Source of the DNA: Deltaproteobacteria bacterium | GTDB taxonomy: Bacteria > Myxococcota_A > UBA9042 > PHBI01 > JACKFB01 | Direction of reading: 5' to 3' | Length of the DNA stretch: 64,000 bases | Assembly (NCBI GenBank): GCA_020632695.1 | Contig: JACKFB010000003.1 | Coordinates: forward strand, 321,061-385,060 | Part shown: positions 1 to 64,000 of the stretch, piece by piece | Layout: the number at the start of each line of letters is the position of its first letter | How positions within the stretch are numbered: the stretch's first letter is position 1 | Program-made: the position numbers and the translations under genes | Notes under the pieces: model-generated | The model's input: only the letters and a program-made list of their open reading frames with translations | What the model was told of the DNA's origin: nothing | The model's database searches: none

Positions 1-1089
1 GCGCGCGCCGCCTCGCCGTTCTGGGCCCGCTTCGCCCTGCGACAGGCCGACCGCGTGGTGCTCCTGGTCGACTCCCGCTCCGACACCCGCGACCTGGAGC
101 TGCTGCCCGAGTTCGCCGAGCGCGCCGTCGCCTTCTACGACCGCCCGCCCGGCGTGGCGAGCTGGCTTCGCCTGGTGGCACCCGCCAGCCACCACTTCAT
201 CGACCCCGGCGCCGACCTCCAGCGCACCGTCGCGCGGATGATGCGCCGGCTGGCCGGGCGCTCGCTGGGCGTGGTGCTCTCGGGTGGGGGCGCCCGCGGG
301 CTCGCGCACATCGGCGTCCTCGAGGCCCTCGAGCAGGCGGGCCTGACCATCGACCGCGTCGCCGGGACCTCGGTCGGCGCGCTCGTCGCCGGCCTGTACG
401 CCACGGGCATCACGCCCTGGGAGATCCGCGACGTCTGCCTGCGCGAGGTGCGGGCCCCCTTCGACGACTTCACCGTGCCCATGGTCGCGCTCTCGCGGGG
501 GCGACGGATGGAGCGCATGCTGCAACGCATCTACGGCGACGCCCTCATCGAGGAGCTATCCATCGACTTCTTCTGCGTCAGCGCCGACCTGGTCAGCGCC
601 CAGGCCGTGGTGCATCGCAGCGGGAGCCTGGCGGCCGCCGTCGCAGCCAGCGCGTCGATCCCCGGGGTGGCCCCACCGCGCGTGCACGAGGGGCGCCTGC
701 TGGTGGACGGCGGCGTCCTGAACAACCTGCCCACCGACATCATGGCCGCCCGCGCCGAGGGCCCCATCATCGCCAGCGACGTGATGAACGACGACGAGGT
801 GGCCCACTCCGGGCGCCCGCATCGCCCCTCGCGCACGATCGCCCAGCGCCTGGTGCGCCGCCTCCCCGCGGTGGACGCGCGCCTGCCCACCATCGTCGAG
901 ACCCTGTCCCGGGCCAGCCTCCTCGGCAGCGTCCACGCGGCCCACGCCCAGCGGGAGCTGGCCGACCTGGTCATCCTCCCCGACGTCGCCGGTTTCCCCT
1001 TCATGGACTTCGGCGCCATCGACCCGCTGATCACCGCAGGCCGCGAGGCCGCCCGGCACGCCCTGGCCACCGCACCCGACCTGGACTGA
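1..1089 (+). CDS. patatin-like phospholipase (5' end outside window)
   Basis: Frame open from nt 1 with no upstream stop. GGGxRG oxyanion motif (SGGGARG) and GxSxG nucleophile motif (GTSVG) present. DGG motif further downstream. Confidence 0.8.
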   Translation, partial: ARAASPFWARFALRQADRVVLLVDSRSDTRDLELLPEFAERAVAFYDRPPGVASWLRLVAPASHHFIDPGADLQRTVARMMRRLAGRSLGVVLSGGGARGLAHIGVLEALEQAGLTIDRVAGTSVGALVAGLYATGITPWEIRDVCLREVRAPFDDFTVPMVALSRGRRMERMLQRIYGDALIEELSIDFFCVSADLVSAQAVVHRSGSLAAAVAASASIPGVAPPRVHEGRLLVDGGVLNNLPTDIMAARAEGPIIASDVMNDDEVAHSGRPHRPSRTIAQRLVRRLPAVDARLPTIVETLSRASLLGSVHAAHAQRELADLVILPDVAGFPFMDFGAIDPLITAGREAARHALATAPDLD

Positions 1090-1359
1090 GCGGGCCCTCG
1101 GGGCGCCCTTCATCTCCGGACCGAGCGAGGCGCCGGGTCATGCCCATCGCGGGTCGCAGCGGCTCGGCGGCCGAGGCCGCCGCCCGGGCGGTGGAGGCCG
1201 GCCGGCCGCTCTGTTCGCCGTCCTCGTCAGCACCCGCTGCGCCCGCGAGTCTCCCCGTTGCGTGCGACCTGGACGCTCGCTAATCTGCCTGGCTGGCGCC
1301 GGGAGGGGGCCGCTCAGGCGACCCGGCCGCGGTCCGTGTCGTTGTCTGCGAGGCGTGCG

Positions 1360-2112
1360 ATGGGGCGGAGCCGGGCGAGACCGTGGTGGGTGGCCGCCGC
1401 GCTGACGTGGGCGCTGCTGCCGGTGCTCACCACCGCCTTGGTGTACCTGCGCCCTGCCGGGTGCTGGTTCTACGACCTCCGCCGCGGCGAGCAGTCGTTC
1501 TCCGAGTGGGCCACCCTGGCGCAGTACGCCCTGGCCTTCGCCCTGCTCGCCCCGCGGGTGCGGCGCGTCCGGGGCGCGCTGCGGGCCGCGCTGACGGTGG
1601 CGCTGGTCGTGATCGCCCTGGTCTTCCTCGAGGAGGCGAACTGGGGGCAGGTGCTCACCGGCCGGGCCCTCTTCTTCGACGGCCAGCAGCGCTCGATCCA
1701 CACCGCGCTCCAGACCACCGACTTCGGCCCCCTCAACGCGCTGGTCGCCGTGGTGAGCGAGCTCCCGCCCCTGGCGCTGCTCTTCCTCACCTCGACCTGG
1801 CTGCCCCTGCTCCTGCTCCATCGCGCCCGCCCCGCCCCCCAGGCCTTCTTCGGGCTGCTGTGCCTGCCGGCGATGACCGCGACGCTCACCATCGCGCTCT
1901 TCCAGTGGGGCGAGGCCCAGACCGGCCTCTCGGCCCGCTGCGCGCCCACCCTGGTCGAGGAGATCGTCGAGCTCACCGACGCCACCCTGGTCGCCTTCCT
2001 GGCGCTGGTCTGGCGCGCCTTCCCCGAGACCTGCGAGTCCGGGCCATCCCTGCCGCCGACCGGCCCGGTCCCCCGCGGCCCGGCCTTGACGCCGCAGGGC
2101 GCCGCGCCATAG
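1360..2112 (+). CDS. hypothetical polytopic membrane protein
   Basis: ORF 1258..2112 has several hydrophobic helices and no recognisable motif. Start chosen at an internal Met; the competing long ORFs on both strands look compositionally spurious (R/P/G-rich). Confidence 0.4.
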   Translation: MGRSRARPWWVAAALTWALLPVLTTALVYLRPAGCWFYDLRRGEQSFSEWATLAQYALAFALLAPRVRRVRGALRAALTVALVVIALVFLEEANWGQVLTGRALFFDGQQRSIHTALQTTDFGPLNALVAVVSELPPLALLFLTSTWLPLLLLHRARPAPQAFFGLLCLPAMTATLTIALFQWGEAQTGLSARCAPTLVEEIVELTDATLVAFLALVWRAFPETCESGPSLPPTGPVPRGPALTPQGAAP

Positions 2113-2141
2113 TCGACGAGCCTGCCGGCCCAGGAGCCCCC

Positions 2142-2708
2142 GTGAGCGCGTCGCCCCCTCCGATCGTCCGTCTCTTCCTGGCCGCGGCGCTGCTGGCCAC
2201 GGCGCTGCTGGCCCCGGGGTGCCGCTCGGGGGACGACCGCGCCGCCGCGGCCGCGCGCGGCGCCGAAGCGCTGCGACCGTTCAAGGCCTCGCTGATGGGT
2301 GCGCTGAAGGCGGGGTTGGCCGAGGGCCCGGTCGCGGCCGTAGAGGCCTGCCACCTGGCCGCGCCCGGCCTCCCAGCGGCTGCCAGCACCGAGGGAGTCA
2401 CCGTCGGCCGGACCAGCAGCAAGCTGCGCAACCCGGCCAACGCGCCCAAGCCGTGGATGAAGCCCCTGCTCGACGAGTACGCGGCCGCGGGACCCGGCGC
2501 GCCGCCCCGCGTCGTGCCCCTCGACGGCGATCGCGTCGGCTACGTCGAGCCCATCGGCGTGCAGCCCATGTGCCTGACCTGCCACGGCGAGTCCCTGGCG
2601 CCGGAGGTGGCCGCGGTCATCGCCGAGCGCTACCCGCGCGACGAGGCGACCGGCTACACCGAGGGCCAGCTCCGGGGGCTCTTCTGGGTGGAGCTCGACG
2701 CGCGCTGA
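2142..2708 (+). CDS. DUF3365-like c-type heme lipoprotein
   Basis: GTG start preceded by AGGAG. Signal peptide ending in lipobox LLAPGC. Single CxxCH (MCLTCHG) near the C-terminus. Only the C-terminal third of ORF 1383..2708 looks protein-like. Confidence 0.65.
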   Translation: MSASPPPIVRLFLAAALLATALLAPGCRSGDDRAAAAARGAEALRPFKASLMGALKAGLAEGPVAAVEACHLAAPGLPAAASTEGVTVGRTSSKLRNPANAPKPWMKPLLDEYAAAGPGAPPRVVPLDGDRVGYVEPIGVQPMCLTCHGESLAPEVAAVIAERYPRDEATGYTEGQLRGLFWVELDAR

Positions 2709-2731
2709 GGGAGGCGCGGGCGCTCGCCCGG

Positions 2732-3796
2732 TCAGGCGCCGAGGGTGTCCTCGACGAAGGCGCGCAGCCGGTGCACCTGGTCGGCGCCCAGCCCCTGACC
2801 GATGAAGGCCGCCCCCGCGATGAACGCGTGCAGGCCGAGCGCCACGGGCGCCGCCCACAGCGCCCAGGGGGGCTCGCCGATCACCCACTGCGCGAGGCCG
2901 TACATCACCCCGCCCAGCCCGCTGAAGGCGACCACGGCGTGCAGGCCCAGGAAGAAGGTCCAGACGTGCGGGTGCGGGCCGATGCGGCCGTGCAGCCGCG
3001 CGCCCTCCTCGGTGTCGGTGAGCATCAGGTCCACCGTCGGCGACCAGGTGGTGCGCTCGTGCGCCGGGATGCCGAGCTGCACGTGCTTCATCGTGGCGGC
3101 GCCGGTCACCGGGCAGCCCGGGTCGGCCAGCGCTCGGCGGAAGCGCGCGACGATGGTCTCGGCGGGCAGCGGCACGGTGAGCTGGAAGCGCGGACGCAGG
3201 CGCGGCGCGTCGTAGCGGGTGGTGCGCCGGGACAGCCAGGTCGCCGTGGGCGCCCGGAAGCCGTAGTCGACCGGCAGGCGCGGCGGCTCGCCCCCGGTCT
3301 GCAGCGCGTGGCGCCAGCGCGACTTGAGCAGGATCGCCTCCACGCGCAGCGGCAGCCACAGGTCCTCACCCTCCGGCGTCGGCGCGGAGTCCCCGGGCAG
3401 TCGGCACTCGAACACCTGCACGGCCTCGGCCACGATGTCCGGAGGCTCCTCTGCGCCCGCGCTGGCCGCGCGCGTCGAGGGCGCCAGGGCGAAGACGCTG
3501 CGTGCCATCCGCTCGGCCGCCGGCCCCGGCGTGCCGAGCACCGCCACGTTGGCCATGAAGGCCGGCGTGTCGGGCACGAAGCTCAGCGTCGCCATCCCGC
3601 TGCGCAGGACGTTGCGCGCCGTGTGGCTGTCGGCGCGGCAGCGCAGCAGCAGCGCGTCGGGGGCCAGGTGGGGCGCCGGGAAGCACAGGCTGTAGGGCGC
3701 CAGGTTGGGTGCCCCGTCCGGCTCGCGCGTGCCCACCAGGACGATCGGCATGGGGAAGAACGACGCGTTCTGGAAGAAGCCGGGCCCGACCGGCAT
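2732..3796 (-). CDS. flavin reductase-like (FMN-binding) domain protein with C-terminal transmembrane helices
   Basis: N-terminal region resembles the flavin reductase-like domain (PMPIVLVGTREPDGAPNLAPYS). The C-terminal ~80 aa form 2-3 hydrophobic helices. Start placed at Met 59 of ORF 2732..3970. Confidence 0.55.
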   Translation of the reverse strand: MPVGPGFFQNASFFPMPIVLVGTREPDGAPNLAPYSLCFPAPHLAPDALLLRCRADSHTARNVLRSGMATLSFVPDTPAFMANVAVLGTPGPAAERMARSVFALAPSTRAASAGAEEPPDIVAEAVQVFECRLPGDSAPTPEGEDLWLPLRVEAILLKSRWRHALQTGGEPPRLPVDYGFRAPTATWLSRRTTRYDAPRLRPRFQLTVPLPAETIVARFRRALADPGCPVTGAATMKHVQLGIPAHERTTWSPTVDLMLTDTEEGARLHGRIGPHPHVWTFFLGLHAVVAFSGLGGVMYGLAQWVIGEPPWALWAAPVALGLHAFIAGAAFIGQGLGADQVHRLRAFVEDTLGA

Positions 3797-3973
3797 CGCC
3801 TCGAAGGCGTCGCCGAGCGGGGAGGGCGCTGACTCGGCCACGATGTCCCCCTGGGAGCGCGCGTCCGACGGTGGTGAAGGTGCAGCCCATGATAGCACCC
3901 GGGGGCGCCGGCTTTCATCTGCGCCGCGCGACCCGAGCTTGCGCCGACCGCTGAACGCACGTACAGTCACGCC

Positions 3974-5338
3974 ATGACGCGACGCACGGGCAGCGCGGAC
4001 TTGCCGCTACACGGCGGGCGGGTGCCAGCCTGGCTGGCCGCGCGCATGGCCCGTCTGGGCGCGCTGATCGCCGAGGCCATCATCCTGCGCTGGGGCACCG
4101 ACGAGCTTCTGCGCCGCCTGGCGCACCCCTTCTGGTTCCAGAGCTTCGGCGCGGTCATGGGGATGGACTGGCACTCGTCGGGCATCACGACCAGCGTGGT
4201 CGGGGCGCTCAAGCGGGGGTTGCGCTCGCGCTCGGACGAGCTGGGCATCTGGGTGTGCGGTGGGCGTGGGCGGCACTCGCGGCGTACGCCCGATGAGCTG
4301 ATGGCGGTGGGCGACGCGACCGGGCAGGACGGGGAGGCCCTGGCCCGGATCAGCCGGCTGGTCGCGAAGGTCGACAGCGCCGCGGTGCAGGACGGCTTCC
4401 AGCTCTACCTGCACAGCTTCGTGCTCAGCGCCGGCGGCGGCTGGGCGGTGGTCCAGCAGGGGATGAACACCGAGACGCGGCAGGCGCGCCGCTACCACTG
4501 GCTGTCCGAGGGCGTCACCAGCTTCGTGGAGGCGCCGCATTCGGCCATCGACGGCATGGGGGCGCCGGCGCTCGGCGACATCCTCAACCTCACCGACGCC
4601 CGGGCCAAGGCGGCGCGGGCGGCCCAGGTCTCCCTGGTGCAGTCGGGGCCGGATCGCGTCGTCGCGCACCTCGAGCGCCTCCGACGCCTGCCGGTGGCCG
4701 CGCCGCGGACGGCGCCGCTGCCGCATCTCGGGCTGCCCGCACACCACGAGGTGCGGCGCGAGGACGTCGTGACGCGGCGCCTCTGGGGGAACCTGGCCGC
4801 GGCGGCCGACCGCGGGCCCCGCGACTTCGCCGAGCTGCTGCTGACGCCCGGCGTGGGCGCCCGCACGGTCGAGGCGCTGGCGCTGGTGGCCGAGGTGGTC
4901 CACGGCGCGCCGGCCCGCTTCAGCGACCCGGCCCGCTTCTCGATGGCCCACGGCGGAAAGGACGGCCACCCCTTCCCGGTGCCCCTGGCCGTGTACGACG
5001 AGACCCTGCGCGTGATGCGCGACGCGGTGTCGCGGGCGCGCCTGGGCGAGGACGACCGCATGGCCGCCCTGGCGCGGCTGGACGCCCAGGCCCGCGCGCT
5101 GGAGGCCCTGGTGGAGGGGCCCTCCTTCGAGGACTACCTCGCCGGCGAGCGAGCGGCCTCCTGGCTCTACGGCGGGATGACCGTCGCCGGCCCAGCCCCT
5201 CCCACGCCCAAGGCCCCGCCGGGCCCCCGCCCGCGCCCGCGCCGAGGCGCCCCCGACGCCCAGCTCCCGCTCCCGGGCCTGGGCGCCGCCGCGGAGCCGA
5301 GCCAGGGTGGCGTGCCCGACGCCGCCGCGGTAGCGTAG
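3974..5338 (+). CDS. DUF763 family protein
   Basis: N-terminal LPLHGG...HPFWFQSFGAVMGMDWHSSGITTSVVGALK stretch is characteristic of DUF763. Low-complexity P/G-rich C-terminal tail. Confidence 0.75.
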   Translation: MTRRTGSADLPLHGGRVPAWLAARMARLGALIAEAIILRWGTDELLRRLAHPFWFQSFGAVMGMDWHSSGITTSVVGALKRGLRSRSDELGIWVCGGRGRHSRRTPDELMAVGDATGQDGEALARISRLVAKVDSAAVQDGFQLYLHSFVLSAGGGWAVVQQGMNTETRQARRYHWLSEGVTSFVEAPHSAIDGMGAPALGDILNLTDARAKAARAAQVSLVQSGPDRVVAHLERLRRLPVAAPRTAPLPHLGLPAHHEVRREDVVTRRLWGNLAAAADRGPRDFAELLLTPGVGARTVEALALVAEVVHGAPARFSDPARFSMAHGGKDGHPFPVPLAVYDETLRVMRDAVSRARLGEDDRMAALARLDAQARALEALVEGPSFEDYLAGERAASWLYGGMTVAGPAPPTPKAPPGPRPRPRRGAPDAQLPLPGLGAAAEPSQGGVPDAAAVA

Positions 5339-5367
5339 GGGCCTCTTCCACGCTCGCCGGAGGCTCC

Positions 5368-5904
5368 ATGCGCGCCGACCCGCCCTTCGCCATCGTCCTC
5401 GCCGCGGCCCTCGCGGCCGCGATGACCTTGCTCTTCCTGCTCCCCGGCTGCGGAGGCGCGAAGGGCCAGACCAAGGGCGAGGTCACTCCCGCCACCCTCG
5501 CCGGGCCGCCGAAGCCCTGGGAGGAGATGGAGCACAAGGAGAAGGCCGAGTACATGCGCGACCACGTCGTGCCGGTGATGAAGCCCCTCTTCGTGGCCTT
5601 CGACGCGACGGAGTACGCCGAGTTCGGCTGCAAGACCTGCCACGGGCCCGACGCGCGCGAGCGCGAGTTCCAGATGCCCAACCCCCACAACGAGGTGCTC
5701 TACCCCACCGGCTCGCCCGAGCAGCTCCGCACCGTCGCCGAGCACCCGGAGGCGGTGCGCTTCATGGTGAACGAGGTCGTGCCGACCATGCAGGCGCTCT
5801 TGGGCATCGAGCCCTACGATGAGGTGCGCGGCACCGGCTTCTCCTGCTTCTACTGCCACCCGGCCGGCCAGGTCACCGCGCCGGTGGTGGTGCCCGGCGG
5901 CTGA
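5368..5904 (+). CDS. diheme c-type cytochrome family lipoprotein
   Basis: Signal peptide with lipobox LLPGC. Two CxxCH motifs (CKTCHG, CFYCHP). Confidence 0.7.
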   Translation: MRADPPFAIVLAAALAAAMTLLFLLPGCGGAKGQTKGEVTPATLAGPPKPWEEMEHKEKAEYMRDHVVPVMKPLFVAFDATEYAEFGCKTCHGPDAREREFQMPNPHNEVLYPTGSPEQLRTVAEHPEAVRFMVNEVVPTMQALLGIEPYDEVRGTGFSCFYCHPAGQVTAPVVVPGG

Positions 5905-6047
5905 TCTCGCGGGGGCGGCGCAGGGAACGCGCACCGATCCGCGACCGCGCGTGACCCGCTGATGCCGCGGGTCTATGCTGCGCGTCGAGTGCGTCCAGGA
6001 CCATTGCCGGGTCCGGGTCTCCGTGCCAACGCCCTCGAAGGAAAGCC

Positions 6048-6587
6048 ATGGGCGTCCCGCGTCCGGCGTCGACCCGCGCGGCCCTCGCCACCGCGCTGCT
6101 GTGGCTGGTCGCGGTCGGCCTGCTCGACCGGGCCACGCCGCCCTTCCTGGGCTTGTCGTACTTCTACCTGCCGGCCGCCGCCTTCGTGACCTGGCACGCC
6201 GGTCGCCGCGCGGGGGCGACGATCGCCCTGGTGGCCACGGTGGTGTGGTACCTCGCCGACGCCGAGGGCGTGGACTTCCCGGGCATCCTGGCCCGCGCCT
6301 GGAACGCCGGCATCCGGCTCGCCTTCTTCCTGACGGTCGTCTACCTGCTGGCTGCCCTGCGCGCCACGCTGCGGCGGCAGGACTCCCTCATCACCGAGCT
6401 GCGCGACGCGCTGGCCGAGGTCCGCACCCTGCGCGGTCTGGTGCCGATCTGCGCCTGGTGCAAGAAGATCCGCGACGACGCGGGCTACTGGAAGTCGGTC
6501 GAGAGCTTCATCGAGGCGCACACCGAGGCGGAGTTCACCCACGGCATGTGCCCCGACTGTCACGAACGGATCAGCTCACAGCGCTGA
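6048..6587 (+). CDS. membrane sensor-domain protein with C-terminal 4-Cys ribbon
   Basis: Four predicted TM helices, then ICAWCKKIRDDAGYWKSVESFIEAHTEAEFTHGMCPDCHE. This CxxC...CxxC tail recurs on many deltaproteobacterial sensor proteins. No kinase or output domain. Confidence 0.6.
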   Translation: MGVPRPASTRAALATALLWLVAVGLLDRATPPFLGLSYFYLPAAAFVTWHAGRRAGATIALVATVVWYLADAEGVDFPGILARAWNAGIRLAFFLTVVYLLAALRATLRRQDSLITELRDALAEVRTLRGLVPICAWCKKIRDDAGYWKSVESFIEAHTEAEFTHGMCPDCHERISSQR

Positions 6588-6597
6588 TCGGCTCCCG

Positions 6598-6981
6598 TCA
6601 GGGCGCGGCCTCGATGGCCTTCGCGTACTTCTCGAAGCGCTCGTGGGCGTCGGGCTTCAGCGCGTAGTCCGGCGAGAGGCCCGAGTGGCACGTCTTGCAC
6701 GTGATCTTCTCGCCCGTGGCCTTCTTCGCGGCGTTGACGAAGCCCTTCATCGCCTTCTTGGCGGCCTTCTGCCCGCCCTCGGTGCAGGCCTTCTTCACGA
6801 TGGCGTGCTTGAACTCCTTGCTCTTGCACGGCGGGGACTCGCCCGGCGCGTCGGCGCCGTCTCCGTCGTCCAGGCGTGCTGCGCCGGGAGCCGGGTCGCC
6901 GAGCGCCATGGCGGGCGCGAACGCCGCGCCGACGGCGAGCATCGCGACGGGCACCAGGAGGTAGAGGACGGAACGCTTCAT
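6598..6981 (-). CDS. small secreted c-type heme protein
   Basis: Start at Met 44 of ORF 6598..7110 (MKRSVLYLLVPVAMLAVGAAFA signal peptide). Single CxxCH (CKTCHS). Lys-rich. Confidence 0.6.
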   Translation of the reverse strand: MKRSVLYLLVPVAMLAVGAAFAPAMALGDPAPGAARLDDGDGADAPGESPPCKSKEFKHAIVKKACTEGGQKAAKKAMKGFVNAAKKATGEKITCKTCHSGLSPDYALKPDAHERFEKYAKAIEAAP

Positions 6982-7214
6982 GGGGACTCCCTGGGGTTCA
7001 TCGAGGGGGCGGGCCGCCCGCGGTCGAGACTCAGTCGTATAGGCGTGGCCTCGCGCCGAGGTCAAACGCCCGGCTGCGGCCAGCACGGCGAGACCGGCTC
7101 GACGGCGCACCGCCGCGGCTATTCAGCGGGCGGGCGGCGTGGACCTCCACCTTGCAGTCGGTCGCGCGCGTGGCCATAGTCCCCGCCGACACTCCAGCGG
7201 GATGGAGAGGGTGC

Positions 7215-7445
7215 ATGGGACGGCAGATGCGGGCAGCGGCCGTGGCGGCGCTCCTGACGGGCGCGATGGTCCTCGGCGGCTGCCAGACGACGCGCTACTA
7301 CGAGCGCGCGCGCCTCGTCGATCGCGCCATGGACTTCGACGGGGGCAGCGGCCTCGTCTACATCCGCAACAAGATCGAAGCGGCGCGAGAGGGCGGCTTC
7401 GGTGGCTTCGGCGCCAGCGCGGCCGGCGGGTGCGGGTGCCAGTAG
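7215..7445 (+). CDS. DUF4266 family lipoprotein
   Basis: 76 aa. Lipobox LGGC. Family-typical YYERARLVDRAMDFDGGSG...CGC ending. Confidence 0.75.
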   Translation: MGRQMRAAAVAALLTGAMVLGGCQTTRYYERARLVDRAMDFDGGSGLVYIRNKIEAAREGGFGGFGASAAGGCGCQ

Positions 7446-8581
7446 GGAGCGCCCCGGGCCTGGCGACGCGCATCGCCGTCGTCGCGTTGCTCCTCTCGGC
7501 CGCCGGGGCCGGCAGGGCGGCGCCAGCGGGCGATCAGCACGTCACCATCGATCTCTACGCCTTCTCGCAGGGCGACGAGCGCGGGAACCCGCTGAAGGCC
7601 GAGGGCTTCGAGTACGGCGCGATGCGGGTCGACATGAAGATGCGCATGACCCCGGCGGTGGCCTTCCGCTTCAACGCCTCCGTGGCCCGGCTGCGCAACG
7701 ACGACCCCCAGCGCGTGCCGGCCAGCATCGAGAACGCCCGCATGACCGCGGCCTCGGCCGAGATCCTCACGCTCGACTCGAGCATCGGGCTGGACATCGA
7801 CCCGAAGGACAGCCCCTGGCACATCCGGCCGTCGGGCTACTACCACCACCAGAACGACTTCGTGTCCTCGGGCGGCGACCTCGCCGTCGAGCGCGAGTTC
7901 GCCGGCGGCGACACCGTGCTCGGCGTGACCTACAGCTTCCGCATCGCCTCGCCGCTGCTCCGTCGCTGGAGCGGTCGCAACGACGGCCGCGACATCTCGG
8001 TGGCCAACAACCTGCTGCTGGGCTGGACCCAGGTCCTGTCGCCCTCGTGGGTGCTGGCCCTGAGCGCGCAGGTGACCCGGCAGTCCGGCTGGCTCGGCGA
8101 GAGCTACAACTTCGTCGCCCTCTTCAACGATGCGGGCGCGCCGGTGAAGCTGGTCGACGAGGTGCTCCCCCGCAAGCGCCACCGCGTGCAGGTCAACGGC
8201 CGCCTCCGCTACACGCCCCGTCAGGGCCTGGTGCTGGGCCTCGACGCCAGCGGCTACCTCGACGACTGGTCGGTGGCCCAGCTCGCCGTCGAGCCCAGCC
8301 TCGAGGTGCCGCTCTCCCGCACCATCCGCTGGCGCTTCTGGTATCGGCTGGCCTGGCAGGGGGCCTCGCGCTACTTCGATTCGCGGCCCCTGGCCGAGAC
8401 GCGCTACCGCACCCAGGACCCCGATCTCGGCAGCTTCCTGATGCACAGCCCGGGCACGATGCTGACGCTGCCCTTCGGCGAGGAGCGGATCTGGCTGACC
8501 CGCCTCGGGCTCTACGGCTTCGTGCGCAACGATGGCATCTACGGCCTCGGCGCCGACCTCAGCCTGGGGATGGAGTGGTGA
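7436..8581 (+). CDS. DUF3570 family outer-membrane (beta-barrel) protein
   Basis: Signal peptide then beta-rich sequence ending in an aromatic residue. GTG start at 7430 or 7436, overlapping the DUF4266 stop. Conserved partner of DUF4266. Confidence 0.7.
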   Translation: MPVGSAPGLATRIAVVALLLSAAGAGRAAPAGDQHVTIDLYAFSQGDERGNPLKAEGFEYGAMRVDMKMRMTPAVAFRFNASVARLRNDDPQRVPASIENARMTAASAEILTLDSSIGLDIDPKDSPWHIRPSGYYHHQNDFVSSGGDLAVEREFAGGDTVLGVTYSFRIASPLLRRWSGRNDGRDISVANNLLLGWTQVLSPSWVLALSAQVTRQSGWLGESYNFVALFNDAGAPVKLVDEVLPRKRHRVQVNGRLRYTPRQGLVLGLDASGYLDDWSVAQLAVEPSLEVPLSRTIRWRFWYRLAWQGASRYFDSRPLAETRYRTQDPDLGSFLMHSPGTMLTLPFGEERIWLTRLGLYGFVRNDGIYGLGADLSLGMEW

Positions 8582-10029
8582 TGCGTGGTCTCTGTCTGGT
8601 CGCCGCGCTGGCGACGCTCGTGGCCTTCGCCCCGGCCTGTGCCCCGGCGGGCCCGTCCCTGCGCGATCCCGCCGCCACCGGTGCGGACGCCACCAGCGCC
8701 CGCCGCCTCGACGGCACGACGGTCGCCTGGGACGACGCGCTGTCGGGGCCGCGCGACAAGCTGCTGGTGTTCATGACGCTCTGGTGCAAGCCCTGCAAGG
8801 CCGAGCAGCCCGCCGTCGAGGCCTGGGCGCGCGCCCACGCCGACAGCTTCGACACCCTGGTGGTCGTCAGCGGCAGCCCGCTCGAGCACGTCCAGCAGAT
8901 GGTGCGCGACCGCCACGTCGCCCTCGACGACGTGACCGTGTGGGTGGACTCCGCGGGAACCGTCGCCGCGCGCTACGGCATCAGCGCCACGCCCACGCTG
9001 CTCTGGACCAGCCCGGACGGACGCGTCCGAGGCACCTGGAACCACATCGACGCGGTCTCGGTCGAGCCCGGGGCGCCCTCGGCCGGTGGGCCTCCGGCCG
9101 AGCCCGTCACCGACAGCGGCCACGAGCTGGGGACCTCCTACGACGTGGTCGTGTGGGCGGACGCCGCCCGGCGCACCGACGTGGAGAGTGACCTCGCGTC
9201 CGGCCGCGCCCTGGTGCACGCGCTGGACGAGCGCCTGTCCGAGTGGCGCCCCGACAGCGAGGTCAGCCGCGTCAACCGCCTCGCCGCCTCCGGCCCGGTG
9301 CCCCTGGCGCCCGACCTCCGCCAGCTCCTGTCCGGGGCGCGCCAGGTCTCGGAGGTCACCGCCGGCGCCTTCGACATCACCTGGCGGCCGCTGGGCGACC
9401 TGTGGCGTGATGCCATGGTGCAGGGCGTCTCGCCCCGCCCCGAGGCCCTGGCCGAGGTGCTCGCCGCCGTCGGCTACCGCCACGTCCACCTCGACGACCG
9501 CGGCGTGGCCTTCGACCACCCGGCCACGCGCATCGGCGTCGCCGGCGTCGCCAAGGGCTGGATCATCGACGCCCTGTGGCGCCACCTGCGGGAACGCGGC
9601 TGGGAGGACCTGATCGTCAACATCGGCGGCGACATCCGCACCAGCGGGCGCCAGGGCGATGGCGCGCCCCAGGTCTTCCGCATCGCCGACCCCTGGCATC
9701 CTGGCGAGGTGGTCACCTCCATCGAGGTCGAGGACACCGCCATCGCCACCTCGGGCAACTACGCCCGGGTGCGCGAGGTGGCCGGCGAGCCCATCGGACA
9801 CATCCTGGACCCGCGGACGGGGCGACCGCCGGCCTTCGACGGCTCGGTCACCGTGCTGACCCGCGACGCGGCGATGGCGGATGCGCTGGCCACGGGGCTC
9901 TTCGTGATGGGTCCCGACGCGGGGCTGGCGCTGGCGCGGCAGACGCCCGGGCTGGAGGTGATCTACGTGACGCGCTCGGCGCTGCGCAGCACGCTCTCCG
10001 AGGTGGACGGCCGGCCGCTGCCGCTCTGA
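8581..10029 (+). CDS. apbE: fusion of TlpA-like periplasmic thioredoxin and ApbE FAD:protein FMN transferase
   Basis: ATG overlaps the DUF3570 stop (TGATG). Signal peptide, WCKPCK thioredoxin active site, then a full ApbE-like domain (about 300 aa) in the same frame. Confidence 0.8.
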   Translation: MRGLCLVAALATLVAFAPACAPAGPSLRDPAATGADATSARRLDGTTVAWDDALSGPRDKLLVFMTLWCKPCKAEQPAVEAWARAHADSFDTLVVVSGSPLEHVQQMVRDRHVALDDVTVWVDSAGTVAARYGISATPTLLWTSPDGRVRGTWNHIDAVSVEPGAPSAGGPPAEPVTDSGHELGTSYDVVVWADAARRTDVESDLASGRALVHALDERLSEWRPDSEVSRVNRLAASGPVPLAPDLRQLLSGARQVSEVTAGAFDITWRPLGDLWRDAMVQGVSPRPEALAEVLAAVGYRHVHLDDRGVAFDHPATRIGVAGVAKGWIIDALWRHLRERGWEDLIVNIGGDIRTSGRQGDGAPQVFRIADPWHPGEVVTSIEVEDTAIATSGNYARVREVAGEPIGHILDPRTGRPPAFDGSVTVLTRDAAMADALATGLFVMGPDAGLALARQTPGLEVIYVTRSALRSTLSEVDGRPLPL

Positions 10030-10120
10030 CGCGGGCTGCCGGTTGGCCTGGCCAGCGCCCGGGCCACGGCGCGCAAGTCCCTGGAAGGAAAGGCGTCAGT
10101 CACCCGGCTGGAGGATGTCG

Positions 10121-10200
10121 GGAAACCGGGTCGCGCTCGGGCCGGGTCGCGCTCGGGCCGGGTAGGCCGGGTCGCGCTCGGGCCGGGTCGCGCTCAGGCG
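10121..10200. repeat. tandem about 17-bp GC-rich repeat (cgggtcgcgctcgggcc)x4-5
   Basis: Direct tandem copies visible by eye, lying between the convergent 3' ends of apbE and the response-regulator gene. Confidence 0.7.
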
Positions 10201-10628
10201 GCGGCACTGTGGCGGCCCTCGGAGGGGCGCGCGCGCCTCGGGCCGCCCAGCGCCTCGGCCACGGCGTCGAGGATGACGGCCAGGCGGAAGGGCTTCTCGA
10301 TGACCTCCATCGTCAGCCCGCGGTCGCGGAGCGCGTCGCGGGCGTCCGCTGCGCGCGCCGACATCAGCAGCATGGGCAGGGAGTGCCAATGCCGCGCGAC
10401 CTGTGACGCCAATGTCACACCATCGACCCGGGGCATGTGCACGTCGGCGAGGACCAGATCGATGGCGTCGTGGTCGGCGGCCAGCCGCTCGAGCGCCTCG
10501 GCGCCGTCGACGGCCTCGAGGACCTCGTAGCCCCCGTGCTCCAGGATGCTGCGGGTGATCCGGCGAACCGAGGGCTCGTCCTCGACGACGAGGACGCGTG
10601 GCTTCGCGGCGATGATGTGAACGGTCAT
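10194..10628 (-). CDS. single-domain response regulator (CheY-like receiver)
   Basis: Start at Met 70 of ORF 10194..10835. PRVLVVEDEP and DLVLADVHMP (phospho-acceptor Asp) motifs. No output domain. Confidence 0.8.
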   Translation of the reverse strand: MTVHIIAAKPRVLVVEDEPSVRRITRSILEHGGYEVLEAVDGAEALERLAADHDAIDLVLADVHMPRVDGVTLASQVARHWHSLPMLLMSARAADARDALRDRGLTMEVIEKPFRLAVILDAVAEALGGPRRARPSEGRHSAAA

Positions 10629-10761
10629 GGGGTTCTCCGAGCGTGCGGGCGGATGGAGTGCCCGCGGGGCCGACAGCTGCGGTACGGGGTCACCTTGCAG
10701 GTGGCGTACCAACCGCCGTCGCCCTCTCATGGCAGGACAGGGCAGAGGAGCAACGCGAGCC

Positions 10762-11244
10762 TCAGTAGGGAATTCCCGCGCGGCGGTAGACGAAGTGGAC
10801 CAGCCAGGCCGGCCCGATGAGGAGAAACTGCACATCCTTGAAGAATGAGGGCTTCTTCCCCTCGATCTTGTGGCCGACGAACTGCACGGCCCAGGACACG
10901 GCGAAGAGCACGACCGAGAGCAGCCACAGCGGGACCGCTTCGGCCTGATCCACCAGCAGGTTCCCCCAGACGATGGCGCCGCAGAGCAGCAGCATCCCGG
11001 GGAAGAGGCGCAGGGACAGGCGGGCGTAGAAGGCCAGGGCCACGAGCATGCCCAGGGTGCCCCAGTTGAGCAGCGGCTCGGCGGCGCCAGGGAGGACGCC
11101 GGCCAGGGGGCCGCGGGGGATCGACCAGAGCAGCCCGATCGTGCTGAAGAAGATCAGCGGCACGCAGATCCAGTGGATGAGCTTGTTCGTGGGGTTCCGG
11201 TGGCTGTCGCCGTACTCGTCGAACCACGCCTGGGCGGTCTTCAT
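10762..11244 (-). CDS. DUF962 (Mpo1-like) membrane protein
   Basis: WFDEYGDSHRNPTNKLIHWICVPLIFFS and FVGHKIEGKKPSF motifs typical of DUF962/YGL010w-like proteins. Confidence 0.75.
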   Translation of the reverse strand: MKTAQAWFDEYGDSHRNPTNKLIHWICVPLIFFSTIGLLWSIPRGPLAGVLPGAAEPLLNWGTLGMLVALAFYARLSLRLFPGMLLLCGAIVWGNLLVDQAEAVPLWLLSVVLFAVSWAVQFVGHKIEGKKPSFFKDVQFLLIGPAWLVHFVYRRAGIPY

Positions 11245-11637
11245 CGCCGCGTCCTCCTGTCACGCCGAGGTGATCGCCACGTGACCCGGAGTGCGTACCG
11301 CATCTGACGCACCGCGTCACGCAAGAAAAGCACCGAGATCGCACGTGATCGATACCGGCGGCGGGCGTGGGTGACCCGCTCGCGTCAGGGCGCGGGGCCG
11401 CGGGCCCGGTGGCCCGGCCGTAGACGAGGTCCCCGAGCGGGGAAGGGCCGATGGTCGCGCTCGGACCGAGGCAGGGGCTCCCGCACGCCGGGCGTGCCGT
11501 GCGGCCCTGGCACGCTCGGGGCGGACTGGCTTGGACGGACGCCTCGCCGGGGTCTATCGTCCGCAGTGGCGGGTCCGAGTGCCTTCCGAGGCCCGGCGCC
11601 GCCCCTCCCCGACGTGACCCAGACCCAGGAGCTCCCC

Positions 11638-12108
11638 ATGAAGATCGACATCGGCATCACCGAGACGGGCCGCCACGCGCTGGTCGAGCCGCTCTCGCGC
11701 CTGCTGGCCGACACCTACACGGTCTATCTCAAGACCCACAACTTCCACTGGAACGTCACCGGGCCGATGTTCACGACCCTGCACAACCTCTTCATGGCGC
11801 AGTACACCGAGCTCTCGCTGGCCGTCGACGAGATCGCCGAGCGCATCCGCGCGCTGGGTGCCCCCGCGCCGGGCTCCTACGCCGACTTCGCCCGCCTCTC
11901 GACCGTGCGCGACGCCGAGGGCGTGCCCCGCGCCCAGGACATGATCACCACCCTGGTGGCCGACCACGGCACCCTGGTGGCCACCGCGCGCGGCGTGGTG
12001 GAGGCGGCCGAGGCCGCCGGCGACATCGTCTCGGTGGACCTGGCCACGCGGCGCACCGACGTCTCGCAGAAGGCGGCCTGGATGCTGCGCAGCCACCTGG
12101 AGGGGTGA
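11638..12108 (+). CDS. dps: Dps family DNA-binding ferritin-like protein
   Basis: 156 aa from Met 90 of ORF 11371..12108. YLKTHNFHWNVTGP and ferroxidase-site residues typical of Dps. Confidence 0.85.
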   Translation: MKIDIGITETGRHALVEPLSRLLADTYTVYLKTHNFHWNVTGPMFTTLHNLFMAQYTELSLAVDEIAERIRALGAPAPGSYADFARLSTVRDAEGVPRAQDMITTLVADHGTLVATARGVVEAAEAAGDIVSVDLATRRTDVSQKAAWMLRSHLEG

Positions 12109-12126
12109 GGGCGCGGCCGCTCCTGG

Positions 12127-12330
12127 TCACGGGTCGGGCGGTTCGCCGTCGTCGCAGCGCACGCACTCCAGCGTGGTGCCGAGGTGCTCGCGCCGCCCGT
12201 CCTCGTCCAGGACCCAGGCGCGGTTCTGGAAGGGCGGCCGGTGGCGCACGTGCTGGCGATGGCCGCACTCCAGCAGCGCGACCGGATCGCCCTCCTCGTC
12301 GACCGAATAACCGATGATGCGCTGCTTCAG
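12127..12330 (-). CDS. DUF3565 domain protein
   Basis: Reverse-strand translation gives ...DEEGDPVALLECGHRQHVRHRPPFQNRAWVLDEDGRREHLGTTLECVRCDDGEPPDP*. No ATG/GTG/TTG start in frame downstream of the upstream stop, so the 5' end is uncertain. Confidence 0.45.
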   Translation of the reverse strand: MKQRIIGYSVDEEGDPVALLECGHRQHVRHRPPFQNRAWVLDEDGRREHLGTTLECVRCDDGEPPDP

Positions 12331-12602
12331 AGGGTGTTTCCGTATTCGGACCGAGCGGGGCGCGCCCGCGATGTCCTCTCAGCGGCTCGAGCGCAGAGGG
12401 CGCTCGCCGCGCTCGAGCGACCGAGGCGCTCGAGCTCCTGGAAGGCCATGAGCCAGCCACGCGACGGGAGAATACGCAAACACCCGCTCATGCCGGCGCG
12501 ACGACAGCGCGATGCGGCGGCCGTGGCACGGGCATCTCGGGGGGCAGAGACCCGCGCGGGAATCTGCTAGGCTCGGGTCATCGACCAGCCGGAGCACCCG
12601 TC

Positions 12603-14552
<1,950 letters not shown>

Positions 14553-14599
14553 CGCGGGCGGCTGGGTGCGGGGCGCCGAGGGCGCGAGGCGGGGTGCAG

Positions 14600-16693
14600 A
14601 TGCGTGGGTTCCTCGTCGGGGTGGCGGTGTCGGTCGCCGGGCTGTGGGCCTGCACGGATCAGCACGTGGAGTATGTGAAGGACAGCGGCGGGCGGGCCGA
14701 CGCGGTGGTGCGGGCGGATCCGGGGGCGGACGCCGGGGCCGAGACCGGGGCCGAGACCGGGGCCGAGACCGGGGCCGAGGCCGGGGCCGAGACCGGGGCC
14801 GAGACCGGGGCGGAGGCCGGGGCCGAGGCCGGGGCCGAGACCGGGGCCGAGACCGAGACCGGGGCCGAGACCGAGACTGGCGGCGAGACCGAGACTGGCG
14901 GCGAGACCGATTCGGGGCCGGGTTGTGACACATCGACGCCCGACCCGGTGGTTTGCGATGACGGAGACCCCTGCACCATCGACGTCGGGACCATCGACCC
15001 GGTCACCTGCGTGCTGAGCTGCGTGTCGACGCCCGTGGCCGATCCCGACGGCGACCCCGACGGGGACGGGCTGGGCACCTGCGCCGAGCTGTCCGATGGC
15101 ACCGACTGGACCGACCCCCTCGTCCACAACGGGCTCATGGCCACCATCGGCCGGGCGCCGGACTTCGCGCTGGTCTGGCAGGGCGGCTGCGAGGCCCTGC
15201 CGGACGATTACGGCGCCCTGGTCGCCGAGGCCTTCGAGGGCTCCGAGCCCTCCATGCCCATCCGCGCCGGCTGGGACTACGAGGCCGCCGCCACGGCCGA
15301 CTACAGCCACCCGAGCTACCCCTTCGACCCGCCCTTCACCTCGGCCGATCAGGTCGGCAGCTACGGCAGCTTCCAGCTCCTGCTCACCGGCGGCTTCAGC
15401 CTGGACGCGCCCGGCCGCGTCTGCCTGTCTGTCGACATCGGCGCTGGCGGCGCCGGCCCCGCCGACATCGCCGGGCGCAAGAACGGCTGCGCCCGCGTCT
15501 ACCTGGACCCCGACCTCGAGCCGGCGCCCCTGGCCGAGACGGGCTACGGCTCGGCAGCCAGCCCCGCCACCGGCTGCGCGACGCTCGAGGCCGGCCCGCA
15601 CGCCGTCGCCTGGGTCATCCGCCACAACGAGGCCTACACCTACGCGCCGCGCTTCCATCCGCGCTGGTGCGTCTCCTCCGGCGCCGACTGCGTCCCCGAC
15701 CAGCCCTTCGCCCAGGCGCAGCTCCGCTCGAGCGGGCTGACCGTCGGCTGCGAGCCGGCGTGCGCGGGCAAGACCTGCGGCCCCGACGGCTGTGGTGGCG
15801 ACTGCGGCACCTGCGAGTCCCCAGCCACCTGCACCGCCGCCGGTACCTGCCAGACCACCTGCGCGCCGGCGTGCCAGGGAAAGGTCTGCGGCCCCGACGG
15901 CTGCGGCGGCGACTGCGGCACCTGCGACGCCGGCGAGACCTGCGACGCCGGCGTCTGCCTGGGTACCGGCCCCGCCGTCTGCGGCGACGGGAAGCTCGGC
16001 GGCGGCGAAGCCTGCGACGACGGGAACACCGCCACCGAGAAGCCCCCCGACGTCGCGTCCCTGCCCGCCGGCGCCTGCATCTCCGACTGCTCCGTCGCCA
16101 TGAAGACCTGCGGCAACGGCAGCTTCGAGCCCGCCCTCGGCGAGGAGTGCGACGACGGCAACGCCATCGACACCGACGCCTGCGACAGCTCCTGCATCAC
16201 CAACACCTTCGACATCGGGTCGGCGTGCACCCAGAGCGTCGGCGAGAACGAGCCGAACTTCACCAGCGGCACCATCACCGGCTGCGACGAGGTCCCCGCC
16301 ACCTTCGGCGGCTGCGCCCGCGGCTGCCTCCGCAGCATCCAGCCACCGCTTGGCGCCGCCTTCGTCAGCAACCCGGGCGGCTACTGCACCCTGGTCGCCA
16401 CCAAGTGCGACGGGTCGGGGGTCATCTGCGGCAGCGCACCGAAGATGGGCGACTTCGCCACCTGCACGGCCTGCCCCGAGGGCTTCGTGCTGAGCGAGAC
16501 GGCCACGGCGGTCGAAGCCATCGGCTTCAAGGCCACGATCACCTCCCGCTCCTGCCTCCGTCCCTGCCAGACGCAGTCGGATTGTCGCTGGCGTCAGTGG
16601 GAGTCGCACTCGGATGTGAAGGCGTGGCGCAGCTATGTCTGCAAGGCGCTCCCGTCCACGGGCACGGCCAGGGTCTGCGTGCCGTCACCATGA
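14600..16693 (+). CDS. secreted Cys-rich repeat lipoprotein
   Basis: Start at Met 513 of ORF 13064..16693. Lipobox GLWAC. (ETGA)n low-complexity linker. Two CAGKTCGPDGCGGDCGTC modules. CGDGxxxxxExCDDGN units (myxococcal Cys-rich repeat type). Confidence 0.7.
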   Translation: MRGFLVGVAVSVAGLWACTDQHVEYVKDSGGRADAVVRADPGADAGAETGAETGAETGAEAGAETGAETGAEAGAEAGAETGAETETGAETETGGETETGGETDSGPGCDTSTPDPVVCDDGDPCTIDVGTIDPVTCVLSCVSTPVADPDGDPDGDGLGTCAELSDGTDWTDPLVHNGLMATIGRAPDFALVWQGGCEALPDDYGALVAEAFEGSEPSMPIRAGWDYEAAATADYSHPSYPFDPPFTSADQVGSYGSFQLLLTGGFSLDAPGRVCLSVDIGAGGAGPADIAGRKNGCARVYLDPDLEPAPLAETGYGSAASPATGCATLEAGPHAVAWVIRHNEAYTYAPRFHPRWCVSSGADCVPDQPFAQAQLRSSGLTVGCEPACAGKTCGPDGCGGDCGTCESPATCTAAGTCQTTCAPACQGKVCGPDGCGGDCGTCDAGETCDAGVCLGTGPAVCGDGKLGGGEACDDGNTATEKPPDVASLPAGACISDCSVAMKTCGNGSFEPALGEECDDGNAIDTDACDSSCITNTFDIGSACTQSVGENEPNFTSGTITGCDEVPATFGGCARGCLRSIQPPLGAAFVSNPGGYCTLVATKCDGSGVICGSAPKMGDFATCTACPEGFVLSETATAVEAIGFKATITSRSCLRPCQTQSDCRWRQWESHSDVKAWRSYVCKALPSTGTARVCVPSP
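14741..14900 (+). repeat. tandem 12-bp coding repeat (gagaccggggcc)n encoding (ETGA)n
   Basis: Perfect or near-perfect 12-bp tandem units inside the lipoprotein gene. Confidence 0.8.
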
Positions 16694-16869
16694 CCACCCG
16701 CGGCACCGTCGGCAGTGACGACCTGCGGCGCCCGACGGGCGGACGCGCTGCGCTCGTGCGCGCGCCTGCCTCGCCTGTCCGCCACGCCACGGCCGCCGGG
16801 TAGGGTCCAGCAACCCAGGGTCCCGCGGGCGTTCGGCGCGGCGCGCGCCCGTCGGGTGAGGAGATCTCC

Positions 16870-17532
16870 ATGTTCGCGGGTCACATCGGGGCGGCGCTCG
16901 TGGTGGGGCGGGCGGAGCGGCGAATCAACCTGGGCGCGCTCGTCCTGGCGGCGCTCTTGCTGGATGTCCTGCTCTGGTTCTTCATCCTCGTCGGCCTGGA
17001 GAGCGTCGTCATCCCGGCCGACTTCGCCCGCACGCACCAGCCGGCCTTCGACTTTCCCTGGTCGCACGGGCTGGTGGCCAGCCTCGTGTGGTCGGCCGGC
17101 GCCTTCGGAGCCGCCTGGATCGCCAGCGGGGCCGACCGGCGCCTCCGCCTGCGCGTCTCCGGCCTCGTCGCCGTGGCCGTATTCTCGCACTGGGTGCTCG
17201 ACTTCCTCGTCCACGCCCCCGAGCTGCCGCTGCTCGGAGACTCCTCGCCCAAGCTGGGCCTCGGCCTCTGGCAGTCCATGCCCGTCGCGCTCGCCGTCGA
17301 GTCTGCGCTCGTCGTCCTCGGTCTCGTCCTCTACCTCCCCCGCGCTGGCCTCAGCCGCGCCCGCTCGGTCGCGCTCGCGGCGCTGACGCTCGCCACCCTC
17401 GGCTTCACCATCGCCGGCATGACCGTCGCCCCGCCTCCCCCCTCGCCCCAGGCGATGGCAGGCAGCTCGCTGGTCACCATCGCCCTGACCGCGGCGCTCA
17501 TCGCGTGGCTGGATCGTCGCGCCAGGAACTGA
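16870..17532 (+). CDS. integral membrane protein (YdjM/DUF457-like membrane-bound hydrolase family, tentative)
   Basis: Six to seven hydrophobic helices. Short N-terminal GH motif as in YdjM-type proteins. Assignment is weak. Confidence 0.5.
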   Translation: MFAGHIGAALVVGRAERRINLGALVLAALLLDVLLWFFILVGLESVVIPADFARTHQPAFDFPWSHGLVASLVWSAGAFGAAWIASGADRRLRLRVSGLVAVAVFSHWVLDFLVHAPELPLLGDSSPKLGLGLWQSMPVALAVESALVVLGLVLYLPRAGLSRARSVALAALTLATLGFTIAGMTVAPPPPSPQAMAGSSLVTIALTAALIAWLDRRARN

Positions 17533-17693
17533 CCCCAACGCCGAAGAGCCGAGACGGTCCAGCAGGTTGGCCAGCAGGGGTGTGACCCTGGGGGAGACCC
17601 ACGAATCGAGCCGCGATCGACGGGATGAGTGCCGCGGTGGCGTCGCTGGGCTGGGACTTCGTCGGTCGCACCGGCAAGAACGGTCTCCGCCGC

Positions 17694-17918
17694 TCACTCC
17701 GCGAGTCGCCGGAACGTCTCGTCCTGTTCATCCATGATCTGCTCGGCGGCCGCCATCAGCCGCTGCTCCGGCGTCTGGCGCTGGGGCCGGATCGTCAGCG
17801 TGTCGCCGTCGGTGGTGATCTCGAGTGGCGTGTCCCGCTCGATCTTGAGCAGGTCGAGGATCGGCTTGTCGATGATGATGCCCAGGCTGTTTCCGATGGC
17901 GCTCAGGGTCTTGACCAT
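17694..17918 (-). CDS. AbrB/MazE/SpoVT-type DNA-binding (antitoxin-like) protein
   Basis: 74 aa from Met 44 of ORF 17694..18047. MVKTLSAIGNSLGIIIDKPILDLL swapped-hairpin beta-barrel signature. No cognate toxin gene adjacent. Confidence 0.6.
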   Translation of the reverse strand: MVKTLSAIGNSLGIIIDKPILDLLKIERDTPLEITTDGDTLTIRPQRQTPEQRLMAAAEQIMDEQDETFRRLAE

Positions 17919-18112
17919 GGGGTGACCTCCGGTCGTCCAATGTTGATACCAATGTATGACGCCGGTATGCCAGGGCACAAGTTCCCGGCTACGCGTCGTT
18001 CCCCCGCGCCAACCCTCGTCGAGTCTCTGTCGCGCGCATTGTCTCACTCCATAGTTGGCGCTACGATGCTTTCGATCTGGAGTACGTTTCCACAGCGGGA
18101 GGTTCCAGGCCG

Positions 18113-18547
18113 ATGACCGTCGCGCTCGAGTATCCCAAGGGGCTGTATGGGCCGTCGCCGCTGGTCGATCTGTCCGACCGGACCGTGCGTGAGCGGTTGG
18201 GTCCGGCGGCGGTCAAGGCCTTCTTCCGCATCATGGAGGCCTGGGGCGTGCGGGACGAGCAGGCGCGGCGTCTCCTGGGCGGCATGTCCAACGGCGCCTT
18301 CTACGCGCTGAAGAAGCAGCCGGAGCGGACGCTGGACGAGGATCGGCTGCGGCGGGTGTCCTTGCTGGTCGGCATCTTCAAGGCGCTCAACATCCTCTAC
18401 GACGAGGCGCTGGCCGACCGCTGGATGCAGCTCCCCAACCGCAACCGCCTGTTCGGCGGCGAGACCCCGCTCGACTACCTGATGTCCGGCGGCCTCCCGG
18501 CCTTCCTGACCCTGCGCCGGCTGCTCGATGCTCGCCGCGCAGGGTGA
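18113..18547 (+). CDS. Xre-like antitoxin with DUF2384 domain (RES-Xre system)
   Basis: 144 aa. C-terminal region typical of MbcA/ParS/Xre DUF2384 antitoxins. Overlaps the downstream RES gene by 20 nt. Confidence 0.7.
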   Translation: MTVALEYPKGLYGPSPLVDLSDRTVRERLGPAAVKAFFRIMEAWGVRDEQARRLLGGMSNGAFYALKKQPERTLDEDRLRRVSLLVGIFKALNILYDEALADRWMQLPNRNRLFGGETPLDYLMSGGLPAFLTLRRLLDARRAG

Positions 18548-19232
18548 GCTGCCGCCGGTCACCCGGCTGAGCCGCGCGGGCACGCACCGCCTGATCCCGT
18601 CGAACTACCTCGACGAGGGCGACAGCGTGCTGACGCGCCTCACCGGCGACGAGGGCGAGCTGGCGCTGCTCTTCGAGCTGGACCAGGCCACCAATGACCG
18701 CGGCGCCGCCGAGAACGGGCGCGCGCCGGCCATCGGCCCCGACGAGCTGGTCTTCGGCGTGCCCTACTACCGCACCGTCAACGCCGCCTTCGTCCATGCC
18801 CACCCGCTGGGCGCCCGCTTCAACGGGCCCGAGCGCGGCGCTTGGTACGCGGCCTTCGAGCTGCGCACCGCCCAGGCCGAGGTCGCCTGGCACAAGTCGG
18901 TCGAGCTGGCCGAGGTGGGCTGGTTCGAGCAGCGCCTGACCTGTGACGAGATGCTGGCCGACTTCGCCGGGCCCTTTCACGACCTCCGCGGCCAGCAAGC
19001 CTTCGCCGACTGCCTGCGCCCCGACAGCTACGAAGCCTCCCAGGCCCTGGCCGAGCGCCTGCTCGAGGCGGGCTCCGGCGGCGTCGTCTACCCGAGCATC
19101 CGTCGCGCCGCCGGCACCTGCCTGGCCTGCCTGCGCCCCGCGCTGGTCTACAACGTCCGCCGCGGCGCGCGCTACGTCTTCACCTGGTCCGGCAACGCCT
19201 CCCCGACCATCCGCCGGGAGAGCGGCGCCTGA
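18528..19232 (+). CDS. RES domain toxin
   Basis: R...E...S signature arrangement (RFNGPERGAWYAAFE ... YEASQALAERL ... VVYPSIRRAAG). Lies immediately downstream of the DUF2384 antitoxin. Confidence 0.75.
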   Translation: MLAAQGELPPVTRLSRAGTHRLIPSNYLDEGDSVLTRLTGDEGELALLFELDQATNDRGAAENGRAPAIGPDELVFGVPYYRTVNAAFVHAHPLGARFNGPERGAWYAAFELRTAQAEVAWHKSVELAEVGWFEQRLTCDEMLADFAGPFHDLRGQQAFADCLRPDSYEASQALAERLLEAGSGGVVYPSIRRAAGTCLACLRPALVYNVRRGARYVFTWSGNASPTIRRESGA

Positions 19233-19249
19233 TCCCGCGGTGGCGCGGG

Positions 19250-20842
19250 CTACTCGAGCCAGCCGCCTGAGATGAGCAGGATCCACTCGGCGCTGCTGGG
19301 GTCGAAGGCGCCGACCGAGCGGGGGTAGCGGAGGACCACCGCGTCGAAGGCGTAGCCGCCTTGCCAGATGGCGGCGGGCAGGGCGGTGGTGCTGACTGTG
19401 GCCAGCGCGGCGGCGACGTCCTCGCCCGAGAGCGAGCCCTCCTGGACCAGATCGAAGCCGCGGGTGGTGCCGAAGCCGCCTGGGGCCTCGCAGCCGGTCG
19501 CCAGATCGCTGATGGGCGCCCAGGCCGTGGGCCAGGTGATGTCGCCGGTGCCGTCCCAGACGATGCTGCCACCGAAGATCGCCAGCCCCGTGTGGGCGCT
19601 GACCACGCCGACGCCGCCGAAGTCGCCCGGCGACTCGTAGAAGACCCAGGCGTCCTCGGGCGTGGGCCCGGAGAGCAGCGTGCCAGTGCCGTAGCCGGTG
19701 ACGCTCTCGGCCTCGGCGCGCGCCGCGCTCTCGTCCAGGCTCTGGTAGGGGCCGGCGACGATGGCGTAGCCGAGCGGCGCCAGGGTGTCGTGGTCCAGGC
19801 GGACCGCGACCGTGAAGGCCTGGGGCTTGGCATAGAGGGTGGCGGCCAGCGCCTGGGTGGCCTCGGCGCAGGCGGCCGAGCTGGCGTCGGTGTCGTTGGC
19901 TGTGTCGTTGGCCGTGTCGTTGGCTGTGTCCGGCGCGGCGTCGGCGCCGGTGTCCGGCCCGGCGTCCGAGGCGTCATCCGACGCGTCGGGGCAGCCGGGG
20001 ATGAAGCAGGCGTCGGTGGCGTAGCAGGCCCAGCTCCCGCCCGAGCAGGAGCAGTGGAGGCTCGGGTAGCACTTGCCGCAGCAGCACTCCTGGCCGAAAT
20101 CGCACTGCAGGCCCTCCGACGTGCAGCCGTCCTCGAAGGAGGGTGCCTTGGCCGGGCAGGTGGCGGCGTCGGGCGCGTCCGCGTCCGTGTCGGCGACGTC
20201 CGGGGCGGGATCGGGCGCGTCGGGCGCGTCGGCGGTGTCCGGCGTGTCGCCCGTGTCGAGCGCATCGGCAGTGTCGGAGCAGCCGGGGAGGAAACAGGCG
20301 TCGGTGGCGTAGCAGGCCCAGCCGCCGCCCGAGCACGAGCAGTGGAGGCTCGGGTAGCACGCGCCGCAGCAGCACTCCTGGCCGAAGTCGCACTCGAGGC
20401 CCTCGGCGCTGCAGGTGGCGTCGAAGCCGGGCTCGGTGGCCGGGCACATCGCGACGTCGGGAATCTCCGCGTCGGCGACGTCTGCGTCGGCGACATCCAC
20501 GTCGTGAGTCGCGTCCGCGTCCGGGTCCGTCGCGTCGACGACGTCGGGGCAGCCGGGGAGCAGGCAGGCGTCGGTGGCCATGCAGGCCCACTCCCCGCCG
20601 ACGCAGGTGCAGGTCTGGCTGGGGTAGCAGGCGCCGCAGCAGCACTCCTGCCCGATGTTCTTGATGGCGCCGTCGGTCGGGCACGAGTCTCCCGCGTCCA
20701 GCGAGACCTCCACGTCGCCGCCGTCGCTGAGCGTCACGACGTCGACGTCAGCGTCCGCCGGGCCCTCGTCCGTCCCGTCGCAGGAGCCGAGTGAGCCGAG
20801 TGAGACTGCGAGGACTGAGGCCACCAGGATGAAGTTCTTCAT
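19250..20842 (-). CDS. secreted lipoprotein with three 12-Cys modules
   Basis: Start at Met 6 (lipobox LGSC). Three copies of a roughly 60-80-aa module CP..P.F...C..EGL.CDFGQECCCG.CYPS..C.C.GG.WAC.ATDAC..PGC separated by D/A/P/T linkers. Cys-free C-terminal domain of about 200 aa. Confidence 0.7.
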   Translation of the reverse strand: MKNFILVASVLAVSLGSLGSCDGTDEGPADADVDVVTLSDGGDVEVSLDAGDSCPTDGAIKNIGQECCCGACYPSQTCTCVGGEWACMATDACLLPGCPDVVDATDPDADATHDVDVADADVADAEIPDVAMCPATEPGFDATCSAEGLECDFGQECCCGACYPSLHCSCSGGGWACYATDACFLPGCSDTADALDTGDTPDTADAPDAPDPAPDVADTDADAPDAATCPAKAPSFEDGCTSEGLQCDFGQECCCGKCYPSLHCSCSGGSWACYATDACFIPGCPDASDDASDAGPDTGADAAPDTANDTANDTANDTDASSAACAEATQALAATLYAKPQAFTVAVRLDHDTLAPLGYAIVAGPYQSLDESAARAEAESVTGYGTGTLLSGPTPEDAWVFYESPGDFGGVGVVSAHTGLAIFGGSIVWDGTGDITWPTAWAPISDLATGCEAPGGFGTTRGFDLVQEGSLSGEDVAAALATVSTTALPAAIWQGGYAFDAVVLRYPRSVGAFDPSSAEWILLISGGWLE

Positions 20843-20953
20843 GCGCCCATGATACACCCCCAGGGACGCCCGGGGCCACGCGTGAGCCGGTGCGACTCGA
20901 CTGCGGCGAGGCGTTGCCCGACGTCCTCGCCGGTGGGGAGGCTTGCGTCTACC

Positions 20954-22741
20954 TCAATCCGTCGGAAACGGCGTCGGGTAGTCCGGCGTGATCTTCGGGC
21001 CGCCGTCGGTACCAGTGGTGGGGGTGACCTCGCCGCTGGGCCAGTGCAGCGTGCCGACGTCCCACAGCTCGCGGTCTTCCAGCGTCACGCCGTTGAGCTC
21101 CGCCTGCAGCGCTCCGTGGACGTAGACGCGCACGGTCGCGGTGGAGGGCCCGAAGTCGTGGTCGCTCCAGTAGTGGACACCGAGCCGATAGTTCTTCCCC
21201 TCTTCGGGCTGTGCCAGGTTGATGATCTCGGGTCCGGCGCCGTCGGTGTCGTCGCGGTCGACGTGCGGGTTGTCATCGATAGCCGGGTCGAGGTCTCCCC
21301 AGTTCGGATCCGCGTTGTACCAGTAGGAGTCGTGAGGCATGCCGAACCACGGTTCGGTGCCGGCCGTCGGGTCGAGACGATCGGGCGCCGACAGCGCGAA
21401 GTGCAGATCCAGGTCAGCGCCGGCCTCGGGGCCCTCGTCGCTCTGGTCGGGGTCGCCCGGCGTGTCCCAGAGCAGCTCGATGTGCACGGCGGCGTCGGGG
21501 GTGACCTGGACCTGGGCGACCGCGTCCCCGCAAGACGGGTTGTCCTGTGCGTCGAAGACCCGCAAACGAACGAGGTACTCGCCCGCCACGTTGGCCTCGA
21601 AGGTAGGTTGGGGGGCCCGGAAGGACGGCAGGAACCCGGAGACCGAGCCGTCCGGCTGTTCGACGCTCCACTCGAATCGCTTCAAGGAGCTGCCCACTGG
21701 GATGCTTTGGAGTCCGTCGAGGTGCAGCCGGGTCTGGGGCGGGACCTCCGCGCCTTCTTGTATCCGGATGACCGCGATCGGGCACTCCGATGCCACGCCG
21801 AAGCCGCGGAGCGGCACATCGCGATTGGCGATACCGGCGTCGGTCACCACCCTCAGCGTTCCCAGATCCGGTACGAGCTCGCCCGTGGCGTCGGTGGCGC
21901 TCAGGGTGGTGGGCTGGTAGCGGACCACCACCACGCCCGACACGCCGGGCGCCAGGACGACGGGCGCCTCGGCGCTCGGTGCAGCCCCTCCGCCGGGCGT
22001 GAGCCCTGCGGCATCGACGGAGAACCCGGGCGCCGCGCCGGGCAGCAGGCTCACGCTCGAGATGGTCAGCGGCAGGTCCTCGCTGCAGTTCGAGAGCTCG
22101 AGCTCCCGCTCGACCTGCGTCCCCACCACCGCGCCGCCGAGTTCGAGCGACGCCGGCGAGAGGGTGATGCACGGTCCGCCCAGGTTGCCGCGCAGCTCGA
22201 CCACCCCCTCGGGATCGCCCGATGAGCCCGCGGTCAGGAACCGCAGCGTCCCCTGCGCGCCGTCCGGCGTGTGCGGATGGAACCCGACGCGAAATTCGTC
22301 GGTGGACTCCCCCGGCGCGAGGGCTACCGGCAGGTGCAGTTCGACCGGCTTCGCGGTGGTAGGGCTGGCGTTGCGCTCGGTCCGCGCTCCGTCGGTGTCC
22401 ACGCGGATGAGCGTGAAAGCGCTGCTGCCAGTGAGCGTGTAGCTGGTGACCGTTATCGGCTGGCCGCCCGCATTGCGCAGCACCAGCGGCACCTCGGACG
22501 CGCTCTCGGGTGCGAGGAAGCCGAAATCCACCGGGTTCGGGGAGACCACCAGCAGCCCGGGCCCGACCGCGTCGTCTGCGGCATCGGTCCCGTCGGGCAC
22601 GTCCGCGGCTTCCGCGACATCCGAGGCGTCTGCCTCAGCGTCCCCGCCGCTGCAACCGACGCCCAGCCACACGCAGGCGCAGAGCCCCAGCGCGAGCCGC
22701 TGAGCTCTGCCCCGACCGCCCGATCGCTGCCTGCCGTGCAT
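20954..22741 (-). CDS. secreted lipoprotein with repeated beta-sandwich-like domains
   Basis: Start at Met 25 of ORF 20954..22813 (lipobox VGCSGG). Acidic linker then several roughly 100-aa beta-rich segments. No catalytic motif recognised. Confidence 0.65.
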   Translation of the reverse strand: MHGRQRSGGRGRAQRLALGLCACVWLGVGCSGGDAEADASDVAEAADVPDGTDAADDAVGPGLLVVSPNPVDFGFLAPESASEVPLVLRNAGGQPITVTSYTLTGSSAFTLIRVDTDGARTERNASPTTAKPVELHLPVALAPGESTDEFRVGFHPHTPDGAQGTLRFLTAGSSGDPEGVVELRGNLGGPCITLSPASLELGGAVVGTQVERELELSNCSEDLPLTISSVSLLPGAAPGFSVDAAGLTPGGGAAPSAEAPVVLAPGVSGVVVVRYQPTTLSATDATGELVPDLGTLRVVTDAGIANRDVPLRGFGVASECPIAVIRIQEGAEVPPQTRLHLDGLQSIPVGSSLKRFEWSVEQPDGSVSGFLPSFRAPQPTFEANVAGEYLVRLRVFDAQDNPSCGDAVAQVQVTPDAAVHIELLWDTPGDPDQSDEGPEAGADLDLHFALSAPDRLDPTAGTEPWFGMPHDSYWYNADPNWGDLDPAIDDNPHVDRDDTDGAGPEIINLAQPEEGKNYRLGVHYWSDHDFGPSTATVRVYVHGALQAELNGVTLEDRELWDVGTLHWPSGEVTPTTGTDGGPKITPDYPTPFPTD

Positions 22742-22873
22742 CTCCACTCCCGCGAGCGCTTCGTCCGCGCGCCGCCGCGGCGCGGTGGACGAGCGCAACC
22801 CGCAGTGTAGCACCCTGGGCAGCGGGCTCCACGGTGTCGGGCGCGCGGCCCGACACCGTGGAGGGTCGCCGAC

Positions 22874-24232
22874 CTACTGCTCGCACTCGCAGACGGACAT
22901 CTTGCCCTGCACGGTGGTCCACCACTGGCCCGTCCAGCGGGCCGGCGCGGCGCACACCTTCGGGCACTTCTTCTTCGCGTCGCCCTGGTTCCAGATGGGC
23001 CCCGCCTCGACGGCCTGCTTCACCGGCACCGGCGTCACGCACTCGCAGACCGACATCTTGCCGGCCACCGTCGTCCACCACTGCCCGTTCCACTTCGAGG
23101 GCGCCGTGCAGACCTTCGGGCACTTCTTCTTCGCGTCGCCCTGGTTCCAGATGGGGCCGGCCTTCCGCGCCTCCTTCGTCTCGGCCGGCGCGGGCTGCGG
23201 CGGAGCCTCGACGACCACCGGCGGCGGCTCGGGCTCGGGCTCGGGCGTGACGACGACCACCGGCGGCGGCGCCCCCACCTCGCACTCACACACCGACATC
23301 TTGCCCTGCACGGTGGTCCACCACTGCCCGGTCCAGCGCGCCGGACCGCGGCACACCCTCGGGCACTTCTTCTTGGCGTCGCCCTGGTTCCAGATGGGCC
23401 CGGCTTCGCGCGCCTCCTTGAAGACGACCGGCGTCGCGCACTCGCACACCGACATCTTGCCCTGGACCGTGGTCCACCACTGGCCGGTCCACCGCGACGG
23501 CGCGCTGCACACGCTCGGGCACTTCTTCTGGGCGTCGCCCTGGTTCCAGATGGGGCCCGCCTCGCGCGCCTCCTTCGTCTCCGCCGGGGCCGCCGAGACC
23601 GGAGCGGGCGCGGGCTCCTCGGCCGCCTCGCTGATGCGCCAGAGCTGGTTCCGGTTGCCCGACGCCTTCTTCGGGTACGCGATGATGCGCGCCAGCGGCT
23701 CGGGGCTGCCGCCGTCGATGTCGAGGACGAAGCCGTTGAGCTTGCTCTCGATGAAGAACCAGCCGGGGACCGGCGAGCGCACCCGGCGCCAGAGCTGGTT
23801 GTCGGTGCCCTCCGCCTTCTTCGGGTAGGCGATGATGCCGGTGGCCGGCGCGGGGTTGGCGCCGTCGATGTCGAGGACGAAGCCATTGAGCTTGCTCTCG
23901 ATGAAGAACCAGCCGCGCTGGGGCGCCGGCACCATGCGCCAGAGCTGGTTGTCGGCGCCCTCGGCCTTCTTCGGGTAGGAGATGACGTGCGCGGCCGGCG
24001 CGTTGCTGCCGCCCTCGATGTCCATCACGAAGCCGTTGAGGCGGCTCTCGATGTAGCCGAAGTCGCCGCGATCGCCGTGCGGGGCGCGGCGCGCCTGAGC
24101 CGTGCCCGCCGATGCGGTGACGGCGAGGGCGACGGTCAGCGCGAGACCTCGCAGCCTGAGCGCCGGAGGCCGGGCGCTGCGCGGGTCGGGCGGCGGGGCG
24201 GCGACGGGAAGACGGGGCGGTGTGGTGATCAT
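22874..24232 (-). CDS. secreted lectin-like protein: three ricin-B (QxW) repeats plus four small 4-Cys lectin-like repeats
   Basis: Signal peptide. Three beta-trefoil-type LNGFVLDIDG...AYPKK...DNQLWR repeats. Then four copies of AGPIWNQGDAKKKCP.VC..P.RWTGQWWTTV.GKMSVCEC, resembling the family NCBI names mannan-binding family protein. Confidence 0.7.
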   Translation of the reverse strand: MITTPPRLPVAAPPPDPRSARPPALRLRGLALTVALAVTASAGTAQARRAPHGDRGDFGYIESRLNGFVMDIEGGSNAPAAHVISYPKKAEGADNQLWRMVPAPQRGWFFIESKLNGFVLDIDGANPAPATGIIAYPKKAEGTDNQLWRRVRSPVPGWFFIESKLNGFVLDIDGGSPEPLARIIAYPKKASGNRNQLWRISEAAEEPAPAPVSAAPAETKEAREAGPIWNQGDAQKKCPSVCSAPSRWTGQWWTTVQGKMSVCECATPVVFKEAREAGPIWNQGDAKKKCPRVCRGPARWTGQWWTTVQGKMSVCECEVGAPPPVVVVTPEPEPEPPPVVVEAPPQPAPAETKEARKAGPIWNQGDAKKKCPKVCTAPSKWNGQWWTTVAGKMSVCECVTPVPVKQAVEAGPIWNQGDAKKKCPKVCAAPARWTGQWWTTVQGKMSVCECEQ

Positions 24233-24365
24233 GGCGACTCCTCGGGGGCGGACCGCCGGCAAGCCTCGACGAGGGCGCCGCCACCCATACCGGCGGGCAG
24301 CGGCGGGTCGTCGACCGGCGATGTCGGGAACGAGGCGGCGACGCTACACCAGCCGAGGAATTCAA

Positions 24366-25028
24366 TCACTCGGCGGCGGACCCGGCGGCGGCGGGGAGTG
24401 CTCCCAGCGGGAAGCGGCCGGCGGGTCGCCAGCGAGCATCGCCCGAGCCGCGGATGTCCACGGTCCAGAGGAAGCGCCCGGGGCCGGTACGGCGCAGCAC
24501 GGCGCGGCGGGTCGAGGCCTCGGGGCCCGGCGCGTAGAGGGTGACTGCCAGGGGCCGGGTGCGCACCGAGGCGCCGGCGCCGGTCGACGGGTCGAGGCCG
24601 CTGGCCAGCGCTTCGGCGGTGAAGCCCGGCGGGAGGGCGCGCGCGGCGCGCAGCAGCTCGCTCATGGCCAGGCGGTCGATCCAGGCGGCGTCGGCGACGC
24701 CGGAGCGCTCCAGCCAGGCGGCCAGGTCGGCGCCGCCTCGCAGCTCGGTGACGGCCCCGCCGGAGTAGATGAAGCGATGGGTCTCGACGGCCGCGGCGCC
24801 GGGCAATAGAAGGGTCACGCGCCAGAAACCGGGCAGCAGCTCCTGGCACGAGGCGAGCTCGGCGGCGGGGCGGCCCAGGCGCGAGGCCGCCGCGCGGCAG
24901 TCGAAGGCTCCCGGCGCCGGCTCGGGTGTTGAGGCGGACTGGCGCGGACAGCGCGCGATCGCCGTGGTCGCGCCGAAGGTCAGCGCCGTCGCGAGGGCCG
25001 GGGCCAGCAGGAATCCGATGGAGCGCAT
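24366..25028 (-). CDS. hypothetical secreted protein
   Basis: Start at Met 99 of ORF 24366..25322, giving a signal peptide MRSIGFLLAPALATALTFGATTAIA. No recognisable domain. Confidence 0.5.
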   Translation of the reverse strand: MRSIGFLLAPALATALTFGATTAIARCPRQSASTPEPAPGAFDCRAAASRLGRPAAELASCQELLPGFWRVTLLLPGAAAVETHRFIYSGGAVTELRGGADLAAWLERSGVADAAWIDRLAMSELLRAARALPPGFTAEALASGLDPSTGAGASVRTRPLAVTLYAPGPEASTRRAVLRRTGPGRFLWTVDIRGSGDARWRPAGRFPLGALPAAAGSAAE

Positions 25029-25191
25029 GGGACTCTGCGTGTAGCATCTCGGGCCGCTCCCCGCCCATCCCGTCGTTGACAAGCGCGCCTCAGCCGCTAC
25101 AGTTGGCGATAGCGGACCTCTGGGGTCCGGTTTCGCTCCGGCGCCCGCCCCCACAGGGCGCGCACCCCCGGAGTGACGAGGCAGGACGACC

Positions 25192-26637
<1,446 letters not shown>

Positions 26638-26720
26638 GCTCGGCCCCTGCGCGCCGCGTCACCGCCGTCGCGAGCGGGCTCGCTCGCCATCTCGACGGAA
26701 ACCAAGTCGGAGTCCTGCTG

Positions 26721-27473
<753 letters not shown>

Positions 27474-27489
27474 TGCGCGGGGGCGGCCG

Positions 27490-28833
27490 ATGAACGCGAT
27501 GCACCTCATGGCGGCGGAGCTGGCCGGGGCCAGCGGGCGCGCCGGTGAGCCGGACTGGCTGCGCGAGCGGCGCGGCGAGGGGCGGGCGCGCTTCGAGGCG
27601 CTGGGGTGGCCGACGCGCGCCGACGAGGCGTGGCGCTATGTGAAGATGCGTGAGCTGGTGCGCTGGGGCGAGGCCTCGGCGCCGCCGCCGGACGCCGCCG
27701 CGGTGGAGCGGGCGATGGCCCGGGCGGGTACGGCGCTCGACGGCGTGGCGGCGCGCGTGGTGATGGTCGACGGGGTGGTGCGGGCCGAGGCCACGACGCG
27801 CGACGGGTCGGCGCCCGAGGTGTCGGTGCTGCCGCTGGGCGAGGCGCTGAGCGTGGTCGGGGACCACCTGCGGTCGAGCCTTGGAAGGATCGCGAGCCTG
27901 ACGGGCGACGGCGTGGCGGCGCTGGCGCTGGCCGAGCTGGGCGACGCGCTGGTGGTGCACGTGCCGCGGGGCGCTGCGCTGTCGGGGGCGCTGGAGATCG
28001 TGCACGTGGCGACCGGCGGCGAGGCCGGGCTGCGCTTCCCCCGGGTCTTCGTGGCCGTGGACGCCACCGGGGAGCTGACCCTCATCGAGCGCTTCATCGG
28101 CGTGCCCGAGGAGGCGGGCTTCACCGCCGCGACGACCGAGATCCTGGTCGGCGGCGACGCGACGGTGCGCCACGTGCGCCTGGTCGACCTGCCCGAGGCG
28201 GCCCTGCACAACGGGCACGTGGGCGTGCGCGTGGGGCGCGGCGGCAGCTTCACCTCGTACGTGCTGTCGCTGGGCGGGCGGCTGGGGCGCACCGAGCTGA
28301 CCGTCGACCTGGCCGAGCCGGGCGCGAGCTGCCAGCTCGACGGCCTGTACGTGGCGTCGGGGGACAGCCACTTCGACCACGCGACCACCATCGCGCACAC
28401 GTCGCCGCACACCACCAGCGGGGAGACCTACAAGGGCGTCATCGGCGACGCGGCGACGGGGACCTTCTTCGGGCGCGTGCTGATCCGCGAGGGCGCGGTG
28501 AAGAGCGACACGCGCCAGCTCAACCACAACCTGCTGCTCTCGACCGAGGCGCGGGTGCACACGCGTCCGCAGCTCGAGATCGACAACGACGACGTCAAGG
28601 CGGCGCACGGCTCGACCGTGGGGCAGCTCGACGAGATGGCTGTCTTCTACCTGCGCTCGCGGGGGATCGACGAGCGCAGCGCGCGGGGGCTCCTGACCTG
28701 GGCCTTCGCCGAGGAGATGGTCGTGCGGCTGCCCGTGCCGGCGCTGGTGCGCGAGCTGGGCCGCGTGCTGGCGGCGCGCCTGGCCAGCGACGCGTCGCCC
28801 GTGGCGGCCGCGGCGATCGAGGAGGCCCTGTGA
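27490..28833 (+). CDS. sufD: Fe-S cluster assembly protein SufD
   Basis: 447 aa. C-terminal SufBD beta-helix region conserved. Position after sufC. Confidence 0.9.
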   Translation: MNAMHLMAAELAGASGRAGEPDWLRERRGEGRARFEALGWPTRADEAWRYVKMRELVRWGEASAPPPDAAAVERAMARAGTALDGVAARVVMVDGVVRAEATTRDGSAPEVSVLPLGEALSVVGDHLRSSLGRIASLTGDGVAALALAELGDALVVHVPRGAALSGALEIVHVATGGEAGLRFPRVFVAVDATGELTLIERFIGVPEEAGFTAATTEILVGGDATVRHVRLVDLPEAALHNGHVGVRVGRGGSFTSYVLSLGGRLGRTELTVDLAEPGASCQLDGLYVASGDSHFDHATTIAHTSPHTTSGETYKGVIGDAATGTFFGRVLIREGAVKSDTRQLNHNLLLSTEARVHTRPQLEIDNDDVKAAHGSTVGQLDEMAVFYLRSRGIDERSARGLLTWAFAEEMVVRLPVPALVRELGRVLAARLASDASPVAAAAIEEAL

Positions 28834-30089
28834 TCGAGGCCCCGCGAGACGACCGCGAGGCGGCGGCGCTGGCCTACGACGTGGCTCTGGTGCGCGCCGA
28901 CTTCCCGGGCCTGAACCAGCAGATCCACGACAAGCCGCTCTGCTATCTGGACAACGCGGCGACGGCTCAGAAGCCGCAGGCGGTCCTGGACGCCATCGCC
29001 CACGCCTACACCTGGGACTGCGCCAACGTGCACCGCGGCGTGCACGTGCTCTCGGTGCGGGCCACCCAGGCCCAGGAGGCCGCGCGCGAGTCGGCGCGGC
29101 GCTTCCTCGGCGCCGGCCACGCAGACGAGGTGCTCTTCACCGGCGGCACGACGGCCGGCATCAACCTGGTCGCGCAGACCTGGGGCCGGGCGAATCTCGG
29201 CGCTGGCGACGAGATCCTCATCACCTGGATGGAGCACCACTCGAACATCGTGCCGTGGCAGCTCCTGTGCCAGCAGACCGGCGCGCGGCTGGTGGTGGCC
29301 GAGGTGGACGACGAGGGTCGGCTCCGCCTCGACGACTTCGAGCGCAAGCTGAGCCCGCGCACGAAGCTGGTCTCGGTGGTGCACATCTCGAACGCCCTGG
29401 GGACCATCAACCCGGTGGCCGAGATCGTCGCGATGGCGCAGGCCGTCGGCGCGCGGGTGCTGGTCGACGGGGCGCAATCGGCGCCTCACGGCGGCGTCGA
29501 CGTGCGGGCGCTGGGGTGTGACTTCTTCGCCTGCTCGGGCCACAAGATCTACGGGCCGACCGGCATCGGGCTGCTCTACGGCAAGGCTGAGCTGCTGGCC
29601 GAGATGCCGCCCTGGATGGGCGGCGGCGACATGATCGAGACGGTGAGCTTCGAGGGGACCACCTTCGCCAGGCCGCCGGCGCGCTTCGAGGCCGGGACGC
29701 CCCACATCGCCGGGGCCATCGGGCTGGGCGCGGCGTTGGAGTATGTGATGGCGCGCGGACCGCAGGCGATCGCCGCCCACGAGCGGGCGCTGCACGCCTA
29801 CGGCGTCGACGCGCTGGGCGAGGTGCCCGGGCTGCGCCTCATCGGCCCCCGGACCGACAACGGCGGCGTGCTGTCCTTCGTGCTGGACGGCGTGCACCCC
29901 CACGACGCCGGCACCGTGCTGGACCACGAGGGCATCGCCGTGCGCGTCGGGCACCACTGCACGCAGCCGCTCATGAAGCGCTTCGGCGTTCCGGCGACCA
30001 TCCGCGCCAGCCTGGCGATGTACAGCACGCGCGACGACGTCGACCGGCTGGCCCAGGGCCTGCGCAAGGTCGTCGAGTTCTTCGCGTAG
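28830..30089 (+). CDS. sufS: cysteine desulfurase SufS
   Basis: 419 aa. PLP-lysine motif SGHK. Class II desulfurase architecture. Overlaps the sufD stop. Confidence 0.95.
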   Translation: MIEAPRDDREAAALAYDVALVRADFPGLNQQIHDKPLCYLDNAATAQKPQAVLDAIAHAYTWDCANVHRGVHVLSVRATQAQEAARESARRFLGAGHADEVLFTGGTTAGINLVAQTWGRANLGAGDEILITWMEHHSNIVPWQLLCQQTGARLVVAEVDDEGRLRLDDFERKLSPRTKLVSVVHISNALGTINPVAEIVAMAQAVGARVLVDGAQSAPHGGVDVRALGCDFFACSGHKIYGPTGIGLLYGKAELLAEMPPWMGGGDMIETVSFEGTTFARPPARFEAGTPHIAGAIGLGAALEYVMARGPQAIAAHERALHAYGVDALGEVPGLRLIGPRTDNGGVLSFVLDGVHPHDAGTVLDHEGIAVRVGHHCTQPLMKRFGVPATIRASLAMYSTRDDVDRLAQGLRKVVEFFA

Positions 30090-30692
30090 ATGACCGGCGT
30101 GGCGCGCGCCTGCTGCCTGCTCGCGCTGTGGGCGCTGGGCGCCTGCGGGACCGACGCCGCCGCTGGAGCCGACGCCCGGACGGACGCTCTCACCGACGCC
30201 CTGACCGAGGTGGCGCCTGACGCCGAGGCGTCGACCGCGACCCCGCTCTGTCAGCCGGTCCCCTACGACGGCGCCGCCACCGAGGCGTGCACCTTCTACG
30301 CCTGCGCCGACGCGCTCATCGCCGGCGGCACCTGCGCGCCCACCGACTACGTGATGGGCTTCGCCTGCAAGTACGCCGACCGCTACCTCTCCCAGGTGCA
30401 CCCCGAGCTCAGCCCCGCCGGCCAGGCCTTCCTCGAGGGCGTCTTCGTCTGCCTCCAGGAAGCCCTCGTGCCCTTCGTGGCCGACGCGGCCGCCGCCCAG
30501 GCCGCCACCTGCCCGGCCGTCGCCGAGGCCGGCTTCGGCGCCCACGTCCCCTGCTACCTGCAGAACGGCTTCTGTGACCTGCCGACCGCCGACATCGCCA
30601 GCATCGCCCTCGCCATCGACCAGCCCGACCTGGAAAACCCCCTCCAACAGTCCGCCACCGCCGAGATCCTGACCCTCTGCTCGGAGCGCTAG
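30090..30692 (+). CDS. hypothetical Cys-rich lipoprotein (inside suf cluster)
   Basis: Lipobox LGAC. About 12 Cys. No recognisable domain. ATG abuts the sufS stop. Confidence 0.55.
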   Translation: MTGVARACCLLALWALGACGTDAAAGADARTDALTDALTEVAPDAEASTATPLCQPVPYDGAATEACTFYACADALIAGGTCAPTDYVMGFACKYADRYLSQVHPELSPAGQAFLEGVFVCLQEALVPFVADAAAAQAATCPAVAEAGFGAHVPCYLQNGFCDLPTADIASIALAIDQPDLENPLQQSATAEILTLCSER

Positions 30693-30856
30693 GGGCGTGT
30701 AGCGGATGAGGGATTCAGGTGGATCCGAGGAGCTTTCGAGGCGATTCGGCGGGGCGTGGCGAAGCGAAGCCGTTTCCAGAACCCGAGGCAAACCAAGGGG
30801 TTTGCCGCAGCGGTCGTGGGACGCCGGGGTGCCCGAGAGCGCCCGAAGCCGACGAA

Positions 30857-31621
30857 TCATCCATCCGCCATACGCTCCTGGACGGGCAGCAGCGGGAAGG
30901 TGTGGCGGCAGAGGTGGCCGCGGGCGTCGGTGGGGAACCAGGCGGCGGCGTCGGGGGTGGGGAGGCGCTCGGGGACGAGGCGGCAGGCGGCGTCGAAGAG
31001 GTGGGTGACGAGGGTGCGGCGGGGCGCTGCGCTGCTGTTGGCGTGGCTGCCGTGGGCGGTGAGGCAGAGGTGTATCGAGACGTCGCCGGGGGCGAGCTCC
31101 AGGGTGCGGACGGTGCCTCGGGCGGCCTCGCGGGCGAGGGCGGCATCCTCCTCGGGGTGGAGCGTGTCGCCGAGCAGCGGTCGGGCGCCGCTCGCCGCGT
31201 GGCGGTGGCTGCCCTCGAGGACGCGGAGGGCCCCGCTGGCGAGCGTCTCGTGGTCAAGCGCCAGGCGCACCGAGAGCGCGCGGGGGGCGTCCAGGAAGGC
31301 CAGATGGGTGTAGTCCCGGTGCCAGGCGATCTCTGAGCCCTGGCGGCCCGGTGGCTTGAGCACCAGCGCGTCCTGCAGGAGCTGGACCTCGGCCGCATCC
31401 AAGGCCTCACGCGCGATGGCCCCCAGCGCCGCCGAGCAGGTCCAGGCGGCGACCGCGGGGCTGTGCAGCCGCGGCGCCGGTCGCTGCAGCACGCCCGCTG
31501 GTCCCGATGCCGGGTCGAGCAGCGCGTCGAAGGCCTGGCGCAGCGCCGCCACGCTCCGGGGCGTCGCCGCGCCCCGGATGATGGCCCACCCGCGCTCTGG
31601 CAGTCGCTGCATGCGGGCCAC
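30857..31621 (-). CDS. phytanoyl-CoA dioxygenase (PhyH) family protein
   Basis: WHRDY...H.D 2-His-1-carboxylate style motif (AWHRDYTHLAFLD) and a PhyH-like fold signature. Confidence 0.65.
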   Translation of the reverse strand: MARMQRLPERGWAIIRGAATPRSVAALRQAFDALLDPASGPAGVLQRPAPRLHSPAVAAWTCSAALGAIAREALDAAEVQLLQDALVLKPPGRQGSEIAWHRDYTHLAFLDAPRALSVRLALDHETLASGALRVLEGSHRHAASGARPLLGDTLHPEEDAALAREAARGTVRTLELAPGDVSIHLCLTAHGSHANSSAAPRRTLVTHLFDAACRLVPERLPTPDAAAWFPTDARGHLCRHTFPLLPVQERMADG

Positions 31622-31716
31622 TCTACCCGCAGGCGCCCCCGGCGCACACGGGACCTCGACACGGGCGGCCCGCGGTGCGCATCATCCGCGCGCCTGCCCG
31701 GGCGCCCGAGGAGACG

Positions 31717-32166
31717 ATGACCGACCGCTTGCGAACGCTCTACCGCGACCTGGTGCTCGACCACGGCCGCCGCCCGCGCCACCGGGCGACCATGGCCGGG
31801 GCGGATCGCGTGGGCGAGGGCCACAACCCGCTGTGCGGCGATCGGGTCCGGGTGATGCTGCGGCTGGGGCCCCAGGGCGTCGTCGCGGCGGCTCAGTTCA
31901 CCGGCGAGGGCTGCGCCATCTCGACCGCGTCCGCCTCGGTGCTGACCGAGCTGGTCAGCGGCCTCACGCTCGAGCAGGCGGGGGCGCTCGCCTCCCGCTT
32001 CGAGGCGGCGCTCTCCGGCGAGCCCGCGCCCGACCTCCCCGAGGCGCTGGAGGCACTGACCGGCGTGGTCGCCTGGCCGGCGAGGGTGCGCTGCGCGAGG
32101 CTTCCGTGGGTGGCGCTGGGCCAGGCCCTGTCGGACGAGTCGGAGGTCGCGACCTCCGAGCCGTGA
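31717..32166 (+). CDS. SufU/NifU-N-like Fe-S scaffold or sulfur-transfer protein
   Basis: Start at Met 15 of ORF 31675..32166. GHNPLCGDRV and GEGCAIS Cys motifs of the IscU/SufU fold. Confidence 0.7.
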   Translation: MTDRLRTLYRDLVLDHGRRPRHRATMAGADRVGEGHNPLCGDRVRVMLRLGPQGVVAAAQFTGEGCAISTASASVLTELVSGLTLEQAGALASRFEAALSGEPAPDLPEALEALTGVVAWPARVRCARLPWVALGQALSDESEVATSEP

Positions 32167-32176
32167 GGGGGGCGGC

Positions 32177-33187
32177 TCACTCGTACTGGCGCAGCTTCCG
32201 CCAGAGCGTGGTGCGGGCGATGCCCAGCACGTCGGCCGCCTCCGACTGCGCGCCGCCGCAGGCGTCCAGCACCCGCAGGATGTGGGCGCGTTCGACCTCG
32301 GCCAGCGTCGCCAGCCCGGGCGCGCCCGCCGCACTCACGTCGCCCGCGGGCTGCGCGAAGCTGCCGCCGCTCGTCAGCTCCTCGGGCAGGTCGTCTGTGC
32401 CGATGGCCGGCCCCTGGGCCAGCGCCGCGCCGTGCTTGACCACGTTCTGCAGCTCGCGCACGTTGCCCGGCCACGCGTACTCGAGCATGAGCTGCTGCGC
32501 CGCGTCGGTGAAGGTGCAGGCCTCGGTCTTCTCGTCGGTGAGGAAGTAGAGCGCCAGCGCCAGCACGTCGGTGCCGCGGTCGCGAAGCGGCGGCACGGTG
32601 AGGCTGAGCACCTTCACGCGGTAGTAGAGATCCTCGCGGAACTGGCCCTCGCGCACGCGCTCGGCCAGGTCGCGGTGGGTCGCGCACACCACGCGCACGT
32701 CCACGGCGAAGGTCGCGTTCTCGCCGACCCGGCGCACCTCCCCGTCCTGCAGCACGCGCAGGAGCTTCGCCTGGAGCGCCAGCGGCATCTCGCCTATCTC
32801 GTCGAGGAAGAGCGTCCCGCCGTTCGCCGCCTCGAAGAGCCCGCGACGGGCGTTGGCTGCGCCGGTGAAGGCGCCCTTGCCGTGCCCGAAGAGCTCCGAC
32901 TCCAGCAGCTCGGCCGGCAGGGCCGCCACGTTCACCGCGACGAAGGGCTTGTCGGCGCGCGGCGAGTTGGCGTGCAGCACCCGGGCGACCACCTCCTTGC
33001 CGGTGCCCGTCTCGCCCATCACCGTCACCGGCGCGTCGCTCGGCGCGAAGCGGCCGGCCCGCTTGAGCAGCGCCTGCATCGCCGGGCTGCGTCCGACCAC
33101 CAGCGTCGAGCCGCCCACCCGGGAGACCATCGGCACGAGCCCGCACACACCGCACGCACGTCGCTGGGGTTGTTCCATGTGATGCAT
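32177..33187 (-). CDS. sigma-54-dependent transcriptional activator lacking a sensory domain (PspF-like)
   Basis: AAA+ sigma-54 interaction domain (GETGTGKE Walker A, GAFTGA loop, Walker B LFLDEIGEM) plus a C-terminal Fis-type HTH. Only about 30 aa precede the AAA+ domain. Confidence 0.85.
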   Translation of the reverse strand: MHHMEQPQRRACGVCGLVPMVSRVGGSTLVVGRSPAMQALLKRAGRFAPSDAPVTVMGETGTGKEVVARVLHANSPRADKPFVAVNVAALPAELLESELFGHGKGAFTGAANARRGLFEAANGGTLFLDEIGEMPLALQAKLLRVLQDGEVRRVGENATFAVDVRVVCATHRDLAERVREGQFREDLYYRVKVLSLTVPPLRDRGTDVLALALYFLTDEKTEACTFTDAAQQLMLEYAWPGNVRELQNVVKHGAALAQGPAIGTDDLPEELTSGGSFAQPAGDVSAAGAPGLATLAEVERAHILRVLDACGGAQSEAADVLGIARTTLWRKLRQYE

Positions 33188-33271
33188 CTTGCAACGCCAG
33201 GCTGCGTCGCGTCCAGCCCTCGGCCGCCGCCCTCCCCCAGCAATCGCGGGCGCCGCGCCCGACCGGCACCG

Positions 33272-33288
33272 TTGGCACGGCTCGTGCT
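33272..33288 (+). promoter_or_regulatory. candidate sigma-54 (-24/-12) promoter upstream of ric
   Basis: TGGCACGgctcgTGCT matches the TGGCAC-N5-TTGCW consensus with one mismatch. Sits about 30 nt upstream of the ric start codon, divergent from the sigma-54 activator gene. Confidence 0.3.
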
Positions 33289-33318
33289 CTGTGTTCCAGC
33301 CAACCCGGAGGTCTCCCC

Positions 33319-33999
33319 GTGCTCGATCGCCATCAATCCGTCGCCAACGTCGTCCTCGACCACTCTGAATGCGCCGAGGTGTTCCAGCGCCACCGCATCG
33401 ACTTCTGCTGCCGTGGCCAGCTCAGCGTCGAAGCCGCCGCCCAGGCCCGCGGCCTCGACGTCGACTCGCTGGTCGCCGACCTGACCCGCGCCATCGCCGG
33501 CCGCGACGGCGCGCCCGCCGAGGACCCGCGCACCCTGTCCACCCCCTGGCTGGTCGCCCACATCGTCGCGACCCACCACGCCTACCTGCGCCGCGCGCTG
33601 CCCTTCATCACGACCCTGGCCGCCAAGGTCGCCCGCGTCCACGGCGACCACAATCCGGCCCTGCGCGAGCTGGACCAGGCCGTCGCCGAGCTGGCGGCCG
33701 CCCTCATCCCCCACCTCGACGAGGAGGAGGAGGTGCTCTTCCCGGCGATGATGGCCCGCCACGCCGACGCCCGCGCGCTCGCGCCCGGGCTCGAGGCCAT
33801 GACCGATGACCACCACGCCGTCGCCCGGCTGCTCGAGCGCATCCGCAAGGCCGCCGACGACTTCACGCTGCCCGACTGGGCCTGCACCAGCTACCGCACC
33901 CTCTTCGCCGAGCTGCAGAAGCTCGAGGCGGACACCTTCACCCACGTCCACCTCGAGAACCACGTGCTGCAGCCTCGCTTTTCGGCGGACGCGCGGTAG
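33319..33999 (+). CDS. ric: iron-sulfur cluster repair di-iron protein (ScdA/YtfE/RIC family)
   Basis: N-terminal ScdA_N motif (DFCCRG) and C-terminal hemerythrin-like H...E...H motifs. Confidence 0.8.
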   Translation: MLDRHQSVANVVLDHSECAEVFQRHRIDFCCRGQLSVEAAAQARGLDVDSLVADLTRAIAGRDGAPAEDPRTLSTPWLVAHIVATHHAYLRRALPFITTLAAKVARVHGDHNPALRELDQAVAELAAALIPHLDEEEEVLFPAMMARHADARALAPGLEAMTDDHHAVARLLERIRKAADDFTLPDWACTSYRTLFAELQKLEADTFTHVHLENHVLQPRFSADAR

Positions 34000-34008
34000 C
34001 CTGCGGCG

Positions 34009-34515
34009 ATGCATCTGCTCTACCTGGTCTCCGTCTGGCTGCACATCCTGGCCGCCACCGTGTGGGTCGGCGGGATGTTCTTCCTGGTCCTGGTCGTCGT
34101 GCCCTGGCTGCGCACGGGCGACCGGGACCTGGCGGGCAAGTTCCTTCGCGAGACCGGCGAGCGCTTCCGGTCGGTGGGTTGGGTCTGCTTCGGCGTCGTG
34201 CTGGTGACCGGCAGCTTCAACCTGTGGGTGCGCGGCGTGCGCTGGTCGAGCTTCGTCGATCCGCGCTGGCTCGGCTCCGACACCGGCAAGGCGGTGCTGG
34301 CCAAGCTCACGCTCTTCGCCGCGGTGCTCATCGCCAGCGCCGTGCACGACTTCGGCATCGGGCCCCGCGCGGCGCGCGCCATCGAGCGCGATCCCCGCGC
34401 GCCGGTCGCCGAGCAGCTACGGCGGCGCGCCTCGGTGCTGGGCCGCGTGAACGCCATGCTGGGGCTGGCGCTGGTGGCCGTCGGCGTGATGATCGTGCGC
34501 GGCTGCCCAGGCTGA
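34009..34515 (+). CDS. small integral membrane protein (CopD/DUF4149-like)
   Basis: Four predicted TM helices. Family assignment tentative. Confidence 0.5.
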   Translation: MHLLYLVSVWLHILAATVWVGGMFFLVLVVVPWLRTGDRDLAGKFLRETGERFRSVGWVCFGVVLVTGSFNLWVRGVRWSSFVDPRWLGSDTGKAVLAKLTLFAAVLIASAVHDFGIGPRAARAIERDPRAPVAEQLRRRASVLGRVNAMLGLALVAVGVMIVRGCPG

Positions 34516-34585
34516 CGGGCTGGACGTGTCGCGGCCGGCGCGCTCCAATGGAGCCGTCGCCGCGTCCCTGCCCCCGGAGTCGACG

Positions 34586-35167
34586 ATGAGCGCCACCCTT
34601 CGCGCCGCAGCCCTGGCGTCGACCTGCCTGCTCGCGGCCTGCGCCAGCCGCGGGGCCGCCGGCCCGGGCGTGTGGGTGTCCGCCTCGCCCGAGGCGCAGG
34701 CAGGCCAGCTCGCCGGGACCACCTGGGCGATGCGGCTCGAGTTCCGGGTGGAGGCCCGGCCCGTCCCCATCGGCGACGCCTGGGGCCTGGCGCTGCGCGT
34801 GACAGCCAAGAACCCCGTCGACGGCCTCTTCGAGATCGCCGGCCACCCGCCGCTGCGCCTGACCGGCCACCAGACGACCCGCGCCGGCGAGGAGATCTCC
34901 TTCGACGACGGCTGCGGCGGCACCCGCCCCGACCCCATCGTGCTGCGCGGCGGCGACCGCGTCCGCTGGAAGCGAAGCTACGGCCACGGCACCGACGAGG
35001 CGCTCCGCAGCGGCGAGCGCGTCACCCTCGACCTCGCGGTCTGCCACGTGAAGACCCCCGCCGGCGACAGCGTGCGCTCCATGCCCGTGGCCCAGGTGGT
35101 CATGGTCGCCGGCCCCACCGGCGATCCGCTCGTCACCATCTCCGAGCCCCAACCGCCCAAGCCCTGA
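34586..35167 (+). CDS. hypothetical lipoprotein
   Basis: Start at Met 21 of ORF 34526..35167. Lipobox LLAAC. No domain recognised. Confidence 0.5.
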   Translation: MSATLRAAALASTCLLAACASRGAAGPGVWVSASPEAQAGQLAGTTWAMRLEFRVEARPVPIGDAWGLALRVTAKNPVDGLFEIAGHPPLRLTGHQTTRAGEEISFDDGCGGTRPDPIVLRGGDRVRWKRSYGHGTDEALRSGERVTLDLAVCHVKTPAGDSVRSMPVAQVVMVAGPTGDPLVTISEPQPPKP

Positions 35168-35237
35168 CGCCACACCCCGCCGCGGCTCGCCTCCGGCCGG
35201 CTGGCGCCTCGGTGGGCCCCGCTCTATCCTCCGCGCC

Positions 35238-36902
35238 GTGAACCCGCCCGCCGAGCCCCCTGACCCCCAGCCCCCGCTGCCCGCCCGCCCGCCGCGCGCG
35301 CTGGCCTGGCTGCTCTGGTGCGGGGTGCTGGCCCTGGCGCTGTCCCGCCGCTTCGTCCTCGACGACGCATTCATCTCGTTCCGCTACGCGCAGAACCTGG
35401 CCGAGGGCCACGGGCTGGTCTGGAACCTGGGCGAGCGGGTGGAGGGCTACACCAACTTCCTCTGGACGCTGCTGATGACGCCGGCCTTCTGGCTCGGCAT
35501 CGATCCGGTGCCCTGGTCCCAGCTCCTGGGCCTTCTCTCCTTCGCCGGAGCCCTCGCCGCGACCGTCGCCGCCACCCGGCGCCTGCTCGGACCCTGGCCG
35601 GCCCTGGTCGCCCTGCTGCTGCTGGGCACCTTCCCGACGTTTTCCGCCTACGCCACCAGCGGCCTCGAGACGGCCATGGAGACCTGCTGGCTCGCCACCG
35701 CCGCCGCCCTGGCCCTGGGCGCTCGCGACGGCTCCGGCCCGCTCCGCGCCGCCGCCATCTCGCTGACCCTGGCGCTCGCCGTGCTCACTCGCCTGGACGC
35801 CACCCTCATCGGCGTCGTCGTCGGCCTCGGCGCCTTGACCCAGGTCCTGCGCCTGCCCCCCGGCCGCCGCCCCGCCTCCCTCGCGGCGCTCTTGCTGCCG
35901 GCCCTCGCGCTGCTCGGCGCGTGGATGGCCTGGAAGTGGAGCTACTACGGCGCGCTCCTGCCCAACACCTTCTACGCCAAGGTGGGCGGTCCCGGTCAGC
36001 TCCGCCAGGGCCTCCGCTACCTCTTCACCTTCGCCACATCCTACTGGCTGTGGCCCGCCCTGGCCCTGGTGCTGGCCTGCCTCCCCCGCCTCTTCGCCCC
36101 GCGCGCCCGGCCGGCCCTCTGGGCCCTCGCCGCCGTCGCCCTCCACGCCGCCTACGTCGCCAAGGTCGGCGGCGACTTCATGGAGTTCCGCTTCCTGGTG
36201 CCCGCGCTCCCCTTCGCCACCGTGGCGCTGTGCTGGTGCCTCTTCGAGGTCATCGGCTCGCGCGGGCTGCGCGCCGCGGTCCTGGTCAGCCTGCTGGCTG
36301 GCGGGCTCCACCACACCCTGACCTTCCGCTTCACCCACGACGTCGAGTCCATCGACGAGCTGGCCGCCCACCTCGACGCCCCTCCCCAGGACTGGCTCGG
36401 CATCGGCCAGATGCTCCACGTCACGCTCGCCCGCCACAGCCCCGACCTCGCCGCCGCGCCCCGCGTCGCCACCACCGCCGCCGGCGCCATCCCCTTCGTC
36501 TCGGAGCTCCCGGCCCTGGACCAGCTCGGCCTCACCGACGCCTGGATCGCCCACCACGGCCTGCCCTTCGGTGCCCAGCTCGGGCACCAGCGCATCGCGC
36601 CGGTCTCCTATCTGGTGGAGCGCCGCGTCCAGCTCGTGCTGGGGCAGCCCTGGCTCATCCGCCCCTCGCCCGCGTCGCGCCGCGCCTACGACTTCCGCGA
36701 GCTGCGCGAGCTGCGCGTCTTCCCCGGCGCCCGCCCCCAGGACTTCCCGGCCCAGAGCTCGGTGCTCGAGATGCCGCTCGACGCCCACCGCAGCCTGGTC
36801 GCCCTCTACCTGGTTCCCCACCCCGAGGTGGACGCCGCCATCGCGCGCTACCACTGGCGCCGCTTCCCCATCCGCGTGCCCGGCCCCGACGTCGTCCTGT
36901 GA
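35238..36902 (+). CDS. GT-C fold membrane glycosyltransferase-like protein
   Basis: About 10 TM helices. Conserved DDAFISFRYAQNLAEGHGLVWN...EGYTNFLW N-terminal loop typical of polyprenyl-phosphate-dependent GT-C enzymes. Family not pinned down. Confidence 0.55.
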   Translation: MNPPAEPPDPQPPLPARPPRALAWLLWCGVLALALSRRFVLDDAFISFRYAQNLAEGHGLVWNLGERVEGYTNFLWTLLMTPAFWLGIDPVPWSQLLGLLSFAGALAATVAATRRLLGPWPALVALLLLGTFPTFSAYATSGLETAMETCWLATAAALALGARDGSGPLRAAAISLTLALAVLTRLDATLIGVVVGLGALTQVLRLPPGRRPASLAALLLPALALLGAWMAWKWSYYGALLPNTFYAKVGGPGQLRQGLRYLFTFATSYWLWPALALVLACLPRLFAPRARPALWALAAVALHAAYVAKVGGDFMEFRFLVPALPFATVALCWCLFEVIGSRGLRAAVLVSLLAGGLHHTLTFRFTHDVESIDELAAHLDAPPQDWLGIGQMLHVTLARHSPDLAAAPRVATTAAGAIPFVSELPALDQLGLTDAWIAHHGLPFGAQLGHQRIAPVSYLVERRVQLVLGQPWLIRPSPASRRAYDFRELRELRVFPGARPQDFPAQSSVLEMPLDAHRSLVALYLVPHPEVDAAIARYHWRRFPIRVPGPDVVL

Positions 36903-36911
36903 GCCACGCGC

Positions 36912-37904
36912 CTACAGCGTGAAGAGCGCCATCACCGTCACGTCGGCCTGGTCCCCCGCCCGTCCCGGCCACAGGTCGAAGCTGGTGACCAGACCCAGCG
37001 CCAGGAAGTGCACGCCGACGTTGAAGCGCGCCCCGACGCGCGAGTCCTCGCCGAGCTGGACCGGCAGCCCGACGCCAGCGACGAAGGACATCGGCACGAA
37101 GACCAGCGTCGGCGTCGAGGCCTCGAGCTGCGGCGCCAGGACGTTGCGGCCGTGGAAGTCGCTGTCGAAGGCCAGGCTCATCAGCGCCCAGCTCGACGCG
37201 CCGGCCTCCACCCCCAGTCGCAGCGTGAAGCGGCCGTCGTCGCCGGTGGTAGCACCCAGGCCCACCATGGGGCCGCCGAAGTGCAGCGGGGCGGCGGGGC
37301 GGCGCAGCTCGACGCGCTCAGGCCGCCGCTGACCCGGCTCGCCCGGGCCGGTGAAGGTCTCGCCGCGCAGCACGCCGGTGGTCTCGAGCTGCACGCCCAG
37401 GTCGTAGGTGTCGGTGCGGGCGGCGGCGGGGAGCACGTCGAAGGTGAAGCGCGCCGCCTTGCGGCCGACGTGGCAGGCCAGGTGCCGCGCCTGCACGGCC
37501 GGCATGACCCAGCCCTCGCGCGCCTCGACGCCGGCCTCGGCGACGCCGGTCAGCTCGATGGTGGCCGGCGCGCTGCCGGGTGACAGGGTGAGGCGCCCGT
37601 CCGGGTCCAGCGTCGCAGGCTGGCCGTCCACGGTGACGCGGTCGATGGCCAGGGCCGGCGAGGTGTCCAGGGTCACCCGGGTCGGCCGGTCGGCGGCGCG
37701 CAGGCGCAAGAACCGCGCGGCCACGGTGCAGACGCCCAGGTGGCCGCCGCTGCAGGTGAGCGTCCAGGCGTCGGAGACCGCGCTCTCGGGCAGCTCGGAC
37801 GCGGGCGGCGCCAGCGGGGCCGGGGGCACGGGCGGGCGCATGGCCTGGGCCGGCCAGGCCAGGAGCAGGGCGGCCGCCAGGGGCAGGATGTACCGGGCTC
37901 TCAT
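36912..37904 (-). CDS. hypothetical secreted protein
   Basis: Signal peptide MRARYILPLAAALLLAWPAQA. No domain recognised. Confidence 0.5.
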   Translation of the reverse strand: MRARYILPLAAALLLAWPAQAMRPPVPPAPLAPPASELPESAVSDAWTLTCSGGHLGVCTVAARFLRLRAADRPTRVTLDTSPALAIDRVTVDGQPATLDPDGRLTLSPGSAPATIELTGVAEAGVEAREGWVMPAVQARHLACHVGRKAARFTFDVLPAAARTDTYDLGVQLETTGVLRGETFTGPGEPGQRRPERVELRRPAAPLHFGGPMVGLGATTGDDGRFTLRLGVEAGASSWALMSLAFDSDFHGRNVLAPQLEASTPTLVFVPMSFVAGVGLPVQLGEDSRVGARFNVGVHFLALGLVTSFDLWPGRAGDQADVTVMALFTL

Positions 37905-37916
37905 GGTCCCGGCAGA

Positions 37917-39485
37917 TTACGTCCGTCGCCGCCGCGGCGCCAGGAGCGCACCCATGACCAGGCCCAGGGCGGCGCCGCTGGCGTGGCCGAGGAAGCTGAC
38001 CTCGGGGGTGCTGAGGTCGAAGGCGGTGGAGGCGACGAAGAGCAGACCCAGATAGAGGAGCTCGCGCCGCGCGCCCAGGCTGCGGTGGGCGCGCCAGCGG
38101 ATGAACATGATCGACGCGATGGCGCCGAAGAGCGCCATGATGCCGCCCGAGGCGCCGGCGACCGGGTAGGGCGACTCGTTGGCCGGCGTCAGCAGGGTGA
38201 TGAGGGCCATCGAGCCTGGGGCGCAGATGGCGTAGAGCAGCGCCATGCGGGCGCGGCCGAGCACCGACTCGACGAAGCGGCCGAAGATCCAGAGGCCGAA
38301 CATGTTGAGCGTCAGGTGCAGCACGCCGACGTGGAGGAAGGCCGAGGTCACCACGCGCCACCACTCGCCCTCGAGGTAGGCGGCCGGAGCGACCAGGGCG
38401 CCCATGCGCAGGAGGTTGCGGACGTCGGTGGTGCCGCCGGGGATCTCCAGGGCGAAGACGGCCAGGTTCAGGGCGATGAGGGTGGCGGTGACCGCCGGGA
38501 AGGGGCCGCGACCGGGGGCGGCGAGGGTGGTCTGGGCGTCGGGCGGGCCCTCGGCGGCCAGGACGGTGTCGAGCAGGCGCGGCTGTCCGTGGGCGGCCAG
38601 GTCGAAGGTGGGGACCGGCTCGGCCAGGCGGCGTCGAGCCGGGCCGGCGACCAGCGGGTCCTGGCCCAGCGCCAGCGGCACCAGCACGGCCTCAGCGGCC
38701 TGGAGGTCGCCCCGGGCCTGGAGCGCGGTCCCCGTCCAGAAGGCGACGAGGCTGGGGGTGAGCTGGAGGAAGGGGCCTGCCTGGAGCGCGGCGATGGCGT
38801 CGGGCTGGCCGGTGAAGGCGGCATAGACCAGGCGGTTGTTGGCCAGCCAGCCGGGGCCCTGGGCGCGGCCCAGGCGCTCGATGACGCCCTGGTGGACCTC
38901 GGCGAGCCGCGCGGTCTGGCCCAGCTCGCCCAGGGCGCGGACGTAGTTGGAGGCGACCTCCGGCTGCATCAGCAGCTTCTGTCGCTCCGGGGAGGCGTCG
39001 ACCCAGGCGATGAGGTCATGCCAGCGCGTGTCCATGCGCAAGAGCAGCAGCCAGGCCTCCCGCGCGGCGCGGCCGCTGCCCCGGGCCAGGGCCTCGAGGG
39101 CGGCGCGGGCCTCGTCGCGGTGCCCCCGCTCGATGAGCCCCTGGGCGCGCAGCAGCTCCGGCACGGCGGTCCAGCCGTCGAAGGGGTGCAGCACCGCCGC
39201 GACCTGCGCCGCCACCCGGGCCCGGTCGAAGCGGCGTCGCGCGATGAAGCGCGCGGCGGCTCGGTTGGCCAGCGACGGCAGCAACACCATCGGCACGAAC
39301 ACGATGGCCCCGAGCAGCCCCGCGTGCGCCGGCACCACCAGCCAAGCCAGCCCCAACACGACCAACACCAGCCCGTGAGCGAAGAGCCAGCCTGGATAGC
39401 TGCGCCCGTACCGCCGCAGGATCGACACGAAGCCCAGCAGCGACGACGCGCCGACGAACCAGGCGAGAAGGGGTTCCAGCTCCAT
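37917..39485 (-). CDS. rhomboid family intramembrane serine protease with N-terminal helical/TPR-like region
   Basis: C-terminal HLTLNMFGLWIFG and GASGGIMALFGA (GxSG) motifs within six TM helices. Two N-terminal TM helices plus a soluble helical region. Confidence 0.8.
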   Translation of the reverse strand: MELEPLLAWFVGASSLLGFVSILRRYGRSYPGWLFAHGLVLVVLGLAWLVVPAHAGLLGAIVFVPMVLLPSLANRAAARFIARRRFDRARVAAQVAAVLHPFDGWTAVPELLRAQGLIERGHRDEARAALEALARGSGRAAREAWLLLLRMDTRWHDLIAWVDASPERQKLLMQPEVASNYVRALGELGQTARLAEVHQGVIERLGRAQGPGWLANNRLVYAAFTGQPDAIAALQAGPFLQLTPSLVAFWTGTALQARGDLQAAEAVLVPLALGQDPLVAGPARRRLAEPVPTFDLAAHGQPRLLDTVLAAEGPPDAQTTLAAPGRGPFPAVTATLIALNLAVFALEIPGGTTDVRNLLRMGALVAPAAYLEGEWWRVVTSAFLHVGVLHLTLNMFGLWIFGRFVESVLGRARMALLYAICAPGSMALITLLTPANESPYPVAGASGGIMALFGAIASIMFIRWRAHRSLGARRELLYLGLLFVASTAFDLSTPEVSFLGHASGAALGLVMGALLAPRRRRT

Positions 39486-39640
39486 CGCCGCGGGACGCTA
39501 CGTCCCCCCGAGCCGCGCCGCAAGTGTAGCGTCGGTGGCCGGGGCGGCGGCTACGAGCCTCGCTGGCGGCGTCGCTCCCTCGGGTCAGGCCTGCGACGGG
39601 CCTGGGGCCCGACTCGGCCTGCCCTCGCTCACTCCTACCC

Positions 39641-39830
39641 CACGGCGCCCTCGCTCGCCGCTGACGGCGCCTCGGTCAGTGGCGGGGTTGGAGCGTTCGG
39701 CTCGGCCGGGGCCTTCGGCTCGGCCTCGGCTGCGGGGTCGGACTCGGTCTCGGCTTCGGTCTCGGTCTCGGTCTCGGTCTCCGCCTCGGTCCCGGTCTCG
39801 GCCTCGGTCCCGCGGGAGTTCCTGAGCCCC
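39641..39830. repeat. about 190-bp GC-rich repeat element, copy A (ends in (gcctcggtctcg)n)
   Basis: First about 90 bp are near-identical to 40443..40530, then it degenerates into 9-12-bp GC-rich tandem units. Confidence 0.65.
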
Positions 39831-39915
39831 GCACTCTGAACGCACCCAGCGCTTGGAGCCGCGCATCACGTTCCGTACACTCCGCTTGCCAACGCTTGGC
39901 CGTGGGTACTGGACG

Positions 39916-40152
39916 ATGACGACCGCTGCGCAAATCAAGAGTGACTTCACCAAGTTGCCGGTTGGCGAACAGATCGAGCTGCTCTGCGAACTCTGGAACG
40001 ACCTGGCCCGGGAGCCCGGTGCCGTCGCGCTGAGCGATGATCAGAAGCGCGCGTTGGAACGCCGCTACGAACGCCATCTCCAGCATCCGGAGGAGGCCAT
40101 TCCTTGGGAGGAGGTCCGGGACAGCATCCGGAGCAGACGCAGGGAGTCGTGA
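39916..40152 (+). CDS. addiction-module antitoxin (TIGR02574-like putative addiction module component)
   Basis: 78 aa from Met 22 of ORF 39853..40152. LPVGEQIELLCELWNDL motif. Its TGA overlaps the GTG of the downstream toxin. Confidence 0.65.
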   Translation: MTTAAQIKSDFTKLPVGEQIELLCELWNDLAREPGAVALSDDQKRALERRYERHLQHPEEAIPWEEVRDSIRSRRRES

Positions 40153-40442
40153 TCCGCTTCCGACCTGAAGCGCGGTCCGATGCACAGTCGGCGTATGATT
40201 GGTATGAGGACAAGGAGAGCGGGCTCGGTGATCGATTGGTGGACGCCATCGATGCCCTGATGGACCGCGTCGACGCGAACCCCCGCCTCTTTCCAAAGGC
40301 CCATCAAGAGTTTCGGCGCGCAGTACTCTCCCAATTCCTATACTGCGTGTACTTCGTCGTTGAGCCGGCCTGCGTCCTCGTCGTCGGCGTTCTCCACGGT
40401 CGCCAGGACCTGCGTCGACTGTTGGAGCGCCTTCGTCGGTGA
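40149..40442 (+). CDS. type II toxin, ParE/RelE superfamily
   Basis: 97 aa. VIRFRPEARSDAQSAYDWYE...FPKAHQEFRRAVLSQFLYCVYFVVE is ParE-like. GTG start overlapping the antitoxin stop. Confidence 0.7.
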   Translation: MIRFRPEARSDAQSAYDWYEDKESGLGDRLVDAIDALMDRVDANPRLFPKAHQEFRRAVLSQFLYCVYFVVEPACVLVVGVLHGRQDLRRLLERLRR

Positions 40443-40680
40443 GTGCGCCCTCGCTCGCCGCTGCCGGCGCCTCGGACGGGGCGGGTTGGGAGTGTTCGGC
40501 TCGGCCGGGGCCTTCGGCCTGGCCTCGATTGCGGCCCCGGAGGCGGTCTCGGCCCCGGTCTCGGAGGCGGTCTCGGCCTCGGAGGCGGTCTCGGCCTCGG
40601 AGGCGGTCCCGGCCTGGGAGGCGGTCTCGGCTTCGCCTCGGCCCCGGCTCCGGCCTCGGGCCTCGGACGCCCTCTCGGTC
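40443..40680. repeat. about 190-bp GC-rich repeat element, copy B
   Basis: Homologous to copy A, beginning right after the toxin stop. Confidence 0.65.
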
Positions 40681-40749
40681 CCGGCGTCCGTGCTCGCGCC
40701 GAGGGCCTTCCGCTTGACCTTTGCGGTCGGCCTGCCAGATCCTCTGCTC

Positions 40750-41055
40750 ATGAACAGCACTTACGACACTGCCCGACGGCTCGCTCGCTTGCACCGGGTC
40801 GAGGATCCCGACACCCGGCAGGTCTACTTCTTCGACGCCCCCAACGAGGTACGCCTCCTCGAGATCTCCGACGCCGTCGGGTACACGGGAGAGGTCCTGC
40901 CCTTCCGATTCGGCGCGAGGCCCGACGTGGGCATCGACTACCCGTCCGTCGTCATCCTGTTGACTCCACAGGAACTTGATGAGCTGCGCGACGGCACGCT
41001 CTCGCTGCCTGATGCCTGGGGGGACCTCGACGCCTCGCGCTTGCTGGACGAATAG
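40750..41055 (+). CDS. hypothetical 101-aa protein (first gene of uncharacterized two-gene module)
   Basis: Start at Met 131 of ORF 40360..41055. No motif recognised. A 4-nt gap to the next gene suggests an operon. Confidence 0.5.
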   Translation: MNSTYDTARRLARLHRVEDPDTRQVYFFDAPNEVRLLEISDAVGYTGEVLPFRFGARPDVGIDYPSVVILLTPQELDELRDGTLSLPDAWGDLDASRLLDE

Positions 41056-41058
41056 GGG

Positions 41059-41550
41059 ATGCCACGTCACCGCGATTGGGCGGACGCGTACCTGGCTCAG
41101 GCGCGAGCAGACCTCGAAGGCGCGAGGAACCTCACTGGCGCAGTGCCTTCCGTCTTCGCCATGCTCCTGCAGATGGCCTTCGAGAAGATGGCCAAAGCGG
41201 CGCTTCTTCGGTCCGAGGCGGTCCCGCTCGATTGGGTGAGAACCTCCCACAGGGCTGCCTCCCGGATGACGCAGATGATGCGTCGACAGCGTGGCCTGCT
41301 CGGACCGCTTGGCGGGCCCTGGCGTTGGGAGGGGATCCTGCAGGTCATCAACGCTCTCGAGGGAGCCCATCCGCAGGTGGCTCGCGCGGGACCTCATCTC
41401 GAGTACCCGTGGGAGGGTCTCGATGGCCGCATCCTCTGGCCCGAAGAGCACCTCCAGATAGCCGGCAAGCTCGGCCAGTCCAGACAAGCGGCAGATGTCC
41501 TGAAGTTCGCCACGTTGGTCGAGCGGAACTTCGACGAGATCTTCCCCTGA
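41059..41550 (+). CDS. HEPN-like helical protein (tentative)
   Basis: 163 aa. N-terminal helix pattern [10 protein letters not shown]...[19 protein letters not shown] resembles HEPN. The R-x(n)-H motif is not canonical. Confidence 0.45.
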
Positions 41551-41575
41551 GATTCGCGGGAGCGGGACCGCCGTC

Positions 41576-41700
41576 GCTGATGACGCCGTTGAAGCCGGGC
41601 TGCTCGTCGCGGACACGCTCGACCTCGCGCAGGTTCGACGCCTCCGAGCGGTTCTGGATGATGTGTCCCTCGTGCACCCGGGCGCCGACCATCGCGTCCA
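41576..41700 (-). pseudogene. 120-bp internal fragment of a ygiQ-like radical SAM gene
   Basis: About 90% identical to 51221..51340 inside the intact ygiQ, in the same orientation. The translated fragment reads [34 protein letters not shown]. Confidence 0.6.
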
Positions 41701-41818
41701 AGAATGGGCCCGGCGGGCGTTGTGCGGCCGCCCGGGGCCCGCTAATATCGCCCGACCGTGACACCCCTTGCCCACCCTCCCGGCGTCAACAACGCATGAG
41801 GACCATTCGAGGAGATTC

Positions 41819-42649
41819 ATGATGACGACCACTGTCGAGAGCTTCGTAGCCCTGTTCGTCACCCCCACGCGCCGCCGCATCTTCGCGTGCACCGAGTGCG
41901 CGAAGGCGGCCGAGGCGCGCGGCCTCAACGACCTGGCAGAGCGCGCGATGGCCGCGGTGCGGGCCGATGAGGCCGTCCTGGAGCTGGAGCGGGCCCGCCG
42001 CGCGCCGCCACGTGCGGCCCAGCACGCGGAGACCGCGCCGGAGCGGGACGCCCGCATCGACCACGCCCTGACCGCCATCGACCAGACGCTGGCCCACATC
42101 GCGCGCGTCTTCGGTGAGGAGAGCGAGCGCGGCCAGAGGGCCACCGCGCTGCGAGGGAAGATCTTCCCCCTGGGGGTCACCGGCGTCACCGCGCTGCCCT
42201 ATGTCGAGCAGTACGGCGAGGTGAAGAGCCTCCTCGCCAAGCTCCAGGGCGAGTGGGCCGCCGATGTCGATGCCACCATGATCGCGCCCTTCATCGCGCA
42301 GCTCGCCGAGCTGAACCCGGGCTACGGCGCCATCCTGAACCCCGCCCCGGACGCCCGCCCCACCGCCGACGAGGTCCGCGCCGAGAACGCCAAGGGCCAA
42401 CGCCGCCTGCTGGCGCTGGTCGCGACCATCCTCGGCCGCTTCCCCGACGACACCGACACCGACATCGCCGCCCGCGACGCCCTCCTCGGCCCGATCGCCC
42501 GCCAGAACGACGCCCTGCGCGAGCTGCGGCGCGCTCGCGGCGGCGGCGGCGACCCCGCCACCCTTGACCTGCCCGATCCCGACGCGGCGCCGGTCGCCGA
42601 CTCCATGACGGCGAGCGCCGACGCGACGAGCGAGGCCCCTGCCCTCTGA
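41819..42649 (+). CDS. hypothetical 276-aa helical protein
   Basis: ATG preceded by GAGGAG. High GC. No motif recognised. Acidic low-complexity C-terminus. Confidence 0.55.
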   Translation: MMTTTVESFVALFVTPTRRRIFACTECAKAAEARGLNDLAERAMAAVRADEAVLELERARRAPPRAAQHAETAPERDARIDHALTAIDQTLAHIARVFGEESERGQRATALRGKIFPLGVTGVTALPYVEQYGEVKSLLAKLQGEWAADVDATMIAPFIAQLAELNPGYGAILNPAPDARPTADEVRAENAKGQRRLLALVATILGRFPDDTDTDIAARDALLGPIARQNDALRELRRARGGGGDPATLDLPDPDAAPVADSMTASADATSEAPAL

Positions 42650-43167
42650 CGCGCCCCTCCCCGGACCGGTCGAGCACGCCCTGCACGCCCCAGGATTCGC
42701 TCGACCGGACCGGACCACCGCCGCCCGGATCTAACGCAGGCCCCCGCAACCGATGACGACCGCCCTCCGCAACGCCATCCAGGCCAGGCGACGACCACCC
42801 CACCGCCCCGCCTGGTTCCTCCGACCCCCGACGACGACCAGCCCACCGCCCGGGCCAGCCCCTCCGAGGCCCCCGCTGGACCAGTCAACTCCCCCGCCGA
42901 GCGTCTCTGAGGCGCCCCGAGCAGCAGTCGACTGCGCCGCCCAGGGCCTCCGAGACACTCACGAGACCACCGACCCGTCGCGAGCCCCCGCGGATGCAGC
43001 GCCGCCTGAGCTGCGCGATGCATCCCCACTGTGGGATTCCTGCACCAATGGCCGGACGGGCCACGCTCTTCGAGCTATGCTGACGCCGCGCGCGCCGTCC
43101 GGCACGTCCGCACACCGGGACTCCTGCGGGCGGCATCCCCTCGCGACCGCTTCCTCAGAGGACATCG

Positions 43168-46100
43168 ATGACTTCCGAACGCCACCTGGAAGAGTCGTTC
43201 ATCGCCAAGCTCGTCAGCCTCAAGTACGAGTATTGTGAAGACATCGATGATCGGGACAGCCTCGAAACCAACTTCCGCCAGAAGTTCCAAGCGCTCAACC
43301 AGGTCAAGCTGACCGACGGCGAGTTCAAGCGACTCCTCGACGAGATCGTCACGCCGGACGTCTATGAAGCCGCGCGCGCCCTGCGAAATCGGGAGGCGTT
43401 CATCCGCGATGACGGCACCCCGCTCAACTACACGCTTGTCAACATCAAGGACTGGTGCAAGAACAGCTTCCAGGTCATCAACCAGCCGAGCATCAACACG
43501 GACAACAGCCGTCACCGCTACGATGTCCTGCTCCTGATCAATGGCGTCCCTGTGGTCCAGGTCGAGCTCAAGACGCTCGGAATCAGCCCCCGGCGAGCGA
43601 TGGAGCAGATCGTCGCGTACAAGAACGACCCCGGGAACGGCTACTCGAAGACGCTGCTCTGCTTCATCCAGCTCTTCATCGTCAGCAACCGCACGGACAC
43701 TTGGTACTTCGCGAACAACAACGCGCGGCATTTCGCCTTCGACGCCGACGAGCGCTTCCTTCCCATCTACCAGTTCGCCACCGACGACAACACGAAGGTC
43801 ACCCACCTCGATGACTTCGCCGAGGCCTTCCTGGCCAAGTGCACGCTCGGGCACATGATCAGCAAGTACATGGTTCTCATCGCCAGCGAGCAGAAGCTGA
43901 TGATGATGCGGCCGTATCAGATCTACGCCGTGAAGGCCATCGTCGACTCCATCGACCAGGACTGCGGCAACGGTTACATCTGGCATACGACCGGCTCCGG
44001 CAAGACGCTGACCTCCTTCAAGGCCTCGACGCTCCTCAAGACCAACGAGCGCATCCACAAGTGTCTCTTCGTCGTGGACCGCAAGGACCTCGACCGCCAG
44101 ACCCGCGAGGAGTTCAACCGCTTCCAAGAGGGTTGCGTCGAAGAAAACACCAACACCGCGACGCTCGTCGACCGCCTTCTGTCCGATGACTACGCCGACA
44201 AGGTCATCGTCACCACCATCCAGAAGCTCGGCCTGGCCCTCGACCAGAACAGCAAGCAGAGCAAGCAGCACGTCGCTCGGGGCCGGAACACCTACAAGCA
44301 GCGGCTGGAGTCCCTGCGCGACAAGCGCATGGTGTTCATCTTCGACGAGTGCCACCGCTCCCAGTTCGGCGAGAACCACAAGGCCATCAAGGAGTTCTTC
44401 CCCAACTCCCAGCTCTTCGGCTTCACCGGCACGCCGATCTTCAAGGACAACGCCACCGTGAAGCAGGTGGAAGGCGACAAGGCCACGCTGCGTACCACGC
44501 AGGACCTGTTCCAGAAGCAGCTCCACGCCTACACGATCACCCACGCCATCGAGGACCGCAACGTCCTCCGCTTCCACGTCGACTACTACAAGCCCAAGGA
44601 CGCCGCGGTCCCCCCGCCGGGCGAGACGTTGACGAAGAAGGCCGTCGCCCAGGCCATCCTCGACAAGCACGATGCGGCGACAGGAGCCCGGCGCTTCAAC
44701 GCGCTGCTCGCCACCGCTTCCATCAACGACGCCATCGAGTACCACGGCGTCTTCAAGAAGCTGCAAGCCGAGCGCCTGGCGGCAGACCCCGGCTTCGTGC
44801 CCCTGAAGATCGCAGCGGTGTTCTCCCCCCCGGCGGCGGGCAACAGGGACGTCCAGCAGCTCCAAGAGGACCTGCCCCAAGAGAAGGAGGACAACCGCCA
44901 GGATCCCGAGGGAAAGAAGGCCGCGCTCGAGGCCATCATCACCGACTACAACCAGCGGTACGGCACCAACCACGACATCAACAATTTCGACCTCTACTAC
45001 CAGGACGTCCAGCAGCGCATCAAGTACCAGCAGTTCCCCAACCGCGACCTGCCCCAGAAGGGCGCCGAGAAGATCGACATCACCATCGTGGTCGACATGC
45101 TGCTCACCGGCTTCGACGCCCGGTTCCTGAACACGCTCTACGTGGACAAGAATCTCAAGCACCACGGCCTGATCCAGGCCTTCTCGCGCACCAACCGTGT
45201 CCTCAACGCGACGAAGCCCTACGGCCACATCCTCGACTTCCGCCAGCAGCAGAAGAGCGTCGACGCCGCGATCACGCTCTTCTCCGGCGCACAGGCCGAC
45301 CGGGCCCGCGAGATCTGGCTGGTCGACAAGGCCCCCGTCGTCATCGAGAATCTCGAACAGGCCGTCGCCGACCTCGGCGCGTTCATGAAGTCCCAAGGCC
45401 TCGAAGCCAGACCAGAACAGGTGAACAACCTGAAGGGCGACGCCGCCCGAGCGCAGTTCATCAAGCGATTTCGGGAGGTCCAGCGCCTCCAGACGCAGCT
45501 CGACCAGTACACCGACCTCACCGAGGAGCAGCGGGAGCAGATCGAGCAGGCCCTTCCCAAAGACGATCTCCGTGCCTTCCGCGGCGTCTACCTCGAGACG
45601 GCCAAGCGCCTGAGGGAGCAGCAAGCCGTCGCGGGCACTGGCGAAGCGCCGGTCGACCCCGAGCTCGACCAGCTCGACTTCGAGTTCATCCTCTTCGCCT
45701 CCGCGGACATCGACTACGACTACATCATGAAGCTGATCGCGAAGTACTCGGGCCTGGACCCGGAGCGAAGCGAGAAGACCCGCCAGCAGCTCATCGGCAT
45801 GATCCAGTCCGACGCCAAGTTCCTGGACGAGCGCGAGTCGATCACCGAGTACGTCCGCTCGCTTCCGGTGGGCGAGGCGCTCGACGAGTCCGCCGTCCAC
45901 TCCGGGTACGAGAAGTTCAAGGCCGCGCGGCAGGCCAAGGAGCTCGAACGCCTCGCCGAGGCCCATGGCCTGACGAAGGAGTCCCTCTCGGCCTTCGTCG
46001 ACACCATCCTCCAGCGCATGGTGTTCGACGGCGAGCTGCTCACCGACCTGATGGCGCCCCTCGATCTGGGCTGGCGCGAACGCCGCGAGCGAGAGCTCGC

Positions 46101-46194
46101 CCTTATGACGCAGCTCGTCCCGCTCCTGAACAAGAGGGCCCACGGCCGGGAGATCTCAGGCCTGAATGCGTACGAGCATGGGGGAGGCCGGTGA
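43168..46194 (+). CDS. hsdR: type I restriction enzyme R subunit
   Basis: 1008 aa. DEAD/DEAH helicase motifs (TGSGKT, DECHRSQ), an N-terminal restriction domain and the C-terminal HsdR helical domain. GC markedly lower than flanking DNA. Confidence 0.95.
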   Translation: MTSERHLEESFIAKLVSLKYEYCEDIDDRDSLETNFRQKFQALNQVKLTDGEFKRLLDEIVTPDVYEAARALRNREAFIRDDGTPLNYTLVNIKDWCKNSFQVINQPSINTDNSRHRYDVLLLINGVPVVQVELKTLGISPRRAMEQIVAYKNDPGNGYSKTLLCFIQLFIVSNRTDTWYFANNNARHFAFDADERFLPIYQFATDDNTKVTHLDDFAEAFLAKCTLGHMISKYMVLIASEQKLMMMRPYQIYAVKAIVDSIDQDCGNGYIWHTTGSGKTLTSFKASTLLKTNERIHKCLFVVDRKDLDRQTREEFNRFQEGCVEENTNTATLVDRLLSDDYADKVIVTTIQKLGLALDQNSKQSKQHVARGRNTYKQRLESLRDKRMVFIFDECHRSQFGENHKAIKEFFPNSQLFGFTGTPIFKDNATVKQVEGDKATLRTTQDLFQKQLHAYTITHAIEDRNVLRFHVDYYKPKDAAVPPPGETLTKKAVAQAILDKHDAATGARRFNALLATASINDAIEYHGVFKKLQAERLAADPGFVPLKIAAVFSPPAAGNRDVQQLQEDLPQEKEDNRQDPEGKKAALEAIITDYNQRYGTNHDINNFDLYYQDVQQRIKYQQFPNRDLPQKGAEKIDITIVVDMLLTGFDARFLNTLYVDKNLKHHGLIQAFSRTNRVLNATKPYGHILDFRQQQKSVDAAITLFSGAQADRAREIWLVDKAPVVIENLEQAVADLGAFMKSQGLEARPEQVNNLKGDAARAQFIKRFREVQRLQTQLDQYTDLTEEQREQIEQALPKDDLRAFRGVYLETAKRLREQQAVAGTGEAPVDPELDQLDFEFILFASADIDYDYIMKLIAKYSGLDPERSEKTRQQLIGMIQSDAKFLDERESITEYVRSLPVGEALDESAVHSGYEKFKAARQAKELERLAEAHGLTKESLSAFVDTILQRMVFDGELLTDLMAPLDLGWRERRERELALMTQLVPLLNKRAHGREISGLNAYEHGGGR

Positions 46195-47453
46195 TGGCCG
46201 GATCGCCCCCTTCAACCGTACCAAAGCTTCGGTTCCCAGAGTTCCGGGAAGCGCCCGGGTGGGCACGCGATCAAATCGGCAATGTTGCAAGTATTACCAA
46301 AGGAAGGGGTGTCTCAAAGTCGGATGTGACGGAGGCGGGTGCAACTCCCTGCATCAGGTATGCAGAACTGTATACTTGCTATGGCGAGGTGATTCGTCAC
46401 GTGGTATCTCGCACGAACATCTCGCCCGATGAGTTGGTATTCAGCGAACCCGAGGATGTGATTGTGCCCGCGTCAGGAGAGACGCGAGCAGACATCGCGA
46501 GGGCTGCCTGCGTTGTCGACGGAGGCGTCGCACTAGGCAGTGATCTGAATGTCCTGCGGTCGCAGCTTAGCGGTCGGTTTTTCAGCTACGTGCTGAACAG
46601 TCCGCTTCGCCATACGATCGCACTACTCGCACAGGGCGATACGGTTGCTCACCTGTATCCCGCTCAGCTATCGCGTGTTTCGCTGGCTTACCCATCGCGG
46701 CGAGAGCAGCAGAAGATCGCCGACTGCCTCGGCTCGCTGGACGACCTGATTGCCGCCGAGGGCCGGAAGCTGGACACTCTGCGGCAGCACAAGCAAGGGC
46801 TGATGCAGGATCTCTTTCCTCGCATCGATGAGAGCCAGCCCAGAATGCGATTCCCTGAATATGCTCGTGCTCCTGCGTGGAAACCACGGAAGATCTCAGA
46901 TCTTCTCAAGAAGGCGTCCATCCAGGTCATCGTGGAGCCGGATACCAAGTATCAAGAAATCGGCGTGAGATCCCACGGAAATGGCGTGTTTCACAAGACG
47001 CCTGCGCTCGGGTCTCGTCTCGGTGCGAAGCGCGTCTTCGAGGTTGTCGAACAAGCCCTGGTCTTCAATACCGTCTTCGCCTGGGAACGCGCAGTCGCCA
47101 CGACTTCACGCGCGGAAGCAGGCATGATCGCTTCGCACCGATTCCCCATGTATCTCCCTAAGTTCGGGACGTGTGATGTTCGCTTCATGAAGTACGCATT
47201 CCTTACTCAGCGCGGTGCGCAGCTCCTGCACGTGGCATCCCCCGGGGGCGCGGGGCGGAACCGCACCCTCGGTCAAGCAGAACTCGGGGCGCTCGTGATG
47301 ACCGTGCCCAGTCTGGACGAGCAAGTCGCGATTGCGAGTATGATAGACGCAGCCTCGAATCTCATCGAGCTCCAAGCCGCCAATTGGGAACTGATAAAGC
47401 AGTATAAGGCCGGTCTTCTGCAACAGCTCTTCCCATCGCCCGGAGGCCACTGA
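46194..47453 (+). CDS. hsdS: type I restriction-modification specificity subunit
   Basis: 419 aa. Two target-recognition domains separated by conserved coiled regions. ATG overlaps the hsdR stop (TGATG). Confidence 0.85.
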   Translation: MAGSPPSTVPKLRFPEFREAPGWARDQIGNVASITKGRGVSKSDVTEAGATPCIRYAELYTCYGEVIRHVVSRTNISPDELVFSEPEDVIVPASGETRADIARAACVVDGGVALGSDLNVLRSQLSGRFFSYVLNSPLRHTIALLAQGDTVAHLYPAQLSRVSLAYPSRREQQKIADCLGSLDDLIAAEGRKLDTLRQHKQGLMQDLFPRIDESQPRMRFPEYARAPAWKPRKISDLLKKASIQVIVEPDTKYQEIGVRSHGNGVFHKTPALGSRLGAKRVFEVVEQALVFNTVFAWERAVATTSRAEAGMIASHRFPMYLPKFGTCDVRFMKYAFLTQRGAQLLHVASPGGAGRNRTLGQAELGALVMTVPSLDEQVAIASMIDAASNLIELQAANWELIKQYKAGLLQQLFPSPGGH

Positions 47454-47456
47454 ACG

Positions 47457-48635
47457 ATGCGGGACGCGCCAAAGATCCATCTGTACAGAAGCCTGACCAC
47501 GCTCGCAACCAGGCTGCGCAGTGATCTTAGAGACTTCCACAGCGTGCTCCTCTATGCCTATAATAGAACCGGGAAGACACGCCTTTCGATGGAGTTCAAG
47601 AAGCTAGGGAAGCGGAAAGGCAATGGCACCGCTGACACACTATACTTCAATGCATATACCGAGGACCTCTTCATCTGGGAGAATGACCTCGATTCCGACT
47701 GCGACCGCCATCTCCAACTCAATTCCAAGTCGGCGTTTCTGAAGTTACTCGCCGAGTTGGCCCTTGACCTGAGTATTGCTGAATATTTGTCGCGCTACGC
47801 CGATTTCGAATTTGACATCGACTACACCAGTTGGAAGGTGACGTTTCGGAAGGGCGATGAAGAACAGATCAAGATATCTCGAGGCGAGCAGAACATCTTC
47901 ATCTGGTGCATCTTCATGGCGATATGCGAGCAGGTTATCGCGGGACACTTGTCTTATCAATGGGTCAAGTATCTCTACATCGATGATCCCATTTCGTCGC
48001 TGGACGACAACAACGCTATCGCAGTTGCATGCGACCTCGCGGGCTTGCTTCGGAAGGCGGCCGCGAGGCGTGATATGGCGGGTAGTCCTGACCCGCTGCG
48101 AACGGTGATTTCCTCGCATCACGCGCTGTTTTTCAACGTGATGTGTAACGAGTTGAGCAGGAGACCCGAAGGACAGAACAAGGTAGATCACAAGCGATAC
48201 TTCTTGCAGCAGCCCACCGGCGAACGTGTCTACACGCTTCGCGCGACGGACGACACACCCTACTTCCACCACATCGCCACGCTTGCCGAATTGGACCGTT
48301 GCGCGAAGCGGACACGCTCTATACGTACCACTTCAATGCGCTGCGAAGTGTGCTGGAGAAGACGGCCAGCTTCTTCGGCCAGGAACTTCTCCGCCTGCAT
48401 TTTGCTTGCATAGATGAAGACGGGGGTTGAAGGATGAGGCTCTGTCTGCAATCTCGCACTGAACCTGCTGAGTCACGGCAGCTACGCCATCATGAGCCCA
48501 GTCGAGATGGTAGAGGACAACAAGAAGCTGTTTCGGCAAATCCTGGACGATTTCTTGAGCAAGTTTGAGTTCTTGCTTCCAGAGATCCTTCCATTGCCCA
48601 AGGCGAAGCGCCGATGCGAAATGACTGAACACTGA
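47457..48635 (+). pseudogene. ABC-type (AAA_15/AAA_21-like) ATPase gene, interrupted
   Basis: Walker A AYNRTGKT, ABC signature ISRGEQ, Walker B/D-loop LYIDDPISSLD, H-loop SSHH. After about 48.28 kb the plausible reading continues in the +1 frame and returns to the original frame at about 48.44 kb (ending ...KAKRRCEMTEH*). Confidence 0.5.
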
Positions 48636-50234
48636 CCAGCAGAAGCTCGGCAAGACGCTCTGGGCCATCGCCGATCAGCTCCGCGGGGCGATGAACGCGG
48701 ACGACTTTCGCGACTACATGCTCGCGTTCCTGTTCCTCCGCTACCTGTCGGACAACTACGAGCAGGCCGCGAAGAAGGAACTCGGGCGTGACTACCCGGA
48801 TCCAAAGGCGATCGGCAACGGCGGGCGGTCCGCTCTGTCCGTGTGGTACGGACAGAACCGGACGATGTGACGGCATTCGAGAAGCAGATGCGCCTCAAGG
48901 CGCACTATGTGATCCTCCCCAAGTACCTGTGGGCCAGCGTTTCCCACATGGCCCGCACTCAGGACGAGCAGCTTCTGAACACCCTCCAGGCCGGCTTCAA
49001 GTACATCGAGAACGAGTCGTTCGAGAGCACCTTCTCGGGCCTGTTCTCGGAGATCAACCTCGGCTCGGACAAGCTCGGCAAGAACTACTCCGCCCGCAAT
49101 ACGAAGCTCTGCACGATCATCGGCGAGATCGCGAAGGGGCTCGCCGATTTCTCCACCGACAGCGACACGCTGGGAGACGCCTACGAGTACCTGATCGGCC
49201 AGTTCGCCGCAGGCTCGGGCAAGAAGGCGGGCGAGTTCTACACGCCGCAGCGGATCTCGGACATCCTCTCCGGCATCGTCACGCTCGACAGCCAGGAGCC
49301 GGGGGCAGGGACGCGCGAGCGGCTCGGCAGCGTGATGGACTTCGCCTGCGGGTCGGGCTCGTTGCTGCTGAACGTCCGAAAGCGCATGGGGGCGCACGGC
49401 ATCGGGAGGATCTTCGGGCAGGAGAAGAACATCACGACCTACAATCTGGCGCGGATGAACATGCTGCTACATGGGGTGAAGGACTCAGAGTTCGAGATCT
49501 ACCATGGCGACACGCTGACCAACGACTGGGACATGCTCCGCGAGACCAACCCGGCGAAGAAGCCGTACTTCGACGCCGTGGTCGCCAATCCGCCGTTCAG
49601 CTACCGCTGGGACCCGAGTGACGCCTCGGCCGAGGATGTGCGCTTCAAGAACTACGGGCTGGCGCCGAAGTCTGCCGCGGACTTCGCGTTCTTGCTCCAC
49701 GGCTTCCACTACCTCAAAGACGACGGCGTGATGGCCATCATCCTGCCGCATGGGGTGCTGTTCCGCGGCGGTGCTGAGGCGAAGATACGCGCGAAGCTGC
49801 TCGAAGATGGCAACATCGACACCATCATCGGGCTGCCCGCGAACCTGTTCTACTCGACGGGGATCCCGGTCTGCATCCTGGTGCTCAAGAAGTGCAAGAA
49901 GCCCGATGACGTGTTGTTCATCAACGCCGTCGAGCATTTCGACAAGGGCAAGCGGCAGAACGTCCTCAGCGACGAGCACATCGCGAAGATCGTCAGAACC
50001 TACAAGCATCGCAAGGAGGAGACGCGGTACTCGCGGCGGGTGGAGATGGCCGAGATCCAGGCGAACGAGTACAACCTGAACATCTCGCGCTATGTGAGCA
50101 CGGCCAAGCCGGAGGTCGAGATCGACTTGGCGGCGACGCAAGAGGAGCTGGTGCGGATCGAGGACGAGATCCGCAAGGCGAAGGATCTGCACAACGGCTT
50201 CCTCGAGCAGCTCGGTCTGAAACCTCTGCCCTGA
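48621..50234 (+). pseudogene. hsdM: type I R-M N6-adenine DNA methyltransferase subunit, frameshifted
   Basis: ATG 48621 gives MTEH then a stop. The HsdM N-domain (DQQKLGKTLWAIADQLRG...FLFLRYLSD) is read in the +1 frame 48625..48870. The catalytic body with the ANPPF motif is in the original frame from 48843. Confidence 0.75.
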
Positions 50235-50300
50235 GGTGCGTTCGGGCCGCCTCTGGAAAGGGTGAGTCTCCCGAGCCGGAGGCCGTCGATCCCGATGTCG

Positions 50301-50346
50301 GTCTCGCCCCGGCCCCGGCCCCGGCCTCGGCCCCGGCCTCGGCGCG
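50301..50346. repeat. (gccccg)n-type simple repeat
   Basis: Hexamer tandem tract between the convergent ends of hsdM and ygiQ. Confidence 0.6.
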
Positions 50347-52563
<2,217 letters not shown>

Positions 52564-52586
52564 GGCGACGCTGTTACCACCGCGCG

Positions 52587-55500
52587 TCAGCCGAGTCGAT
52601 GAAGGCGGCGCCCCGCCGCCAGCTCGTGTCGCTCGCGTCGCCGCGTCCAGGCCCAGCCGAGGAGCAGCGCGGCGAGCCACGCGCCGCCGTCGCCCGTGGT
52701 GCCGGTGCAGCCTCCGCCTCCGCTGCCTCCGTCGCCTCCGCCGCCCGCGCGGTCGGTCTCCGGCTCGGCGCCGACGTCGTCCGGCGACGCGTCGCCGCTG
52801 GCGTCGGGGGGCGCGCCCGCGTCTTCCCGGTCCGCCACGTCGTCGAGCCCCGCGTCGTCCGGCGGCAGTGCCACGCAGAGGCCGGCCTCCGATCGTGTGC
52901 CGGCGGGGCAGCAACCGTCCACGTCAGCGCAGGCGCCGGGCTCGCACTCGGTCCGCTGCAGCTCCTCGCCGCAGCCGCTGGTCTCCACCCACACGTCGCC
53001 GGCGCAGGCTGCGGTCGACGGCAGCTCGCCGCAGTTGCAGGTCCCCGAGTCGGGCAGGCAGCGCCGTGCGCCGACAGCCCCGGACTTGCAGGAGTAGCCG
53101 CTCGGGCAGGCGTCGGCCAGGCCGCAGGGGACCACGCAGAACGCGCCCGTCGGCATCTGGAGGCAGGTGCCGACGAGGCACTCGGTCGTGTCGCACGGAG
53201 CGCAGGCGACTGGCTCGCAGACGCCGTCCGCGCAGGCGGAGCCGAGCTCGCAGGTCAGGGGCGTGCCTGCGCACTCTCCGGCGGAGCAGGTGTCGCCTTG
53301 GGTGCACGGGTCGCCGTCGTCGCAGCTCGCGGTGTTGTCCTGGTGGACGCAGCCGGAGACCGGGTCGCAGGCGTCGGTGGTGCAGGGGTCGCCGTCGTCG
53401 CAGGCGACCGACGTGTGGGTGCAGCCGGAGGCGGGGTCGCAGGCGTCGGCGGTGCAGGCGTCGCCGTCGTCGCAGGCGATGGCGGCGTGGGTGCAGCCGG
53501 AGGCGGGGTCGCAGGCGTCGGTGGTGCAGGCGTCGGCGTCGTCGCAGGCGATGGCGGTGTGGGTGCAGCCGGAGGCGGGGTCGCAGGCGTCGAAGGTGCA
53601 GGCGTCGGCGTCGCTGCAGGGGACCGGGGCGTGGGTGCAGCCGGTCGCCGGGGCGCAGGCGTCGGTGGTGCAGGGGTTGGCGTCGTCACAAGCGACGCTG
53701 GTGTGGGTACACCCGGACGCCGGGGTGCAGGCATCCGAGGTGCAGGCGTTGGTGTCGTCGCAGTCGCGCGCCGCGTGCGTGCAGCCGAGCTTCGGGTCGC
53801 AGGCGTCGGTGGTGCAGGGGTCCGAGTCGTCGCAGGTGACGGCCGAGTGCCCGCAGCCGGTCTTGGGGTCGCAGGTGTCCTGGGTGCAGGCGTCGCCGTC
53901 GTTGCAGGTGGTGGCGGAGTGCACGCAGCCCGAGGCCGGGTCGCAGGCGTCGGTCGTGCATACGTTCGCGTCGTCGCAGTTCACGGGCGCGCTCACGCAG
54001 CCGCTCTTCGGCTTGCAGGTGTTCGCGGTGCAGGCGTCGGCGTCGTCGCAGTCGACGGCGGCGTGCGCGCAGCCGGAGGCCGGGTCGCAGGTGTCCGCGG
54101 TGCAGGCGTTGGCGTCGTCGCAGCTCAGGGGCACGGACACGCACCCGGCGACGGGGTCGCAGGTGTCTGCGGTGCAGGCGTTCCCGTCATCGCAGCCGAT
54201 GGCCGTGTGGACGCACCCGGTCGCGTGGTCGCAGGTGTCGACGGTGCACACGTTGGCGTCGTCGCAGTCGAGGGACGGGTGGGCGCAGCCGGTGGCGGGG
54301 TCGCAGGTGTCTGCGGTGCAGGCGTCCGCGTCGTCGCAGTCCACCAGATCGGTGACGCATCCCGCCGCGGGGTCACAGGTCTCGGTGGTGCAGACGTCCA
54401 GATCCTCGCAGGACACGAGCTGGTGGGTGCAGCCCTCATCCGCGTCGCAGGCGTCGGTGGTGCAGGCGTCACCGTCGTCGCAGTCCACGGGGTCGTGGGT
54501 GCAGCCGGTGGCGGGGTCGCAGCCGTCGGCGGTGCAGGCGTCGCCGTCGTCGCACGGGTTGGGCGTGAAGAGGCAGGCGCCCGAGCTGTCGCAGCCATCA
54601 TCGGTGCACGGGTCACCGTCATCGCAGGCCTGGGCCACGTGGGTGCAGCCCGTCGCCGGGTCGCAGGCGTCGACGGTGCACGCGAGCGCGTCGTCGCAGT
54701 CGACCGCCGTGGTGGCGCAGCCGGTGAGCGGGTCGCAGATGTCGGTGGTGCAAGCGTTCGCGTCGTCGCAGTCGACCAGGTCGGTGACACAGCCCAGCGC
54801 CGGGTCGCAGGTGTCGGTGGTGCAGGCGTCGTCGTCGTCGCAGTCGACGCTGGCGTGCCCGCACCCGGTGGCGGAGTCGCAGGAGTCGACGGTGCAGGCG
54901 TTCGCGTCGTCACAGTCGACGGCGGCGTGCCCGCAGCCGGCGAGCGGGTCGCAGGTGTCGGTGGTGCAGGCGTCGCCGTCGTCGCAGCCGACGCTGGCGT
55001 GGCCACAGCCGGTGGCGGGGTCACAGGTGTCGTTGGTGCAGGCGTCCGCGTCGTCGCAGTCGACGCTGGTGTGCTCGCAGCCGGCGAGCGGGTCGCAGGT
55101 GTCGTTGGTGCAGGCGTCGTCGTCGTCGCAGCCGACGCTGGCGTGGCCACAGCCGGTGGCGGAGTCGCAAGTGTCGTTGGTGCAGGCGTCCGCGTCGTCG
55201 CAGTCGATGGCGGCGTGCCCGCAGCCGGTGGCGGAGTCGCAAGTGTCGTTGGTGCAGGCGTCCGCGTCGTCGCAGTCGACGGCGGCGTGCTCGCAGCCGG
55301 CGGCGGAGTCGCAAGTGTCGTCGGTGCAGGCGTCCGCGTCGTCGCAGTCGACCAGGTCGGTGACGCACCCTGCCGCCGGGTTGCAAGTCTCGTTGGTGCA
55401 GGCGTCCGCGTCGTCGCAGTCGATGGCGGCGTGCTCGCAGCCGGTGGCGGAGTTGCAGGAGTCGGCGGTGCAGGCGTCCGCGTCGTCGCAGTCGACGTTC

Positions 55501-57785
55501 GCGTGCTCGCAGCCGGTCACCGGGTCGCAGGTGTCGACGGTGCAGGCATCGCCGTCGTCGCAGGAGTGGGGCGCGAAGGTGCAGTCGCCCGAGCTGTCGC
55601 AGCCGTCGTCGGTGCACGGGTTGCCATCGTCGCACTGCTGCGCCACATGGGTGCAGCCAGTCCCCGGGTCGCACGCGTCGACCGTGCACGGGAGCGCATC
55701 GTCGCAGTCGATCCCGGCGTGCGCGCAGCCGGTGCCGGGCTCGCAGGTGTCTGCGGTGCAGGCGTCGGCGTCGTCGCAGTCGACCGCGGCGTTGGCGCAG
55801 CCTGTGGCGGGGTCGCAGGTGTCCGCGGTGCAGGCGTCGGCGTCGTCGCAGTCGACGGCGGTGTTCACGCAGCCCGACGCCGGGTTGCAGCTGTCGGTGG
55901 TGCAGGCGTCGGCGTCGTCGCAGTCGGTCCCCGCGTGGGCGCAGCCGGTGGTCGAGTCGCAGGTGTCTGCGGTGCATGCGTCCGCGTCGTCACAGTCGAT
56001 GGTGGCGTTGACGCATCCCGACGCCGGATCGCAGCTGTCGGTCGTGCATGCGTCGGCGTCGTCGCAGTCGACGGTGCGGCGTGGCCGCAGCCGGTGGTCG
56101 AGTCGCAGGTGTCGTTGGTGCAGGCGTCCGCGTCGTCGCAGGTCGCAGGTGTCGTTGGTGCAGGCGTCGGCGTCGTCGCAGTCGACGGCGGCGTGGGCGC
56201 AGCCGGTGGTCGAGTCGCAGGTGTCGTTGGTGCAGGCGTCCGCGTCGTCGCAGTCGACGGCGGCGTTGACGCATCCCGACGCCGGATCGCAGCTGTCGGT
56301 CGTGCATGCGTCGGCGTCGTCGCAGTCGACGGTGGCGTGGCCGCAGCCGGTGGTCGAGTCGCAGGTGTCCGCGGTACAGGCGTCCGCGTCGTCGCACTCG
56401 ACGGCATCGTTCACGCATCCCGAAGCGGAGTCGCAGCTGTCGGAGGTGCAGGCGTCGGCGTCATCACAGTCGACCGCGGTGTGGCCGCATCCGGTGGTCG
56501 AGTCGCAGCTATCGGTGGTGCAGGCGTCAGCGTCGTCGCAGTCGACGGCATCGTTGACGCATCCCGAAGCCGGGTCGCAGCTGTCGGAGGTGCAGGCGTC
56601 GACGTCATCACAGTCGACGGCGGCGTGGCCGCATCCGGTCGTCGGGTCGCAGCTATCGGTGGTGCAGGCGTCGGCGTCGTCGCAGTCGACGGCGGCGTGC
56701 TCGCAGCCGGTGGTCGGGTCGCAGCTATCGGTGGTGCAAGCGTCCGCGTCGTCGCAGTCGACGGCGGCGTGCTCGCAGCCGGTCACCGGGTCGCAGGTGT
56801 CGACGGTGCAAGCATCGCCGTCGTCGCAGGAGTGAGGCTCGAAAGCGCAATCGCCCGAGCTGTCGCAGCCGTCGTCGGTACACGGGTTGCCGTCGTCGCA
56901 CTGCTGAGCCACATGGGTGCAGCCCGTCCCCGGATCGCACGCGTCGACCGTGCACGGGAGCGCATCGTCGCAGTCGATCCCGGCGTGCGCGCACCCGGTG
57001 ACGGGATCGCAGGTGTCTGCGGTGCAAGCGTCCGAGTCGTCGCAGTCGACCGCGGCGTTGGCGCAGCCTGTGGCGGGGTCGCAGGTGTCCGCGGTGCAGG
57101 CGTCGGCGTCGTCACAGTCGACGGCGGCGTTCACGCATCCCGACGCCGGGTTGCAACTGTCGGTGGTGCAGGCGTCGGCGTCGTCGCAGCTCACCGCGGC
57201 GTTGGCGCAGCCCGTGGTGGGGTCGCAGGTGTCTGCGGTGCAGGCGTCGGCGTCGTCACAGTCGAGGGCGGCGTGCTCGCATCCCGAGGCAGAGTCGCAG
57301 CCATCGGTGGTGCAGGCGTCGGCGTCGTCGCAGTCGACCGCGGCGTGCCCGCAGCCGGTTGTCGGGTCGCAGGTGTCGGTGGTGCAGGCGTTGGCGTCGC
57401 CGCAGTCGATCGCGGCGTTGGCGCAGCCGGTAGTGGAGTCGCAGGTGTCTGCGGTGCAGGCATCGGCGTCGTCGCAATCGACGCGCGCGTGGGCGCAGCC
57501 GGTGTGGGGTCGCAGGTGTCTGTGGTGCAGGCGTCGGCGTCGTCGCAGTCGACTGCCGTGTTGACGCACCCCGAGGCGGGGTCGCAGCTGTCGGTGGTGC
57601 AGGCGTCTGCGTCGTCGCAGCTCACCGCCTCGTTGGCGCAGCCTGTGGTGGGGTCGCAGGTGTCTGCGGTGCAGGCGTCGGCGTCGTCGCAGTCGACTGC
57701 CGTGTTGACGCATCCCGATGCCGCGTTGCAGCTGTCGGTGGTGCATGCGTCGGCGTCGTCGCAATCGACGCTCGCGTGGGCGCAC
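52587..57785 (-). CDS. C-terminal portion of giant secreted protein: tandem 24-aa Cys-rich repeats plus MYXO-CTERM-like sorting signal
   Basis: In-frame [19 protein letters not shown] units throughout. Ends with a Cys/Gly-rich stretch, a hydrophobic helix and an Arg cluster ([33 protein letters not shown]). Joined to the upstream portion by a frameshift near 57.49 kb. Confidence 0.75.
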
Positions 57786-58860
57786 CCGGTGCTCGAGTCG
57801 CAGCTGTCGGTGGTGCAGGCGTCCGCGTCGTCACAGTCGAGGGCGGTGTTGACGCACCCCGAGGCGGGGTCGCAGCTGTCGGTGGTGCAGGCGTCGGCGT
57901 CGTCGCAGCTCACCGCGTCGTTGACGCACCCCGAGGCGGGGTCGCAGCTGTCGGTGGTGCAGGCGTCCGCGTCGTCGCAGTCGAGGGCGTCGTTGACGCA
58001 CCCCGAGGCGGGGTCGCAGCTGTCGGTGGTGCAGGCGTCCGCGTCGTCGCAGCTCACCGCGTCGTTGACGCACCCCGAGGCGGGGTCGCAGCTGTCGGTG
58101 GTGCATGCGTCTGCGTCGTCGCAGCTCACGGCGTCGTTGGCGCAGCCTGTGGTGGGGTCGCAGGTGTCTGCGGTGCAGGCGTCGGCGTCGTCGCAGTCGA
58201 CTGCCGTGTTGACGCATCCCGACGCCGCGTTGCAGCTGTCGGTGGTGCATGCGTCTGCGTCGTCGCAATCGACGCTCGCGTGGGCGCACCCGGTGCTCGA
58301 GTCGCAGCTGTCGGTGGTGCAGGCGTCTGCGTCGTCGCAGCTCACCGCGGCGTTGACGCACCCGGAGGCGGGGTCGCAGCTGTCGGTGGTGCAGGCGTCG
58401 GCGTCGTCGCAGCTCACGCCGGTGTGGATGCAGCCCGCGGCCGCGTTGCAGGTGTCCGCGGTGCACGCGTCCGCGTCGTCGCAGTCGACCGCCGCGGTGA
58501 CGCACCCCGTCGCCGGCTCGCAGGTGTCCGCGGTGCACGCGTCCGCGTCGTCGCAGTCGACCGCGGCGTTGACGCAGCCGGTCGCAGGGTCGCAGCTGTC
58601 GACGGTGCAGGCGTCCGCGTCGTCGCAGCTCACGCCGGTGTGGACGCAGCCCACGGCCGGGCTGCATGTGTCATCGGTGCACGCGTTGGCGTCGTCGCAG
58701 TCCACGGCCGCTCGCACGCACCCGCTGCCCGAGTCGCAGACATCGCTGGTGCACGCGTCGTCGTCGTCGCAGTCGACCGGCACCACCACGCACGTGCCCG
58801 CGGCTCCGCAGCTCGTCTCGGTGCAGGCGTCTCCGTCCTCGCACGCCGCGTCGCTCAGCA
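53285..58860 (-). repeat. array of about 72-bp coding tandem repeats (roughly 75-80 units, estimated from length not counted)
   Basis: Unit CDD(A/G)DACT.D.CDP..GC.H..V(D/S) with 4 Cys per 24 aa. Very high nucleotide-level similarity between units. Confidence 0.8.
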
Positions 58861-60901
58861 CGCAGCCCACACAGCACGGCGCCGACTCGCCCCCGTCGCA
58901 CTGCTCACCAGGCTCGACCGTCCCGTTCCCACAGGTCGCCACGATCGCCGCCACCGCCGACGGCGCGATGATCAGCCCGGCGCCCCACACATCGCTCGGC
59001 CCTCCCGCGCCGGTGGTCGTCGTGAGCGCCGTCCGCACCTCCGCCGGAGACAGCGCCGGGTTCACCTGCAGCATCAACGCCACGACCCCCGCGGCCGCCG
59101 GCGCGGCCATGCTGGTGCCGCGCAACGCCGCGTACTCCGCGGGACCGCTGCCATCGAGATACAGGCCGTCGCTGTCGACGATGTAGTACGTCTCCAACGG
59201 GGCCAACGGGTTTCGCGCCGAGATCGTCGCCGCGCCGGGCGCCGCCAGCGTGGGCATGGCGGCGCCGTCGATCCGCGGGCCGTGACTGCTGAAGGTCGCC
59301 ATCTGCCCGTTGGCGTCCTCGGGGAAGCTCCACGACTGCCCGAAATAGTCCGTCCAGGACCGGGCGTGGACGAGCGCCCCGACCGAGATGGCGAGATCCG
59401 CAAGCGCCGGACTGGCGATCGTGTACCCCGCGTCCGCGCCGCCGAAGCTCGCCTCGAGCTCCCACGCGTAGAGATGAACCAACGCCGCAGGCCCCGCCGA
59501 GCCGTCGCGGGTGACCGTCAGCGTGTAGGTGCGCGTGGTCCCCGACGGGACGGCCGGGTGCAGCTCGTAGGTGCGCGCGCGGGTTCCTCGCACGCTCGTG
59601 TCGTCGTAGATGGACGCGAACGACTCTCCCACCGTGAGGCCCCCGGCGACCGCGACCGCCTCCGCGGAGCCGCCCGCGTCGGGGCGCCACACCAGGTTCA
59701 CCCGGATGGACGCGCCCGCGTCCAAGGTGCCGAACCGATTGTCGACCGTCAGCGCGAAGACCCGCGACTCGCTCGGGTTCAACGAGGCCGACGCGTGCCG
59801 GGCGGCGTCTGCGTCGTTGCCCGCCGCGATGACGACGGTCACCCCCGCCGCGACCGCCGCATCCACCGCCTGGCTCTTGGCGTCGCTGCCGTCCGGGAAG
59901 ACGGCCTGCCCGCCGTAGCTCATCGAGAACACCCCGCAGCCCACCTGGGAGGACCGGGTGACCGCCTTCACGATGTCGGCGTCGCTGGACGTCGCGTCGA
60001 CGTCGTTGCCGATCTTGAAGAAGCGCAGTGACGCCCCCGGCGCCACCCCCGCGTACTTGCCGTACGAGCGCGCCCCGGTGCCGACCACCGTGCCGGTCAC
60101 GTGGGTGCCGTGGGTCGAGACCGTGCTCGAGACCGCCGTGCTCCAGTCGCTCGGGTCCAGGCCGTCGGTCACGTCCCGGGCCTCGACGAGGTTCGGGAAG
60201 TCGCCATGGAACACGTAGAGCTCGGAGTCCGCGACACACACCGACACCCCCGCCCCGTTGGCCGCCGGAACGCCGTTCCCGCTCCACACCGACGGCACGG
60301 CCATCGCCCCCCGCGCGTTCTGGTTCGTCGGGCGGTTGACCCCCTCGGCCGATCGCACGGCCACCACGCCCGGATATCGCGCCAGCGCCGCCAGCGACGC
60401 GTAGGGGACCTCCATCAGGTGGAAGCCGTAGGGATGATGGCCGGGCACCGCGGGCACGAAGATGCTGTGGCTGACGCGGATCCCCTGCGCTTCGAGCTCG
60501 GCCAGCTCCTCATCGGAGAGGCGCTCGCGCACGTACACCGCGCAGCTCTCGCGGTCGGCGTGGGACGGATCCAGGCCCGCGCGACGCAGGGTCCGCTCCC
60601 GCGACCCTTCGGGCATCCCCGCCACCTCGTCGCGCAGCCGCCGGTGGTAGTCGATCATCCCGCCGATGAGCGCGGCGCTCTCCCTGGGCGGCGACGGGTC
60701 CGCTGGCGACGCGGCGGGCGCCGGCTGCAGCGAAGGCAGCGCGCTCGCATGAAGGTCCGTATCCTGACCCGCGGCGGCGGCCGGCGGGTGCGCGCCGTCG
60801 AGCTCGCCGGGTCGCTCGCCCCCCGAGCAGGCGGCGAGCAGCAGTCCCGACAACAAGCTCCGCACGAAACGGGCCGCCAAAGGCCTGACGCAAGATGGCA
60901 T
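57191..60901 (-). CDS. N-terminal portion of giant secreted protein: lipoprotein signal plus S8 subtilisin-like peptidase plus start of Cys-rich repeat array
   Basis: Lipobox LLAAC. S8 His motif HGTHVTGTVVG, Asn motif AAGNDAD, Ser motif GTSMAAPAAAGVVAL. Repeats begin near 58.86 kb. The last about 100 codons of this ORF are an out-of-frame read-through. Confidence 0.8.
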   Translation of the reverse strand: MPSCVRPLAARFVRSLLSGLLLAACSGGERPGELDGAHPPAAAAGQDTDLHASALPSLQPAPAASPADPSPPRESAALIGGMIDYHRRLRDEVAGMPEGSRERTLRRAGLDPSHADRESCAVYVRERLSDEELAELEAQGIRVSHSIFVPAVPGHHPYGFHLMEVPYASLAALARYPGVVAVRSAEGVNRPTNQNARGAMAVPSVWSGNGVPAANGAGVSVCVADSELYVFHGDFPNLVEARDVTDGLDPSDWSTAVSSTVSTHGTHVTGTVVGTGARSYGKYAGVAPGASLRFFKIGNDVDATSSDADIVKAVTRSSQVGCGVFSMSYGGQAVFPDGSDAKSQAVDAAVAAGVTVVIAAGNDADAARHASASLNPSESRVFALTVDNRFGTLDAGASIRVNLVWRPDAGGSAEAVAVAGGLTVGESFASIYDDTSVRGTRARTYELHPAVPSGTTRTYTLTVTRDGSAGPAALVHLYAWELEASFGGADAGYTIASPALADLAISVGALVHARSWTDYFGQSWSFPEDANGQMATFSSHGPRIDGAAMPTLAAPGAATISARNPLAPLETYYIVDSDGLYLDGSGPAEYAALRGTSMAAPAAAGVVALMLQVNPALSPAEVRTALTTTTGAGGPSDVWGAGLIIAPSAVAAIVATCGNGTVEPGEQCDGGESAPCCVGCVLSDAACEDGDACTETSCGAAGTCVVVPVDCDDDDACTSDVCDSGSGCVRAAVDCDDANACTDDTCSPAVGCVHTGVSCDDADACTVDSCDPATGCVNAAVDCDDADACTADTCEPATGCVTAAVDCDDADACTADTCNAAAGCIHTGVSCDDADACTTDSCDPASGCVNAAVSCDDADACTTDSCDSSTGCAHASVDCDDADACTTDSCNAASGCVNTAVDCDDADACTADTCDPTTGCANDAVSCDDADACTTDSCDPASGCVNDAVSCDDADACTTDSCDPASGCVNDALDCDDADACTTDSCDPASGCVNDAVSCDDADACTTDSCDPASGCVNTALDCDDADACTTDSCDSSTGCAHASVDCDDADACTTDSCNAASGCVNTAVDCDDADACTADTCDPTTGCANEAVSCDDADACTTDSCDPASGCVNTAVDCDDADACTTDTCDPTPAAPTRASIATTPMPAPQTPATPLPAAPTPRSTAATPTPAPPTPATRQPAAGTPRSTATTPTPAPPMAATLPRDASTPPSTVTTPTPAPQTPATPPRAAPTPR

Positions 60902-61316
60902 CGAGTCTCCATGTCGTCCGACCGGGCGACCCACGGGAGCGAAGTTTTCCGGGACAGGACCTTCTAGCCATGCGCCCGCACGCGGTCAATGAGCAGTCCA
61001 CTCTCGCTCGGAACCCGCTCCGAGCCGGAGGCGACCCCGCCGCTGGGCGCTCCCCGCCGCCGAGCAGGGCCCGGCCGCCACCGGAAAGCTGCCCGGGCGA
61101 CCGAGTGGCTGGACCTGCGCGGAATCAGACCGCATAGTGTCGCCCACGATCGCTTCAGCCGCGGAGCGTGCGAGGCCTCTCCGGAGACTACCGGCCGCGG
61201 TCCGGCAGCGGTCCCCGACACCCATGCCAGAATCAGCCAGTCCCGCCGCGGCGGGACGCGTCAGCGGGCAGCCCATCGCGGCCGCGCGAGGGCGCCGCAC
61301 GACCAGAGGAGCCTCC

Positions 61317-62261
61317 ATGCGACGATCGTTGGTGCTCGCGGCTACGGCGTTCCTGCTCTGCCTGGGCGGCGGCGCGGCGATGTCGGCCGAGCCGGGGACG
61401 GTCGAGGGGCCGGAGCAGGTCTACAACCAGGCGATGGAAGCCTACTCGGCCGGCCGCTTCGCCGAGGCGGCCAAGGGCTTCGAGGCCGCCTACGGGATGA
61501 TCTCCGACGCCGCGCTGCTGTGGAACATCGGCCGCTCCTGGGAGCAGGCCGGCGAGCTGGAGCGGGCGCGCGACGCCTACCGCAACTTCCTGGGCCACCA
61601 CGACGTGGACGCCGAGCTGCGGGTCAAGGTGGCGGACGCGCTGGTGCGCGTGGGCGGCAAGATCCAGGCGCGCCTGGACGCGACGACCCAAGCCGCGCGC
61701 ATCGAGCAGCTCCGGAGGGAGATCCGCGAGGCCGAGACCGAGCGGAACGCCGAGCTGATCCGGAAGCTCGAGGCGCAGCTCCAGCGGGAGGAGGCGCAGC
61801 GCGAGGCCGAGGCACCGCCTCCGGTGGTGACGCCCGAGCCGGTGGTGACGCCCGAGCCGGTGGTGACGCCCGAGCCGACCTTGCACCAGAGCGCGGAGCT
61901 GCCCGCACGGGGGCCGCACCCGATGAGCTGGGTCGCCCTGGGCGTCGGCGTGGCGGCGGCCGGCGTGGGCGTGTGGATGCTGGTCAGCGCCGGCGACAAG
62001 CGCGACACGGTGAACGCGGCCATCGACGGCGCCCAGCAGGGCTTCGTCACGCAGATGTCGCGGTCCGAGGCGCTGCAGTTCGAGAGCGACGCGAACCGCA
62101 ACGCGACCATCGGCGTCGCGATGCTGGGCGTGGGCGGAGCGCTCACCGTGACGGGGGTCATCCTGGCCGTCACGACGCGACGCAAGGGCGGGCCGGCGGT
62201 GTCCTTCGGGGCGATCCCGGGCCGCGAGACCACGATGCTGACCGCCAGCGGTCGGTTCTGA
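61317..62261 (+). CDS. TPR-repeat protein with signal peptide and C-terminal TM anchor
   Basis: Start at Met 61 of ORF 61137..62261. TPR-like helices (AMEAYSAGRFAEAAKGFEAAYG). Three repeats of VVTPEP. A hydrophobic helix near the C-terminus. Confidence 0.65.
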   Translation: MRRSLVLAATAFLLCLGGGAAMSAEPGTVEGPEQVYNQAMEAYSAGRFAEAAKGFEAAYGMISDAALLWNIGRSWEQAGELERARDAYRNFLGHHDVDAELRVKVADALVRVGGKIQARLDATTQAARIEQLRREIREAETERNAELIRKLEAQLQREEAQREAEAPPPVVTPEPVVTPEPVVTPEPTLHQSAELPARGPHPMSWVALGVGVAAAGVGVWMLVSAGDKRDTVNAAIDGAQQGFVTQMSRSEALQFESDANRNATIGVAMLGVGGALTVTGVILAVTTRRKGGPAVSFGAIPGRETTMLTASGRF

Positions 62262-62299
62262 GCGGGCGCGAGATGGCATACCCACACCGAGGCCACGAC

Positions 62300-62803
62300 A
62301 TGCGCGAGCGAACGATCCACCACCCAGCCGCTGGCCCACGCGCCAGCGCCCTCCTGATGGCGGCCTGGCTCATGTGCGCCGCGCTCGCCAGCGCCGGCTG
62401 CCAGGAGTCGCTCCACATCGACGACTCCGACGTCCGGTGGCTGTGCCAGACCGACGCGCACTGCGGCAGCGGGTACCGATGCGGGCCGAACAACGTGTGC
62501 GTGCCAGAGGCCGGCGCGCCCGACGTCACCGTCGACACCACCGTCGACACCACCGCCGACACGGCGGTCGACACGACCGTGGACACCACGCCGATCAATC
62601 GCACCCGCGACTGCGGCTCGGTCTGCGCGCACCTGCAGGATCTGGGCGGATGCCCGAGCACGGCGCTGCGAAGCCTCACCTGCCAGCTCACCTGCGGCTT
62701 CGTGGTCTCGGGAGACGCCTGCTTCGACTGCTTGCTGGAGACCACGGGCTGCGACCAGGTGGACACCTGCCTGCAGGCGTCGTGCGGACTCACGCCGGAG
62801 TGA
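62300..62803 (+). CDS. small Cys-rich lipoprotein
   Basis: 167 aa. Lipobox ASAGC. (VDTT)n tandem coding repeat. About 14 Cys. Confidence 0.6.
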   Translation: MRERTIHHPAAGPRASALLMAAWLMCAALASAGCQESLHIDDSDVRWLCQTDAHCGSGYRCGPNNVCVPEAGAPDVTVDTTVDTTADTAVDTTVDTTPINRTRDCGSVCAHLQDLGGCPSTALRSLTCQLTCGFVVSGDACFDCLLETTGCDQVDTCLQASCGLTPE

Positions 62804-62925
62804 GCGCCCCGGTGTGAGCCTCCGCGCCGGTCCGCACGCGGCGCTCGCCGCGGCCGCCGTGTTGGGCGCGGTCGGGGCGGGCATCCTCATGTCCAGAGGT
62901 GTCCAGGCAGCCGGCCGCAGCTCCC

Positions 62926-63981
62926 TCAACGCGTGACCTCGAGTACCTGGAACTTCCGGTTGGTCGCCACCACGCGGCAGCGGCCGAAGCTCCGCCGGAG
63001 CACGCTGGGGTAGCCGAGGTGGGCGTTGGCGACCACGCGCATCCGGCCGCCGGGGCGCAGCGCGCGGTGGGCGTCGGCGAACATCTGCCGCGCCACGGCC
63101 TCGCCGACCGTGTGCCCCTGGTGGAAGGGCGGGTTGCAGAGCACCAGGTCCACCGACTCGGGCGCCTGGCCCTCGTAGCAGTGGGTCCACACGCAGCGCG
63201 GCTCGTCGGGGAAGTAGCGGGCGTGGCTGGCCTGGGCGCTGCAGAGCGCCATCCAGGACTCGTCGGCGAAGACGACCTGCGACGCGGGGCTCTGGAGCCT
63301 GGCGGCGATGCCCAGCGCCCCGTCGCCGCACCCCAGGTCCAGGACGCAGGGGAAGTCGCCGCGCGGGAGGTTCGCCAGCAGAAAGCGCGTGCCGATGTCG
63401 AGCTTCTCGCGGCTGAAGAGGTTGGAGTGGTGGACGAAGGGGTGGGCGAAGCCGTCGAGGGGCACGTCCTGGGGGTAGGGCGACGGCGTCGGGCTGCGCG
63501 TGAGCTCGGCGAAGATGAGGCGCGCCTTCTTGTGCGCCAGGCTGGTCCGCGTGGGGCCGATGAGCCGGTCGAGCAGCTCGAAGCTGCCCCTGGCCTGATG
63601 CTTGACCATGAAGGCGCAGACGACGGCAGCGCCCGGCGCCAGGAGCTGGCTCAGGTGGCAGAGCTGGTCCTCGAAGAAGGCCAGGTTCTTCGGGATCCGC
63701 AGCACGGCGAGGTCGAAGGGGCCTGTGAGCTCGTCGAGGGAGCCCACCGGCCGGAGGCGCCCGCCGCTGTTGAGCGCCATGGCCCGGCTGCTCACGTAGG
63801 AGTCCGAATACGAGGTCAGGTCCAGGCCCGCGAGCGCGCAGCCCAGCGCCCCGAAGCCGTCGTTCAGCAGCGCGATGCGCTCGGTCGTGAGACCCAGCCC
63901 GCCCATGTGTTCGAGCAAGAGCGCGTCGGCGGCATCCCACGCCTGGAGGAGGTCGCCAGCCATGCGCGGATAGCGCTGCAA
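62926..63981 (-). CDS. class I SAM-dependent rRNA methyltransferase (RsmC/RlmG family)
   Basis: 351 aa. VLDLGCGDGALG SAM-binding motif and NPPFH catalytic motif in the C-terminal MTS domain. N-terminal duplicated non-catalytic domain. Confidence 0.75.
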   Translation of the reverse strand: MQRYPRMAGDLLQAWDAADALLLEHMGGLGLTTERIALLNDGFGALGCALAGLDLTSYSDSYVSSRAMALNSGGRLRPVGSLDELTGPFDLAVLRIPKNLAFFEDQLCHLSQLLAPGAAVVCAFMVKHQARGSFELLDRLIGPTRTSLAHKKARLIFAELTRSPTPSPYPQDVPLDGFAHPFVHHSNLFSREKLDIGTRFLLANLPRGDFPCVLDLGCGDGALGIAARLQSPASQVVFADESWMALCSAQASHARYFPDEPRCVWTHCYEGQAPESVDLVLCNPPFHQGHTVGEAVARQMFADAHRALRPGGRMRVVANAHLGYPSVLRRSFGRCRVVATNRKFQVLEVTR

Positions 63982-64000
63982 CGCCGGATCGATGGCGAAA

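What the first reader, a model, noticed from the sequence alone, without database searches (positions are those of the whole stretch)
7215..10029. DUF4266 / DUF3570 / TlpA-ApbE cluster with the thioredoxin and FMN transferase fused into one periplasmic polypeptide
The DUF4266 lipoprotein, the DUF3570 outer-membrane barrel, a TlpA-like thiol-disulfide oxidoreductase and ApbE recur together in diverse bacteria, and the function of the set is unknown. Here the four genes are translationally coupled (overlapping stop/start codons). The WCKPCK thioredoxin is fused in-frame to a full ApbE domain. This argues that disulfide reduction and protein flavinylation act on the same periplasmic client, plausibly the DUF3570 or DUF4266 protein. 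Three small c-type heme lipoproteins lie just upstream (2.1-7.0 kb), hinting at an extracytoplasmic redox module.
Basis: partly seen in the sequence, partly recalled or inferred. Interest (0 to 1): 0.6.

Follow-up and report, generated by a model that had tools for sequence, protein, structure and literature searches.

The report
Fused thioredoxin–ApbE in DUF3570 flavinylation operon
This is a three-gene operon for an already published envelope redox system, in which ApbE attaches a flavin to the DUF3570 outer-membrane barrel; here the helper thioredoxin is fused to ApbE, a common gene-fusion variant that is not a sequencing error.

Summary
Window 7215-10029 (+) carries three overlapping genes: a DUF4266 lipoprotein, DUF3570, and a 482-aa lipoprotein made of a TlpA/ResA-like thioredoxin (WCKPC) joined to a complete ApbE.

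The set is not of wholly unknown function. Méheust et al. 2021 (eLife) described ApbE + DUF3570 + thioredoxin-like + DUF4266 clusters and showed experimentally that ApbE flavinylates DUF3570.

The fusion is genuine. Seventy of the 120 best homologue clusters are fused (37-72% identity; named ones Myxococcota and Planctomycetota). The CxxC is kept. The linker is not hydrophobic and holds no vestigial signal peptide. Some relatives have the same gene order with separate trx and apbE genes.

The "same client" idea fails. This DUF3570 has no cysteine, as do 29 of 34 in its subfamily. DUF4266 has the only thiols (C-terminal GGCGCQ) but no conserved acceptor motif.

A strict Dxx[ST]GA[ST] search finds nothing. 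However, T-A-A-S107 aligns with the family's flavinylation column, and most DUF3570s use [ST]SAS there.

The AlphaFold model makes DUF3570 an outer-membrane β-barrel, with the site in a long loop opposite the termini.

The upstream haem proteins are syntenic only in the two closest relatives. This is a new variant of a known kind, of modest interest.

The parts
7215..7445 (+). DUF4266 lipoprotein, 76 aa. It has a lipobox ...LGG-C23, a conserved EAAREG helix, a Gly-rich tail, and C73-G-C75-Q76 at the extreme C-terminus (window 7431-7442).
   Evidence: Pfam PF14086 E 3e-7. Alignment A3 shows invariant C23, C73 and C75. All 29 loci examined end in G[GS]CGC[NQER] and have a lipobox.
7436..8581 (+). 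DUF3570, 381 aa. It has a signal peptide (aa 1 to about 30), no cysteine in the mature part, and a predicted β-barrel of about 18 strands ending in ...LSLGMEW.
   Evidence: Pfam PF12094 E 2e-11. AlphaFold2 pLDDT 90.5 and pTM 0.81, all-β. Foldseek matches outer-membrane barrels: OmpG, BcsC, PelB, a polysaccharide outer-membrane secretin (4y25), AlgE and OccK. Identical to the NCBI MAG protein P0270.
7745..7756 (+). Probable flavinylation site T104-A105-A106-S107 (context ENARMTAASAE). It lies in the 20-residue connection (aa 89-108) between strands 3 and 4.
   Evidence: It aligns with the [ST][GSA]A[ST] column of the wider DUF3570 family. In the close subfamily the acceptor is S/T in 34 of 34, Ala-1 in 29 of 34, Thr-3 in 29 of 34, and Gly-2 in 0 of 34. 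Among 120 Bacteroidota/Chlorobiota-type homologues, 106 carry two [ST]SAS motifs and no [ST]GA[ST]. Actual modification was not tested.
8581..8694 (+). N-terminal export signal of the fusion protein (MRGLCLVAALATLVAFAPAC20-A...), followed by a low-confidence tether.
   Evidence: A hydrophobic N-terminus and a lipobox-like Cys20. Most of the relatives aligned in A2 have a lipobox-like Cys at the end of the hydrophobic N-terminus, such as ASGC, LAAC or LAGC. pLDDT is below 50 for aa 15-35.
8695..9030 (+). TlpA/ResA/DsbE-like thioredoxin domain (aa 39-150) with W68-C69-K-P-C72 (window 8782-8796).
   Evidence: Pfam AhpC-TSA and Redoxin above their cut-offs. Sequence matches to StoA 3erw and DsbF 3ios. 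Foldseek target-normalised TM 0.70-0.73 to Mtb DsbE/DsbF, ResA, StoA and Etrx2. W68, C69 and C72 are invariant in 22 fused homologues. CxxC is present in 64 of 70 fused clusters; five of the rest are N-terminal fragments.
9031..9126 (+). Inter-domain linker (aa 151-182). It is Pro/Ala/Gly-rich, not hydrophobic, and varies in length between homologues.
   Evidence: pLDDT is below 50 for aa 163-169, and pTM is 0.67 despite a mean pLDDT of 89. The gap between the two domains ranges from 4 to 61 residues among 70 fused homologues. The A2 alignment shows the same variability.
9127..9963 (+). ApbE (FAD:protein FMN transferase) domain, aa 183-461. Conserved motifs are IATSGNY, GH407ILDPRTG and DAAMADALATGLFV.
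   Evidence: Pfam PF02424 E 2e-68, full profile. phmmer to V. cholerae ApbE 6nxi, E 2.5e-40, aa 172-460. Foldseek target-normalised TM 0.86, rmsd 2.1 Å, to T. pallidum Ftp. The motif residues are invariant in A2.

Best explanation
The three genes encode a self-contained variant of the published ApbE/DUF3570/thioredoxin/DUF4266 envelope redox module.

(1) DUF3570 is an outer-membrane β-barrel with no cysteines.

(2) The ApbE domain of the exported lipoprotein transfers FMN from FAD onto Ser107 of DUF3570. The site is T-A-A-S, the family's [ST][SA]A[ST] position. Transfer most likely happens while the barrel precursor is still unfolded in the periplasm, because the site lies in a long loop on the face opposite the termini.

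(3) The small DUF4266 lipoprotein contributes a redox-active C-terminal Cys-Gly-Cys on a flexible Gly-rich tail.

(4) The TlpA-like WCKPC domain, tethered to ApbE by a flexible linker, keeps that Cys-Gly-Cys reduced. It draws on a DsbD/CcdA-type membrane reductant encoded elsewhere, so electrons can pass from thiol to flavin at the barrel.

The fusion arose from adjacent, translationally coupled trx and apbE genes. It lets ApbE use the thioredoxin's export signal and keeps both activities at the same complex.

Status of each step:
- Shown elsewhere: ApbE flavinylates DUF3570 (C. luteolum).
- Shown here: the domain identities, the reality and conservation of the fusion, the conserved acceptor Ser/Thr, the absence of Cys in DUF3570, and the barrel fold (predicted).
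- Inferred: the Trx-to-DUF4266 pairing, the direction of electron flow, and the final acceptor.
For: Published precedent for the cluster type and for DUF3570 as an ApbE substrate (PMC8238504).

Domain calls.

Fusion conserved in 70 of the 120 best homologue clusters, with an invariant WCxxC.

The DUF4266-DUF3570-[Trx-ApbE] cassette recurs in the named source organisms Myxococcota and Planctomycetota with otherwise unrelated flanks.

The split relative L091 has the same gene order, with separate signal peptides on Trx and ApbE.

The acceptor S/T is conserved in 34 of 34, at the family's site column. [ST]SAS is the dominant motif in the family. A Gly-to-Ala change in the motif still allows about 50% flavinylation, and Asp-to-Ala has only a minor effect (PMC12052999).

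There is no Cys in mature DUF3570. The GGCGC terminus of DUF4266 is universal.

Barrel model and Foldseek hits. Two independently folded domains joined by a disordered linker.

In Méheust et al., C. luteolum DUF3570 recovered mainly from the insoluble cell pellet was flavinylated after cytoplasmic co-expression of signal-peptide-truncated constructs. This fits modification of an unfolded substrate.
Against: - No experiment exists on this protein or on any T-[SA]-A-S site. The strict D-x-x-[ST]-G-A-[ST] motif is absent.
- The position usually held by Asp is Ala101 here.
- No DsbD/CcdA lies within ±10 kb in six fused loci with Pfam lists (L001, L002, L004, L085, L086, L087) or in L088, nor among the roughly 50 window genes scanned. 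The electron source is therefore assumed.
- Operons without a thioredoxin gene exist (L089, and the Bacteroidota type). The Trx may therefore be accessory.
- A clade of split relatives has an ApbE with no signal peptide. This does not fit a simple model of periplasmic flavinylation.
- The topology of the site loop rests on strand parity in a predicted model. Coordinates could not be inspected.
Confidence: 0.55

Rival explanations
1. Both domains are purely biogenesis factors. ApbE flavinylates DUF3570 once. The Trx domain acts only during assembly, protecting the DUF4266 Cys-Gly-Cys from DsbA-type oxidation so that it can bind a metal or cofactor or dock into the barrel. It is not a standing electron relay.
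For: ApbE acts once per substrate, so fusion of two maturation activities is parsimonious. Operons without Trx exist (L089; the ApbE-DUF4266-DUF3570 type in Bacteroidota and Chlorobiota), so Trx looks accessory. No DsbD is co-localised.
Against: Méheust et al. found 227 clusters of this type next to DsbD, which suggests a sustained electron supply. The active-site variants WCGPC, WCVPC and WCKPC are of the reductase type. Nothing here separates one-off from continuous reduction.
Confidence: 0.25
2. One reading: disulfide reduction and flavinylation act on one and the same client polypeptide (DUF3570 or DUF4266).
For: The two catalytic domains are on one chain, and both candidate clients are encoded in the same operon.
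Against: Mature DUF3570 has no cysteine here and in 29 of 34 subfamily members. DUF4266 has the cysteines, but its 'FGAS' is not conserved: relatives have GGS or GSA, and the -3 position is F or L rather than S/T.
Confidence: 0.05
3. DUF3570 of this clade has lost flavinylation because its motif has degenerated. The ApbE domain then serves other FMN-binding proteins encoded elsewhere in the genome, and DUF3570 is simply a porin-like partner.
For: None of the 37 closest subfamily representatives has [ST]GA[ST]. The clade keeps one site where many homologues have two. Gly-to-Ala halves flavinylation in a model substrate.
Against: The acceptor S/T is conserved in 34 of 34 and Ala-1 in 29 of 34, in an otherwise variable loop. 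Most DUF3570s, including the Chlorobiota-type clade, use [ST]SAS. apbE is always co-encoded, and here it is physically fused into the operon.
Confidence: 0.1
4. The fusion is an assembly or sequencing artefact: a lost stop codon or a frameshift between two separate genes.
For: Separate, adjacent and overlapping trx and apbE genes exist in relatives (L091, L090, L092).
Against: An identical 482-aa product is on record as P0001, a cluster of three member sequences held in the Logan collection. Seventy fused clusters at 37-72% identity come from NCBI, JGI, ENA and Logan assemblies. The linker is in frame, variable in length and not hydrophobic. A vestigial ApbE signal peptide would be expected after a recent stop loss, and none is there.
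Confidence: 0.02
5. The cluster is one part of a larger extracytoplasmic redox island that includes the upstream c-type haem proteins.
For: Three CxxCH proteins lie at 2142-2708, 5368-5904 and 6598-6981(-). Two of them are syntenic in L001 and L005. A separate split-type locus has a cytochrome c gene about 0.6 kb upstream of DUF4266.
Against: No homologues of these proteins occur in any of the more distant fused loci L002-L004 and L006-L010, and no cytochrome family appears in the Pfam lists for L085-L087 apart from one Cytochrome_P460 gene about 7.5 kb upstream in L085. They are separated from the operon by unrelated genes and by strand changes.
Confidence: 0.05

Closest known systems
ApbE / DUF3570 / thioredoxin-like / DUF4266 clusters ('DsbD systems') of Méheust et al. 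2021, eLife 10:e66878, with experimental flavinylation of Chlorobium luteolum DUF3570
   Same: The same four protein families in one operon. DUF3570 is the ApbE substrate. DUF4266 has a C-terminal CXC. Of the published clusters, 316 likewise lack a neighbouring DsbD.
   Different: - Trx and ApbE are one polypeptide here.
- The Trx domain matches Redoxin/AhpC-TSA (TlpA-like), not PF13899.
- There is one acceptor site (T-A-A-S) where the paper reports two.
- No DsbD is nearby.
- The paper's main text mentions neither fusions nor a barrel fold.
Split four-gene relatives DUF4266-DUF3570-Trx-ApbE (L091, L090, L092) and Trx-DUF4266-DUF3570-ApbE (Thermodesulfobacteriota: L025, L031 and L038; unclassified Deltaproteobacteria MAG: L051)
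   Same: Orthologous proteins. DUF3570 has a single NA..[ST]SAS-type site. The operons are tight and overlapping.
   Different: trx and apbE are separate genes. In L091 each has its own signal peptide. In the L090/L092 clade ApbE has none. In the Thermodesulfobacteriota-type loci trx sits at the other end of the operon.
Trypanosomatid fumarate reductases with an N-terminal ApbE domain (reviewed in J Biol Chem 2025;301:108453)
   Same: They are a precedent for ApbE being fused to another protein of the same pathway.
   Different: In those enzymes ApbE is fused to its own flavinylation target and acts inside the cell. Here it is fused to a thiol-disulfide oxidoreductase, is exported, and the target is a separate protein.
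DsbD/CcdA to TlpA/ResA/CcmG reductive pathways of the cell envelope
   Same: An exported thioredoxin fold with WCxxC, membrane-anchored. It is structurally closest to DsbE/DsbF, ResA and StoA.
   Different: Scores lie far below the cut-offs of every named NCBIfam equivalog (StoA 28.6 bits against 210; ResA 26.2 against 170). The presumed client is a CXC lipoprotein, not an apocytochrome or a copper protein. No DsbD is nearby.
Porin-cytochrome conduits (MtrAB/MtrC type; from my own knowledge, not tested here)
   Same: An analogy of function only: a redox cofactor carried by or within an outer-membrane β-barrel, with a periplasmic partner.
   Different: The cofactor is covalent FMN on the barrel itself rather than a multihaem protein threaded through it. 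There is no sequence or fold relationship beyond 'β-barrel'. Electron transfer across the outer membrane has not been shown.

Membership tests
ApbE/DUF3570/Trx/DUF4266 flavinylation module (Méheust 2021) | ApbE, DUF3570 and DUF4266 genes co-localised in one cluster, with extracytosolic signals | tested here: met
   Pfam hits above the gathering scores for all three. The genes overlap on one strand. Each product has a signal peptide or lipobox.
ApbE/DUF3570/Trx/DUF4266 flavinylation module (Méheust 2021) | A thioredoxin-like component | tested here: met
   Present as the N-terminal domain of the ApbE protein, with WCKPC. It matches Redoxin/AhpC-TSA rather than the PF13899 family named in the paper.
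ApbE/DUF3570/Trx/DUF4266 flavinylation module (Méheust 2021) | DUF4266 with a conserved C-terminal CXC | tested here: met
   The protein ends in ...GGCGCQ.
ApbE/DUF3570/Trx/DUF4266 flavinylation module (Méheust 2021) | An acceptor motif in DUF3570 at the family's flavinylation position ([S/T]GA[S/T]-like) | tested here: met
   T104-A-A-S107 aligns with the family column [ST][GSA]A[ST]. The acceptor S/T is present in 34 of 34 subfamily members. [ST]SAS dominates the family.
Canonical ApbE substrates | The strict seven-residue motif D-x-x-[S/T]-G-A-[S/T] | tested here: not met
   No match in DUF3570, in DUF4266 or in any coding frame near the cluster. Gly is replaced by Ala and Asp by Ala101. 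Published mutagenesis tolerates both changes in part.
ApbE/DUF3570/Trx/DUF4266 flavinylation module (Méheust 2021) | Covalent FMN actually present on DUF3570 | not testable with these tools
   This needs co-expression with UV-fluorescence SDS-PAGE, or mass spectrometry.
ApbE/DUF3570/Trx/DUF4266 flavinylation module (Méheust 2021) | A neighbouring DsbD (PF02683). This holds for 227 published clusters and not for 316, so it is not strictly defining. | tested here: not met
   No DsbD hit among the roughly 50 window ORFs scanned, nor within ±10 kb of the fusion gene in seven related loci.
ApbE, FAD:protein FMN transferase (PF02424) | The full-length domain with the catalytic and Mg/FAD-binding motifs, and the ApbE fold | tested here: met
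   Pfam profile 1-265/266, E 2e-68. Alignment to 6nxi includes the His257 equivalent, H407. Target-normalised TM 0.86 to Ftp and FmnB. The motif residues are invariant in A2.
TlpA/ResA/DsbE-like extracytoplasmic thiol:disulfide oxidoreductases | An exported thioredoxin fold with an active-site CxxC | tested here: met
   WCKPC; Pfam Redoxin and AhpC-TSA; target-normalised TM 0.70-0.73 to DsbE, DsbF, ResA and StoA. It is not a member of any named equivalog, since NCBIfam scores are far below the cut-offs.
BAM-assembled outer-membrane β-barrel proteins | A signal peptide, a closed all-β barrel, and a C-terminal β-signal ending in an aromatic residue | tested here: met
   By prediction only. AF2 pLDDT 90.5, with 17 strands listed by DSSP; I read this as about 18, counting the broken strand at residues 226-241 as two, a count the termini parity requires but coordinates could not confirm. 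Foldseek probability 1.0 to outer-membrane barrels, query-normalised TM up to 0.52. The C-terminus is ...LSLGMEW, and W is terminal in 28 of 34. Localisation has not been tested experimentally.

The most novel reading that the evidence does not exclude
DUF3570 is an outer-membrane β-barrel whose covalently bound FMN sits on the face opposite the periplasmic termini, either at the cell surface or folded into the lumen. The Gly-rich CGC tail of the DUF4266 lipoprotein reaches it from the periplasm. The module would then be a haem-free thiol-to-flavin electron conduit across the outer membrane, charged by a dedicated Trx-ApbE enzyme. No flavin-based outer-membrane conduit of this kind has been described in the papers I could search.
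Probability: 0.2. Interest if true: 0.75.

Novelty: new variant of a known kind. Interest (0 to 1): 0.3.

Why it matters
The physiological role of the DUF3570 module is still open; Méheust et al. say its function "remains uncertain". The fused form gives a compact three-gene cassette that carries its own maturation enzyme, which is a convenient construct for heterologous reconstitution.

Three points established here sharpen the published picture:
- The thiol client and the flavin client must be different proteins, because DUF3570 has no cysteine.
- The family's real acceptor motif is [ST][SA]A[ST], so strict SGAT-type searches under-count ApbE substrates.
- DUF3570 is predicted to be an outer-membrane barrel with the flavin site on the distal face. 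This raises the testable possibility of flavin-mediated electron transfer at or across the outer membrane.

None of this makes the locus itself exceptional. The architecture is common in Myxococcota and Planctomycetota and is already annotated as 'FAD:protein FMN transferase'.

Tried and rejected
- **Strict motif scan.** A six-frame scan of the window for [ST]GA[ST] and [STA]GA[ST] found no hit in a coding frame near the cluster. I rejected this as a refutation once family alignments showed the site is [ST][SA]A[ST].
- **Representative search.** I re-ran it with the single window protein.
- **Supplementary tables.** I searched the eLife supplementary tables for PF12094, PF14086, Myxococcota and Redoxin to see whether fused ORFs were listed. 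The stored text is truncated and held nothing.
- **C. luteolum sequence.** I tried to recover the tested C. luteolum DUF3570 sequence through a homologue search seeded with a Chlorobiota MAG protein. It was not among the 120 listed hits, so the exact residues of the validated sites remain unseen.
- **Literature.** A search for ApbE plus TlpA gave no papers, and a search for PF12094/PF14086 found only the papers already known.
- **DsbD/CcdA.** None was found in the window or the related loci.
- **Haem proteins as module members.** Rejected on synteny.
- **Promoter and terminator scan of 6900-10300.** No sites were found. This is uninformative in a 73% GC genome.
- **Programmed frameshift** as the explanation for signal-less ApbE genes in the split clade. 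There is no slippery sequence; the junction is an ordinary TTG/TGA four-base overlap.
- **Model coordinates** are not exposed, so I could not measure whether the S107 loop lies in the barrel lumen.


Full report
**1. What is in the sequence**

The window is about 73% GC. On the + strand, three ORFs with the high third-position GC expected of real genes lie head to tail.
- 7215-7445 encodes a 76-aa protein.
- 7436-8581 encodes 381 aa.
- 8581-10029 encodes 482 aa.

Pfam assigns them as follows.
- The first is DUF4266 (PF14086, E 3e-7).
- The second is DUF3570 (PF12094, E 2e-11).
- The third is Redoxin/AhpC-TSA (aa 39-150) plus a complete ApbE domain (PF02424, aa 183-461, E 2e-68).

The DUF3570 GTG overlaps the DUF4266 TAG by 10 nt. 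The ATG of the third gene shares one base with the DUF3570 TGA. Public gene calls use the same starts: P0270, 381 aa, and P0001, 482 aa, both 100% identical.

P0270 is annotated 'DUF3570 domain-containing protein [Deltaproteobacteria bacterium]' on a 433-kb MAG contig. The closest species-level genome is an uncultured Myxococcales MAG (L005, 72% identity).

There are three ORFs rather than four, because the thioredoxin and ApbE are one gene.

**2. The system is already known**

Full-text search found essentially one relevant paper: Méheust et al. 2021, eLife 10:e66878. It describes clusters encoding ApbE, DUF3570, a thioredoxin-like protein and DUF4266. Of these, 227 lie next to DsbD and 316 do not.

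The paper notes the C-terminal CXC of DUF4266. It shows by co-expression and Ser-to-Ala mutagenesis that Chlorobium luteolum DUF3570 is flavinylated by its cognate ApbE at two sites. It proposes a hybrid thioredoxin/flavin electron path fed by DsbD and states that the function remains uncertain.

The main text does not mention a Trx-ApbE fusion or a barrel fold. The client of ApbE is known; the physiological role is not.

**3. The fusion is real and common**

A homologue search with the 482-aa protein returned 419 clusters. Among the best 120, 70 carry both domains. They are 385-576 aa long and 37-72% identical. They come from NCBI, JGI, ENA and Logan assemblies named Myxococcota, Planctomycetota, 'Deltaproteobacteria' and similar.

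In an alignment of 22 of them, W68, C69 and C72 and the ApbE motifs (ATSG, GH.DPR.G, D.AMAD.L.T) are invariant. The inter-domain linker varies in length and sequence; the domain gap ranges from 4 to 61 residues.

AlphaFold2 gives two confident domains (mean pLDDT 89). The linker is disordered (aa 163-169 below 50) and pTM is only 0.67, which indicates a flexible tether.

Foldseek matches the C-terminal domain to ApbE, Ftp and FmnB structures (target-normalised TM 0.86). It matches the N-terminal domain to DsbE, DsbF, ResA, StoA and Etrx2 (target-normalised TM 0.70-0.73). None of the 50 listed matches aligns over more than about 330 columns, so none spans both domains. phmmer against PDB sequences agrees.

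**4. Fused versus split**

Gene contexts fall into four types.
- (a) Fused: DUF4266-DUF3570-[Trx-ApbE]. This is the window plus 14 further loci: L001, L002/L003 (two contigs with the same genes), L004-L010 and L085-L087. L088 also has the fusion but no DUF3570 within ±10 kb.
- (b) Split, same order: DUF4266-DUF3570-Trx-ApbE (L090, L091, L092 and one JGI contig).
- (c) Trx-DUF4266-DUF3570-ApbE in Thermodesulfobacteriota (L025, L031, L038) and an unclassified Deltaproteobacteria MAG (L051).
- (d) ApbE-DUF4266-DUF3570 in Bacteroidota and Chlorobiota, and DUF4266-DUF3570-ApbE without Trx (L089).

In L091, Trx and ApbE each have their own signal peptide and overlap by 8 nt. That is the plausible ancestral state of the fusion. 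In the fused proteins the ApbE signal peptide is gone and the linker is not hydrophobic. This argues against a recent or artefactual stop-codon loss.

A rough NJ tree of ApbE domains, without support values, interleaves fused and unfused forms. More than one fusion or fission event is therefore likely.

Outside the cassette the flanks share nothing. No DsbD (PF02683) lies within ±10 kb in the seven fusion-bearing loci that have Pfam lists, nor among the roughly 50 window ORFs scanned.

**5. Who are the clients?**

A strict search for [ST]GA[ST] finds nothing in DUF3570, in DUF4266 or in any coding frame near the cluster. None of the 37 closest DUF3570 representatives has the motif.

In a 112-sequence alignment, the window's ENARMT104-A-A-S107 falls in the column where distant DUF3570s carry D-x-x-[ST]-[G/S/A]-A-[ST].

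In the close subfamily:
- position -3 is Thr in 29 of 34;
- position -2 is Ser in 25, Ala in 3, Gln in 3 and Gly in 0;
- position -1 is Ala in 29 of 34;
- the acceptor is Ser in 30 and Thr in 4, so S/T in 34 of 34.

Among 120 Bacteroidota/Chlorobiota-type homologues, 106 have two [ST]SAS motifs 12 residues apart and no [ST]GA[ST] at all.

A 2025 review reports that Gly-to-Ala in the motif still gives about 50% flavinylation, and that Asp-to-Ala has only minor effects (PMC12052999).

I therefore consider S107 a probable flavinylation site. It is the retained one of the family's two sites. The first site is reduced here to P-x-[TS], with S97 in the window.

The mature DUF3570 contains no cysteine, as in 29 of 34 subfamily members. 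It cannot be the thiol client. DUF4266 has a lipobox Cys and ends in G[GS]CGC[NQER] in every one of 29 loci. Its 'FGAS' is not conserved as an acceptor motif. The two catalytic domains therefore address two different proteins.

**6. DUF3570 is predicted to be an outer-membrane barrel**

With a 22-sequence alignment, AlphaFold2 gives pLDDT 90.5 and pTM 0.81. The model is all β. DSSP lists 17 strands; I read about 18, counting the broken strand at residues 226-241 as two. Foldseek finds only outer-membrane barrels at probability 1.0: OmpG, BcsC, PelB, a polysaccharide outer-membrane secretin (4y25), AlgE, OccK, and TonB-dependent receptor barrels. Query-normalised TM reaches 0.52.

The protein ends in ...LSLGMEW, and a terminal Trp occurs in 28 of 34 relatives. 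This is a typical β-signal.

Going by strand parity, the 20-residue connection that holds S107 (aa 89-108, between strands 3 and 4) lies on the face opposite the termini. So does the other long connection (aa 310-333, with the conserved T326, D328, D330 and L331). So do most of the other highly conserved residues: D47, G50, E56, Y136, H137, Q139, G218, E242, P245, R248, R250, Y274, D276, W278, R364 and D366.

Placing these on one face is my inference from the secondary-structure string. I could not inspect coordinates.

If the inference is right, ApbE must modify the unfolded precursor before insertion. The published result fits this: C. luteolum DUF3570 recovered mainly from the insoluble cell pellet was flavinylated.

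**7. Mechanism**

The best-supported reading is as follows. The exported Trx-ApbE lipoprotein flavinylates DUF3570 at S107. Its TlpA-like domain keeps the CGC of the DUF4266 lipoprotein reduced, using a DsbD/CcdA-type donor encoded elsewhere. Thiol-to-flavin electron transfer then takes place at the barrel.
- Step one rests on the published experiment with a homologue.
- The Trx-DUF4266 pairing is inferred by elimination, because DUF4266 is the only cysteine-bearing partner.
- The direction of electron flow is inferred from the reductase-type active sites (WCGPC, WCVPC, WCKPC).

A serious rival is that both domains act only during biogenesis. Trx-less operons and the absence of DsbD favour this. 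The published DsbD-linked clusters argue against it.

**8. Surroundings**

Three CxxCH proteins do lie upstream:
- 2142-2708, Tll0287-like, with a lipobox;
- 5368-5904, two CxxCH motifs, with a lipobox;
- 6598-6981(-), one CxxCH motif, a signal peptide and no lipobox.

Homologues of the latter two are found only in L001 and L005, the two closest relatives. None of the three has a homologue in the more distant fused loci. They reflect lineage-level synteny and are not part of the module.

Downstream are a response regulator, an Mpo1-like protein and a Dps-like ferritin. In L001 the same neighbourhood also holds a catalase and a LysR regulator. This may hint at an oxidative-stress or iron context, but again only in close relatives.

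**9. Verdict**

This is a real, well-conserved gene-fusion variant of a published system. It is a new variant of a known kind and of modest interest.

The more interesting possibility is a flavin carried on the distal face of an outer-membrane barrel and fed by a CXC lipoprotein. This is not excluded, and it rests on a predicted topology only.

Noticed in passing
L090:7990-8010, L092:4990-5010 (relatives, not the window); proteins P0079 and P0083-P0111: A clade of at least 17 clusters has split trx and apbE genes in which ApbE starts right at the conserved 'GRELGTSY' and has no signal peptide. The junction is a conserved A-TTG-A-C, where the TGA stop of trx overlaps a TTG start in the -1 frame. 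How a signal-less ApbE serves an exported substrate is unexplained.
   Followed up: partly
L088:9584-11395: In one Planctomycetota contig DUF4266 is followed directly by the Trx-ApbE gene. No DUF3570 lies within ±10 kb.
   Followed up: no
P0070 (565 aa): This protein joins the N-terminal half of DUF3570 (aa 4-232) to a complete ApbE domain (aa 264-556). It may be a deletion or a misassembly.
   Followed up: no
window 6048-6587 (+): A membrane protein with no Pfam hit. Its C-terminus carries paired cysteine motifs (ICAWCKKIR ... GMCPDCH). It sits between the haem proteins and is conserved in L005.
   Followed up: no
window 5368-5904 (+) and 6598-6981 (-): Two small exported proteins with two and one CxxCH motifs respectively. 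Neither has a Pfam or NCBIfam family above threshold. They are conserved only in the two closest relatives.
   Followed up: partly
window 10194-12108; L001:11410-15717: Downstream lie a stand-alone response regulator, an Mpo1-like protein and a Dps-like ferritin. In L001 the same block also holds a catalase and a LysR regulator, which looks like an oxidative-stress or iron neighbourhood.
   Followed up: no
window 14594-16693 (+): A 699-aa secreted, cysteine-rich protein with tandem (E/A)TGA repeats and no Pfam hit. The opposite strand reads as a spurious Pro/Arg/Ser-rich ORF.
   Followed up: no
window 18113-19232 (+): An Xre-type antitoxin (PF20432 and PF09722) and a RES-domain toxin, forming an overlapping pair.
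   Followed up: no
window 22874-24262 (-): A protein with four MVL mannan-binding repeats plus a ricin-B lectin domain.
   Followed up: no
window 25192-34515: A block of iron-sulfur and metal homeostasis genes: two SufBD-family genes flanking an ABC-ATPase gene, then a class-V aminotransferase (a suf-like operon). After these come a NifU-like protein, a sigma-54 activator, an ScdA/RIC hemerythrin protein and a CopD-like protein.
   Followed up: no
window 43552-50234 (+): Type I restriction-modification genes: HsdR at 43552-46194 and an N6-DNA methylase at 48843-50234. The second-position GC is lower than in the rest of the window, so the block may have been acquired horizontally.
   Followed up: no

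Follow-up and report, generated by a model that had tools for sequence, protein, structure and literature searches.

Gene and architecture of the lipoprotein

The minus strand of the window (the whole stretch of DNA that was analysed, 64 kb in length) carries, according to the list of open reading frames, a coding sequence that starts with ATG, ends with a stop codon at 19250-19252 and encodes 530 amino acids. A second candidate start, GTG, lies in frame at 20857, and no convincing ribosome-binding site was found at either the ATG or this GTG. With neither start did the exact protein match a recorded entry. GC content by codon position was 0.66/0.59/0.94 for the frame at 19250-20842, with 72% GC in the window, and the frame was thus considered to be the true coding frame. 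Long ORFs overlapping it in other frames failed the same codon-position test, and a spurious ORF or low-complexity artefact was ruled out by third-position GC and by the homologues of the protein. No promoter or terminator was found by scanning around the gene. The features of the gene, all on the minus strand, are as follows.

19250-20842, minus strand: coding sequence of the 530-aa lipoprotein precursor (ORF list, codon-position GC, 85 homologues)
20780-20842, minus strand: signal peptide and lipobox, MKNFILVASVLAVSLGSLGS followed by C21 (read from the sequence)
20684-20779, minus strand: acidic linker 0, residues 22-53, with 11 D/E and no K/R (composition)
20549-20683, minus strand: module 1, residues 54-98, truncated, 10 Cys, without C1 and C3 (HMM positions 11-61, i-E 3e-21; Cys positions; alignment)
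20447-20548, minus strand: acidic linker 1, residues 99-132 (composition; short tandem DNA repeats)
20279-20446, minus strand: module 2, residues 133-188, full, 12 Cys (HMM i-E 5e-25; Cys positions; alignment)
20159-20278, minus strand: acidic linker 2, residues 189-228, 90% D/A/P/T (composition; tandem DNA repeats of 9-21 nt)
19991-20158, minus strand: module 3, residues 229-284, full, 12 Cys (HMM i-E 5e-27; DNA alignment; AlphaFold2 module model, pLDDT 89.7)
19886-19990, minus strand: acidic linker 3, residues 285-319, with (DTAN)x3 (composition; 12-nt tandem repeat at 19890-19930)
19253-19885, minus strand: DUF8347 (PF27110), residues 320-530, with 2 conserved Cys, ending in GGWLE (PF27110 matches of homologues; family HMM E 4e-99; AlphaFold2 pLDDT 95.2, pTM 0.92)

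The earlier note on this DNA had described a lipoprotein built from three Cys-rich modules joined by acidic linkers of D, A, P and T and followed by a C-terminal domain, and this layout was borne out, with all three modules matching the family HMM. The N-terminal segment has the form of a signal peptide ending in a lipobox that fits the pattern [LVI][ASTVIG][GAS]-C, and a lipobox-like motif was present within the first 45 residues in 61 of the 85 homologues. Judged from the sequence, Cys21 is probably lipidated and the lipoprotein probably exposed at the cell surface. Each linker contains 11-13 acidic residues (D/E) and no K or R, with D, A, P and T together making up 47-90% of its residues. 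The motif ECCCGxC occurs in each of the three modules, hereafter called CCC modules. The count of 12 Cys per module given in the earlier note holds for modules 2 and 3; module 1 has 10. Modules 2 and 3, with 79% identity in protein and 86% in DNA, are a recent intragenic duplication. Given this identity and the recurrence of the module in 570 clusters (see below), the repeat is far beyond chance. An HMM scan of the other genes within the window detected neither the CCC module nor the C-terminal domain.

The C-terminal domain belongs to a family in which the modules are optional

The last 211 residues showed 44-75% identity, over the full length of the domain, to proteins with a precomputed match to PF27110, which was recorded for 46 of the first 85 homologues and for nearly all matches of a later search. 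An HMM built from the PF27110-bearing homologues matched the protein with an E-value of 4e-99 over positions 3-215. By these matches, the C-terminal domain is assigned to Pfam PF27110 (DUF8347). The earlier note had read it as a Cys-free domain of about 200 residues; the domain is there, but it carries Cys325 and Cys451, the former invariant and the latter nearly invariant in the DUF8347 family. AlphaFold2 predicted a globular alpha/beta structure for DUF8347 with high confidence (pLDDT 95.2, pTM 0.92). The DUF8347 profile had no match in the PDB, and a Foldseek search of the PDB with the model returned no structural neighbour, the best row having an E-value of 0.24 and a TM-score of about 0.2.

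In all 111 family members retrieved, DUF8347 ends 8 residues or fewer from the C-terminus. The number of CCC modules in these proteins is variable: none in 98, one in 10 and two in 3, and the three modules of the protein studied here are the maximum seen among the members retrieved. A typical member is about 300 aa long (median 300, n=111) and lacks the Cys-rich module, and the segment between lipobox and DUF8347 is elsewhere made up of plain acidic repeats, other Cys-rich repeats, or FG-GAP/VCBS or dockerin-like sequence. The modules are thus optional in DUF8347 proteins. Among the 85 homologues of the whole protein, likewise, the C-terminal domain and the module can each be found without the other.

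The CCC module is an uncurated domain family

An alignment of 63 module sequences was used both as a search profile and as input for AlphaFold2. Its consensus is CP-x3-P-x(3-5)-C-x(5,6)-C-x-[YFW]-G-x-E-CCC-G-x-C-x-[PA]-S-x2-C-x-C-x(3,4)-W-[AG]-C-x2-T-D-[AF]-C-x4-C. Full invariance is seen at G24, E26, T50 and D51 and near-invariance at G30, S35 and W45, and each of the 12 Cys falls into one or the other class. As the earlier note had proposed, a single module was modelled by AlphaFold2, and a confident all-beta structure was obtained (pLDDT 89.7, pTM 0.72).

Searches for known relatives agreed with the statement of the earlier note that the module is not a named fold. With the whole protein as query, Pfam-A gave no match even at E<=10 (in a copy scanned without the PF27110 model), NCBIfam gave a single match at E=5, far under its curated cut-off, and a phmmer search of PDB sequences gave none. 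The module profile found nothing significant in the PDB, the sole match being a spider double-knot toxin at E=0.14. Foldseek searches with the module model were equally negative in the PDB, where the top row was the VWC domain 3bk3_C (E 1.2, probability 0.38, TMq 0.49, not significant), and in BFVD, where the best E-value was 1.9. A match to an EGF or laminin type, named in the earlier note as the result that would overturn its reading, was found neither in Pfam at E<=10 nor among the Foldseek rows. Relatives having only the module carried no precomputed Pfam match in a Pfam set recent enough to hold PF27110, and in a relative with two modules PF27110 was the sole Pfam match, faint ones included. 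A search of the literature on PF27110, on Kazal domains in Myxococcota and on cysteine-rich lipoproteins of Bradymonadales returned nothing relevant. The CCC module is a genuine domain family that has yet to be curated, and it is a new family inside the well-known class of small disulfide-rich extracellular repeats.

Size, distribution and partners of the module family

The earlier note had suggested that the taxonomic spread of the module be examined. The module profile, run with HMMER against 1.84 billion cluster representatives, detected 570 proteins at E<=1e-3; 252 of these passed E<=1e-10 and 22 passed E<=1e-30. The module is spread mostly over MAGs of Myxococcota and reaches at least one marine protist, an acantharean. 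When the retrieved proteins were scanned again, 108 had one module copy, 54 had two, 14 had three, 5 had four and 4 had five. In some proteins, e.g. P0086, modules adjoin each other without linkers, as on a string of beads.

When one genome per GTDB species was scanned, 62 module loci came up, every one of them in a MAG and none in a named cultured isolate, and nearly all were labelled Myxococcota, Myxococcales, Polyangiaceae, Bradymonadia or 'Deltaproteobacteria'. No module relatives were found on viral contigs. Through an EukProt transcript, one module cluster also takes in the acantharean Phyllostaurus siculus. The encoded membrane protein combines cystatin-like domains with a clear module (E 2.8e-21). 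Several further module matches lie on short, transcript-like contigs and look eukaryotic. Two module records are labelled Enterobacteriaceae, and this label is probably wrong.

The module was found fused with Kazal, pacifastin-like, potato inhibitor I, cystatin, lipase/alpha-beta hydrolase, VWD, PAN, fn2 and Hint domains, and protease-inhibitor domains of four families were present in about 8% of module proteins. Since the module joins so many unrelated extracellular partners, its behaviour is that of a generic extracellular building block.

Pattern of cysteine loss in the module

The density of Cys had led the earlier note to suggest a knottin-like or metal-binding mini-domain. For 238 full-length module copies, sequences were aligned to the profile, and the conserved Cys missing from each copy were counted. 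C4 and C7 were jointly missing in 61 copies and C8 and C10 in 48, while C2 and C9 were jointly missing in 3 copies, all in one protein, and C5 and C11 in a single copy. The number of Cys was even in 227 of the 238 copies (95%). Given this paired loss and the widely kept even count, the Cys of the module are best read as disulfides rather than metal ligands. The AlphaFold2 model places C4/C7 and C8/C10 directly across strands in the predicted hairpins 26-28/31-33 and 36-41/44-49, and the pairs 4-7 and 8-10 are well supported by the co-loss counts, on which the disulfide map is based. The pairs 1-3, 2-9 and 5-11 and, by elimination, 6-12 are assigned tentatively; pair 1-3 is proposed from module 1 of the protein studied here, in which C1 and C3 are both absent. 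Since C4 and C7 vanish together, C4, which opens the CCC triplet, is a dispensable partner of C7.

The view that the modules are metal-thiolate units, metallothionein-like or copper-binding, draws on the presence of 12 Cys within 56 residues, a CCC triplet among them, and on putative copper-binding motifs of the MopE type in one distant relative. It is nevertheless extremely improbable, since Cys are lost as specific pairs with an even count kept in 95% of copies, the best-supported pairs bridge predicted beta-hairpins, and the first Cys of the triplet disappears along with C7 in 61 copies. The signal peptide and lipobox, moreover, imply folding in an oxidising compartment, and no His or Met is conserved in the module. 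The Cys are unlikely to be free thiolate ligands of the metallothionein kind in a module that has a beta-rich predicted fold and a conserved Trp. A metal cluster was rejected on the paired loss of Cys, and the metal-binding proposal of the earlier note is disfavoured.

Comparison with known small cysteine-rich domains

The double-knot toxin Tau-theraphotoxin-Hs1a (DkTx), a knottin, has C-x6-C-x-[WFY]-G-x-x-CC in common with the N-terminal half of the module. It is the non-significant PDB profile match mentioned above, the sole support for the knottin suggestion, and it was not matched by Foldseek. Its alignment implies the pairings C3-C7 and C4-C8/9, whereas co-loss in the module gives C4-C7 and C8-C10, and a I-IV, II-V, III-VI connectivity in register with ICK sequences was not found. 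Because the co-loss pairs contradict those implied by DkTx, a knottin relationship of the module is not supported. Repeats of the EGF or laminin type are, like the module, small, locked by disulfides, arranged in tandem and shuffled among extracellular proteins, but EGF and the module show no likeness in sequence or structure, and EGF has 3 disulfides in about 40 residues compared to 6 in 56 for the module. Granulin and hevein were also considered and rejected, as the Cys spacing is unlike that of those families and there was no profile match.

A likeness was seen to a sister module of 10 Cys from the same bacteria, which is also uncurated and has the pattern CxGPDPSxxCxDTGCPxGxxC...CxPSxCxCxDGxWxCTADCGPxYxC. 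The two have a PS-x-C-x-C...W-x-C-T-x-D-C core in common, and hhalign aligned them over 36 columns with a probability of 87.7% and an E-value of 3.4e-6, a value which, like all pairwise hhalign E-values, is uncorrected for database or Cys bias, Cys-rich comparisons tending to inflated scores. The sister module differs in having no CCC triplet, 10 Cys and another N-terminal spacing, and it has no Pfam match. It was found together with the CCC module and also with DUF8347.

Pacifastin was also considered, together with subdomain 1 of VWC, both being small three-disulfide beta-hairpin units that have CxC-(3-5)-G-x-W-x-C-T..C in common with the module; the pacifastin sequences were checked against the PDB. 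Pacifastin disulfides connect 1-4, 2-6 and 3-5 (PMC13388995). C8-C10 of the module corresponds to pacifastin Cys3-Cys5, and the tentative C2-C9 (3 copies, one protein) and C5-C11 (1 copy) to 1-4 and 2-6, so that this subset of the module pairs would fit the pacifastin connectivity. In contrast to pacifastin, the module has 12 rather than 6 Cys, a CCC triplet and an additional N-terminal subdomain. Neither Pacifastin_I nor VWC of Pfam matched the module, and the Pacifastin_I matches of its relatives fall outside it. Bacterial pacifastin/VWC-like domains adjoin the CCC module in some proteins. Since there is no profile match and no Foldseek match, and since scores of such comparisons tend to be inflated, we take the pacifastin resemblance as a lead, and not as membership of that family.

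This lead bears on the possibility that the modules are target-binding or inhibitor units, for instance a new protease-inhibitor scaffold that is distant kin of pacifastin/VWC, with which a predatory bacterium would neutralise or bind proteases of its prey or its own. Several observations point in this direction. Kazal domains occur in 7 of 52 module-bearing homologues and in more proteins of a further search, and other module proteins contain pacifastin-like, potato-inhibitor-I or cystatin domains. The C-terminal half of the module, CxC-x3-G-x-W-A-C-x2-T-D-x-C, resembles the CxC...GxWACT...C hairpin of pacifastin, with the tentatively matching disulfide subset described above, and hhalign gives a chain from the module to its sister and from the sister to pacifastin-like domains (78.5% probability for the second step). 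The direct comparison of module and pacifastin-like domains is weak, however, at 39% probability over only 14 columns, and the uncorrected pairwise E-values apply to the whole chain. Foldseek returned no pacifastin structure although the PDB has them, and no reactive-site loop could be identified in the module. Co-occurrence with inhibitor domains may also reflect nothing but a common nature as extracellular building blocks. We consider this interpretation unlikely.

Possible role of the modules

We propose instead that the protein is a lipid-anchored stalk with a head, in which the optional, disulfide-locked modules are spacer or interaction units holding DUF8347 off the anchor, a mechanism to which we give about an even chance. 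The precursor would be exported by the Sec/Lsp route as a lipoprotein in an uncultured-type Myxococcota bacterium, then cleaved, and attached through a lipid on Cys21 to a membrane outside the cytoplasm. The tether would consist of acidic, probably disordered D/A/P/T linkers alternating with the three all-beta modules of about 56 residues, each presumably locked by six disulfides, or five in the truncated module 1. At the end of the tether, the globular alpha/beta DUF8347 would be the constant and presumably functional head. The modules would then serve as optional, duplicable units, resistant to proteases and denaturation, that lengthen and stiffen the stalk, a role that may be likened to that of EGF-like repeats in eukaryotic matrix proteins. 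The function of the module is probably structural or adhesive. The descriptive parts, namely the architecture, the module family and its spread, the disulfide character, the optional presence of the modules and the lack of any known relative, are much firmer than this mechanism.

The conserved residues E26, T50, D51, S35 and W45 seem to be more than a passive spacer needs, and may belong to a site for a ligand or for Ca2+. The inhibitor domains in about 8% of module proteins, too, hint at a role more specific than that of a spacer.

A further interpretation is that the modules are small carbohydrate binders, akin in concept to chitin binders of the hevein or peritrophin type, that fix the lipoprotein to a polysaccharide of the cell wall or matrix. 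Aromatic residues are conserved after C3 and C10, and Trp45 is nearly invariant, all within a tiny disulfide-rich domain. A lectin gene with 4 MVL repeats and a RicinB domain lies two genes upstream of the lipoprotein gene on the same strand, and an MVL-like gene is located 1 kb from the orthologue P0008. CBM14 and peritrophin-A were among the weak Foldseek rows, but at E 3-9 and TM 0.25-0.33 these rows are noise, and there was no Pfam match to chitin- or carbohydrate-binding families. The lectin neighbour, moreover, was observed at just 2 loci, and common descent may account for it. Carbohydrate binding is therefore an improbable function, and the lipid-anchored stalk is the reading that we prefer.

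EGF, knottins, Kazal and pacifastin are extracellular building blocks and favoured scaffolds for engineered stable binders. The module described here comprises 56 residues, and its structure was predicted with confidence. No relative of it came up in Pfam, NCBIfam, the PDB or BFVD; it recurs in several hundred clusters and shows an unusual distribution over uncultured Myxococcota and a radiolarian-type protist. Defining it would provide annotation for hundreds of 'hypothetical' secreted proteins as well as a new class of scaffold, and it might illuminate how uncultured, possibly predatory bacteria build their surface. The boldest reading of these data seems unlikely to us. It holds that the module is an undescribed six-disulfide fold of uncultured, probably predatory Myxococcota and of Acantharea, maybe distributed by horizontal gene transfer and maybe acting as a hyperstable binder or protease-inhibitor scaffold instead of a plain spacer, and that DUF8347 is a second new fold. 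The finding is descriptive; it merits a family description and a structure, and it opens no long-standing question.

The gene neighbourhoods of the 62 module loci and of 3 long contigs had no conserved partner, and, not being conserved, they provided no clue to function. A relative of the 619-aa protein encoded next to the lipoprotein gene lies close to module genes in 2 loci.

Distribution of the module and a second cysteine-rich module

A clear ECCCG module, the ~56-residue repeat with up to 12 cysteines (C1-C12) of the target lipoprotein, was found at residues 614-667 of P0226, a relative from Phyllostaurus siculus (EukProt EP00493), with an E-value of 2.8e-21; this copy is without C8 and C10. 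P0226 is an acantharean membrane protein of type I, in which cystatin-like and VWC/pacifastin-like domains are also present. Because this protein carries the module, the ECCCG family spans the boundary between bacteria and eukaryotes.

A second, uncurated module of 10 cysteines, with the pattern CxGPDPSxxCxDTGCPxGxxC...CxPSxCxCxDGxWxCTADCGPxYxC and no match in Pfam, was borne by the relatives P0044, P0046, P0072-P0085, P0115, P0136, P0137, P0180 and P0185. The two modules frequently occur within one protein, and in some cases the 10-cysteine module lies N-terminal to DUF8347.

Linker DNA

The acidic linkers (19883-19990 and 20162-20277) are encoded by DNA made up of short, imperfect repeats in tandem, their periods being 9-24 nt and including a 12-nt unit underlying (DTAN)x3, and these repeats suggest that linker length varies through slippage.

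Genomic neighborhood of the target gene

The genes flanking the target gene are as follows.

18113-18547, plus strand: Xre/MbcA/ParS-type antitoxin of a toxin-antitoxin pair
18528-19232, plus strand: RES-domain toxin of the same pair
20954-22813, minus strand: 619-aa putative lipoprotein, directly upstream of the target gene
22874-24262, minus strand: putative lectin combining four mannan-binding MVL repeats and a ricin-B beta-trefoil

The toxin and antitoxin genes overlap by 20 nt. They are oriented convergently to the target gene, and only 17 nt separate its stop codon from that of the pair. The 619-aa protein had weak Ig-like (DUF4232/ASH) matches, and its relatives (39-40% identity) are encoded no more than a few kb from module-encoding genes at two genome loci, L060 and L061. 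The putative lectin gene lies two genes upstream of the target gene on the same strand, and an MVL-like gene was also located ~1 kb from the gene of the orthologue P0008 (locus L064), which may reflect loose association or shared ancestry.

Between 42000 and 50300, GC content falls from ~0.72 to 0.575-0.68. This region, probably a horizontally acquired island, contains a type I restriction-modification system.

43168-46194: HsdR
48843-50234: HsdM, N6-methylase

A further eukaryote-like cysteine-rich repeat was observed in the window, in a giant secreted protein.

52587-60934, minus strand: subtilase S8 domain followed by CTDC repeats

It has at least 69 Dictyostelium-type CTDC repeats (PF00526) of 24 aa each, and reads as two overlapping ORFs, suggesting either a single gene of ~2780 aa or a frameshift.

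Follow-up and report, generated by a model that had tools for sequence, protein, structure and literature searches.

We find that the ParE/RelE toxin-antitoxin (TA) pair in this DNA lies between two direct repeats, which probably arose when non-coding spacer DNA of the host, located upstream of a rhomboid-family protease gene, was duplicated at this one locus around a foreign TA module. The window, by which we mean the whole 64-kb stretch that was analysed, comes from an uncultured myxobacterium and has a GC content of 71.6%, and the closest matches of its proteins are MAG records labelled Deltaproteobacteria or Myxococcota. The layout would be host spacer, foreign TA module of ~608 bp and host spacer again, with each spacer copy made up of a unique stretch of 75–76 bp (the core) and then a fast-evolving (CGGNNN)n hexamer microsatellite (the array). 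The features of the locus are collected in Table 1. Protein accessions in the source record run consecutively from MCB9727859 (rhomboid) to MCB9727863 (a shorter form of ORF163), and thus the depositor placed no CDS in either spacer or repeat.

Table 1. Coordinates of the repeats, genes and spacers at the TA locus and of the genes further along the putative island (positions in the window).
Feature	Position	Strand	Evidence or remark
Rhomboid-family protease gene	37917..39485	-	PF01694, E 6e-30; identical to MCB9727859.1; conserved left flank of the variable region
Spacer, 430 bp, rhomboid gene to antitoxin gene	39486..39915		
Spacer X, rhomboid start codon to core A	39486..39644		78% GC, without coding signal
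Lineage-specific segment relative to L007, the closest syntenic genome	39503..41707		blastn synteny blocks stop at 39502 and restart at 41708
Core A, unique part of the direct repeat	39645..39720	+	
Array A, (CGGNNN)n hexamer array, period 6/12/18	39721..39812	+	TRF rows 39697-39812; CGG-phase hexamer run
Upstream part (probable promoter) of the imported TA module	39836..39915	+	L059 homology from 39836
Antitoxin, 78 aa, Unstab_antitox / addiction module component	39916..40152	+	PF09720, E 4.4e-12; = MCB9727860.1
ParE/RelE-family toxin, 97 aa, GTG start	40149..40442	+	PF05016, E 4.7e-8; = MCB9727861.1
Spacer, 307 bp, toxin gene to ORF101	40443..40749		
Core B, second core copy	40445..40519	+	
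Array B, (CGGNNN)n, 18-nt unit CGGCCTCGGAGGCGGTCT	40520..40640	+	TRF 40532-40635; CGG-phase hexamer run
Spacer Z, array B to ORF101	40641..40749		
ORF101, first gene of a second imported two-gene module	40750..41055	+	= MCB9727862.1; 65% GC
ORF163, ~165-aa family, HEPN domain-containing per some sources	41059..41550	+	
HsdR	43168..46194		type I R-M system
HsdS	about 46200..47453		type I R-M system
AAA_13-like gene	47457..48413		within the type I R-M system
HsdM	48843..50234		type I R-M system
Radical-SAM (YgiQ-like) gene	50350..52914	-	right border of the island

The direct repeat is real and lies far beyond chance. The best local alignment, 39645–39812 against 40445–40611, covers 168 columns with one 1-nt gap and is 81.5% identical (137/168), in agreement with the earlier note, which had described two direct GC-rich copies bracketing the TA pair. 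That note had also described a near-identical core of about 90 bp; a common core does exist, but it measures 75–76 bp and is ~91% identical, with seven differences that include one indel (blastn 90.7% over 75 nt, E ~1e-19). Exact core halves occur in the window only at 39645–39675 and 40445–40475 and at 39695–39719 and 40494–40518, where dinucleotide shuffles lead one to expect 0 matches, and the longest exact tracts common to both copies are 19 and 25 bp. The tandem part of each copy consists of hexamers that carry CGG in a fixed phase, with periods of 6, 12 and 18 (TRF), rather than the (ggtctcggc)-like units of period 9 that had been proposed. Two bases separate core B from the toxin stop codon (TGA, 40440–40442); it does not start, as had been claimed, at the first base after that codon. 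Spacers X and Z, the cores and the arrays all have a GC content of 75–81%, compared to the 71.6% of the window.

The cores and the arrays do not carry the same weight. Copies A and B have diverged at ~9% of core positions and ~26% of array positions (~74% array identity in register), and the much greater divergence of the arrays would be explained by their rapid turnover. Because a 6-nt periodicity is common to both arrays, their homology is secure only to about 39742 in copy A and 40541 in copy B; past the first ~20 nt after the core, in-register identity is weak evidence of homology, as the register is partly forced.

The two genes between the repeats form an intact TA pair, and the profile matches confirm its assignment to the type II ParE/RelE family, as had been read from the sequence at the outset. 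The antitoxin matches PF09720 with 46.3 bits (cut-off 23.3) and the toxin matches PF05016 with 33.9 bits (cut-off 23) over profile positions 1–88 of 89. The genes are co-oriented with the antitoxin first, and the antitoxin stop and the toxin start overlap in GTGA (40149–40152). In overlapping, antitoxin-first gene order, in full-length Pfam matches above the gathering score and in having its own upstream region, the pair is like other type II modules that combine ParE/RelE with PF09720, and the genes themselves, which are known here from their sequence, are not unusual.

Comparison with other copies suggests where the module begins and ends. The nearest relatives of the toxin, at 82–87% amino-acid identity, are on short metagenomic contigs, and the module itself recurs at 84–89% nucleotide identity in unrelated contexts. 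One contig, L059, aligns at 88.8% nucleotide identity and only to window positions 39836–40443, and a second, L058, aligns at 83.9% and only to 39872–40443; the flanks of both are unrelated to the window. These alignment limits indicate that the common unit consists of ~80 bp of upstream sequence and the two genes, up to the toxin stop. In the window this unit would span ~608 bp (39836–40443), with limits that lie 24 bp inside the array A end and 2 bp before core B. Its GC content is 62.7%, compared to 71.6% for the window. Together these observations support the view of the TA pair as a discrete module of foreign composition that moves horizontally. Within the upstream part, a candidate promoter (TTGGAG-17 nt-TACACT) can be picked out by eye within 39836..39915, which a consensus scan did not flag. 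Neither core nor array is present on L059 or L058, and the repeats are likewise absent beside the more distant TA copies (L060–L067, 62% amino-acid identity). Since the repeats are missing beside these other copies, they do not travel with the module.

We also compared the site with its counterparts in related genomes. Between the two collinear blocks L007 (GCA_041389525.1) has three unrelated genes, where the window has two spacers, the TA pair and ORF101/ORF163. The neighbours of the rhomboid gene are different again in the L001–L006 group and in L073. The comparisons therefore support a hotspot of gene-content variation between conserved flanks. Of the earlier suggestion of a mobile cassette or recombination hotspot, these parts thus hold: a TA module that is discrete, foreign and apparently mobile, as judged from L059 and L058, and a site at which gene content varies. 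The part that gave the repeats a role in the movement does not, as they are not in the moving unit, they show no attC or terminal-inverted-repeat signature and no multicopy family was detected.

Relatives of the window give an indication of what the repeats are. In the six contigs L001–L006 the rhomboid protein is the same throughout and has 74% identity to that of the window. On the rhomboid strand in these contigs, a (CCGNNN)n array with an 18-nt unit, CCGATTCCGAGGCCGACT, fills the gap to the divergent neighbour gene, and read on the same strand the arrays of the window have a CCGNNN structure like it. Between fixed anchors the array measures 238, 261, 381, 394, 394 and 395 bp in the six contigs. 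Because its length varies even though the rhomboid protein is identical, we take it to be a hypervariable VNTR; it sits in the promoter region (for example, L003 9574–9961) and includes 1-nt frame changes. No array was found upstream of the rhomboid gene in L007 or L073. The arrays at the same position in L001–L006 thus indicate that in part of the clade the array is a feature of this place in the chromosome, and that the repeat is host spacer DNA. The term VNTR or microsatellite applies to the arrays of the window through their head-to-tail units, and the copy-number polymorphism is that measured in the orthologous array of L001–L006. Intergenic VNTRs or microsatellite arrays of this kind are familiar from the MIRU-VNTR loci of mycobacteria. 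The present arrays are similar to these in being intergenic tandem arrays with a copy number that is polymorphic in very close relatives (238–395 bp in L001–L006). They differ in their degenerate CGGNNN hexamer with an 18-nt super-unit, in their setting in ~72% GC myxobacterial DNA, and in that they are found at this locus and as six hexamers at 50310–50345, with no dispersed family.

In the reading that we favour, a host spacer segment of ~100–170 bp would have been duplicated during or after insertion of the TA module. This could have happened through a template switch or a staggered break (a 'duplication-insertion'), or through Campbell-type integration, by one crossover, of a circular intermediate bearing a spacer copy. 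Both Campbell-type single crossover and template-switch repair leave a host segment duplicated on both sides of the inserted DNA. The locus is like such products in its H-cargo-H layout, with a host-type H, a foreign cargo and repeat boundaries that abut the cargo; it is unlike them in that the event is inferred, with no empty site or circular intermediate seen, and in that the copies have diverged by 9–26%. The core divergence of ~9% suggests either that the event is old, or at least not recent, or that the second copy was imported from a relative. An argument against the duplication is its length, since ~170 bp is far longer than ordinary target-site duplications. The repeats would have no dedicated function. 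Exact tracts of 19 and 25 bp are a poor substrate for recombination and could permit at most a rare RecA-dependent loss of the TA pair.

The note's reading called for a search for further copies of the core, and the result counts against it. Pattern searches with up to three mismatches, blastn-short and an nhmmer --max search with a profile of the two cores found no third core, not even a degenerate one, in the 64-kb window, which belongs to a source contig of 433 kb, and none of the related loci compared contains the core. In 185,579 GTDB species genomes a 20-mer scan found 50 single hits, which are spread over unrelated phyla and are chance seeds with no extended match (20–36 bp at ≥90% identity; two others align less well, at 82–86% over up to 45 bp). 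Both core halves had 0 hits in JGI metagenomes, and scans of IMG/VR returned two seed hits only. The GTDB, JGI and IMG/VR scans used exact 20–26-mers, which copies with a mismatch in the seed escape, and the source genome is not among the GTDB set. In a plasmid collection the only similarity was of low complexity, between array B and the linker regions of Streptomyces ParB, and a phage collection gave no match to the repeats. Across the window, the related loci and the three databases there are thus two copies only, both at this locus, which fits a single-locus duplication, the outcome that the note itself had named as refuting its proposal. Interspersed intergenic repeats of the REP, BIME or BOX type have many dispersed copies per genome, and the 64 kb here have two, side by side at this locus. 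The note had also proposed a comparison with relatives for presence or absence of the pair; none of the relatives examined has an allele of this exact locus that lacks the TA pair and carries one spacer copy. In the literature on TA modules flanked by direct repeats we found nothing pertinent.

If the core and array were instead a genome-specific interspersed repeat or a recombination site bounding cassettes, the TA pair, and perhaps ORF101/ORF163, would be cassettes of an integron-like or repeat-mediated array. The closeness of the inner repeat edges to the limits of the TA module (2–24 bp) is what such an arrangement would give; copy B also precedes the second imported two-gene module, and the locus looks like a variable defence island whose far end carries a short (CGGNNN)6 array, the third one here. 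Nonetheless we regard this explanation as unlikely, because no third core follows ORF163 or is found elsewhere in the window, the database scans for core copies were empty, and the repeat is missing beside the TA module elsewhere. Furthermore, a search of both copies on both strands for attC sites (GTTRRRY / RYYYAAC) was negative, and the best scores of end-to-end inverted alignments, 7–10, lie at the level of random sequence (mean 10.5, sd 2.4), with no flanking inverted-repeat pair reported. No integrase or transposase family was found among the window ORFs scanned between 36.9 and 52.9 kb, and the window has no tRNA gene. We accordingly rejected two specific candidates, an integron attC site (an empty motif search, and only two repeats) and IS or MITE ends (terminal inverted repeat scores at background). 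The best-known precedent for cassettes of this type is in the sedentary chromosomal superintegrons of Vibrio, where near-identical attC/VCR repeats bound each cassette, including TA cassettes. The present locus resembles these in having a TA pair between similar direct repeats of ~100 bp, beside a small gene module and in a variable region. In contrast to them it has neither attC core sites nor a consistent imperfect palindrome, it has two repeats only and no integrase among the ORFs scanned from 36.9 to 52.9 kb, and its repeats do not accompany the TA module elsewhere. A related proposal is that the rhomboid-upstream spacer, core and microsatellite together, is an integrase-independent capture site for small foreign defence or TA modules, and this we consider quite improbable. 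Replication stalling or breakage at the unstable hexamer array would induce a switch of template by which modules are copied in. With every capture the spacer would be duplicated, and an island of modules parted by spacer copies would result, with the shorter array at 50310–50345 marking its far end.

The remaining alternatives concern what the repeats might encode or be, and all are less probable again. As had been pointed out before, long ORFs run over the repeats on the opposite strand, for example, 39676..42189 (-) with 837 aa, and a 137-aa minus-strand ORF with an ATG start runs across copy B. The repeats could on this basis be remnants of a small minus-strand gene whose 3' part was duplicated by the insertion. 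Its product would be basic at the N-terminus and Pro/Ala-rich at the C-terminus, with an acidic ET/EA low-complexity array between them; of the two copies, B would still have the start codon (ATG, 40751) and A would represent a 3' fragment that stops at a TAG (39636–39638). Array periods that are multiples of 3, a high GC3 in the minus frame and the 137-aa ORF itself are in line with such a gene, as are similar ORFs of 115–167 aa that are called upstream of the rhomboid gene in L001, L003 and L005, and similar arrays that encode linkers at window 14733–14910 and in Streptomyces ParB genes. However, the 137-aa ORF had 0 hits in a HMMER scan of 1.84 billion representative proteins, the repeat-spanning ORFs matched no Pfam or NCBIfam family, and no exact records were found for five candidates among them. 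Codon scores are at or below zero in the cores and in spacer Z, copy A has no start codon, and in the minus-strand frame copies A and B differ by a frameshift inside the core. The ORFs of the relatives are similar to it in the repeats only, with frameshifts in L002 and L006 in spite of an identical rhomboid protein, the source record calls no CDS here, and the proposed ATG would overlap that of the divergent ORF101. We think such a gene very unlikely, and a gene hidden across the repeats on either strand was rejected for want of families, homologues, codon support and an annotated CDS.

Assembly is an equally doubtful source of the duplication: the DNA comes from a MAG, microsatellite arrays are hard to assemble, and array length varies among related contigs, so that strain variants might have been joined or looped. 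A simple graph loop is contradicted by the divergence of ~9% in the core and ~26% in the array, and the TA pair and both flanks are intact and continuous. Finally, the core could function in cis, for example as a terminator hairpin, a regulatory RNA or a protein-binding site, and could have been duplicated because each unit needs one. Core A can indeed form a 12-bp hairpin (CGCCGCTGAC...GTCAGTGGCG), and core B starts 2 nt past the toxin stop. On the plus strand, however, the copies fold no better than shuffles (z-scores −0.57 and −0.16) and on the minus strand the result is inconsistent (−2.11 and +0.50), the changes within the stem do not compensate each other, and upstream of copy A there is no plus-strand gene to terminate. 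There are 0 T-tract terminator-like sites and 0 Rfam matches at E ≤ 1. We regard this as the most improbable of these explanations; folding like that of shuffles, the non-compensatory stem differences and the lack of a T-tract or an Rfam match led us to reject a structured RNA or terminator. A locus-specific duplication of host spacer around the TA module is thus the reading we retain.

Downstream of copy B, ORF101 and ORF163 make up a second import. Among 117 homologues of ORF163, one has PF05168 and one is named HEPN by UniRef, and ORF163 has no match of its own in Pfam, NCBIfam or PADLOC. A partner gene of 100–102 aa is always upstream of the ORF163 homologues, and one pair of this type lies between portal and terminase genes on a prophage-like contig (L069). 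The constant partner and the contexts elsewhere indicate that ORF101/ORF163 is a second imported two-gene module (65% GC). The pair (40750–41550; L068–L072) is a candidate uncharacterised TA or defence pair that occurs in many contexts, and searches of Pfam, NCBIfam, PADLOC and PDB sequences gave no match to the module itself. In the source record, ORF163 is annotated with 91 aa only.

The 293-aa gene further downstream is 88% identical to its L007 counterpart and has a weak DUF6261 match, and beyond it lies a type I R-M system. From the rhomboid to the radical-SAM gene, the region 39836–50234 looks like a defence/addiction island made up of the TA pair, the HEPN-like pair, the 293-aa gene and the type I R-M genes. 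In L007, a tyrosine integrase gene (PF00589) and a Uma2 endonuclease gene are found just past the conserved 276/293-aa gene (L007 3157–5528), which suggests that the same chromosomal neighbourhood is an integration area in that genome also. At the far island edge, between the ends of HsdM and the radical-SAM gene, is the (CGGNNN)6 array of GCCCCGGCCTCG units (50310–50345); it has the same strand phase as arrays A and B, which may be coincidence, and no core-like sequence is beside it.

Several other tandem arrays occur in the window. A plus-strand ORF at 14601–14920, with a signal-peptide- or lipoprotein-like start, contains CCGGGGCCGAGA-type repeats that encode a long (GAET)n linker, so that the hexamer arrays have a coding counterpart there. 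At 53343–58870 there is a very large tandem array, with periods of 72 and 216 nt and 25–39 copies, whose minus strand probably codes for a Cys/Asp-rich repeat protein. Three arrays of 150–156-nt repeats at 22882–24053, each with 2–3 copies and 83–89% matches, probably all lie within one repeat-domain gene.

As it stands, nothing here challenges current understanding, and the locus is an ordinary one with one small curiosity. It offers a worked example of a chromosomal TA pair as a minimal transferred module, with sharp limits from the promoter region to the toxin stop, and the module appears to have landed in a gene-content hotspot next to other defence genes. Minor curiosities are the unusually long duplication (~170 bp) and the hypervariable array that two lineages have upstream of the rhomboid gene; their recurrence at other loci would hint that small modules can be acquired through repeat instability.

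Follow-up and report, generated by a model that had tools for sequence, protein, structure and literature searches.

The accepted mechanism of HEPN/MNT pairs rests on two catalytic sites, an Rx4-6H RNase site and a GSX10DXD adenylyltransferase site. In the type VII toxin-antitoxin (TA) system HepT/MntA, the defining motifs are RX4HXY in HepT and GSX10DXD in MntA (PMC7641770). Departures from this scheme have been described: Class II PF05168/MNT pairs are without RX4H but keep a conserved Tyr (PMC7641770), and there are HEPN families that use alternative residues (PMC3710099). For example, Parep1/8 proteins keep the His and have lost the Arg, and AF0298/AbiV have an alternative upstream His (PMC3710099, section 6).

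The locus described here lies in a stretch of 64,000 nucleotides that was analysed as a whole (the window). Three consecutive ORFs on the + strand, encoding proteins of 101 aa (P1, 40750-41055), 163 aa (P2, 41059-41550) and 276 aa (P3, 41819-42649), were found where the initial annotation had placed them, with identical coordinates. Each has homologues: 16 for P1 in a word-indexed search (further ones were found at 67 of 70 genome loci, see below), 117 for P2, and 687 cluster representatives for P3 (E<=1e-3). All three are real, conserved genes, unlike the spurious ORFs to which a high GC content gives rise. P1 ends in a TAG stop codon at 41053-41055, the ATG of P2 begins at 41059, and the spacer between them on the + strand is 3 nt, GGG (41056-41058, read from the sequence), so that the two genes are probably translationally coupled. 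A consensus scan found no promoter-like site. Two ORFs on the - strand, 40338-40760 and 41348-41764, gave no family match and were rejected as genes; the second is explained by a ygiQ fragment discussed below.

P1 and P2 are members of a widespread, uncharacterized pair. Neither has a significant match in Pfam, PADLOC, NCBIfam or PHROGs; for P2, similarity to the Pfam family DUF7620 is sub-threshold (E 0.24, 12.4 bits, cut-off 27), and PDB sequence profile searches returned spurious matches only. None of the three proteins matches a PADLOC-DB 2.0 defence model at E<=1. The P1-P2 family is often miscalled by gene callers. Being invisible to Pfam, NCBIfam and PADLOC as well, it is missed in surveys of TA and defence systems in Myxococcota.

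In genomes carrying P2 homologues, a P1 homologue is found directly upstream at 67 of 70 loci, which span at least five phyla. Two of the three loci without P1 are contig ends, and P2 is intact at all three loci that were located starting from P1. The spacing between the two genes is mostly -1 to 14 nt across homologous loci, and P1 and P2 distances are correlated (Mantel r=0.81, with none of 999 permutations as high). No third conserved gene was detected at these loci, the 346 neighbouring ORFs falling into 323 clusters; the Pfam content of the neighbours is heterogeneous and the flanks are unrelated. Taxa with the pair include Myxococcota, Armatimonadota, Acidobacteriota, Planctomycetota, Victivallales and Desulfonema. 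Thus, the gene-neighbourhood comparison proposed in the initial annotation shows that P1 and P2 travel together across genomes, and the operon suspected there is a conserved, self-contained unit of two genes.

The same annotation had included P3 in the module, and in the window P1, P2 and P3 are indeed adjacent and on the same strand, as would be expected of a single three-component system. We regard such a system as highly improbable. A P3 homologue is present at none of the 70 P1-P2 loci. In the two loci from which the genomic context of P3 outside the window was drawn, a 91%-identical orthologue occupies the syntenic site in the related genome L001, where P1-P2 are lacking, and a solitary P3 relative in L075 is surrounded by housekeeping genes. 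Composition separates the genes too: P1 and P2 have a GC content of 65%, foreign against the 72-74% of core genes, whereas P3 (GC 74%, GC3 0.94) resembles the core genes. P2 and P3 are also parted by a gap of 268 nt that includes the ygiQ fragment. The GAGGAG ribosome binding site attributed to P3 is present at 41809-41814, 4 nt 5' of its ATG. That none of the three proteins falls in an established family is true of P1 and P2; P3 is a sub-threshold relative of DUF6261 (PF19775; 20.1 bits, E 6.5e-4, cut-off 27 bits), a family matched by 24 of 31 P3 relatives (E<=0.01, best 3e-9). P3 is therefore an independent, native, DUF6261-like helical protein that lies outside the P1-P2 module.

The ygiQ fragment, which the initial annotation had recognised, is a piece of about 110 nt of a ygiQ-type radical-SAM gene on the - strand, between P2 and P3 (41565-41675). 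It is identical at 103 of 114 nt (90%) to positions 51218-51331 of the resident ygiQ, and homology to L001 restarts at 41708. The fragment is a rearrangement or transfer scar, marking the edge of a variable segment. The possibility that the restriction-modification (R-M) island had split ygiQ was rejected, since ygiQ has an uninterrupted ORF over its full length (50347-~52560).

Several observations indicate that the pair moves as a unit. The segment of the window that holds P1-P2 is absent from the syntenic relative L001, and several genomes contain two copies of the pair. On the Sorangium So ce388 chromosome, two sites are 96% identical over a 1.3-kb segment with the module and have nothing else in common; one of these copies, next to an integron integrase (TIGR02249, 402 bits), has an attC-like hairpin at its end (z -4 to -5.8). 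Among the homologous modules, the one in L046 has a downstream attC-like site and an integron integrase nearby. In the window, the sequence that follows P2 is without an attC-like hairpin (z +1 to +1.7), and the 64 kb contain no IntI homologue. The proposal that P1-P2 are a general integron cassette was rejected, as the association is convincing in L046 and L047 only; attC-like hairpins 3' of P2 are not enriched over background (1/68 vs 1.6%, and 6/68 vs 4-5%). A tblastn search with P2 found no homologue on 72,556 plasmids or in 50,697 phage records. A disrupted P2 next to an intact P1 was seen at about 8 loci and the reverse at about 1, an asymmetry that is not significant (p about 0.09 by our own binomial estimate) and to which assembly errors, in the form of frameshifts in metagenome-assembled genomes, may have contributed; such a bias, non-significant as it is, would fit P2 as the harmful partner. 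The pair thus displays the generic features of TA systems, namely two small co-oriented genes, tight coupling, inheritance as a unit, variable contexts, multiple copies and a patchy spread.

In the window, the ParE/antitoxin genes upstream of the pair and hsdRSM downstream were both found as reported. A separate TA module of the ParDE type (Unstab_antitox and ParE) is located at 39853-40442 on the + strand (Pfam PF09720, E 8.6e-12; PF05016, E 7.6e-8). It is flanked by direct repeats of about 180 nt (39645-39822 and 40445-40624), which were considered as attC sites of a chromosomal integron and rejected (z -0.7 to +0.9 vs shuffles, no AAC/GTT cores). Downstream of the three ORFs are hsdR, hsdS and hsdM with an embedded PrrC-like gene. 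The description of this R-M cassette as decaying holds in part: the PrrC-like ORF covers positions 18-266 of a 372-position profile and the hsdM ORF has no HsdM_N match, but hsdR has all its domains.

With ParDE on one side and a type I R-M system with a PrrC-like gene on the other, P1-P2 might be primarily an anti-phage abortive-infection system, in which infection frees or activates P2 and the pair cooperates with ParDE and with type I R-M/PrrC. HEPN proteins are common among abortive-infection effectors (PMC3710099), type I R-M also occurs beside the pair in L034-L036 and L060, and no neighbour families of P1-P2 recur more often than methyltransferases and specificity subunits. Nevertheless, we consider this role improbable. 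Within 8-kb flanks, type I R-M is found at those four loci and in the window among about 65 loci, and three of the four are from closely related Sorangium strains; ParE/antitoxin homologues occur near the pair at 2 loci besides the window. The neighbours are mostly unrelated to one another, with many housekeeping genes among them, the enrichment of defence genes is weak, and PADLOC has no match to the pair. The suggestion that the genes belong to defence islands is therefore not borne out consistently across genomes.

Structural comparison shows P2 to be a four-helix up-and-down HEPN protein, confirming the fold guessed from its sequence. The nearest HEPN group is PF05168 (HEPN-T/Class II). 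Window P2 has no match to this Pfam model at E<=1 (gathering threshold 22 bits), and among its relatives P0099 scores above the threshold at 25.6 bits, while P0109 (17.9) and P0093 (16.5) fall below. By hhalign, the P2 family aligns with classical HEPN proteins (E 4e-5) with conservation of Ex3K; E42 and K46 of this motif are invariant in all 53 sequences and aligned to E39/K43 of TT1696. The other invariant stretches are H64 and L114-E-Y-P-W118, and the invariant polar cluster comprises Q38, E42, K43, K46, H64, E115, Y116 and E119, part of which is aligned to canonical HEPN motif positions. The Rx4-6H motif, for which a search had been recommended, is absent: in the 26- and 53-sequence alignments, none of the conserved His residues is preceded by a conserved Arg at a distance of 4-6 residues. 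In the profile alignment, R90/H95 of TT1696 fall on E115/G120 of P2 in a low-confidence part of a greedy alignment; on this sequence alignment the invariant E115 appears, with low confidence, to replace the motif Arg, and the residues at the aligned His position are not conserved. No canonical RYP-type HEPN protein was found in the homologous loci retrieved that could serve as an internal comparator.

P1 is a single NTase-like domain with an alpha/beta fold, and its structural matches are MNT-like, so the MNT-like partner fold that the initial annotation proposed to look for is present. Its catalytic motif is not. In the 65-sequence alignment of the family there is no G[GS] and no DxD, hence no GSX10DXD, and conservation of polar residues is limited to H15, D/E19 and E38; of the three metal-binding carboxylates required for NTase chemistry, P1 is missing at least two, as well as the G[GS]. 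Comparison of the P1 family with five PDB MNT sequences by hhalign gave no profile similarity (probability 0.2%). P1 also has no recognisable DNA-binding domain for autoregulation.

We lean towards the view that P1-P2 are a self-contained, horizontally mobile TA module derived from the MNT-HEPN family, in which P2 is neutralised by binding. The two folds, the status of the motifs, the strict pairing, the co-evolution, the mobility as a unit and the foreign composition in the window are observed; we infer that P1 and P2 interact, that P2 is toxic and that binding neutralises it. The pairing of a small partner with a HEPN-like protein had been likened to toxin-type pairs, and the two genes, with both folds in place, behave as a mobile cassette of the TA type. 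P2, with its HEPN fold nearest to PF05168 "Class II", would be the effector or toxin, and P1, a minimal NTase fold translated just upstream, its putative antitoxin. Because P1 is without the GSX10DXD catalytic residues, it would most likely neutralise P2 by stoichiometric binding (type II-like) rather than by AMPylation (type VII). Since P2 is without Rx4-6H and has its own invariant polar cluster, its activity is expected to differ from that of HepT and might be that of a non-canonical RNase, RNA or nucleotide binding, or other chemistry. A bolder version, possible if doubtful, would make P1-P2 an unrecognised TA/defence family with a catalytically dead, binding-only NTase antitoxin and a rebuilt HEPN active site (Glu for the motif Arg, with His, Tyr, Glu and Lys), possibly of metal-dependent or non-RNase toxicity, and passed between soil and freshwater bacteria in the manner of integron cassettes.

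As both canonical catalytic motifs are absent, the pair could also be non-toxic. The best structural matches of P1 and P2 are the N- and C-terminal domains, respectively, of the same fused NTase+HEPN proteins (3c18, KNTase, ANT(4') and LinB), an observation that bears out the two folds of the TA reading but would also fit a domesticated two-subunit complex, a split version of these proteins. P2 would then bind a substrate or nucleotide, and the complex might have a small molecule or a protein as its ligand or its target of modification, with antibiotic resistance and regulation as conceivable roles. The invariant E42 and K46 of P2 lie four residues apart on one helix, an arrangement that may parallel the catalytic Glu/Lys pair of KNTase, which is carried by its helical domain. 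In HEPN domains attached to NTases, Rx4-6H is typically lost and the role is one of substrate binding (PMC3710099, sections 6 and 14), and many P1-P2 loci lie amid metabolic or biosynthetic genes. Against this, P1 is deficient in the G[GS] and carboxylates noted above, there is no fixed metabolic partner gene and contexts are unrelated, and a selfish or conflict module would better account for the multiple copies, the cassette-like duplication and the capture by an integron. A domesticated complex is, in our judgement, rather unlikely.

The P1-P2 family has kept the architecture, tight coupling and mobility of HEPN/MNT modules, while both motifs are gone and a different set of residues is invariant in members from at least five phyla. 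Should P2 be toxic, the HEPN scaffold would support other chemistry and an MNT protein could neutralise without catalysis; should it not be, the pair would exemplify a conflict module in the course of domestication.

Among described systems, the Class II HEPN/MNT pairs (PF05168 with PF01909; TT1696, TM0613, ST0689, AF0298) are the closest known group. Window P2 differs from them in scoring below the PF05168 threshold, in being about 40 residues longer with extra helices, and in the invariant E115 that aligns, with low confidence, to the Arg of RYPxxH, the His position being unconserved. The antitoxins of that class keep GSX10DXD, whereas P1 has neither the motif nor MNT profile similarity. With type VII HepT/MntA the pair shares gene order, size, the two folds, tight coupling and mobile, multi-copy spread. 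By contrast, RX4HXY is missing from P2, which retains the Tyr alone (Y116), and GSX10DXD from P1, so that neutralisation by poly-AMPylation is not expected. Like the KNTase/ANT(4'), LinB and Exiguobacterium 3c18 fusions, P2 has a HEPN-like domain without Rx4-6H (PMC3710099). Unlike these fusions, P1 and P2 are separate genes without sequence-level similarity to them, and the resistance enzymes have catalytic carboxylates and a G[GS] that P1 does not. To our knowledge, a charge-reversing invariant Glu aligned to the motif Arg has not been described for the Parep1/8 and AF0298/AbiV families, from which P2 also differs in sequence family and partner. Like those variants, P2 has lost the canonical Arg and has other invariant charged residues, and its conserved His (H64) is found on the N-terminal side of the site that the canonical motif would occupy.

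Three open reading frames (ORFs) lie on the + strand of the window between ParDE, an Unstab_antitox and ParE pair, and a type I restriction-modification (R-M) cassette: P1 (40750-41055, 101 aa), P2 (41059-41550, 163 aa) and P3 (41819-42649, 276 aa). Three bases separate P1 from P2, and GAGGAG is found 4 nt upstream of the P3 ATG. The GC content of the window is very high (72-78% outside islands), a composition that produces long ORFs by chance, and each gene was therefore checked for homology. Homologues were found for P2 (n=117, length about 165 aa) and, in a word-indexed search, for P1 (n=16). P3 resembled an orphan in the word-indexed search, with 2 matches, whereas an exhaustive HMMER search yielded 687 cluster representatives. 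ORFs, coordinates and homologues thus confirm the three genes as described in the initial annotation. Against Pfam, PADLOC, NCBIfam and PHROGs none of them gave a significant match, the exception being a sub-threshold DUF6261 hit for P3. In the public annotation of the source record, a Myxococcota metagenome-assembled genome (locus tags H6746_05160 and H6746_05165), P2 is only 91 aa long. Automated gene callers often miss or shorten this gene (91 aa in the source record, uncalled in locus L076, 99 aa in locus L080); the full ORF is intact with all invariant residues at window 41059-41550, L076 3221-3796 and L080 3285-3797.

P1 and P2 form a conserved, co-evolving unit. A scan for P2 relatives, restricted to one genome per species, gave 70 loci. 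By tblastn and profile searches, 67 of these have a P1 relative immediately 5' of P2 and in the same orientation; contig ends account for two of the three that do not. Spacing is mostly -1 to 14 nt, apart from one subgroup in which it is about 160 nt and P2 is longer at its N terminus by about 55 residues. In an independent set of three loci, seeded from P1 homologues, P2 is always present and intact downstream; gene callers had left it uncalled or shortened it in two. Pairwise distances among P1 sequences correlate strongly with those among P2 sequences (Mantel r=0.81; 0/999 permutations as high). The proposed pairing of genes 1 and 2 is therefore borne out.

No third gene is conserved with the pair, the 346 flanking ORFs falling into 323 clusters. 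Neighbours (n=272, Pfam and PADLOC scans) are heterogeneous and include EF-Ts, GAPDH, tRNA synthetases and kinases. A dedicated anti-phage role is possible and draws weak support from gene context: type I R-M is the only recurrent defence function nearby, in three closely related Sorangium strains (L034-L036) and in L060, and the link to defence islands made in the initial annotation was overstated.

P3, which had been counted as a member of the module, is separate from P1-P2. None of the P1-P2 loci contains a P3 homologue, and the composition of P3 (74% GC, GC3 0.94) is that of a core gene; P1, P2 and ParDE have a GC content of 62-65%. The only close relative of P3 (91% identity) is in L001, a locus from another Myxococcota genome with synteny to the window on either flank. 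There, 3.2 kb of other genes stand in place of the 2.2 kb at window 39503-41707, which comprise repeats, ParDE, P1-P2 and a ygiQ fragment. The P3 family is a large one of helical proteins of about 270 aa related to DUF6261 (match in 24 of 31 members), and one relative stands alone amid housekeeping genes. L001 also encodes an integron integrase (10488-11483; 473 bits), 1.6 kb past the P3 orthologue and after a Uma2 gene.

ParDE lies between two direct repeats, each about 180 nt long (39645-39822 and 40445-40624; 78% identical), which open with a 31-mer identical but for one position and contain 6/12/18-nt tandem repeats of the TCGGCC type. The second begins 2 nt past the ParE stop codon and makes up the region upstream of P1. 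Neither further copies within the 64 kb nor attC-like folding of the repeats were found. For ParE the most likely start is GTG 40149 (40149-40152), overlapping the antitoxin stop codon (GTGA), which would give a toxin of 97 aa rather than the 112 aa of the TTG ORF. Immediately 3' of the P2 stop codon, about 110 nt (41565-41675) are a piece of a radical-SAM gene of the ygiQ type, with its sense strand on -; this fragment shares 90% identity with 51218-51331 in the resident ygiQ, which is intact. Its position at the boundary of the segment absent from L001 makes it look like a scar of recombination or transfer.

Carriers of P1-P2 include Sorangium, Polyangiaceae, Byssovorax and Enhygromyxa among the Myxococcota, as well as Armatimonadota/Chthonomonadales, Holophagaceae, Planctomycetota, Victivallales and Desulfonema; several genomes have two copies. 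The two sites in Sorangium sp. So ce388 (L046 and L047) are 9 Mb from each other and have only 1.3 kb in common (96% identity), consisting of the module and about 450 bp upstream. In L046 the module is the first cassette, next to an integron integrase (L046 6105-7175; TIGR02249, 402 bits), and the shared segment stops within the GTT of a 62-nt imperfect palindrome, GCCGAAC...GTTCGGC (L046 8487-8550). This palindrome folds far better than shuffled sequences (z -4.0 and -5.8) and is therefore attC-like. So ce388 is the single clear instance of an integron cassette; attC-like sites are not enriched 3' of P2 overall, and the copy in the window has none. P2 was searched for on plasmids and phages and was not found. 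P2 is frameshifted or truncated beside an intact P1 in about 8 loci and the reverse holds in about 1; this asymmetry hints that P2 is the costly partner, but it is not significant and may include assembly error. Sorangium cellulosum So ce26 has a tandem arrangement, with a degenerate second copy (L041 6438-6996) about 1 kb 5' of the intact one.

The type I R-M cassette downstream (43000-50300) has a GC content of 50-66% (hsdS and prrC 54-59%) compared with 72-78% in the genome around it, a difference suggestive of horizontal acquisition. As at the classical prr locus, hsdS and hsdM have between them a gene for a PrrC-like anticodon nuclease (47457-48413; PADLOC PrrC, E 1e-98). hsdR is complete. 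The PrrC-like ORF spans only profile positions 18-266 of 372, the following 430 nt or so contain no + strand ORF of at least 60 aa (a 63-aa ORF at 48226-48417 overlaps the first bases only), and the hsdM ORF lacks an HsdM_N match; thus, the 3' end of prrC and the 5' end of hsdM may be damaged. Further along, on the - strand, a very long ORF (52587-57785, 1732 aa) consists of dozens of Cys/Asp-rich repeats, CDDxDACTxDxCDPxxGC.

AlphaFold2 models built with family alignments are confident, with a pLDDT of 94.9 for P1 and 93.2 for P2, and Foldseek agrees on the fold, more modestly (3c18, prob 0.98, TMq 0.57). Both proteins match the same fusion proteins (3c18, KNTase, ANT(4'), LinB), P1 on the N-terminal and P2 on the C-terminal domain, indicating an architecture of minimal nucleotidyltransferase (MNT) plus HEPN. 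The HEPN and MNT-like folds for which the initial annotation proposed a search are thus supported by predicted models and structure matches.

Characterised HEPN/MNT systems are defined by Rx4-6H (RX4HXY in HepT) and by GSX10DXD in MntA (PMC3710099, PMC7641770). In P1-P2 both canonical catalytic motifs are replaced by other invariant residues. In an alignment of 65 sequences P1 lacks both G[GS] and DxD, and only H15, D/E19 and E38 are near-invariant among its polar residues; the predicted model lacks the G[GS]-bearing helix that ordinarily comes after strand 1. The P1 profile has no similarity to five genuine MNT sequences (prob 0.2%). Invariant in P2 are Q14, Q38, E42, K43, K46, H64, E115, Y116, P117 and W118, and in the family alignments no Arg stands 4-6 residues ahead of any conserved His; the canonical HEPN motif suggested earlier was incorrect. 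In profile-profile comparison, the N-terminal half of P2 aligns to the classical PF05168 HEPN proteins TT1696, TM0613 and ST0689, taken from PDB search output (prob 69-72%, E 4e-5), with E42-x3-K46 on their Ex3K motif. A greedy full-length alignment, of low confidence here, sets L-E115-Y-P-W-E opposite T-R-Y-P-D-A-H (the Rx4H motif), in which case the motif Arg would have become the invariant Glu and the His been lost. One P2 family member, P0099, exceeds the Pfam HEPN threshold across its N-terminal half. Judged from these profile matches, P2 is a divergent relative of the 'Class II' (PF05168) HEPN group, which lacks an active RX4H and keeps a conserved Tyr (Yao et al., PMC7641770), retained in P2 as Y116.

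In the favoured reading P1-P2 is a toxin-antitoxin-like module: P2 would be the effector, P1 would neutralise it by binding rather than AMPylation, and the conserved Glu/Lys/His/Glu/Tyr cluster of P2, partly aligned to canonical HEPN motif positions, would mark a modified active or ligand site. The main alternative is a domesticated, non-toxic, split nucleotidyltransferase-like complex. In its favour, HEPN domains serving nucleotidyltransferases as substrate-binding modules have typically lost Rx4-6H (PMC3710099); against it, P1 lacks the residues required for nucleotidyl transfer, and the pair has no fixed metabolic partner gene. What stands of the initial interpretation is the pair and its architecture, without the third gene or the canonical HEPN motif and with a weaker tie to defence islands. 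P1-P2 is a mobile two-gene module of nucleotidyltransferase-like and HEPN architecture, a directly testable variant of the known HEPN/MNT-type modules.

Follow-up and report, generated by a model that had tools for sequence, protein, structure and literature searches.

The segment between positions 43168 and 50234 of the window, the 64,000-nt stretch of DNA analysed here, is very probably a horizontally acquired prr-type defence cassette, which combines a type IC restriction-modification system with the anticodon nuclease PrrC and whose reading frames are scrambled at 48107-48858 in the deposited sequence. The source is a metagenome-assembled genome (MAG), and the cassette lies inside one 433-kb contig. 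With its order hsdR-hsdS-prrC-hsdM, it is a familiar mobile phage-defence cassette, whose significance is mainly one of annotation. The following features are relevant:

41574-41675, minus strand: stand-alone 102-nt copy of an internal ygiQ segment, situated to the left of the cassette (direct repeat with 51230-51331, 93% identity)
42650-43167, no strand: spacer of host composition upstream of hsdR, GC 0.70-0.79 (GC profile, blastn)
43168-46194, plus strand: hsdR, type IC restriction subunit, 1008 amino acids, intact (Pfam, TIGR00348, PDB)
46194-47453, plus strand: hsdS, specificity subunit, 419 amino acids, intact; its start overlaps the hsdR stop codon in TGATG (PADLOC, Pfam)
47457-48635, plus strand: prrC, anticodon nuclease, disrupted (PADLOC PrrC, Pfam AAA_13, tracking across three frames)
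48107-48858, plus strand: scrambled stretch containing every lesion, which covers the 3' third of prrC (nuclease domain) and the first ~80 codons of hsdM (comparison with contig L089 and intact alleles)
48621-50234, plus strand: hsdM, type IC methyltransferase subunit, disrupted (tblastn, DNA alignment, TIGR00497, Pfam, PDB)
50347-52563, minus strand: ygiQ, radical-SAM gene of the host, intact, with its stop codon 112 nt from that of hsdM (TIGR03904 SAM_YgiQ, 843 bits)

Gene content of the cassette

The original prediction gave the gene order as hsdR-hsdS-ATPase-hsdM, and ORF and profile searches bear this out on the plus strand, with an AAA_13 NTPase gene starting at 47457 between hsdS and hsdM. 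The 1-nt TGATG overlaps that had been described for the operon are found at the hsdR/hsdS junction only; hsdS and prrC are separated by a 3-nt gap, and the prrC/hsdM junction, a 4-nt overlap in intact relatives, is damaged. The compact operon that had been described is not intact either, as both prrC and hsdM are disrupted in the deposited sequence.

HsdR contains the Pfam domains HSDR_N, SWI2_SNF2/ResIII, a T1R_D3-like domain and EcoR124_C (PF12008, E = 3.3e-66), scores 384 bits against TIGR00348 hsdR and matches only EcoR124I/II HsdR in the PDB (E = 1e-120). It is 100% identical to the NCBI protein MCB9727865.1. HsdS aligns with the PADLOC profile Specificity_I over nearly its entire length (E = 4.5e-74, residues 8-414 on profile positions 7-411 of 411) and carries the Pfam domain Methylase_S; in tblastn searches, both of its halves align with the TRD-flanking regions of homologues, in agreement with a two-TRD architecture. 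The hsdS gene is identical to MCB9727866.1 and to the Logan contigs L089 and L090. HsdR and HsdS are the only proteins of this cassette that the NCBI record holds.

The third gene had been called a plain ATPase; however, its product is the anticodon nuclease PrrC, as identified by PADLOC (E = 8e-123), and an "ATPase" within a type I operon of this kind should be read as the PrrC abortive-infection nuclease. The frame-corrected protein scores 408 bits against the PADLOC model PDLC02360 PrrC (E = 8.4e-123; residues 8-374 on profile positions 18-347 of 372), with the runner-up model at 37 bits, and is 93% identical to the intact sibling P0241; NCBI labels its homologues "anticodon nuclease". In P0241, the Walker A residues G39-K40-T41, the ABC-signature-like ISRGEQ, the Walker B motif LYIDDPISSLD and a triad R297-x3-E301-x32-H334, with a serine preceding the histidine, agree with the published PrrC motifs (PMC1484252, PMC2610378). 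The undisturbed prrC frame of the window retains the NTPase motifs NRTGKTR (36-42), ISRGEQ (140-145), LYIDDPISSLD (173-183) and SSHH (219-222), corresponding to the Walker A lysine, signature, Walker B and linchpin histidine listed for the PrrC N-domain (PMC1484252). The in-frame ORF ends after 318 amino acids at a premature stop (48411-48413), whereas the intact form has 382 amino acids, and homology to intact PrrC continues through three frames as far as 48635. A reading-frame check found that the catalytic triad Arg-x3-Glu...His is not encoded in the prrC ORF of the window. Its codons are still present (ALRSVLE at ~48344-48358, LLSHG at 48465-48479), but they are lost from the ORF because the -1 indel after 48308 puts Arg and Glu into mod 2 (gene start mod 0) and the stop precedes the His codon. 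An intact PrrC of this kind is predicted, by analogy, to cleave tRNA anticodons.

In hsdM, the ATG at 48621 is followed by a +1 insertion at ~48632 and a stop at 48633-48635, five codons past the start; codons ~5-79 lie in a different frame, and a -1 deletion at 48857 restores the original one. With the intact HsdM of L001 and L002 as tblastn queries, amino acids 5-79 are found in frame 1 (48634-48858) and amino acids 80-537 in frame 3 (48858-50231), and DNA alignment against four intact alleles confirms the frameshifts. The deposited cassette thus holds no intact hsdM for the N6-adenine methyltransferase subunit in either of these comparisons, and the longest hsdM ORF (GTG at 48843, 463 amino acids) lacks ~80 N-terminal residues. 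The reconstructed protein matches TIGR00497 hsdM (379 bits), N6_Mtase and HsdM_N, and in the PDB EcoR124II M (E = 2.5e-86) far better than EcoKI M (1e-14). By their sequence matches, HsdR and HsdM are of the EcoR124 type, i.e., type IC; other type I families match far worse.

Relation to known systems

The closest functional precedent is the E. coli prr locus, which encodes EcoprrI and the tRNA-Lys anticodon nuclease PrrC. The two PrrC proteins belong to the same family (~380-400 amino acids) and share the ABC-like NTPase N-domain and the C-domain Arg-x3-Glu...His triad, the latter as seen in the intact sibling (PMC1484252). Likewise, prrC directly follows hsdS in a type IC hsd operon; however, the E. 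coli order is hsdM-hsdS-prrC-hsdR (PMC3014915), the host of the present cassette is a Myxococcota-type MAG of 73% GC, and the nuclease domain and hsdM are frameshifted here. That prrC is placed between the hsdS and hsdM genes of an EcoR124-type system is in line with a linkage to type IC restriction-modification that has been called invariable (PMC2610378). The type IC prototype EcoR124I/II shares EcoR124_C in HsdR and the match of HsdM to EcoR124II M, but EcoR124I lacks an anticodon nuclease (PMC3014915). The Rad50-like anticodon nuclease RloC is distantly homologous, shares the triad and the ABC ATPase motifs, and occasionally occurs within type I loci (PMC2610378); however, it has about twice the length and contains a zinc-hook/coiled-coil insert, and its linkage to restriction-modification is rare. 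RloC was rejected as the identity of the window protein, which is PrrC-sized (382 amino acids in the intact sibling) and for which the PrrC model is by far the best PADLOC match.

Modules with the same gene order and overlapping junctions are found on plasmids (pMPC6-47K; IncC plasmids of E. coli and Klebsiella, e.g., LC744502) and Bradyrhizobium chromosomes, with PrrC proteins 48-71% identical to that of the window and HsdR identities of 70% (pMPC6-47K, L086) and 81-83% (Bradyrhizobium). These copies are intact and lie beside recombinase, integrase or transfer genes, whereas the copy in the window is chromosomal, disrupted and without a mobility gene within 64 kb.

Putative function of the cassette

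For an intact copy, the mode of action can be modelled on E. coli EcoprrI-PrrC, for which the following steps have been established. The R2M2S enzyme would methylate host DNA and cut unmodified phage DNA, and binding to this enzyme would keep PrrC silent. Blockage of the enzyme by a phage anti-restriction factor would activate PrrC, a step that involves GTP hydrolysis and the binding of dTTP; PrrC would then cleave a tRNA anticodon loop, so that translation stops. In the deposited copy, the 750-bp frame-scrambled mosaic puts the PrrC triad out of frame and destroys the start and the N-terminal domain of HsdM. Provided that the sequence is accurate, restriction, modification and tRNA cleavage would all be impossible, and hsdR and hsdS would be intact but useless; the cassette is thus an ordinary, possibly dead import.

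The scrambled stretch

Over 46119-48106 (1988 nt), the window is 100% identical to L089, an independent Illumina-type contig from run SRR12358676, and all 75 differing alignment columns between the two lie within 48107-48628. L089, whose hsdS is identical, has an undamaged prrC and a regular start of hsdM; the damage is therefore either a scar left by recombination or a local artefact of assembly, and the frameshifts may not be biological. Relative to L089, prrC shows indels of -1 after 48308, +17 at 48403-48419 and +2 at 48445-48446, and the indels compensate each other within each gene (-1, +17, +2 in prrC; +1, -1 in hsdM). Half of the lesions occur at places where alleles vary in length. 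Outside the scrambled stretch, the coding phase is unbroken across the window, and Acs, SufB, SufC, SufD, SufS, YgiQ, HsdR and HsdS are encoded by full-length genes.

The cassette might be intact in the organism, with the 750-bp frameshifts arising during assembly or polishing from cross-mapped reads of other prr alleles, which share the conserved prrC end and hsdM start; we regard this as a serious contender that falls just short of being probable. All lesions are concentrated in 48107-48858, and none was found in at least 12 kb of other checked coding sequence. A hybrid of two in-frame alleles should show compensating indels, while independent mutations would produce them in about 1 in 9 cases. 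At 14 of the 16 early differing sites, the stretch has the L002-type state, and an L002-type prrC/hsdM junction is fused to L089-type sequence with a shift in register. The exact hsdS occurs in only two other contigs, L089 and L090 (runs SRR12358675/6), and prrC is intact in L089. Both contigs break within the conserved hsdR/hsdM ends, which suggests that several cassette alleles in that community probably share those sequences. However, k-mer graph assemblers do not produce a 17-nt insertion plus a junction with 3-nt microhomology, hsdR is clean over 3 kb despite being as conserved among alleles (86% at the nucleotide level), and these runs are not necessarily the source of the MAG. Moreover, the joint loss of the nuclease domain and of the silencing partner HsdM makes biological sense: PrrC is active when expressed without Hsd proteins (PMC3014915).

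It is tempting to speculate that the hsdS-prrC core is a module exchanged separately within a conserved hsdR...hsdM frame and that 48107-48858 is the scar of an out-of-register allele swap, which disarmed the toxin and HsdM at once; we put this forward tentatively and consider it rather unlikely as a whole. If such a modular swap took place, it would add a little to the picture of diversification in type I specificity and in the linked RNase, and if the damage is real, the cassette offers a natural example of the toxin PrrC being lost along with its silencing partner. Phase variation of type I systems by repeat slippage is known from some bacteria, and the frameshifts could in principle represent such a switch; however, this is extremely improbable, since no homopolymer or short tandem repeat is present at any lesion (the longest run is CC at 48857) and five separate lesions would have to revert simultaneously. 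More generally, local damage can be present in the defence cassettes of MAGs, and reads are needed to check whether it is real.

Base composition and codon usage

GC content had been described as dropping sharply at the cassette edges, and the sliding-window profile confirms such steps: in 100-nt windows, it falls from 0.70-0.79 to 0.53-0.66 at ~43100-43200 and rises from 0.66 to 0.83 at ~50250-50300. The step is smaller than the claimed drop to 50-55%, as the cassette has 60.4% GC (43168-50234) compared to 73.1% across the remaining window. Within the cassette, GC ranges from 50 to 67%, and values of 50-58% are reached only at 47.25-48.5 kb, in the hsdS-prrC core. Each of the 26 cassette windows is 2.3 SD or more under the background mean (mean z = -4.6; SD of background 500-nt windows 0.027).

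Codon usage, scored against 35 host genes, divides the cassette. The suggested check reveals a strong deviation for hsdS (GC3 = 0.65, z = -9.1) and prrC (z = -8.6), whereas hsdR and hsdM are host-like, with GC3 values of 0.91-0.92 and synonymous codon scores of z -0.9 to -1.3 (hsdR: GC3 = 0.91, z = -0.9). Foreign codon usage is limited to hsdS and prrC. The lower GC of hsdR and hsdM stems from codon positions 1 and 2, i.e., from amino-acid composition, and not from synonymous sites. Taking low GC as a sign of foreign origin thus fails for two-thirds of the cassette, and bulk GC can be deceptive, as is seen from the two cassette genes, out of four, that are host-like at synonymous sites. The hsdS-prrC core may represent an exchangeable, compositionally distinct module, while hsdR and hsdM probably derive from a cassette lineage that was already circulating among GC-rich bacteria.

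Distribution and origin

A BLAST search of hsdR against other phyla, as had been proposed, returned homologues scattered over several of them: HsdR shares 82-85% identity with proteins of Alphaproteobacteria, Acidobacteriaceae, Longimicrobium, Eisenbacteria and Kapaibacterium, which suggests, at the level of sequence matches, that the phylogeny of the cassette is at odds with the species tree. The order R-S-PrrC-M also occurs in L001, L002 and L003, on the Pseudomonas conjugative plasmid pMPC6-47K and on an E. coli IncC plasmid, where two additional genes separate hsdR from hsdS; on the Sediminicoccus plasmid p17, the S-PrrC-M portion is annotated. The four-gene block is furthermore present in many metagenome contigs, in some of them beside an IS256-family transposase or serine recombinases. 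PrrC subtype does not appear to follow the relatedness of HsdR and HsdM: identities to L002 are 85% (R), 86% (M) and 57% (PrrC), and those to L086 are 70%, 76% and 71%, respectively. The horizontal acquisition that had been predicted is supported by the unrelated contexts, the spread of HsdR and the codon usage of hsdS and prrC, but not by the low-GC reasoning alone.

The block could instead be an old resident of the lineage, whose low GC reflects the amino-acid composition of conserved enzymes, as the GC3 of hsdR and hsdM and their codon scores within about 1 SD of host genes might indicate, along with the lack of any mobility gene, tRNA or flanking repeat that would mark an insertion. We consider this very unlikely: hsdS and prrC are 8-9 SD off host codon usage, and the same GC3 pattern accompanies the cassette in other hosts (in the window, L001 and L002, R and M have values of 0.84-0.92, S and PrrC of 0.64-0.82). 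Furthermore, HsdR retains 82-85% identity across phyla whereas ygiQ has at most 73% outside Myxococcota-labelled matches, and the cassette does not lie beside ygiQ in the two closest relatives. There is equally little to favour a chimeric contig, with two host segments wrongly joined to a foreign cassette between them, although the source is a MAG and the cassette ends are conserved community repeats at which other assemblies break. Such a chimera would require two mis-joins located precisely at the start of hsdR and the stop of hsdM; host-type DNA is present on either side in one 433-kb contig, and cassette homology does not reach into the flanks.

Probable insertion site

Horizontal transfer would have brought the cassette into a GC-rich Myxococcota-type genome as a bare four-gene unit, which would have inserted into a variable region immediately downstream of ygiQ and carried no recognisable mobility gene. 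Homology to L001 and L002 in blastn starts at 43167, i.e., only from the hsdR start codon; the DNA common to the cassettes extends from the hsdR ATG through the hsdM stop, and no upstream sequence is common to the five compared cassettes. As previously noted, the window contains no integrase, transposase or tRNA: ARAGORN found no tRNA, and neither profile scans of ~45 ORFs against Pfam or NCBIfam nor tblastn searches with six mobility proteins found an integrase or transposase. Rfam families are likewise absent from the window, and the cassette is flanked by no repeats except simple hexamer arrays, which also occur elsewhere in the window. Integrase, transposase, tRNA target and flanking direct repeats, the marks of a classical integrase/tRNA-associated genomic island, are all missing.

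The host gene ygiQ contains no frameshifts and is 84-85% identical over 733 amino acids to its nearest relatives; no relative is closer than 86%. In the proposed comparison with relatives, the cassette is not adjacent to ygiQ in the two nearest ones (85-86%), and in one of them, toxin-antitoxin genes and an IS element occupy the corresponding place; a clean empty site was not found among the nearest available relatives, which share no synteny past ygiQ. Because of this lack of synteny, the absence of the cassette from relatives is weak evidence. The isolated 102-nt ygiQ fragment to the left of the cassette is also 89% identical to ygiQ of the relative L084.

Gene content and type of the system

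The cassette at 43168-50234 (forward strand) belongs to a known type of defence cassette, here a new sighting in a Myxococcota-type MAG; it is horizontally acquired, and it is either disrupted or locally mis-assembled. Its genes are as follows.

Genes of the cassette; synonymous codon usage was scored relative to 35 host genes in the window
43168-46194, forward strand: hsdR, 1008 aa, all HsdR domains including EcoR124_C; GC3 0.91, codon-score z -0.9
46194-47453, forward strand: hsdS, 419 aa, full-length specificity subunit; GC3 0.65, codon-score z -9.1
Third gene: prrC; GC3 0.70, codon-score z -8.6
Fourth gene: hsdM; GC3 0.92, codon-score z -1.3

The stop codon of hsdR and the ATG of hsdS overlap in TGATG. 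In a PDB search, the HsdR subunits of EcoR124I/II were the sole matches of the hsdR product (E = 1e-120), and the hsdM product, which matches TIGR00497, is far closer to the M protein of EcoR124II (E = 2.5e-86) than to that of EcoKI (1e-14). The order hsdR-hsdS-ATPase-hsdM of the original prediction holds, but the label "ATPase" has to be replaced: the third gene product matches Pfam AAA_13 and the PADLOC PrrC model (408 bits, E = 8e-123), and its homologues carry the NCBI name "anticodon nuclease". A search of PrrC against the PDB gave no matches. By the AAA_13 and PrrC matches together with the EcoR124-like HsdR and HsdM, the locus is a prr-type system, i.e. a type IC restriction-modification enzyme with an embedded PrrC; in the literature, PrrC is described as invariably linked to type IC systems (PMC2610378, PMC1484252).

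The mechanism of an intact copy can be taken by homology from EcoprrI-PrrC (PMC1484252, PMC3014915). An R2M2S complex would restrict unmodified DNA and PrrC would be kept latent, until phage inhibition of the restriction enzyme would release the PrrC anticodon nuclease. Family membership, motif content and linkage are established at the level of sequence; activity, trigger and target tRNA are inferred.

Composition and horizontal origin

A sliding-window profile displays the sharp GC discontinuity that had been noticed at the cassette, with edges at ~43100-43200 and ~50250-50300 in 100-nt windows; the claimed depth of 50-55%, however, was overstated. The block has a GC content of 60.4% compared to 73.1% in the remainder of the window, and 50-58% is reached at 47.25-48.5 kb only. 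Windows of 500 nt outside the block have a mean GC of 0.731 (SD 0.027), and the 26 such windows within it a mean of 0.605 (z = -4.6), even the highest lying 2.3 SD under the background mean. A second, shallower GC dip (0.64-0.69) is found at 39.7-41.8 kb.

At synonymous sites, hsdR and hsdM cannot be distinguished from host genes; their low GC stems from codon positions 1 and 2, i.e. from amino-acid composition, and strongly foreign codon usage is confined to hsdS and prrC. Homologous cassettes of other hosts, on the two metagenome contigs L001 and L002, have GC3 values of 0.88-0.89 for hsdR, 0.84-0.90 for hsdM, 0.64-0.67 for hsdS and 0.65-0.82 for prrC. Within one cassette lineage, hsdS and prrC are thus consistently below hsdR and hsdM, and since L001 and L002 share this pattern, it is a trait of the cassette lineage and not a product of amelioration in this genome. 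The more distant plasmid copies have a lower GC3 (0.44-0.77).

Horizontal acquisition, as originally proposed, stands on HsdR identities of 82-85% across lineages and on the z-scores of about -9 for hsdS and prrC, but the compositional argument fails for hsdR and hsdM (z = -0.9 and -1.3). HsdR is 82-85% identical to proteins of Rhodobacterales, Bradyrhizobium, Azospirillum, Acidobacteriaceae, Longimicrobium, Eisenbacteria and Kapaibacterium, whereas the neighbouring radical-SAM gene ygiQ (50347-52563, reverse strand) has no relative above 86% and reaches ~72% outside Myxococcota-labelled hits. Homology to other cassettes runs from the hsdR ATG to the hsdM stop. The wide spread of HsdR, these limits of homology and the plasmid, transposase and recombinase contexts of other copies independently support transfer. 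The donor can be named no further than GC-rich Proteobacteria, with Alphaproteobacteria the most likely source.

Related cassettes and apparent exchange of the core

The order hsdR-hsdS-prrC-hsdM is common. It is present in three metagenome contigs (L001-L003) and, as in the window, on the Pseudomonas conjugative plasmid pMPC6-47K (L086). An E. coli IncC plasmid has the same order, with the gene annotated as "anticodon nuclease", but differs by two extra genes between its hsdR and hsdS; for the Sediminicoccus plasmid p17, annotation covers the hsdS-prrC-hsdM part. Outside this genome, copies are located on conjugative plasmids or adjoin an IS256-family transposase or serine recombinases. In L001 (541-5053, from another GC-rich host), a Transposase_mut (IS256-family) gene lies directly upstream, and hsdR encodes 1156 aa owing to an internal duplication, so that window positions 44645-45084 align twice.

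The window cassette is 85% (R), 86% (M) and 57% (PrrC) identical to that of L002, and 70%, 76% and 71% identical to that of L086. PrrC relatedness therefore does not track HsdR/HsdM relatedness among the window, L001, L002 and L086, and the hsdS-prrC core appears to have been exchanged between cassettes.

Flanking regions and route of arrival

In agreement with the original prediction, neither a tRNA nor a recognisable integrase or transposase is present in the window; no Rfam family and no repeats flanking the block were found either. A YgiQ scan of GTDB species genomes yielded 80 loci, all at most 73% identical, and neither the cassette nor the flank genes recur at any of them. Closer YgiQ relatives from a protein search (86% and 85%; L084 and L085) lack the cassette, but their synteny with the window is limited to ygiQ, and they provide no clean empty site. 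The equivalent place in L084 is occupied by BrnT/BrnA toxin-antitoxin genes, a Macro-domain gene and an IS element. The following features flank the cassette or recur elsewhere in the window.

39913-40149, forward strand: small, codon-atypical Unstab_antitox antitoxin gene (PF09720, E = 4.5e-12), no recognisable toxin partner
40756-41052 and 41059-41550, forward strand: abutting two-gene module, codon-atypical, no Pfam hits
39697-39812, 40532-40635, 50306-50343 and 14737-14874: GC-rich hexamer arrays, (TCGGYC)n or complement
41574-41675 and 51230-51331: 102-nt direct repeat, 93% identity

The three small genes (codon z -3.4 to -5.8) give rise to the second, shallower drop in GC to the left of the cassette. 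Because of these genes and the toxin-antitoxin and IS genes of L084, the DNA downstream of ygiQ resembles a variable site in which defence and addiction genes gather, a reading based on two relatives only. The left copy of the direct repeat is an internal piece of ygiQ (ORF residues ~529-570) that stands alone, 9.66 kb away from the intact gene and bordered on neither side by other ygiQ sequence; its similarity to a relative's ygiQ (89% identity) roughly equals that to the resident gene. Campbell-type integration via this repeat was ruled out, since the ygiQ gene is undamaged and flanking ygiQ sequence is lacking at the left copy. One hexamer array lies between the hsdM and ygiQ stop codons; however, island borders were rejected as an explanation, since these arrays recur at 14.7 kb. 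An 837-aa ORF (39676-42189, reverse strand) was judged spurious by codon-position GC, and a 235-aa ORF (42322-43029, reverse strand) matches nothing in Pfam or NCBIfam and shows no minus-strand coding signal in the phase plot. On the other side, a giant reverse-strand gene adjoins ygiQ; a tandem array of ~75 copies of a 72-nt unit (53343-58779), also periodic at 216 nt, codes for its cysteine-rich 24-aa repeat, and in L085 a 1633-aa protein encoded next to ygiQ shares ~30% identity with it.

Disruption of prrC and hsdM

The original prediction did not mention that prrC and hsdM are both disrupted. From its ATG, the prrC ORF runs to a stop at 48411-48413 (318 aa; 382 aa in intact relatives), and conserved C-terminal PrrC motifs run on in other frames. 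The best comparator is L089, a Logan contig (run SRR12358676). Over 46119-48106 (1988 nt), which takes in the whole of hsdS and the 5' 650 nt of prrC, it matches the window with 100% identity; the two differ in 75 alignment columns, all of them within 48107-48628. Relative to L089 and five other intact alleles, prrC carries a -1 indel after 48308, +17 at 48403-48419 and +2 at 48445-48446, and its C-terminal tail is also unlike theirs. This puts the codons of the catalytic Arg and Glu (ALRSVLE) out of frame and leaves the His codon (LLSHG) past the premature stop. The hsdM frame opens with the ATG at 48621 and, after a +1 insertion, closes at a stop at 48633-48635; codons 5-79 can be read in another frame only, until the original frame is regained through loss of one base (-1) at 48857, where AACCCG has become AACCG. 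NCBI protein records for this locus comprise HsdR and HsdS only, which fits pseudogene annotation of the other two genes. As sequenced, the locus is predicted to be incapable of restriction, of PrrC latency and of anticodon nuclease release.

Every lesion is confined to one 750-bp stretch (48107-48858). The indels compensate in both genes (-1, +17 and +2 total 18 in prrC; +1 and -1 total 0 in hsdM), and three of the six lesions are at points of allele length difference. The stretch is mosaic: 14 of the 16 earliest sites differing from L089 have the L002-type state, and the prrC/hsdM junction (ATGCGAAATGACTGAACA) is L002-type, fused to L089-type hsdM sequence one base out of register. Confinement, compensation, length-variable sites and mosaicism argue against independent decay, and the stretch looks like a hybrid of two in-frame alleles. 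Clustered substitutions by a diversity-generating retroelement were ruled out, as the changes are not adenine-specific.

Such a hybrid could have arisen naturally, if an incoming cassette recombined with a resident one. It is nearly, though not quite, an even possibility that the frameshifted stretch is instead an assembly or polishing artefact, produced where several cassette alleles with common conserved hsdR and hsdM ends were present. Both Logan contigs with this hsdS (runs SRR12358675/6) end within the conserved hsdR and hsdM ends, suggesting co-occurring alleles; in L089, prrC is intact and hsdM begins with a proper GTG. However, hsdR is unaffected although it is as conserved among alleles, and a 17-nt insertion and a junction with 3-nt microhomology are atypical for k-mer assembly. 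Joint loss of the nuclease and its silencing partner would also be biologically coherent; PrrC is active when expressed without Hsd proteins (PMC3014915). The coding phase is unbroken along the window and the assembly is clean outside the disrupted stretch, with Acs, SufB, SufC, SufD, SufS, YgiQ, HsdR and HsdS at full length. Exact-pattern scans of JGI metagenomes with an hsdS-specific 39-mer and a 23-mer across the 17-nt insertion found nothing, nor did exact look-ups of HsdR and the truncated PrrC ORF in a contig index that excludes this MAG; no mention of the run and protein accessions was found in the literature.

Further features of the window include a pair of genes at 18113-19232 for an Xre-family antitoxin (PF09722/PF20432) and a RES-domain toxin (PF08808), and a gene at 22874-24262 on the reverse strand whose 462-aa product combines four MVL mannan-binding repeats with ricin-B lectin domains.
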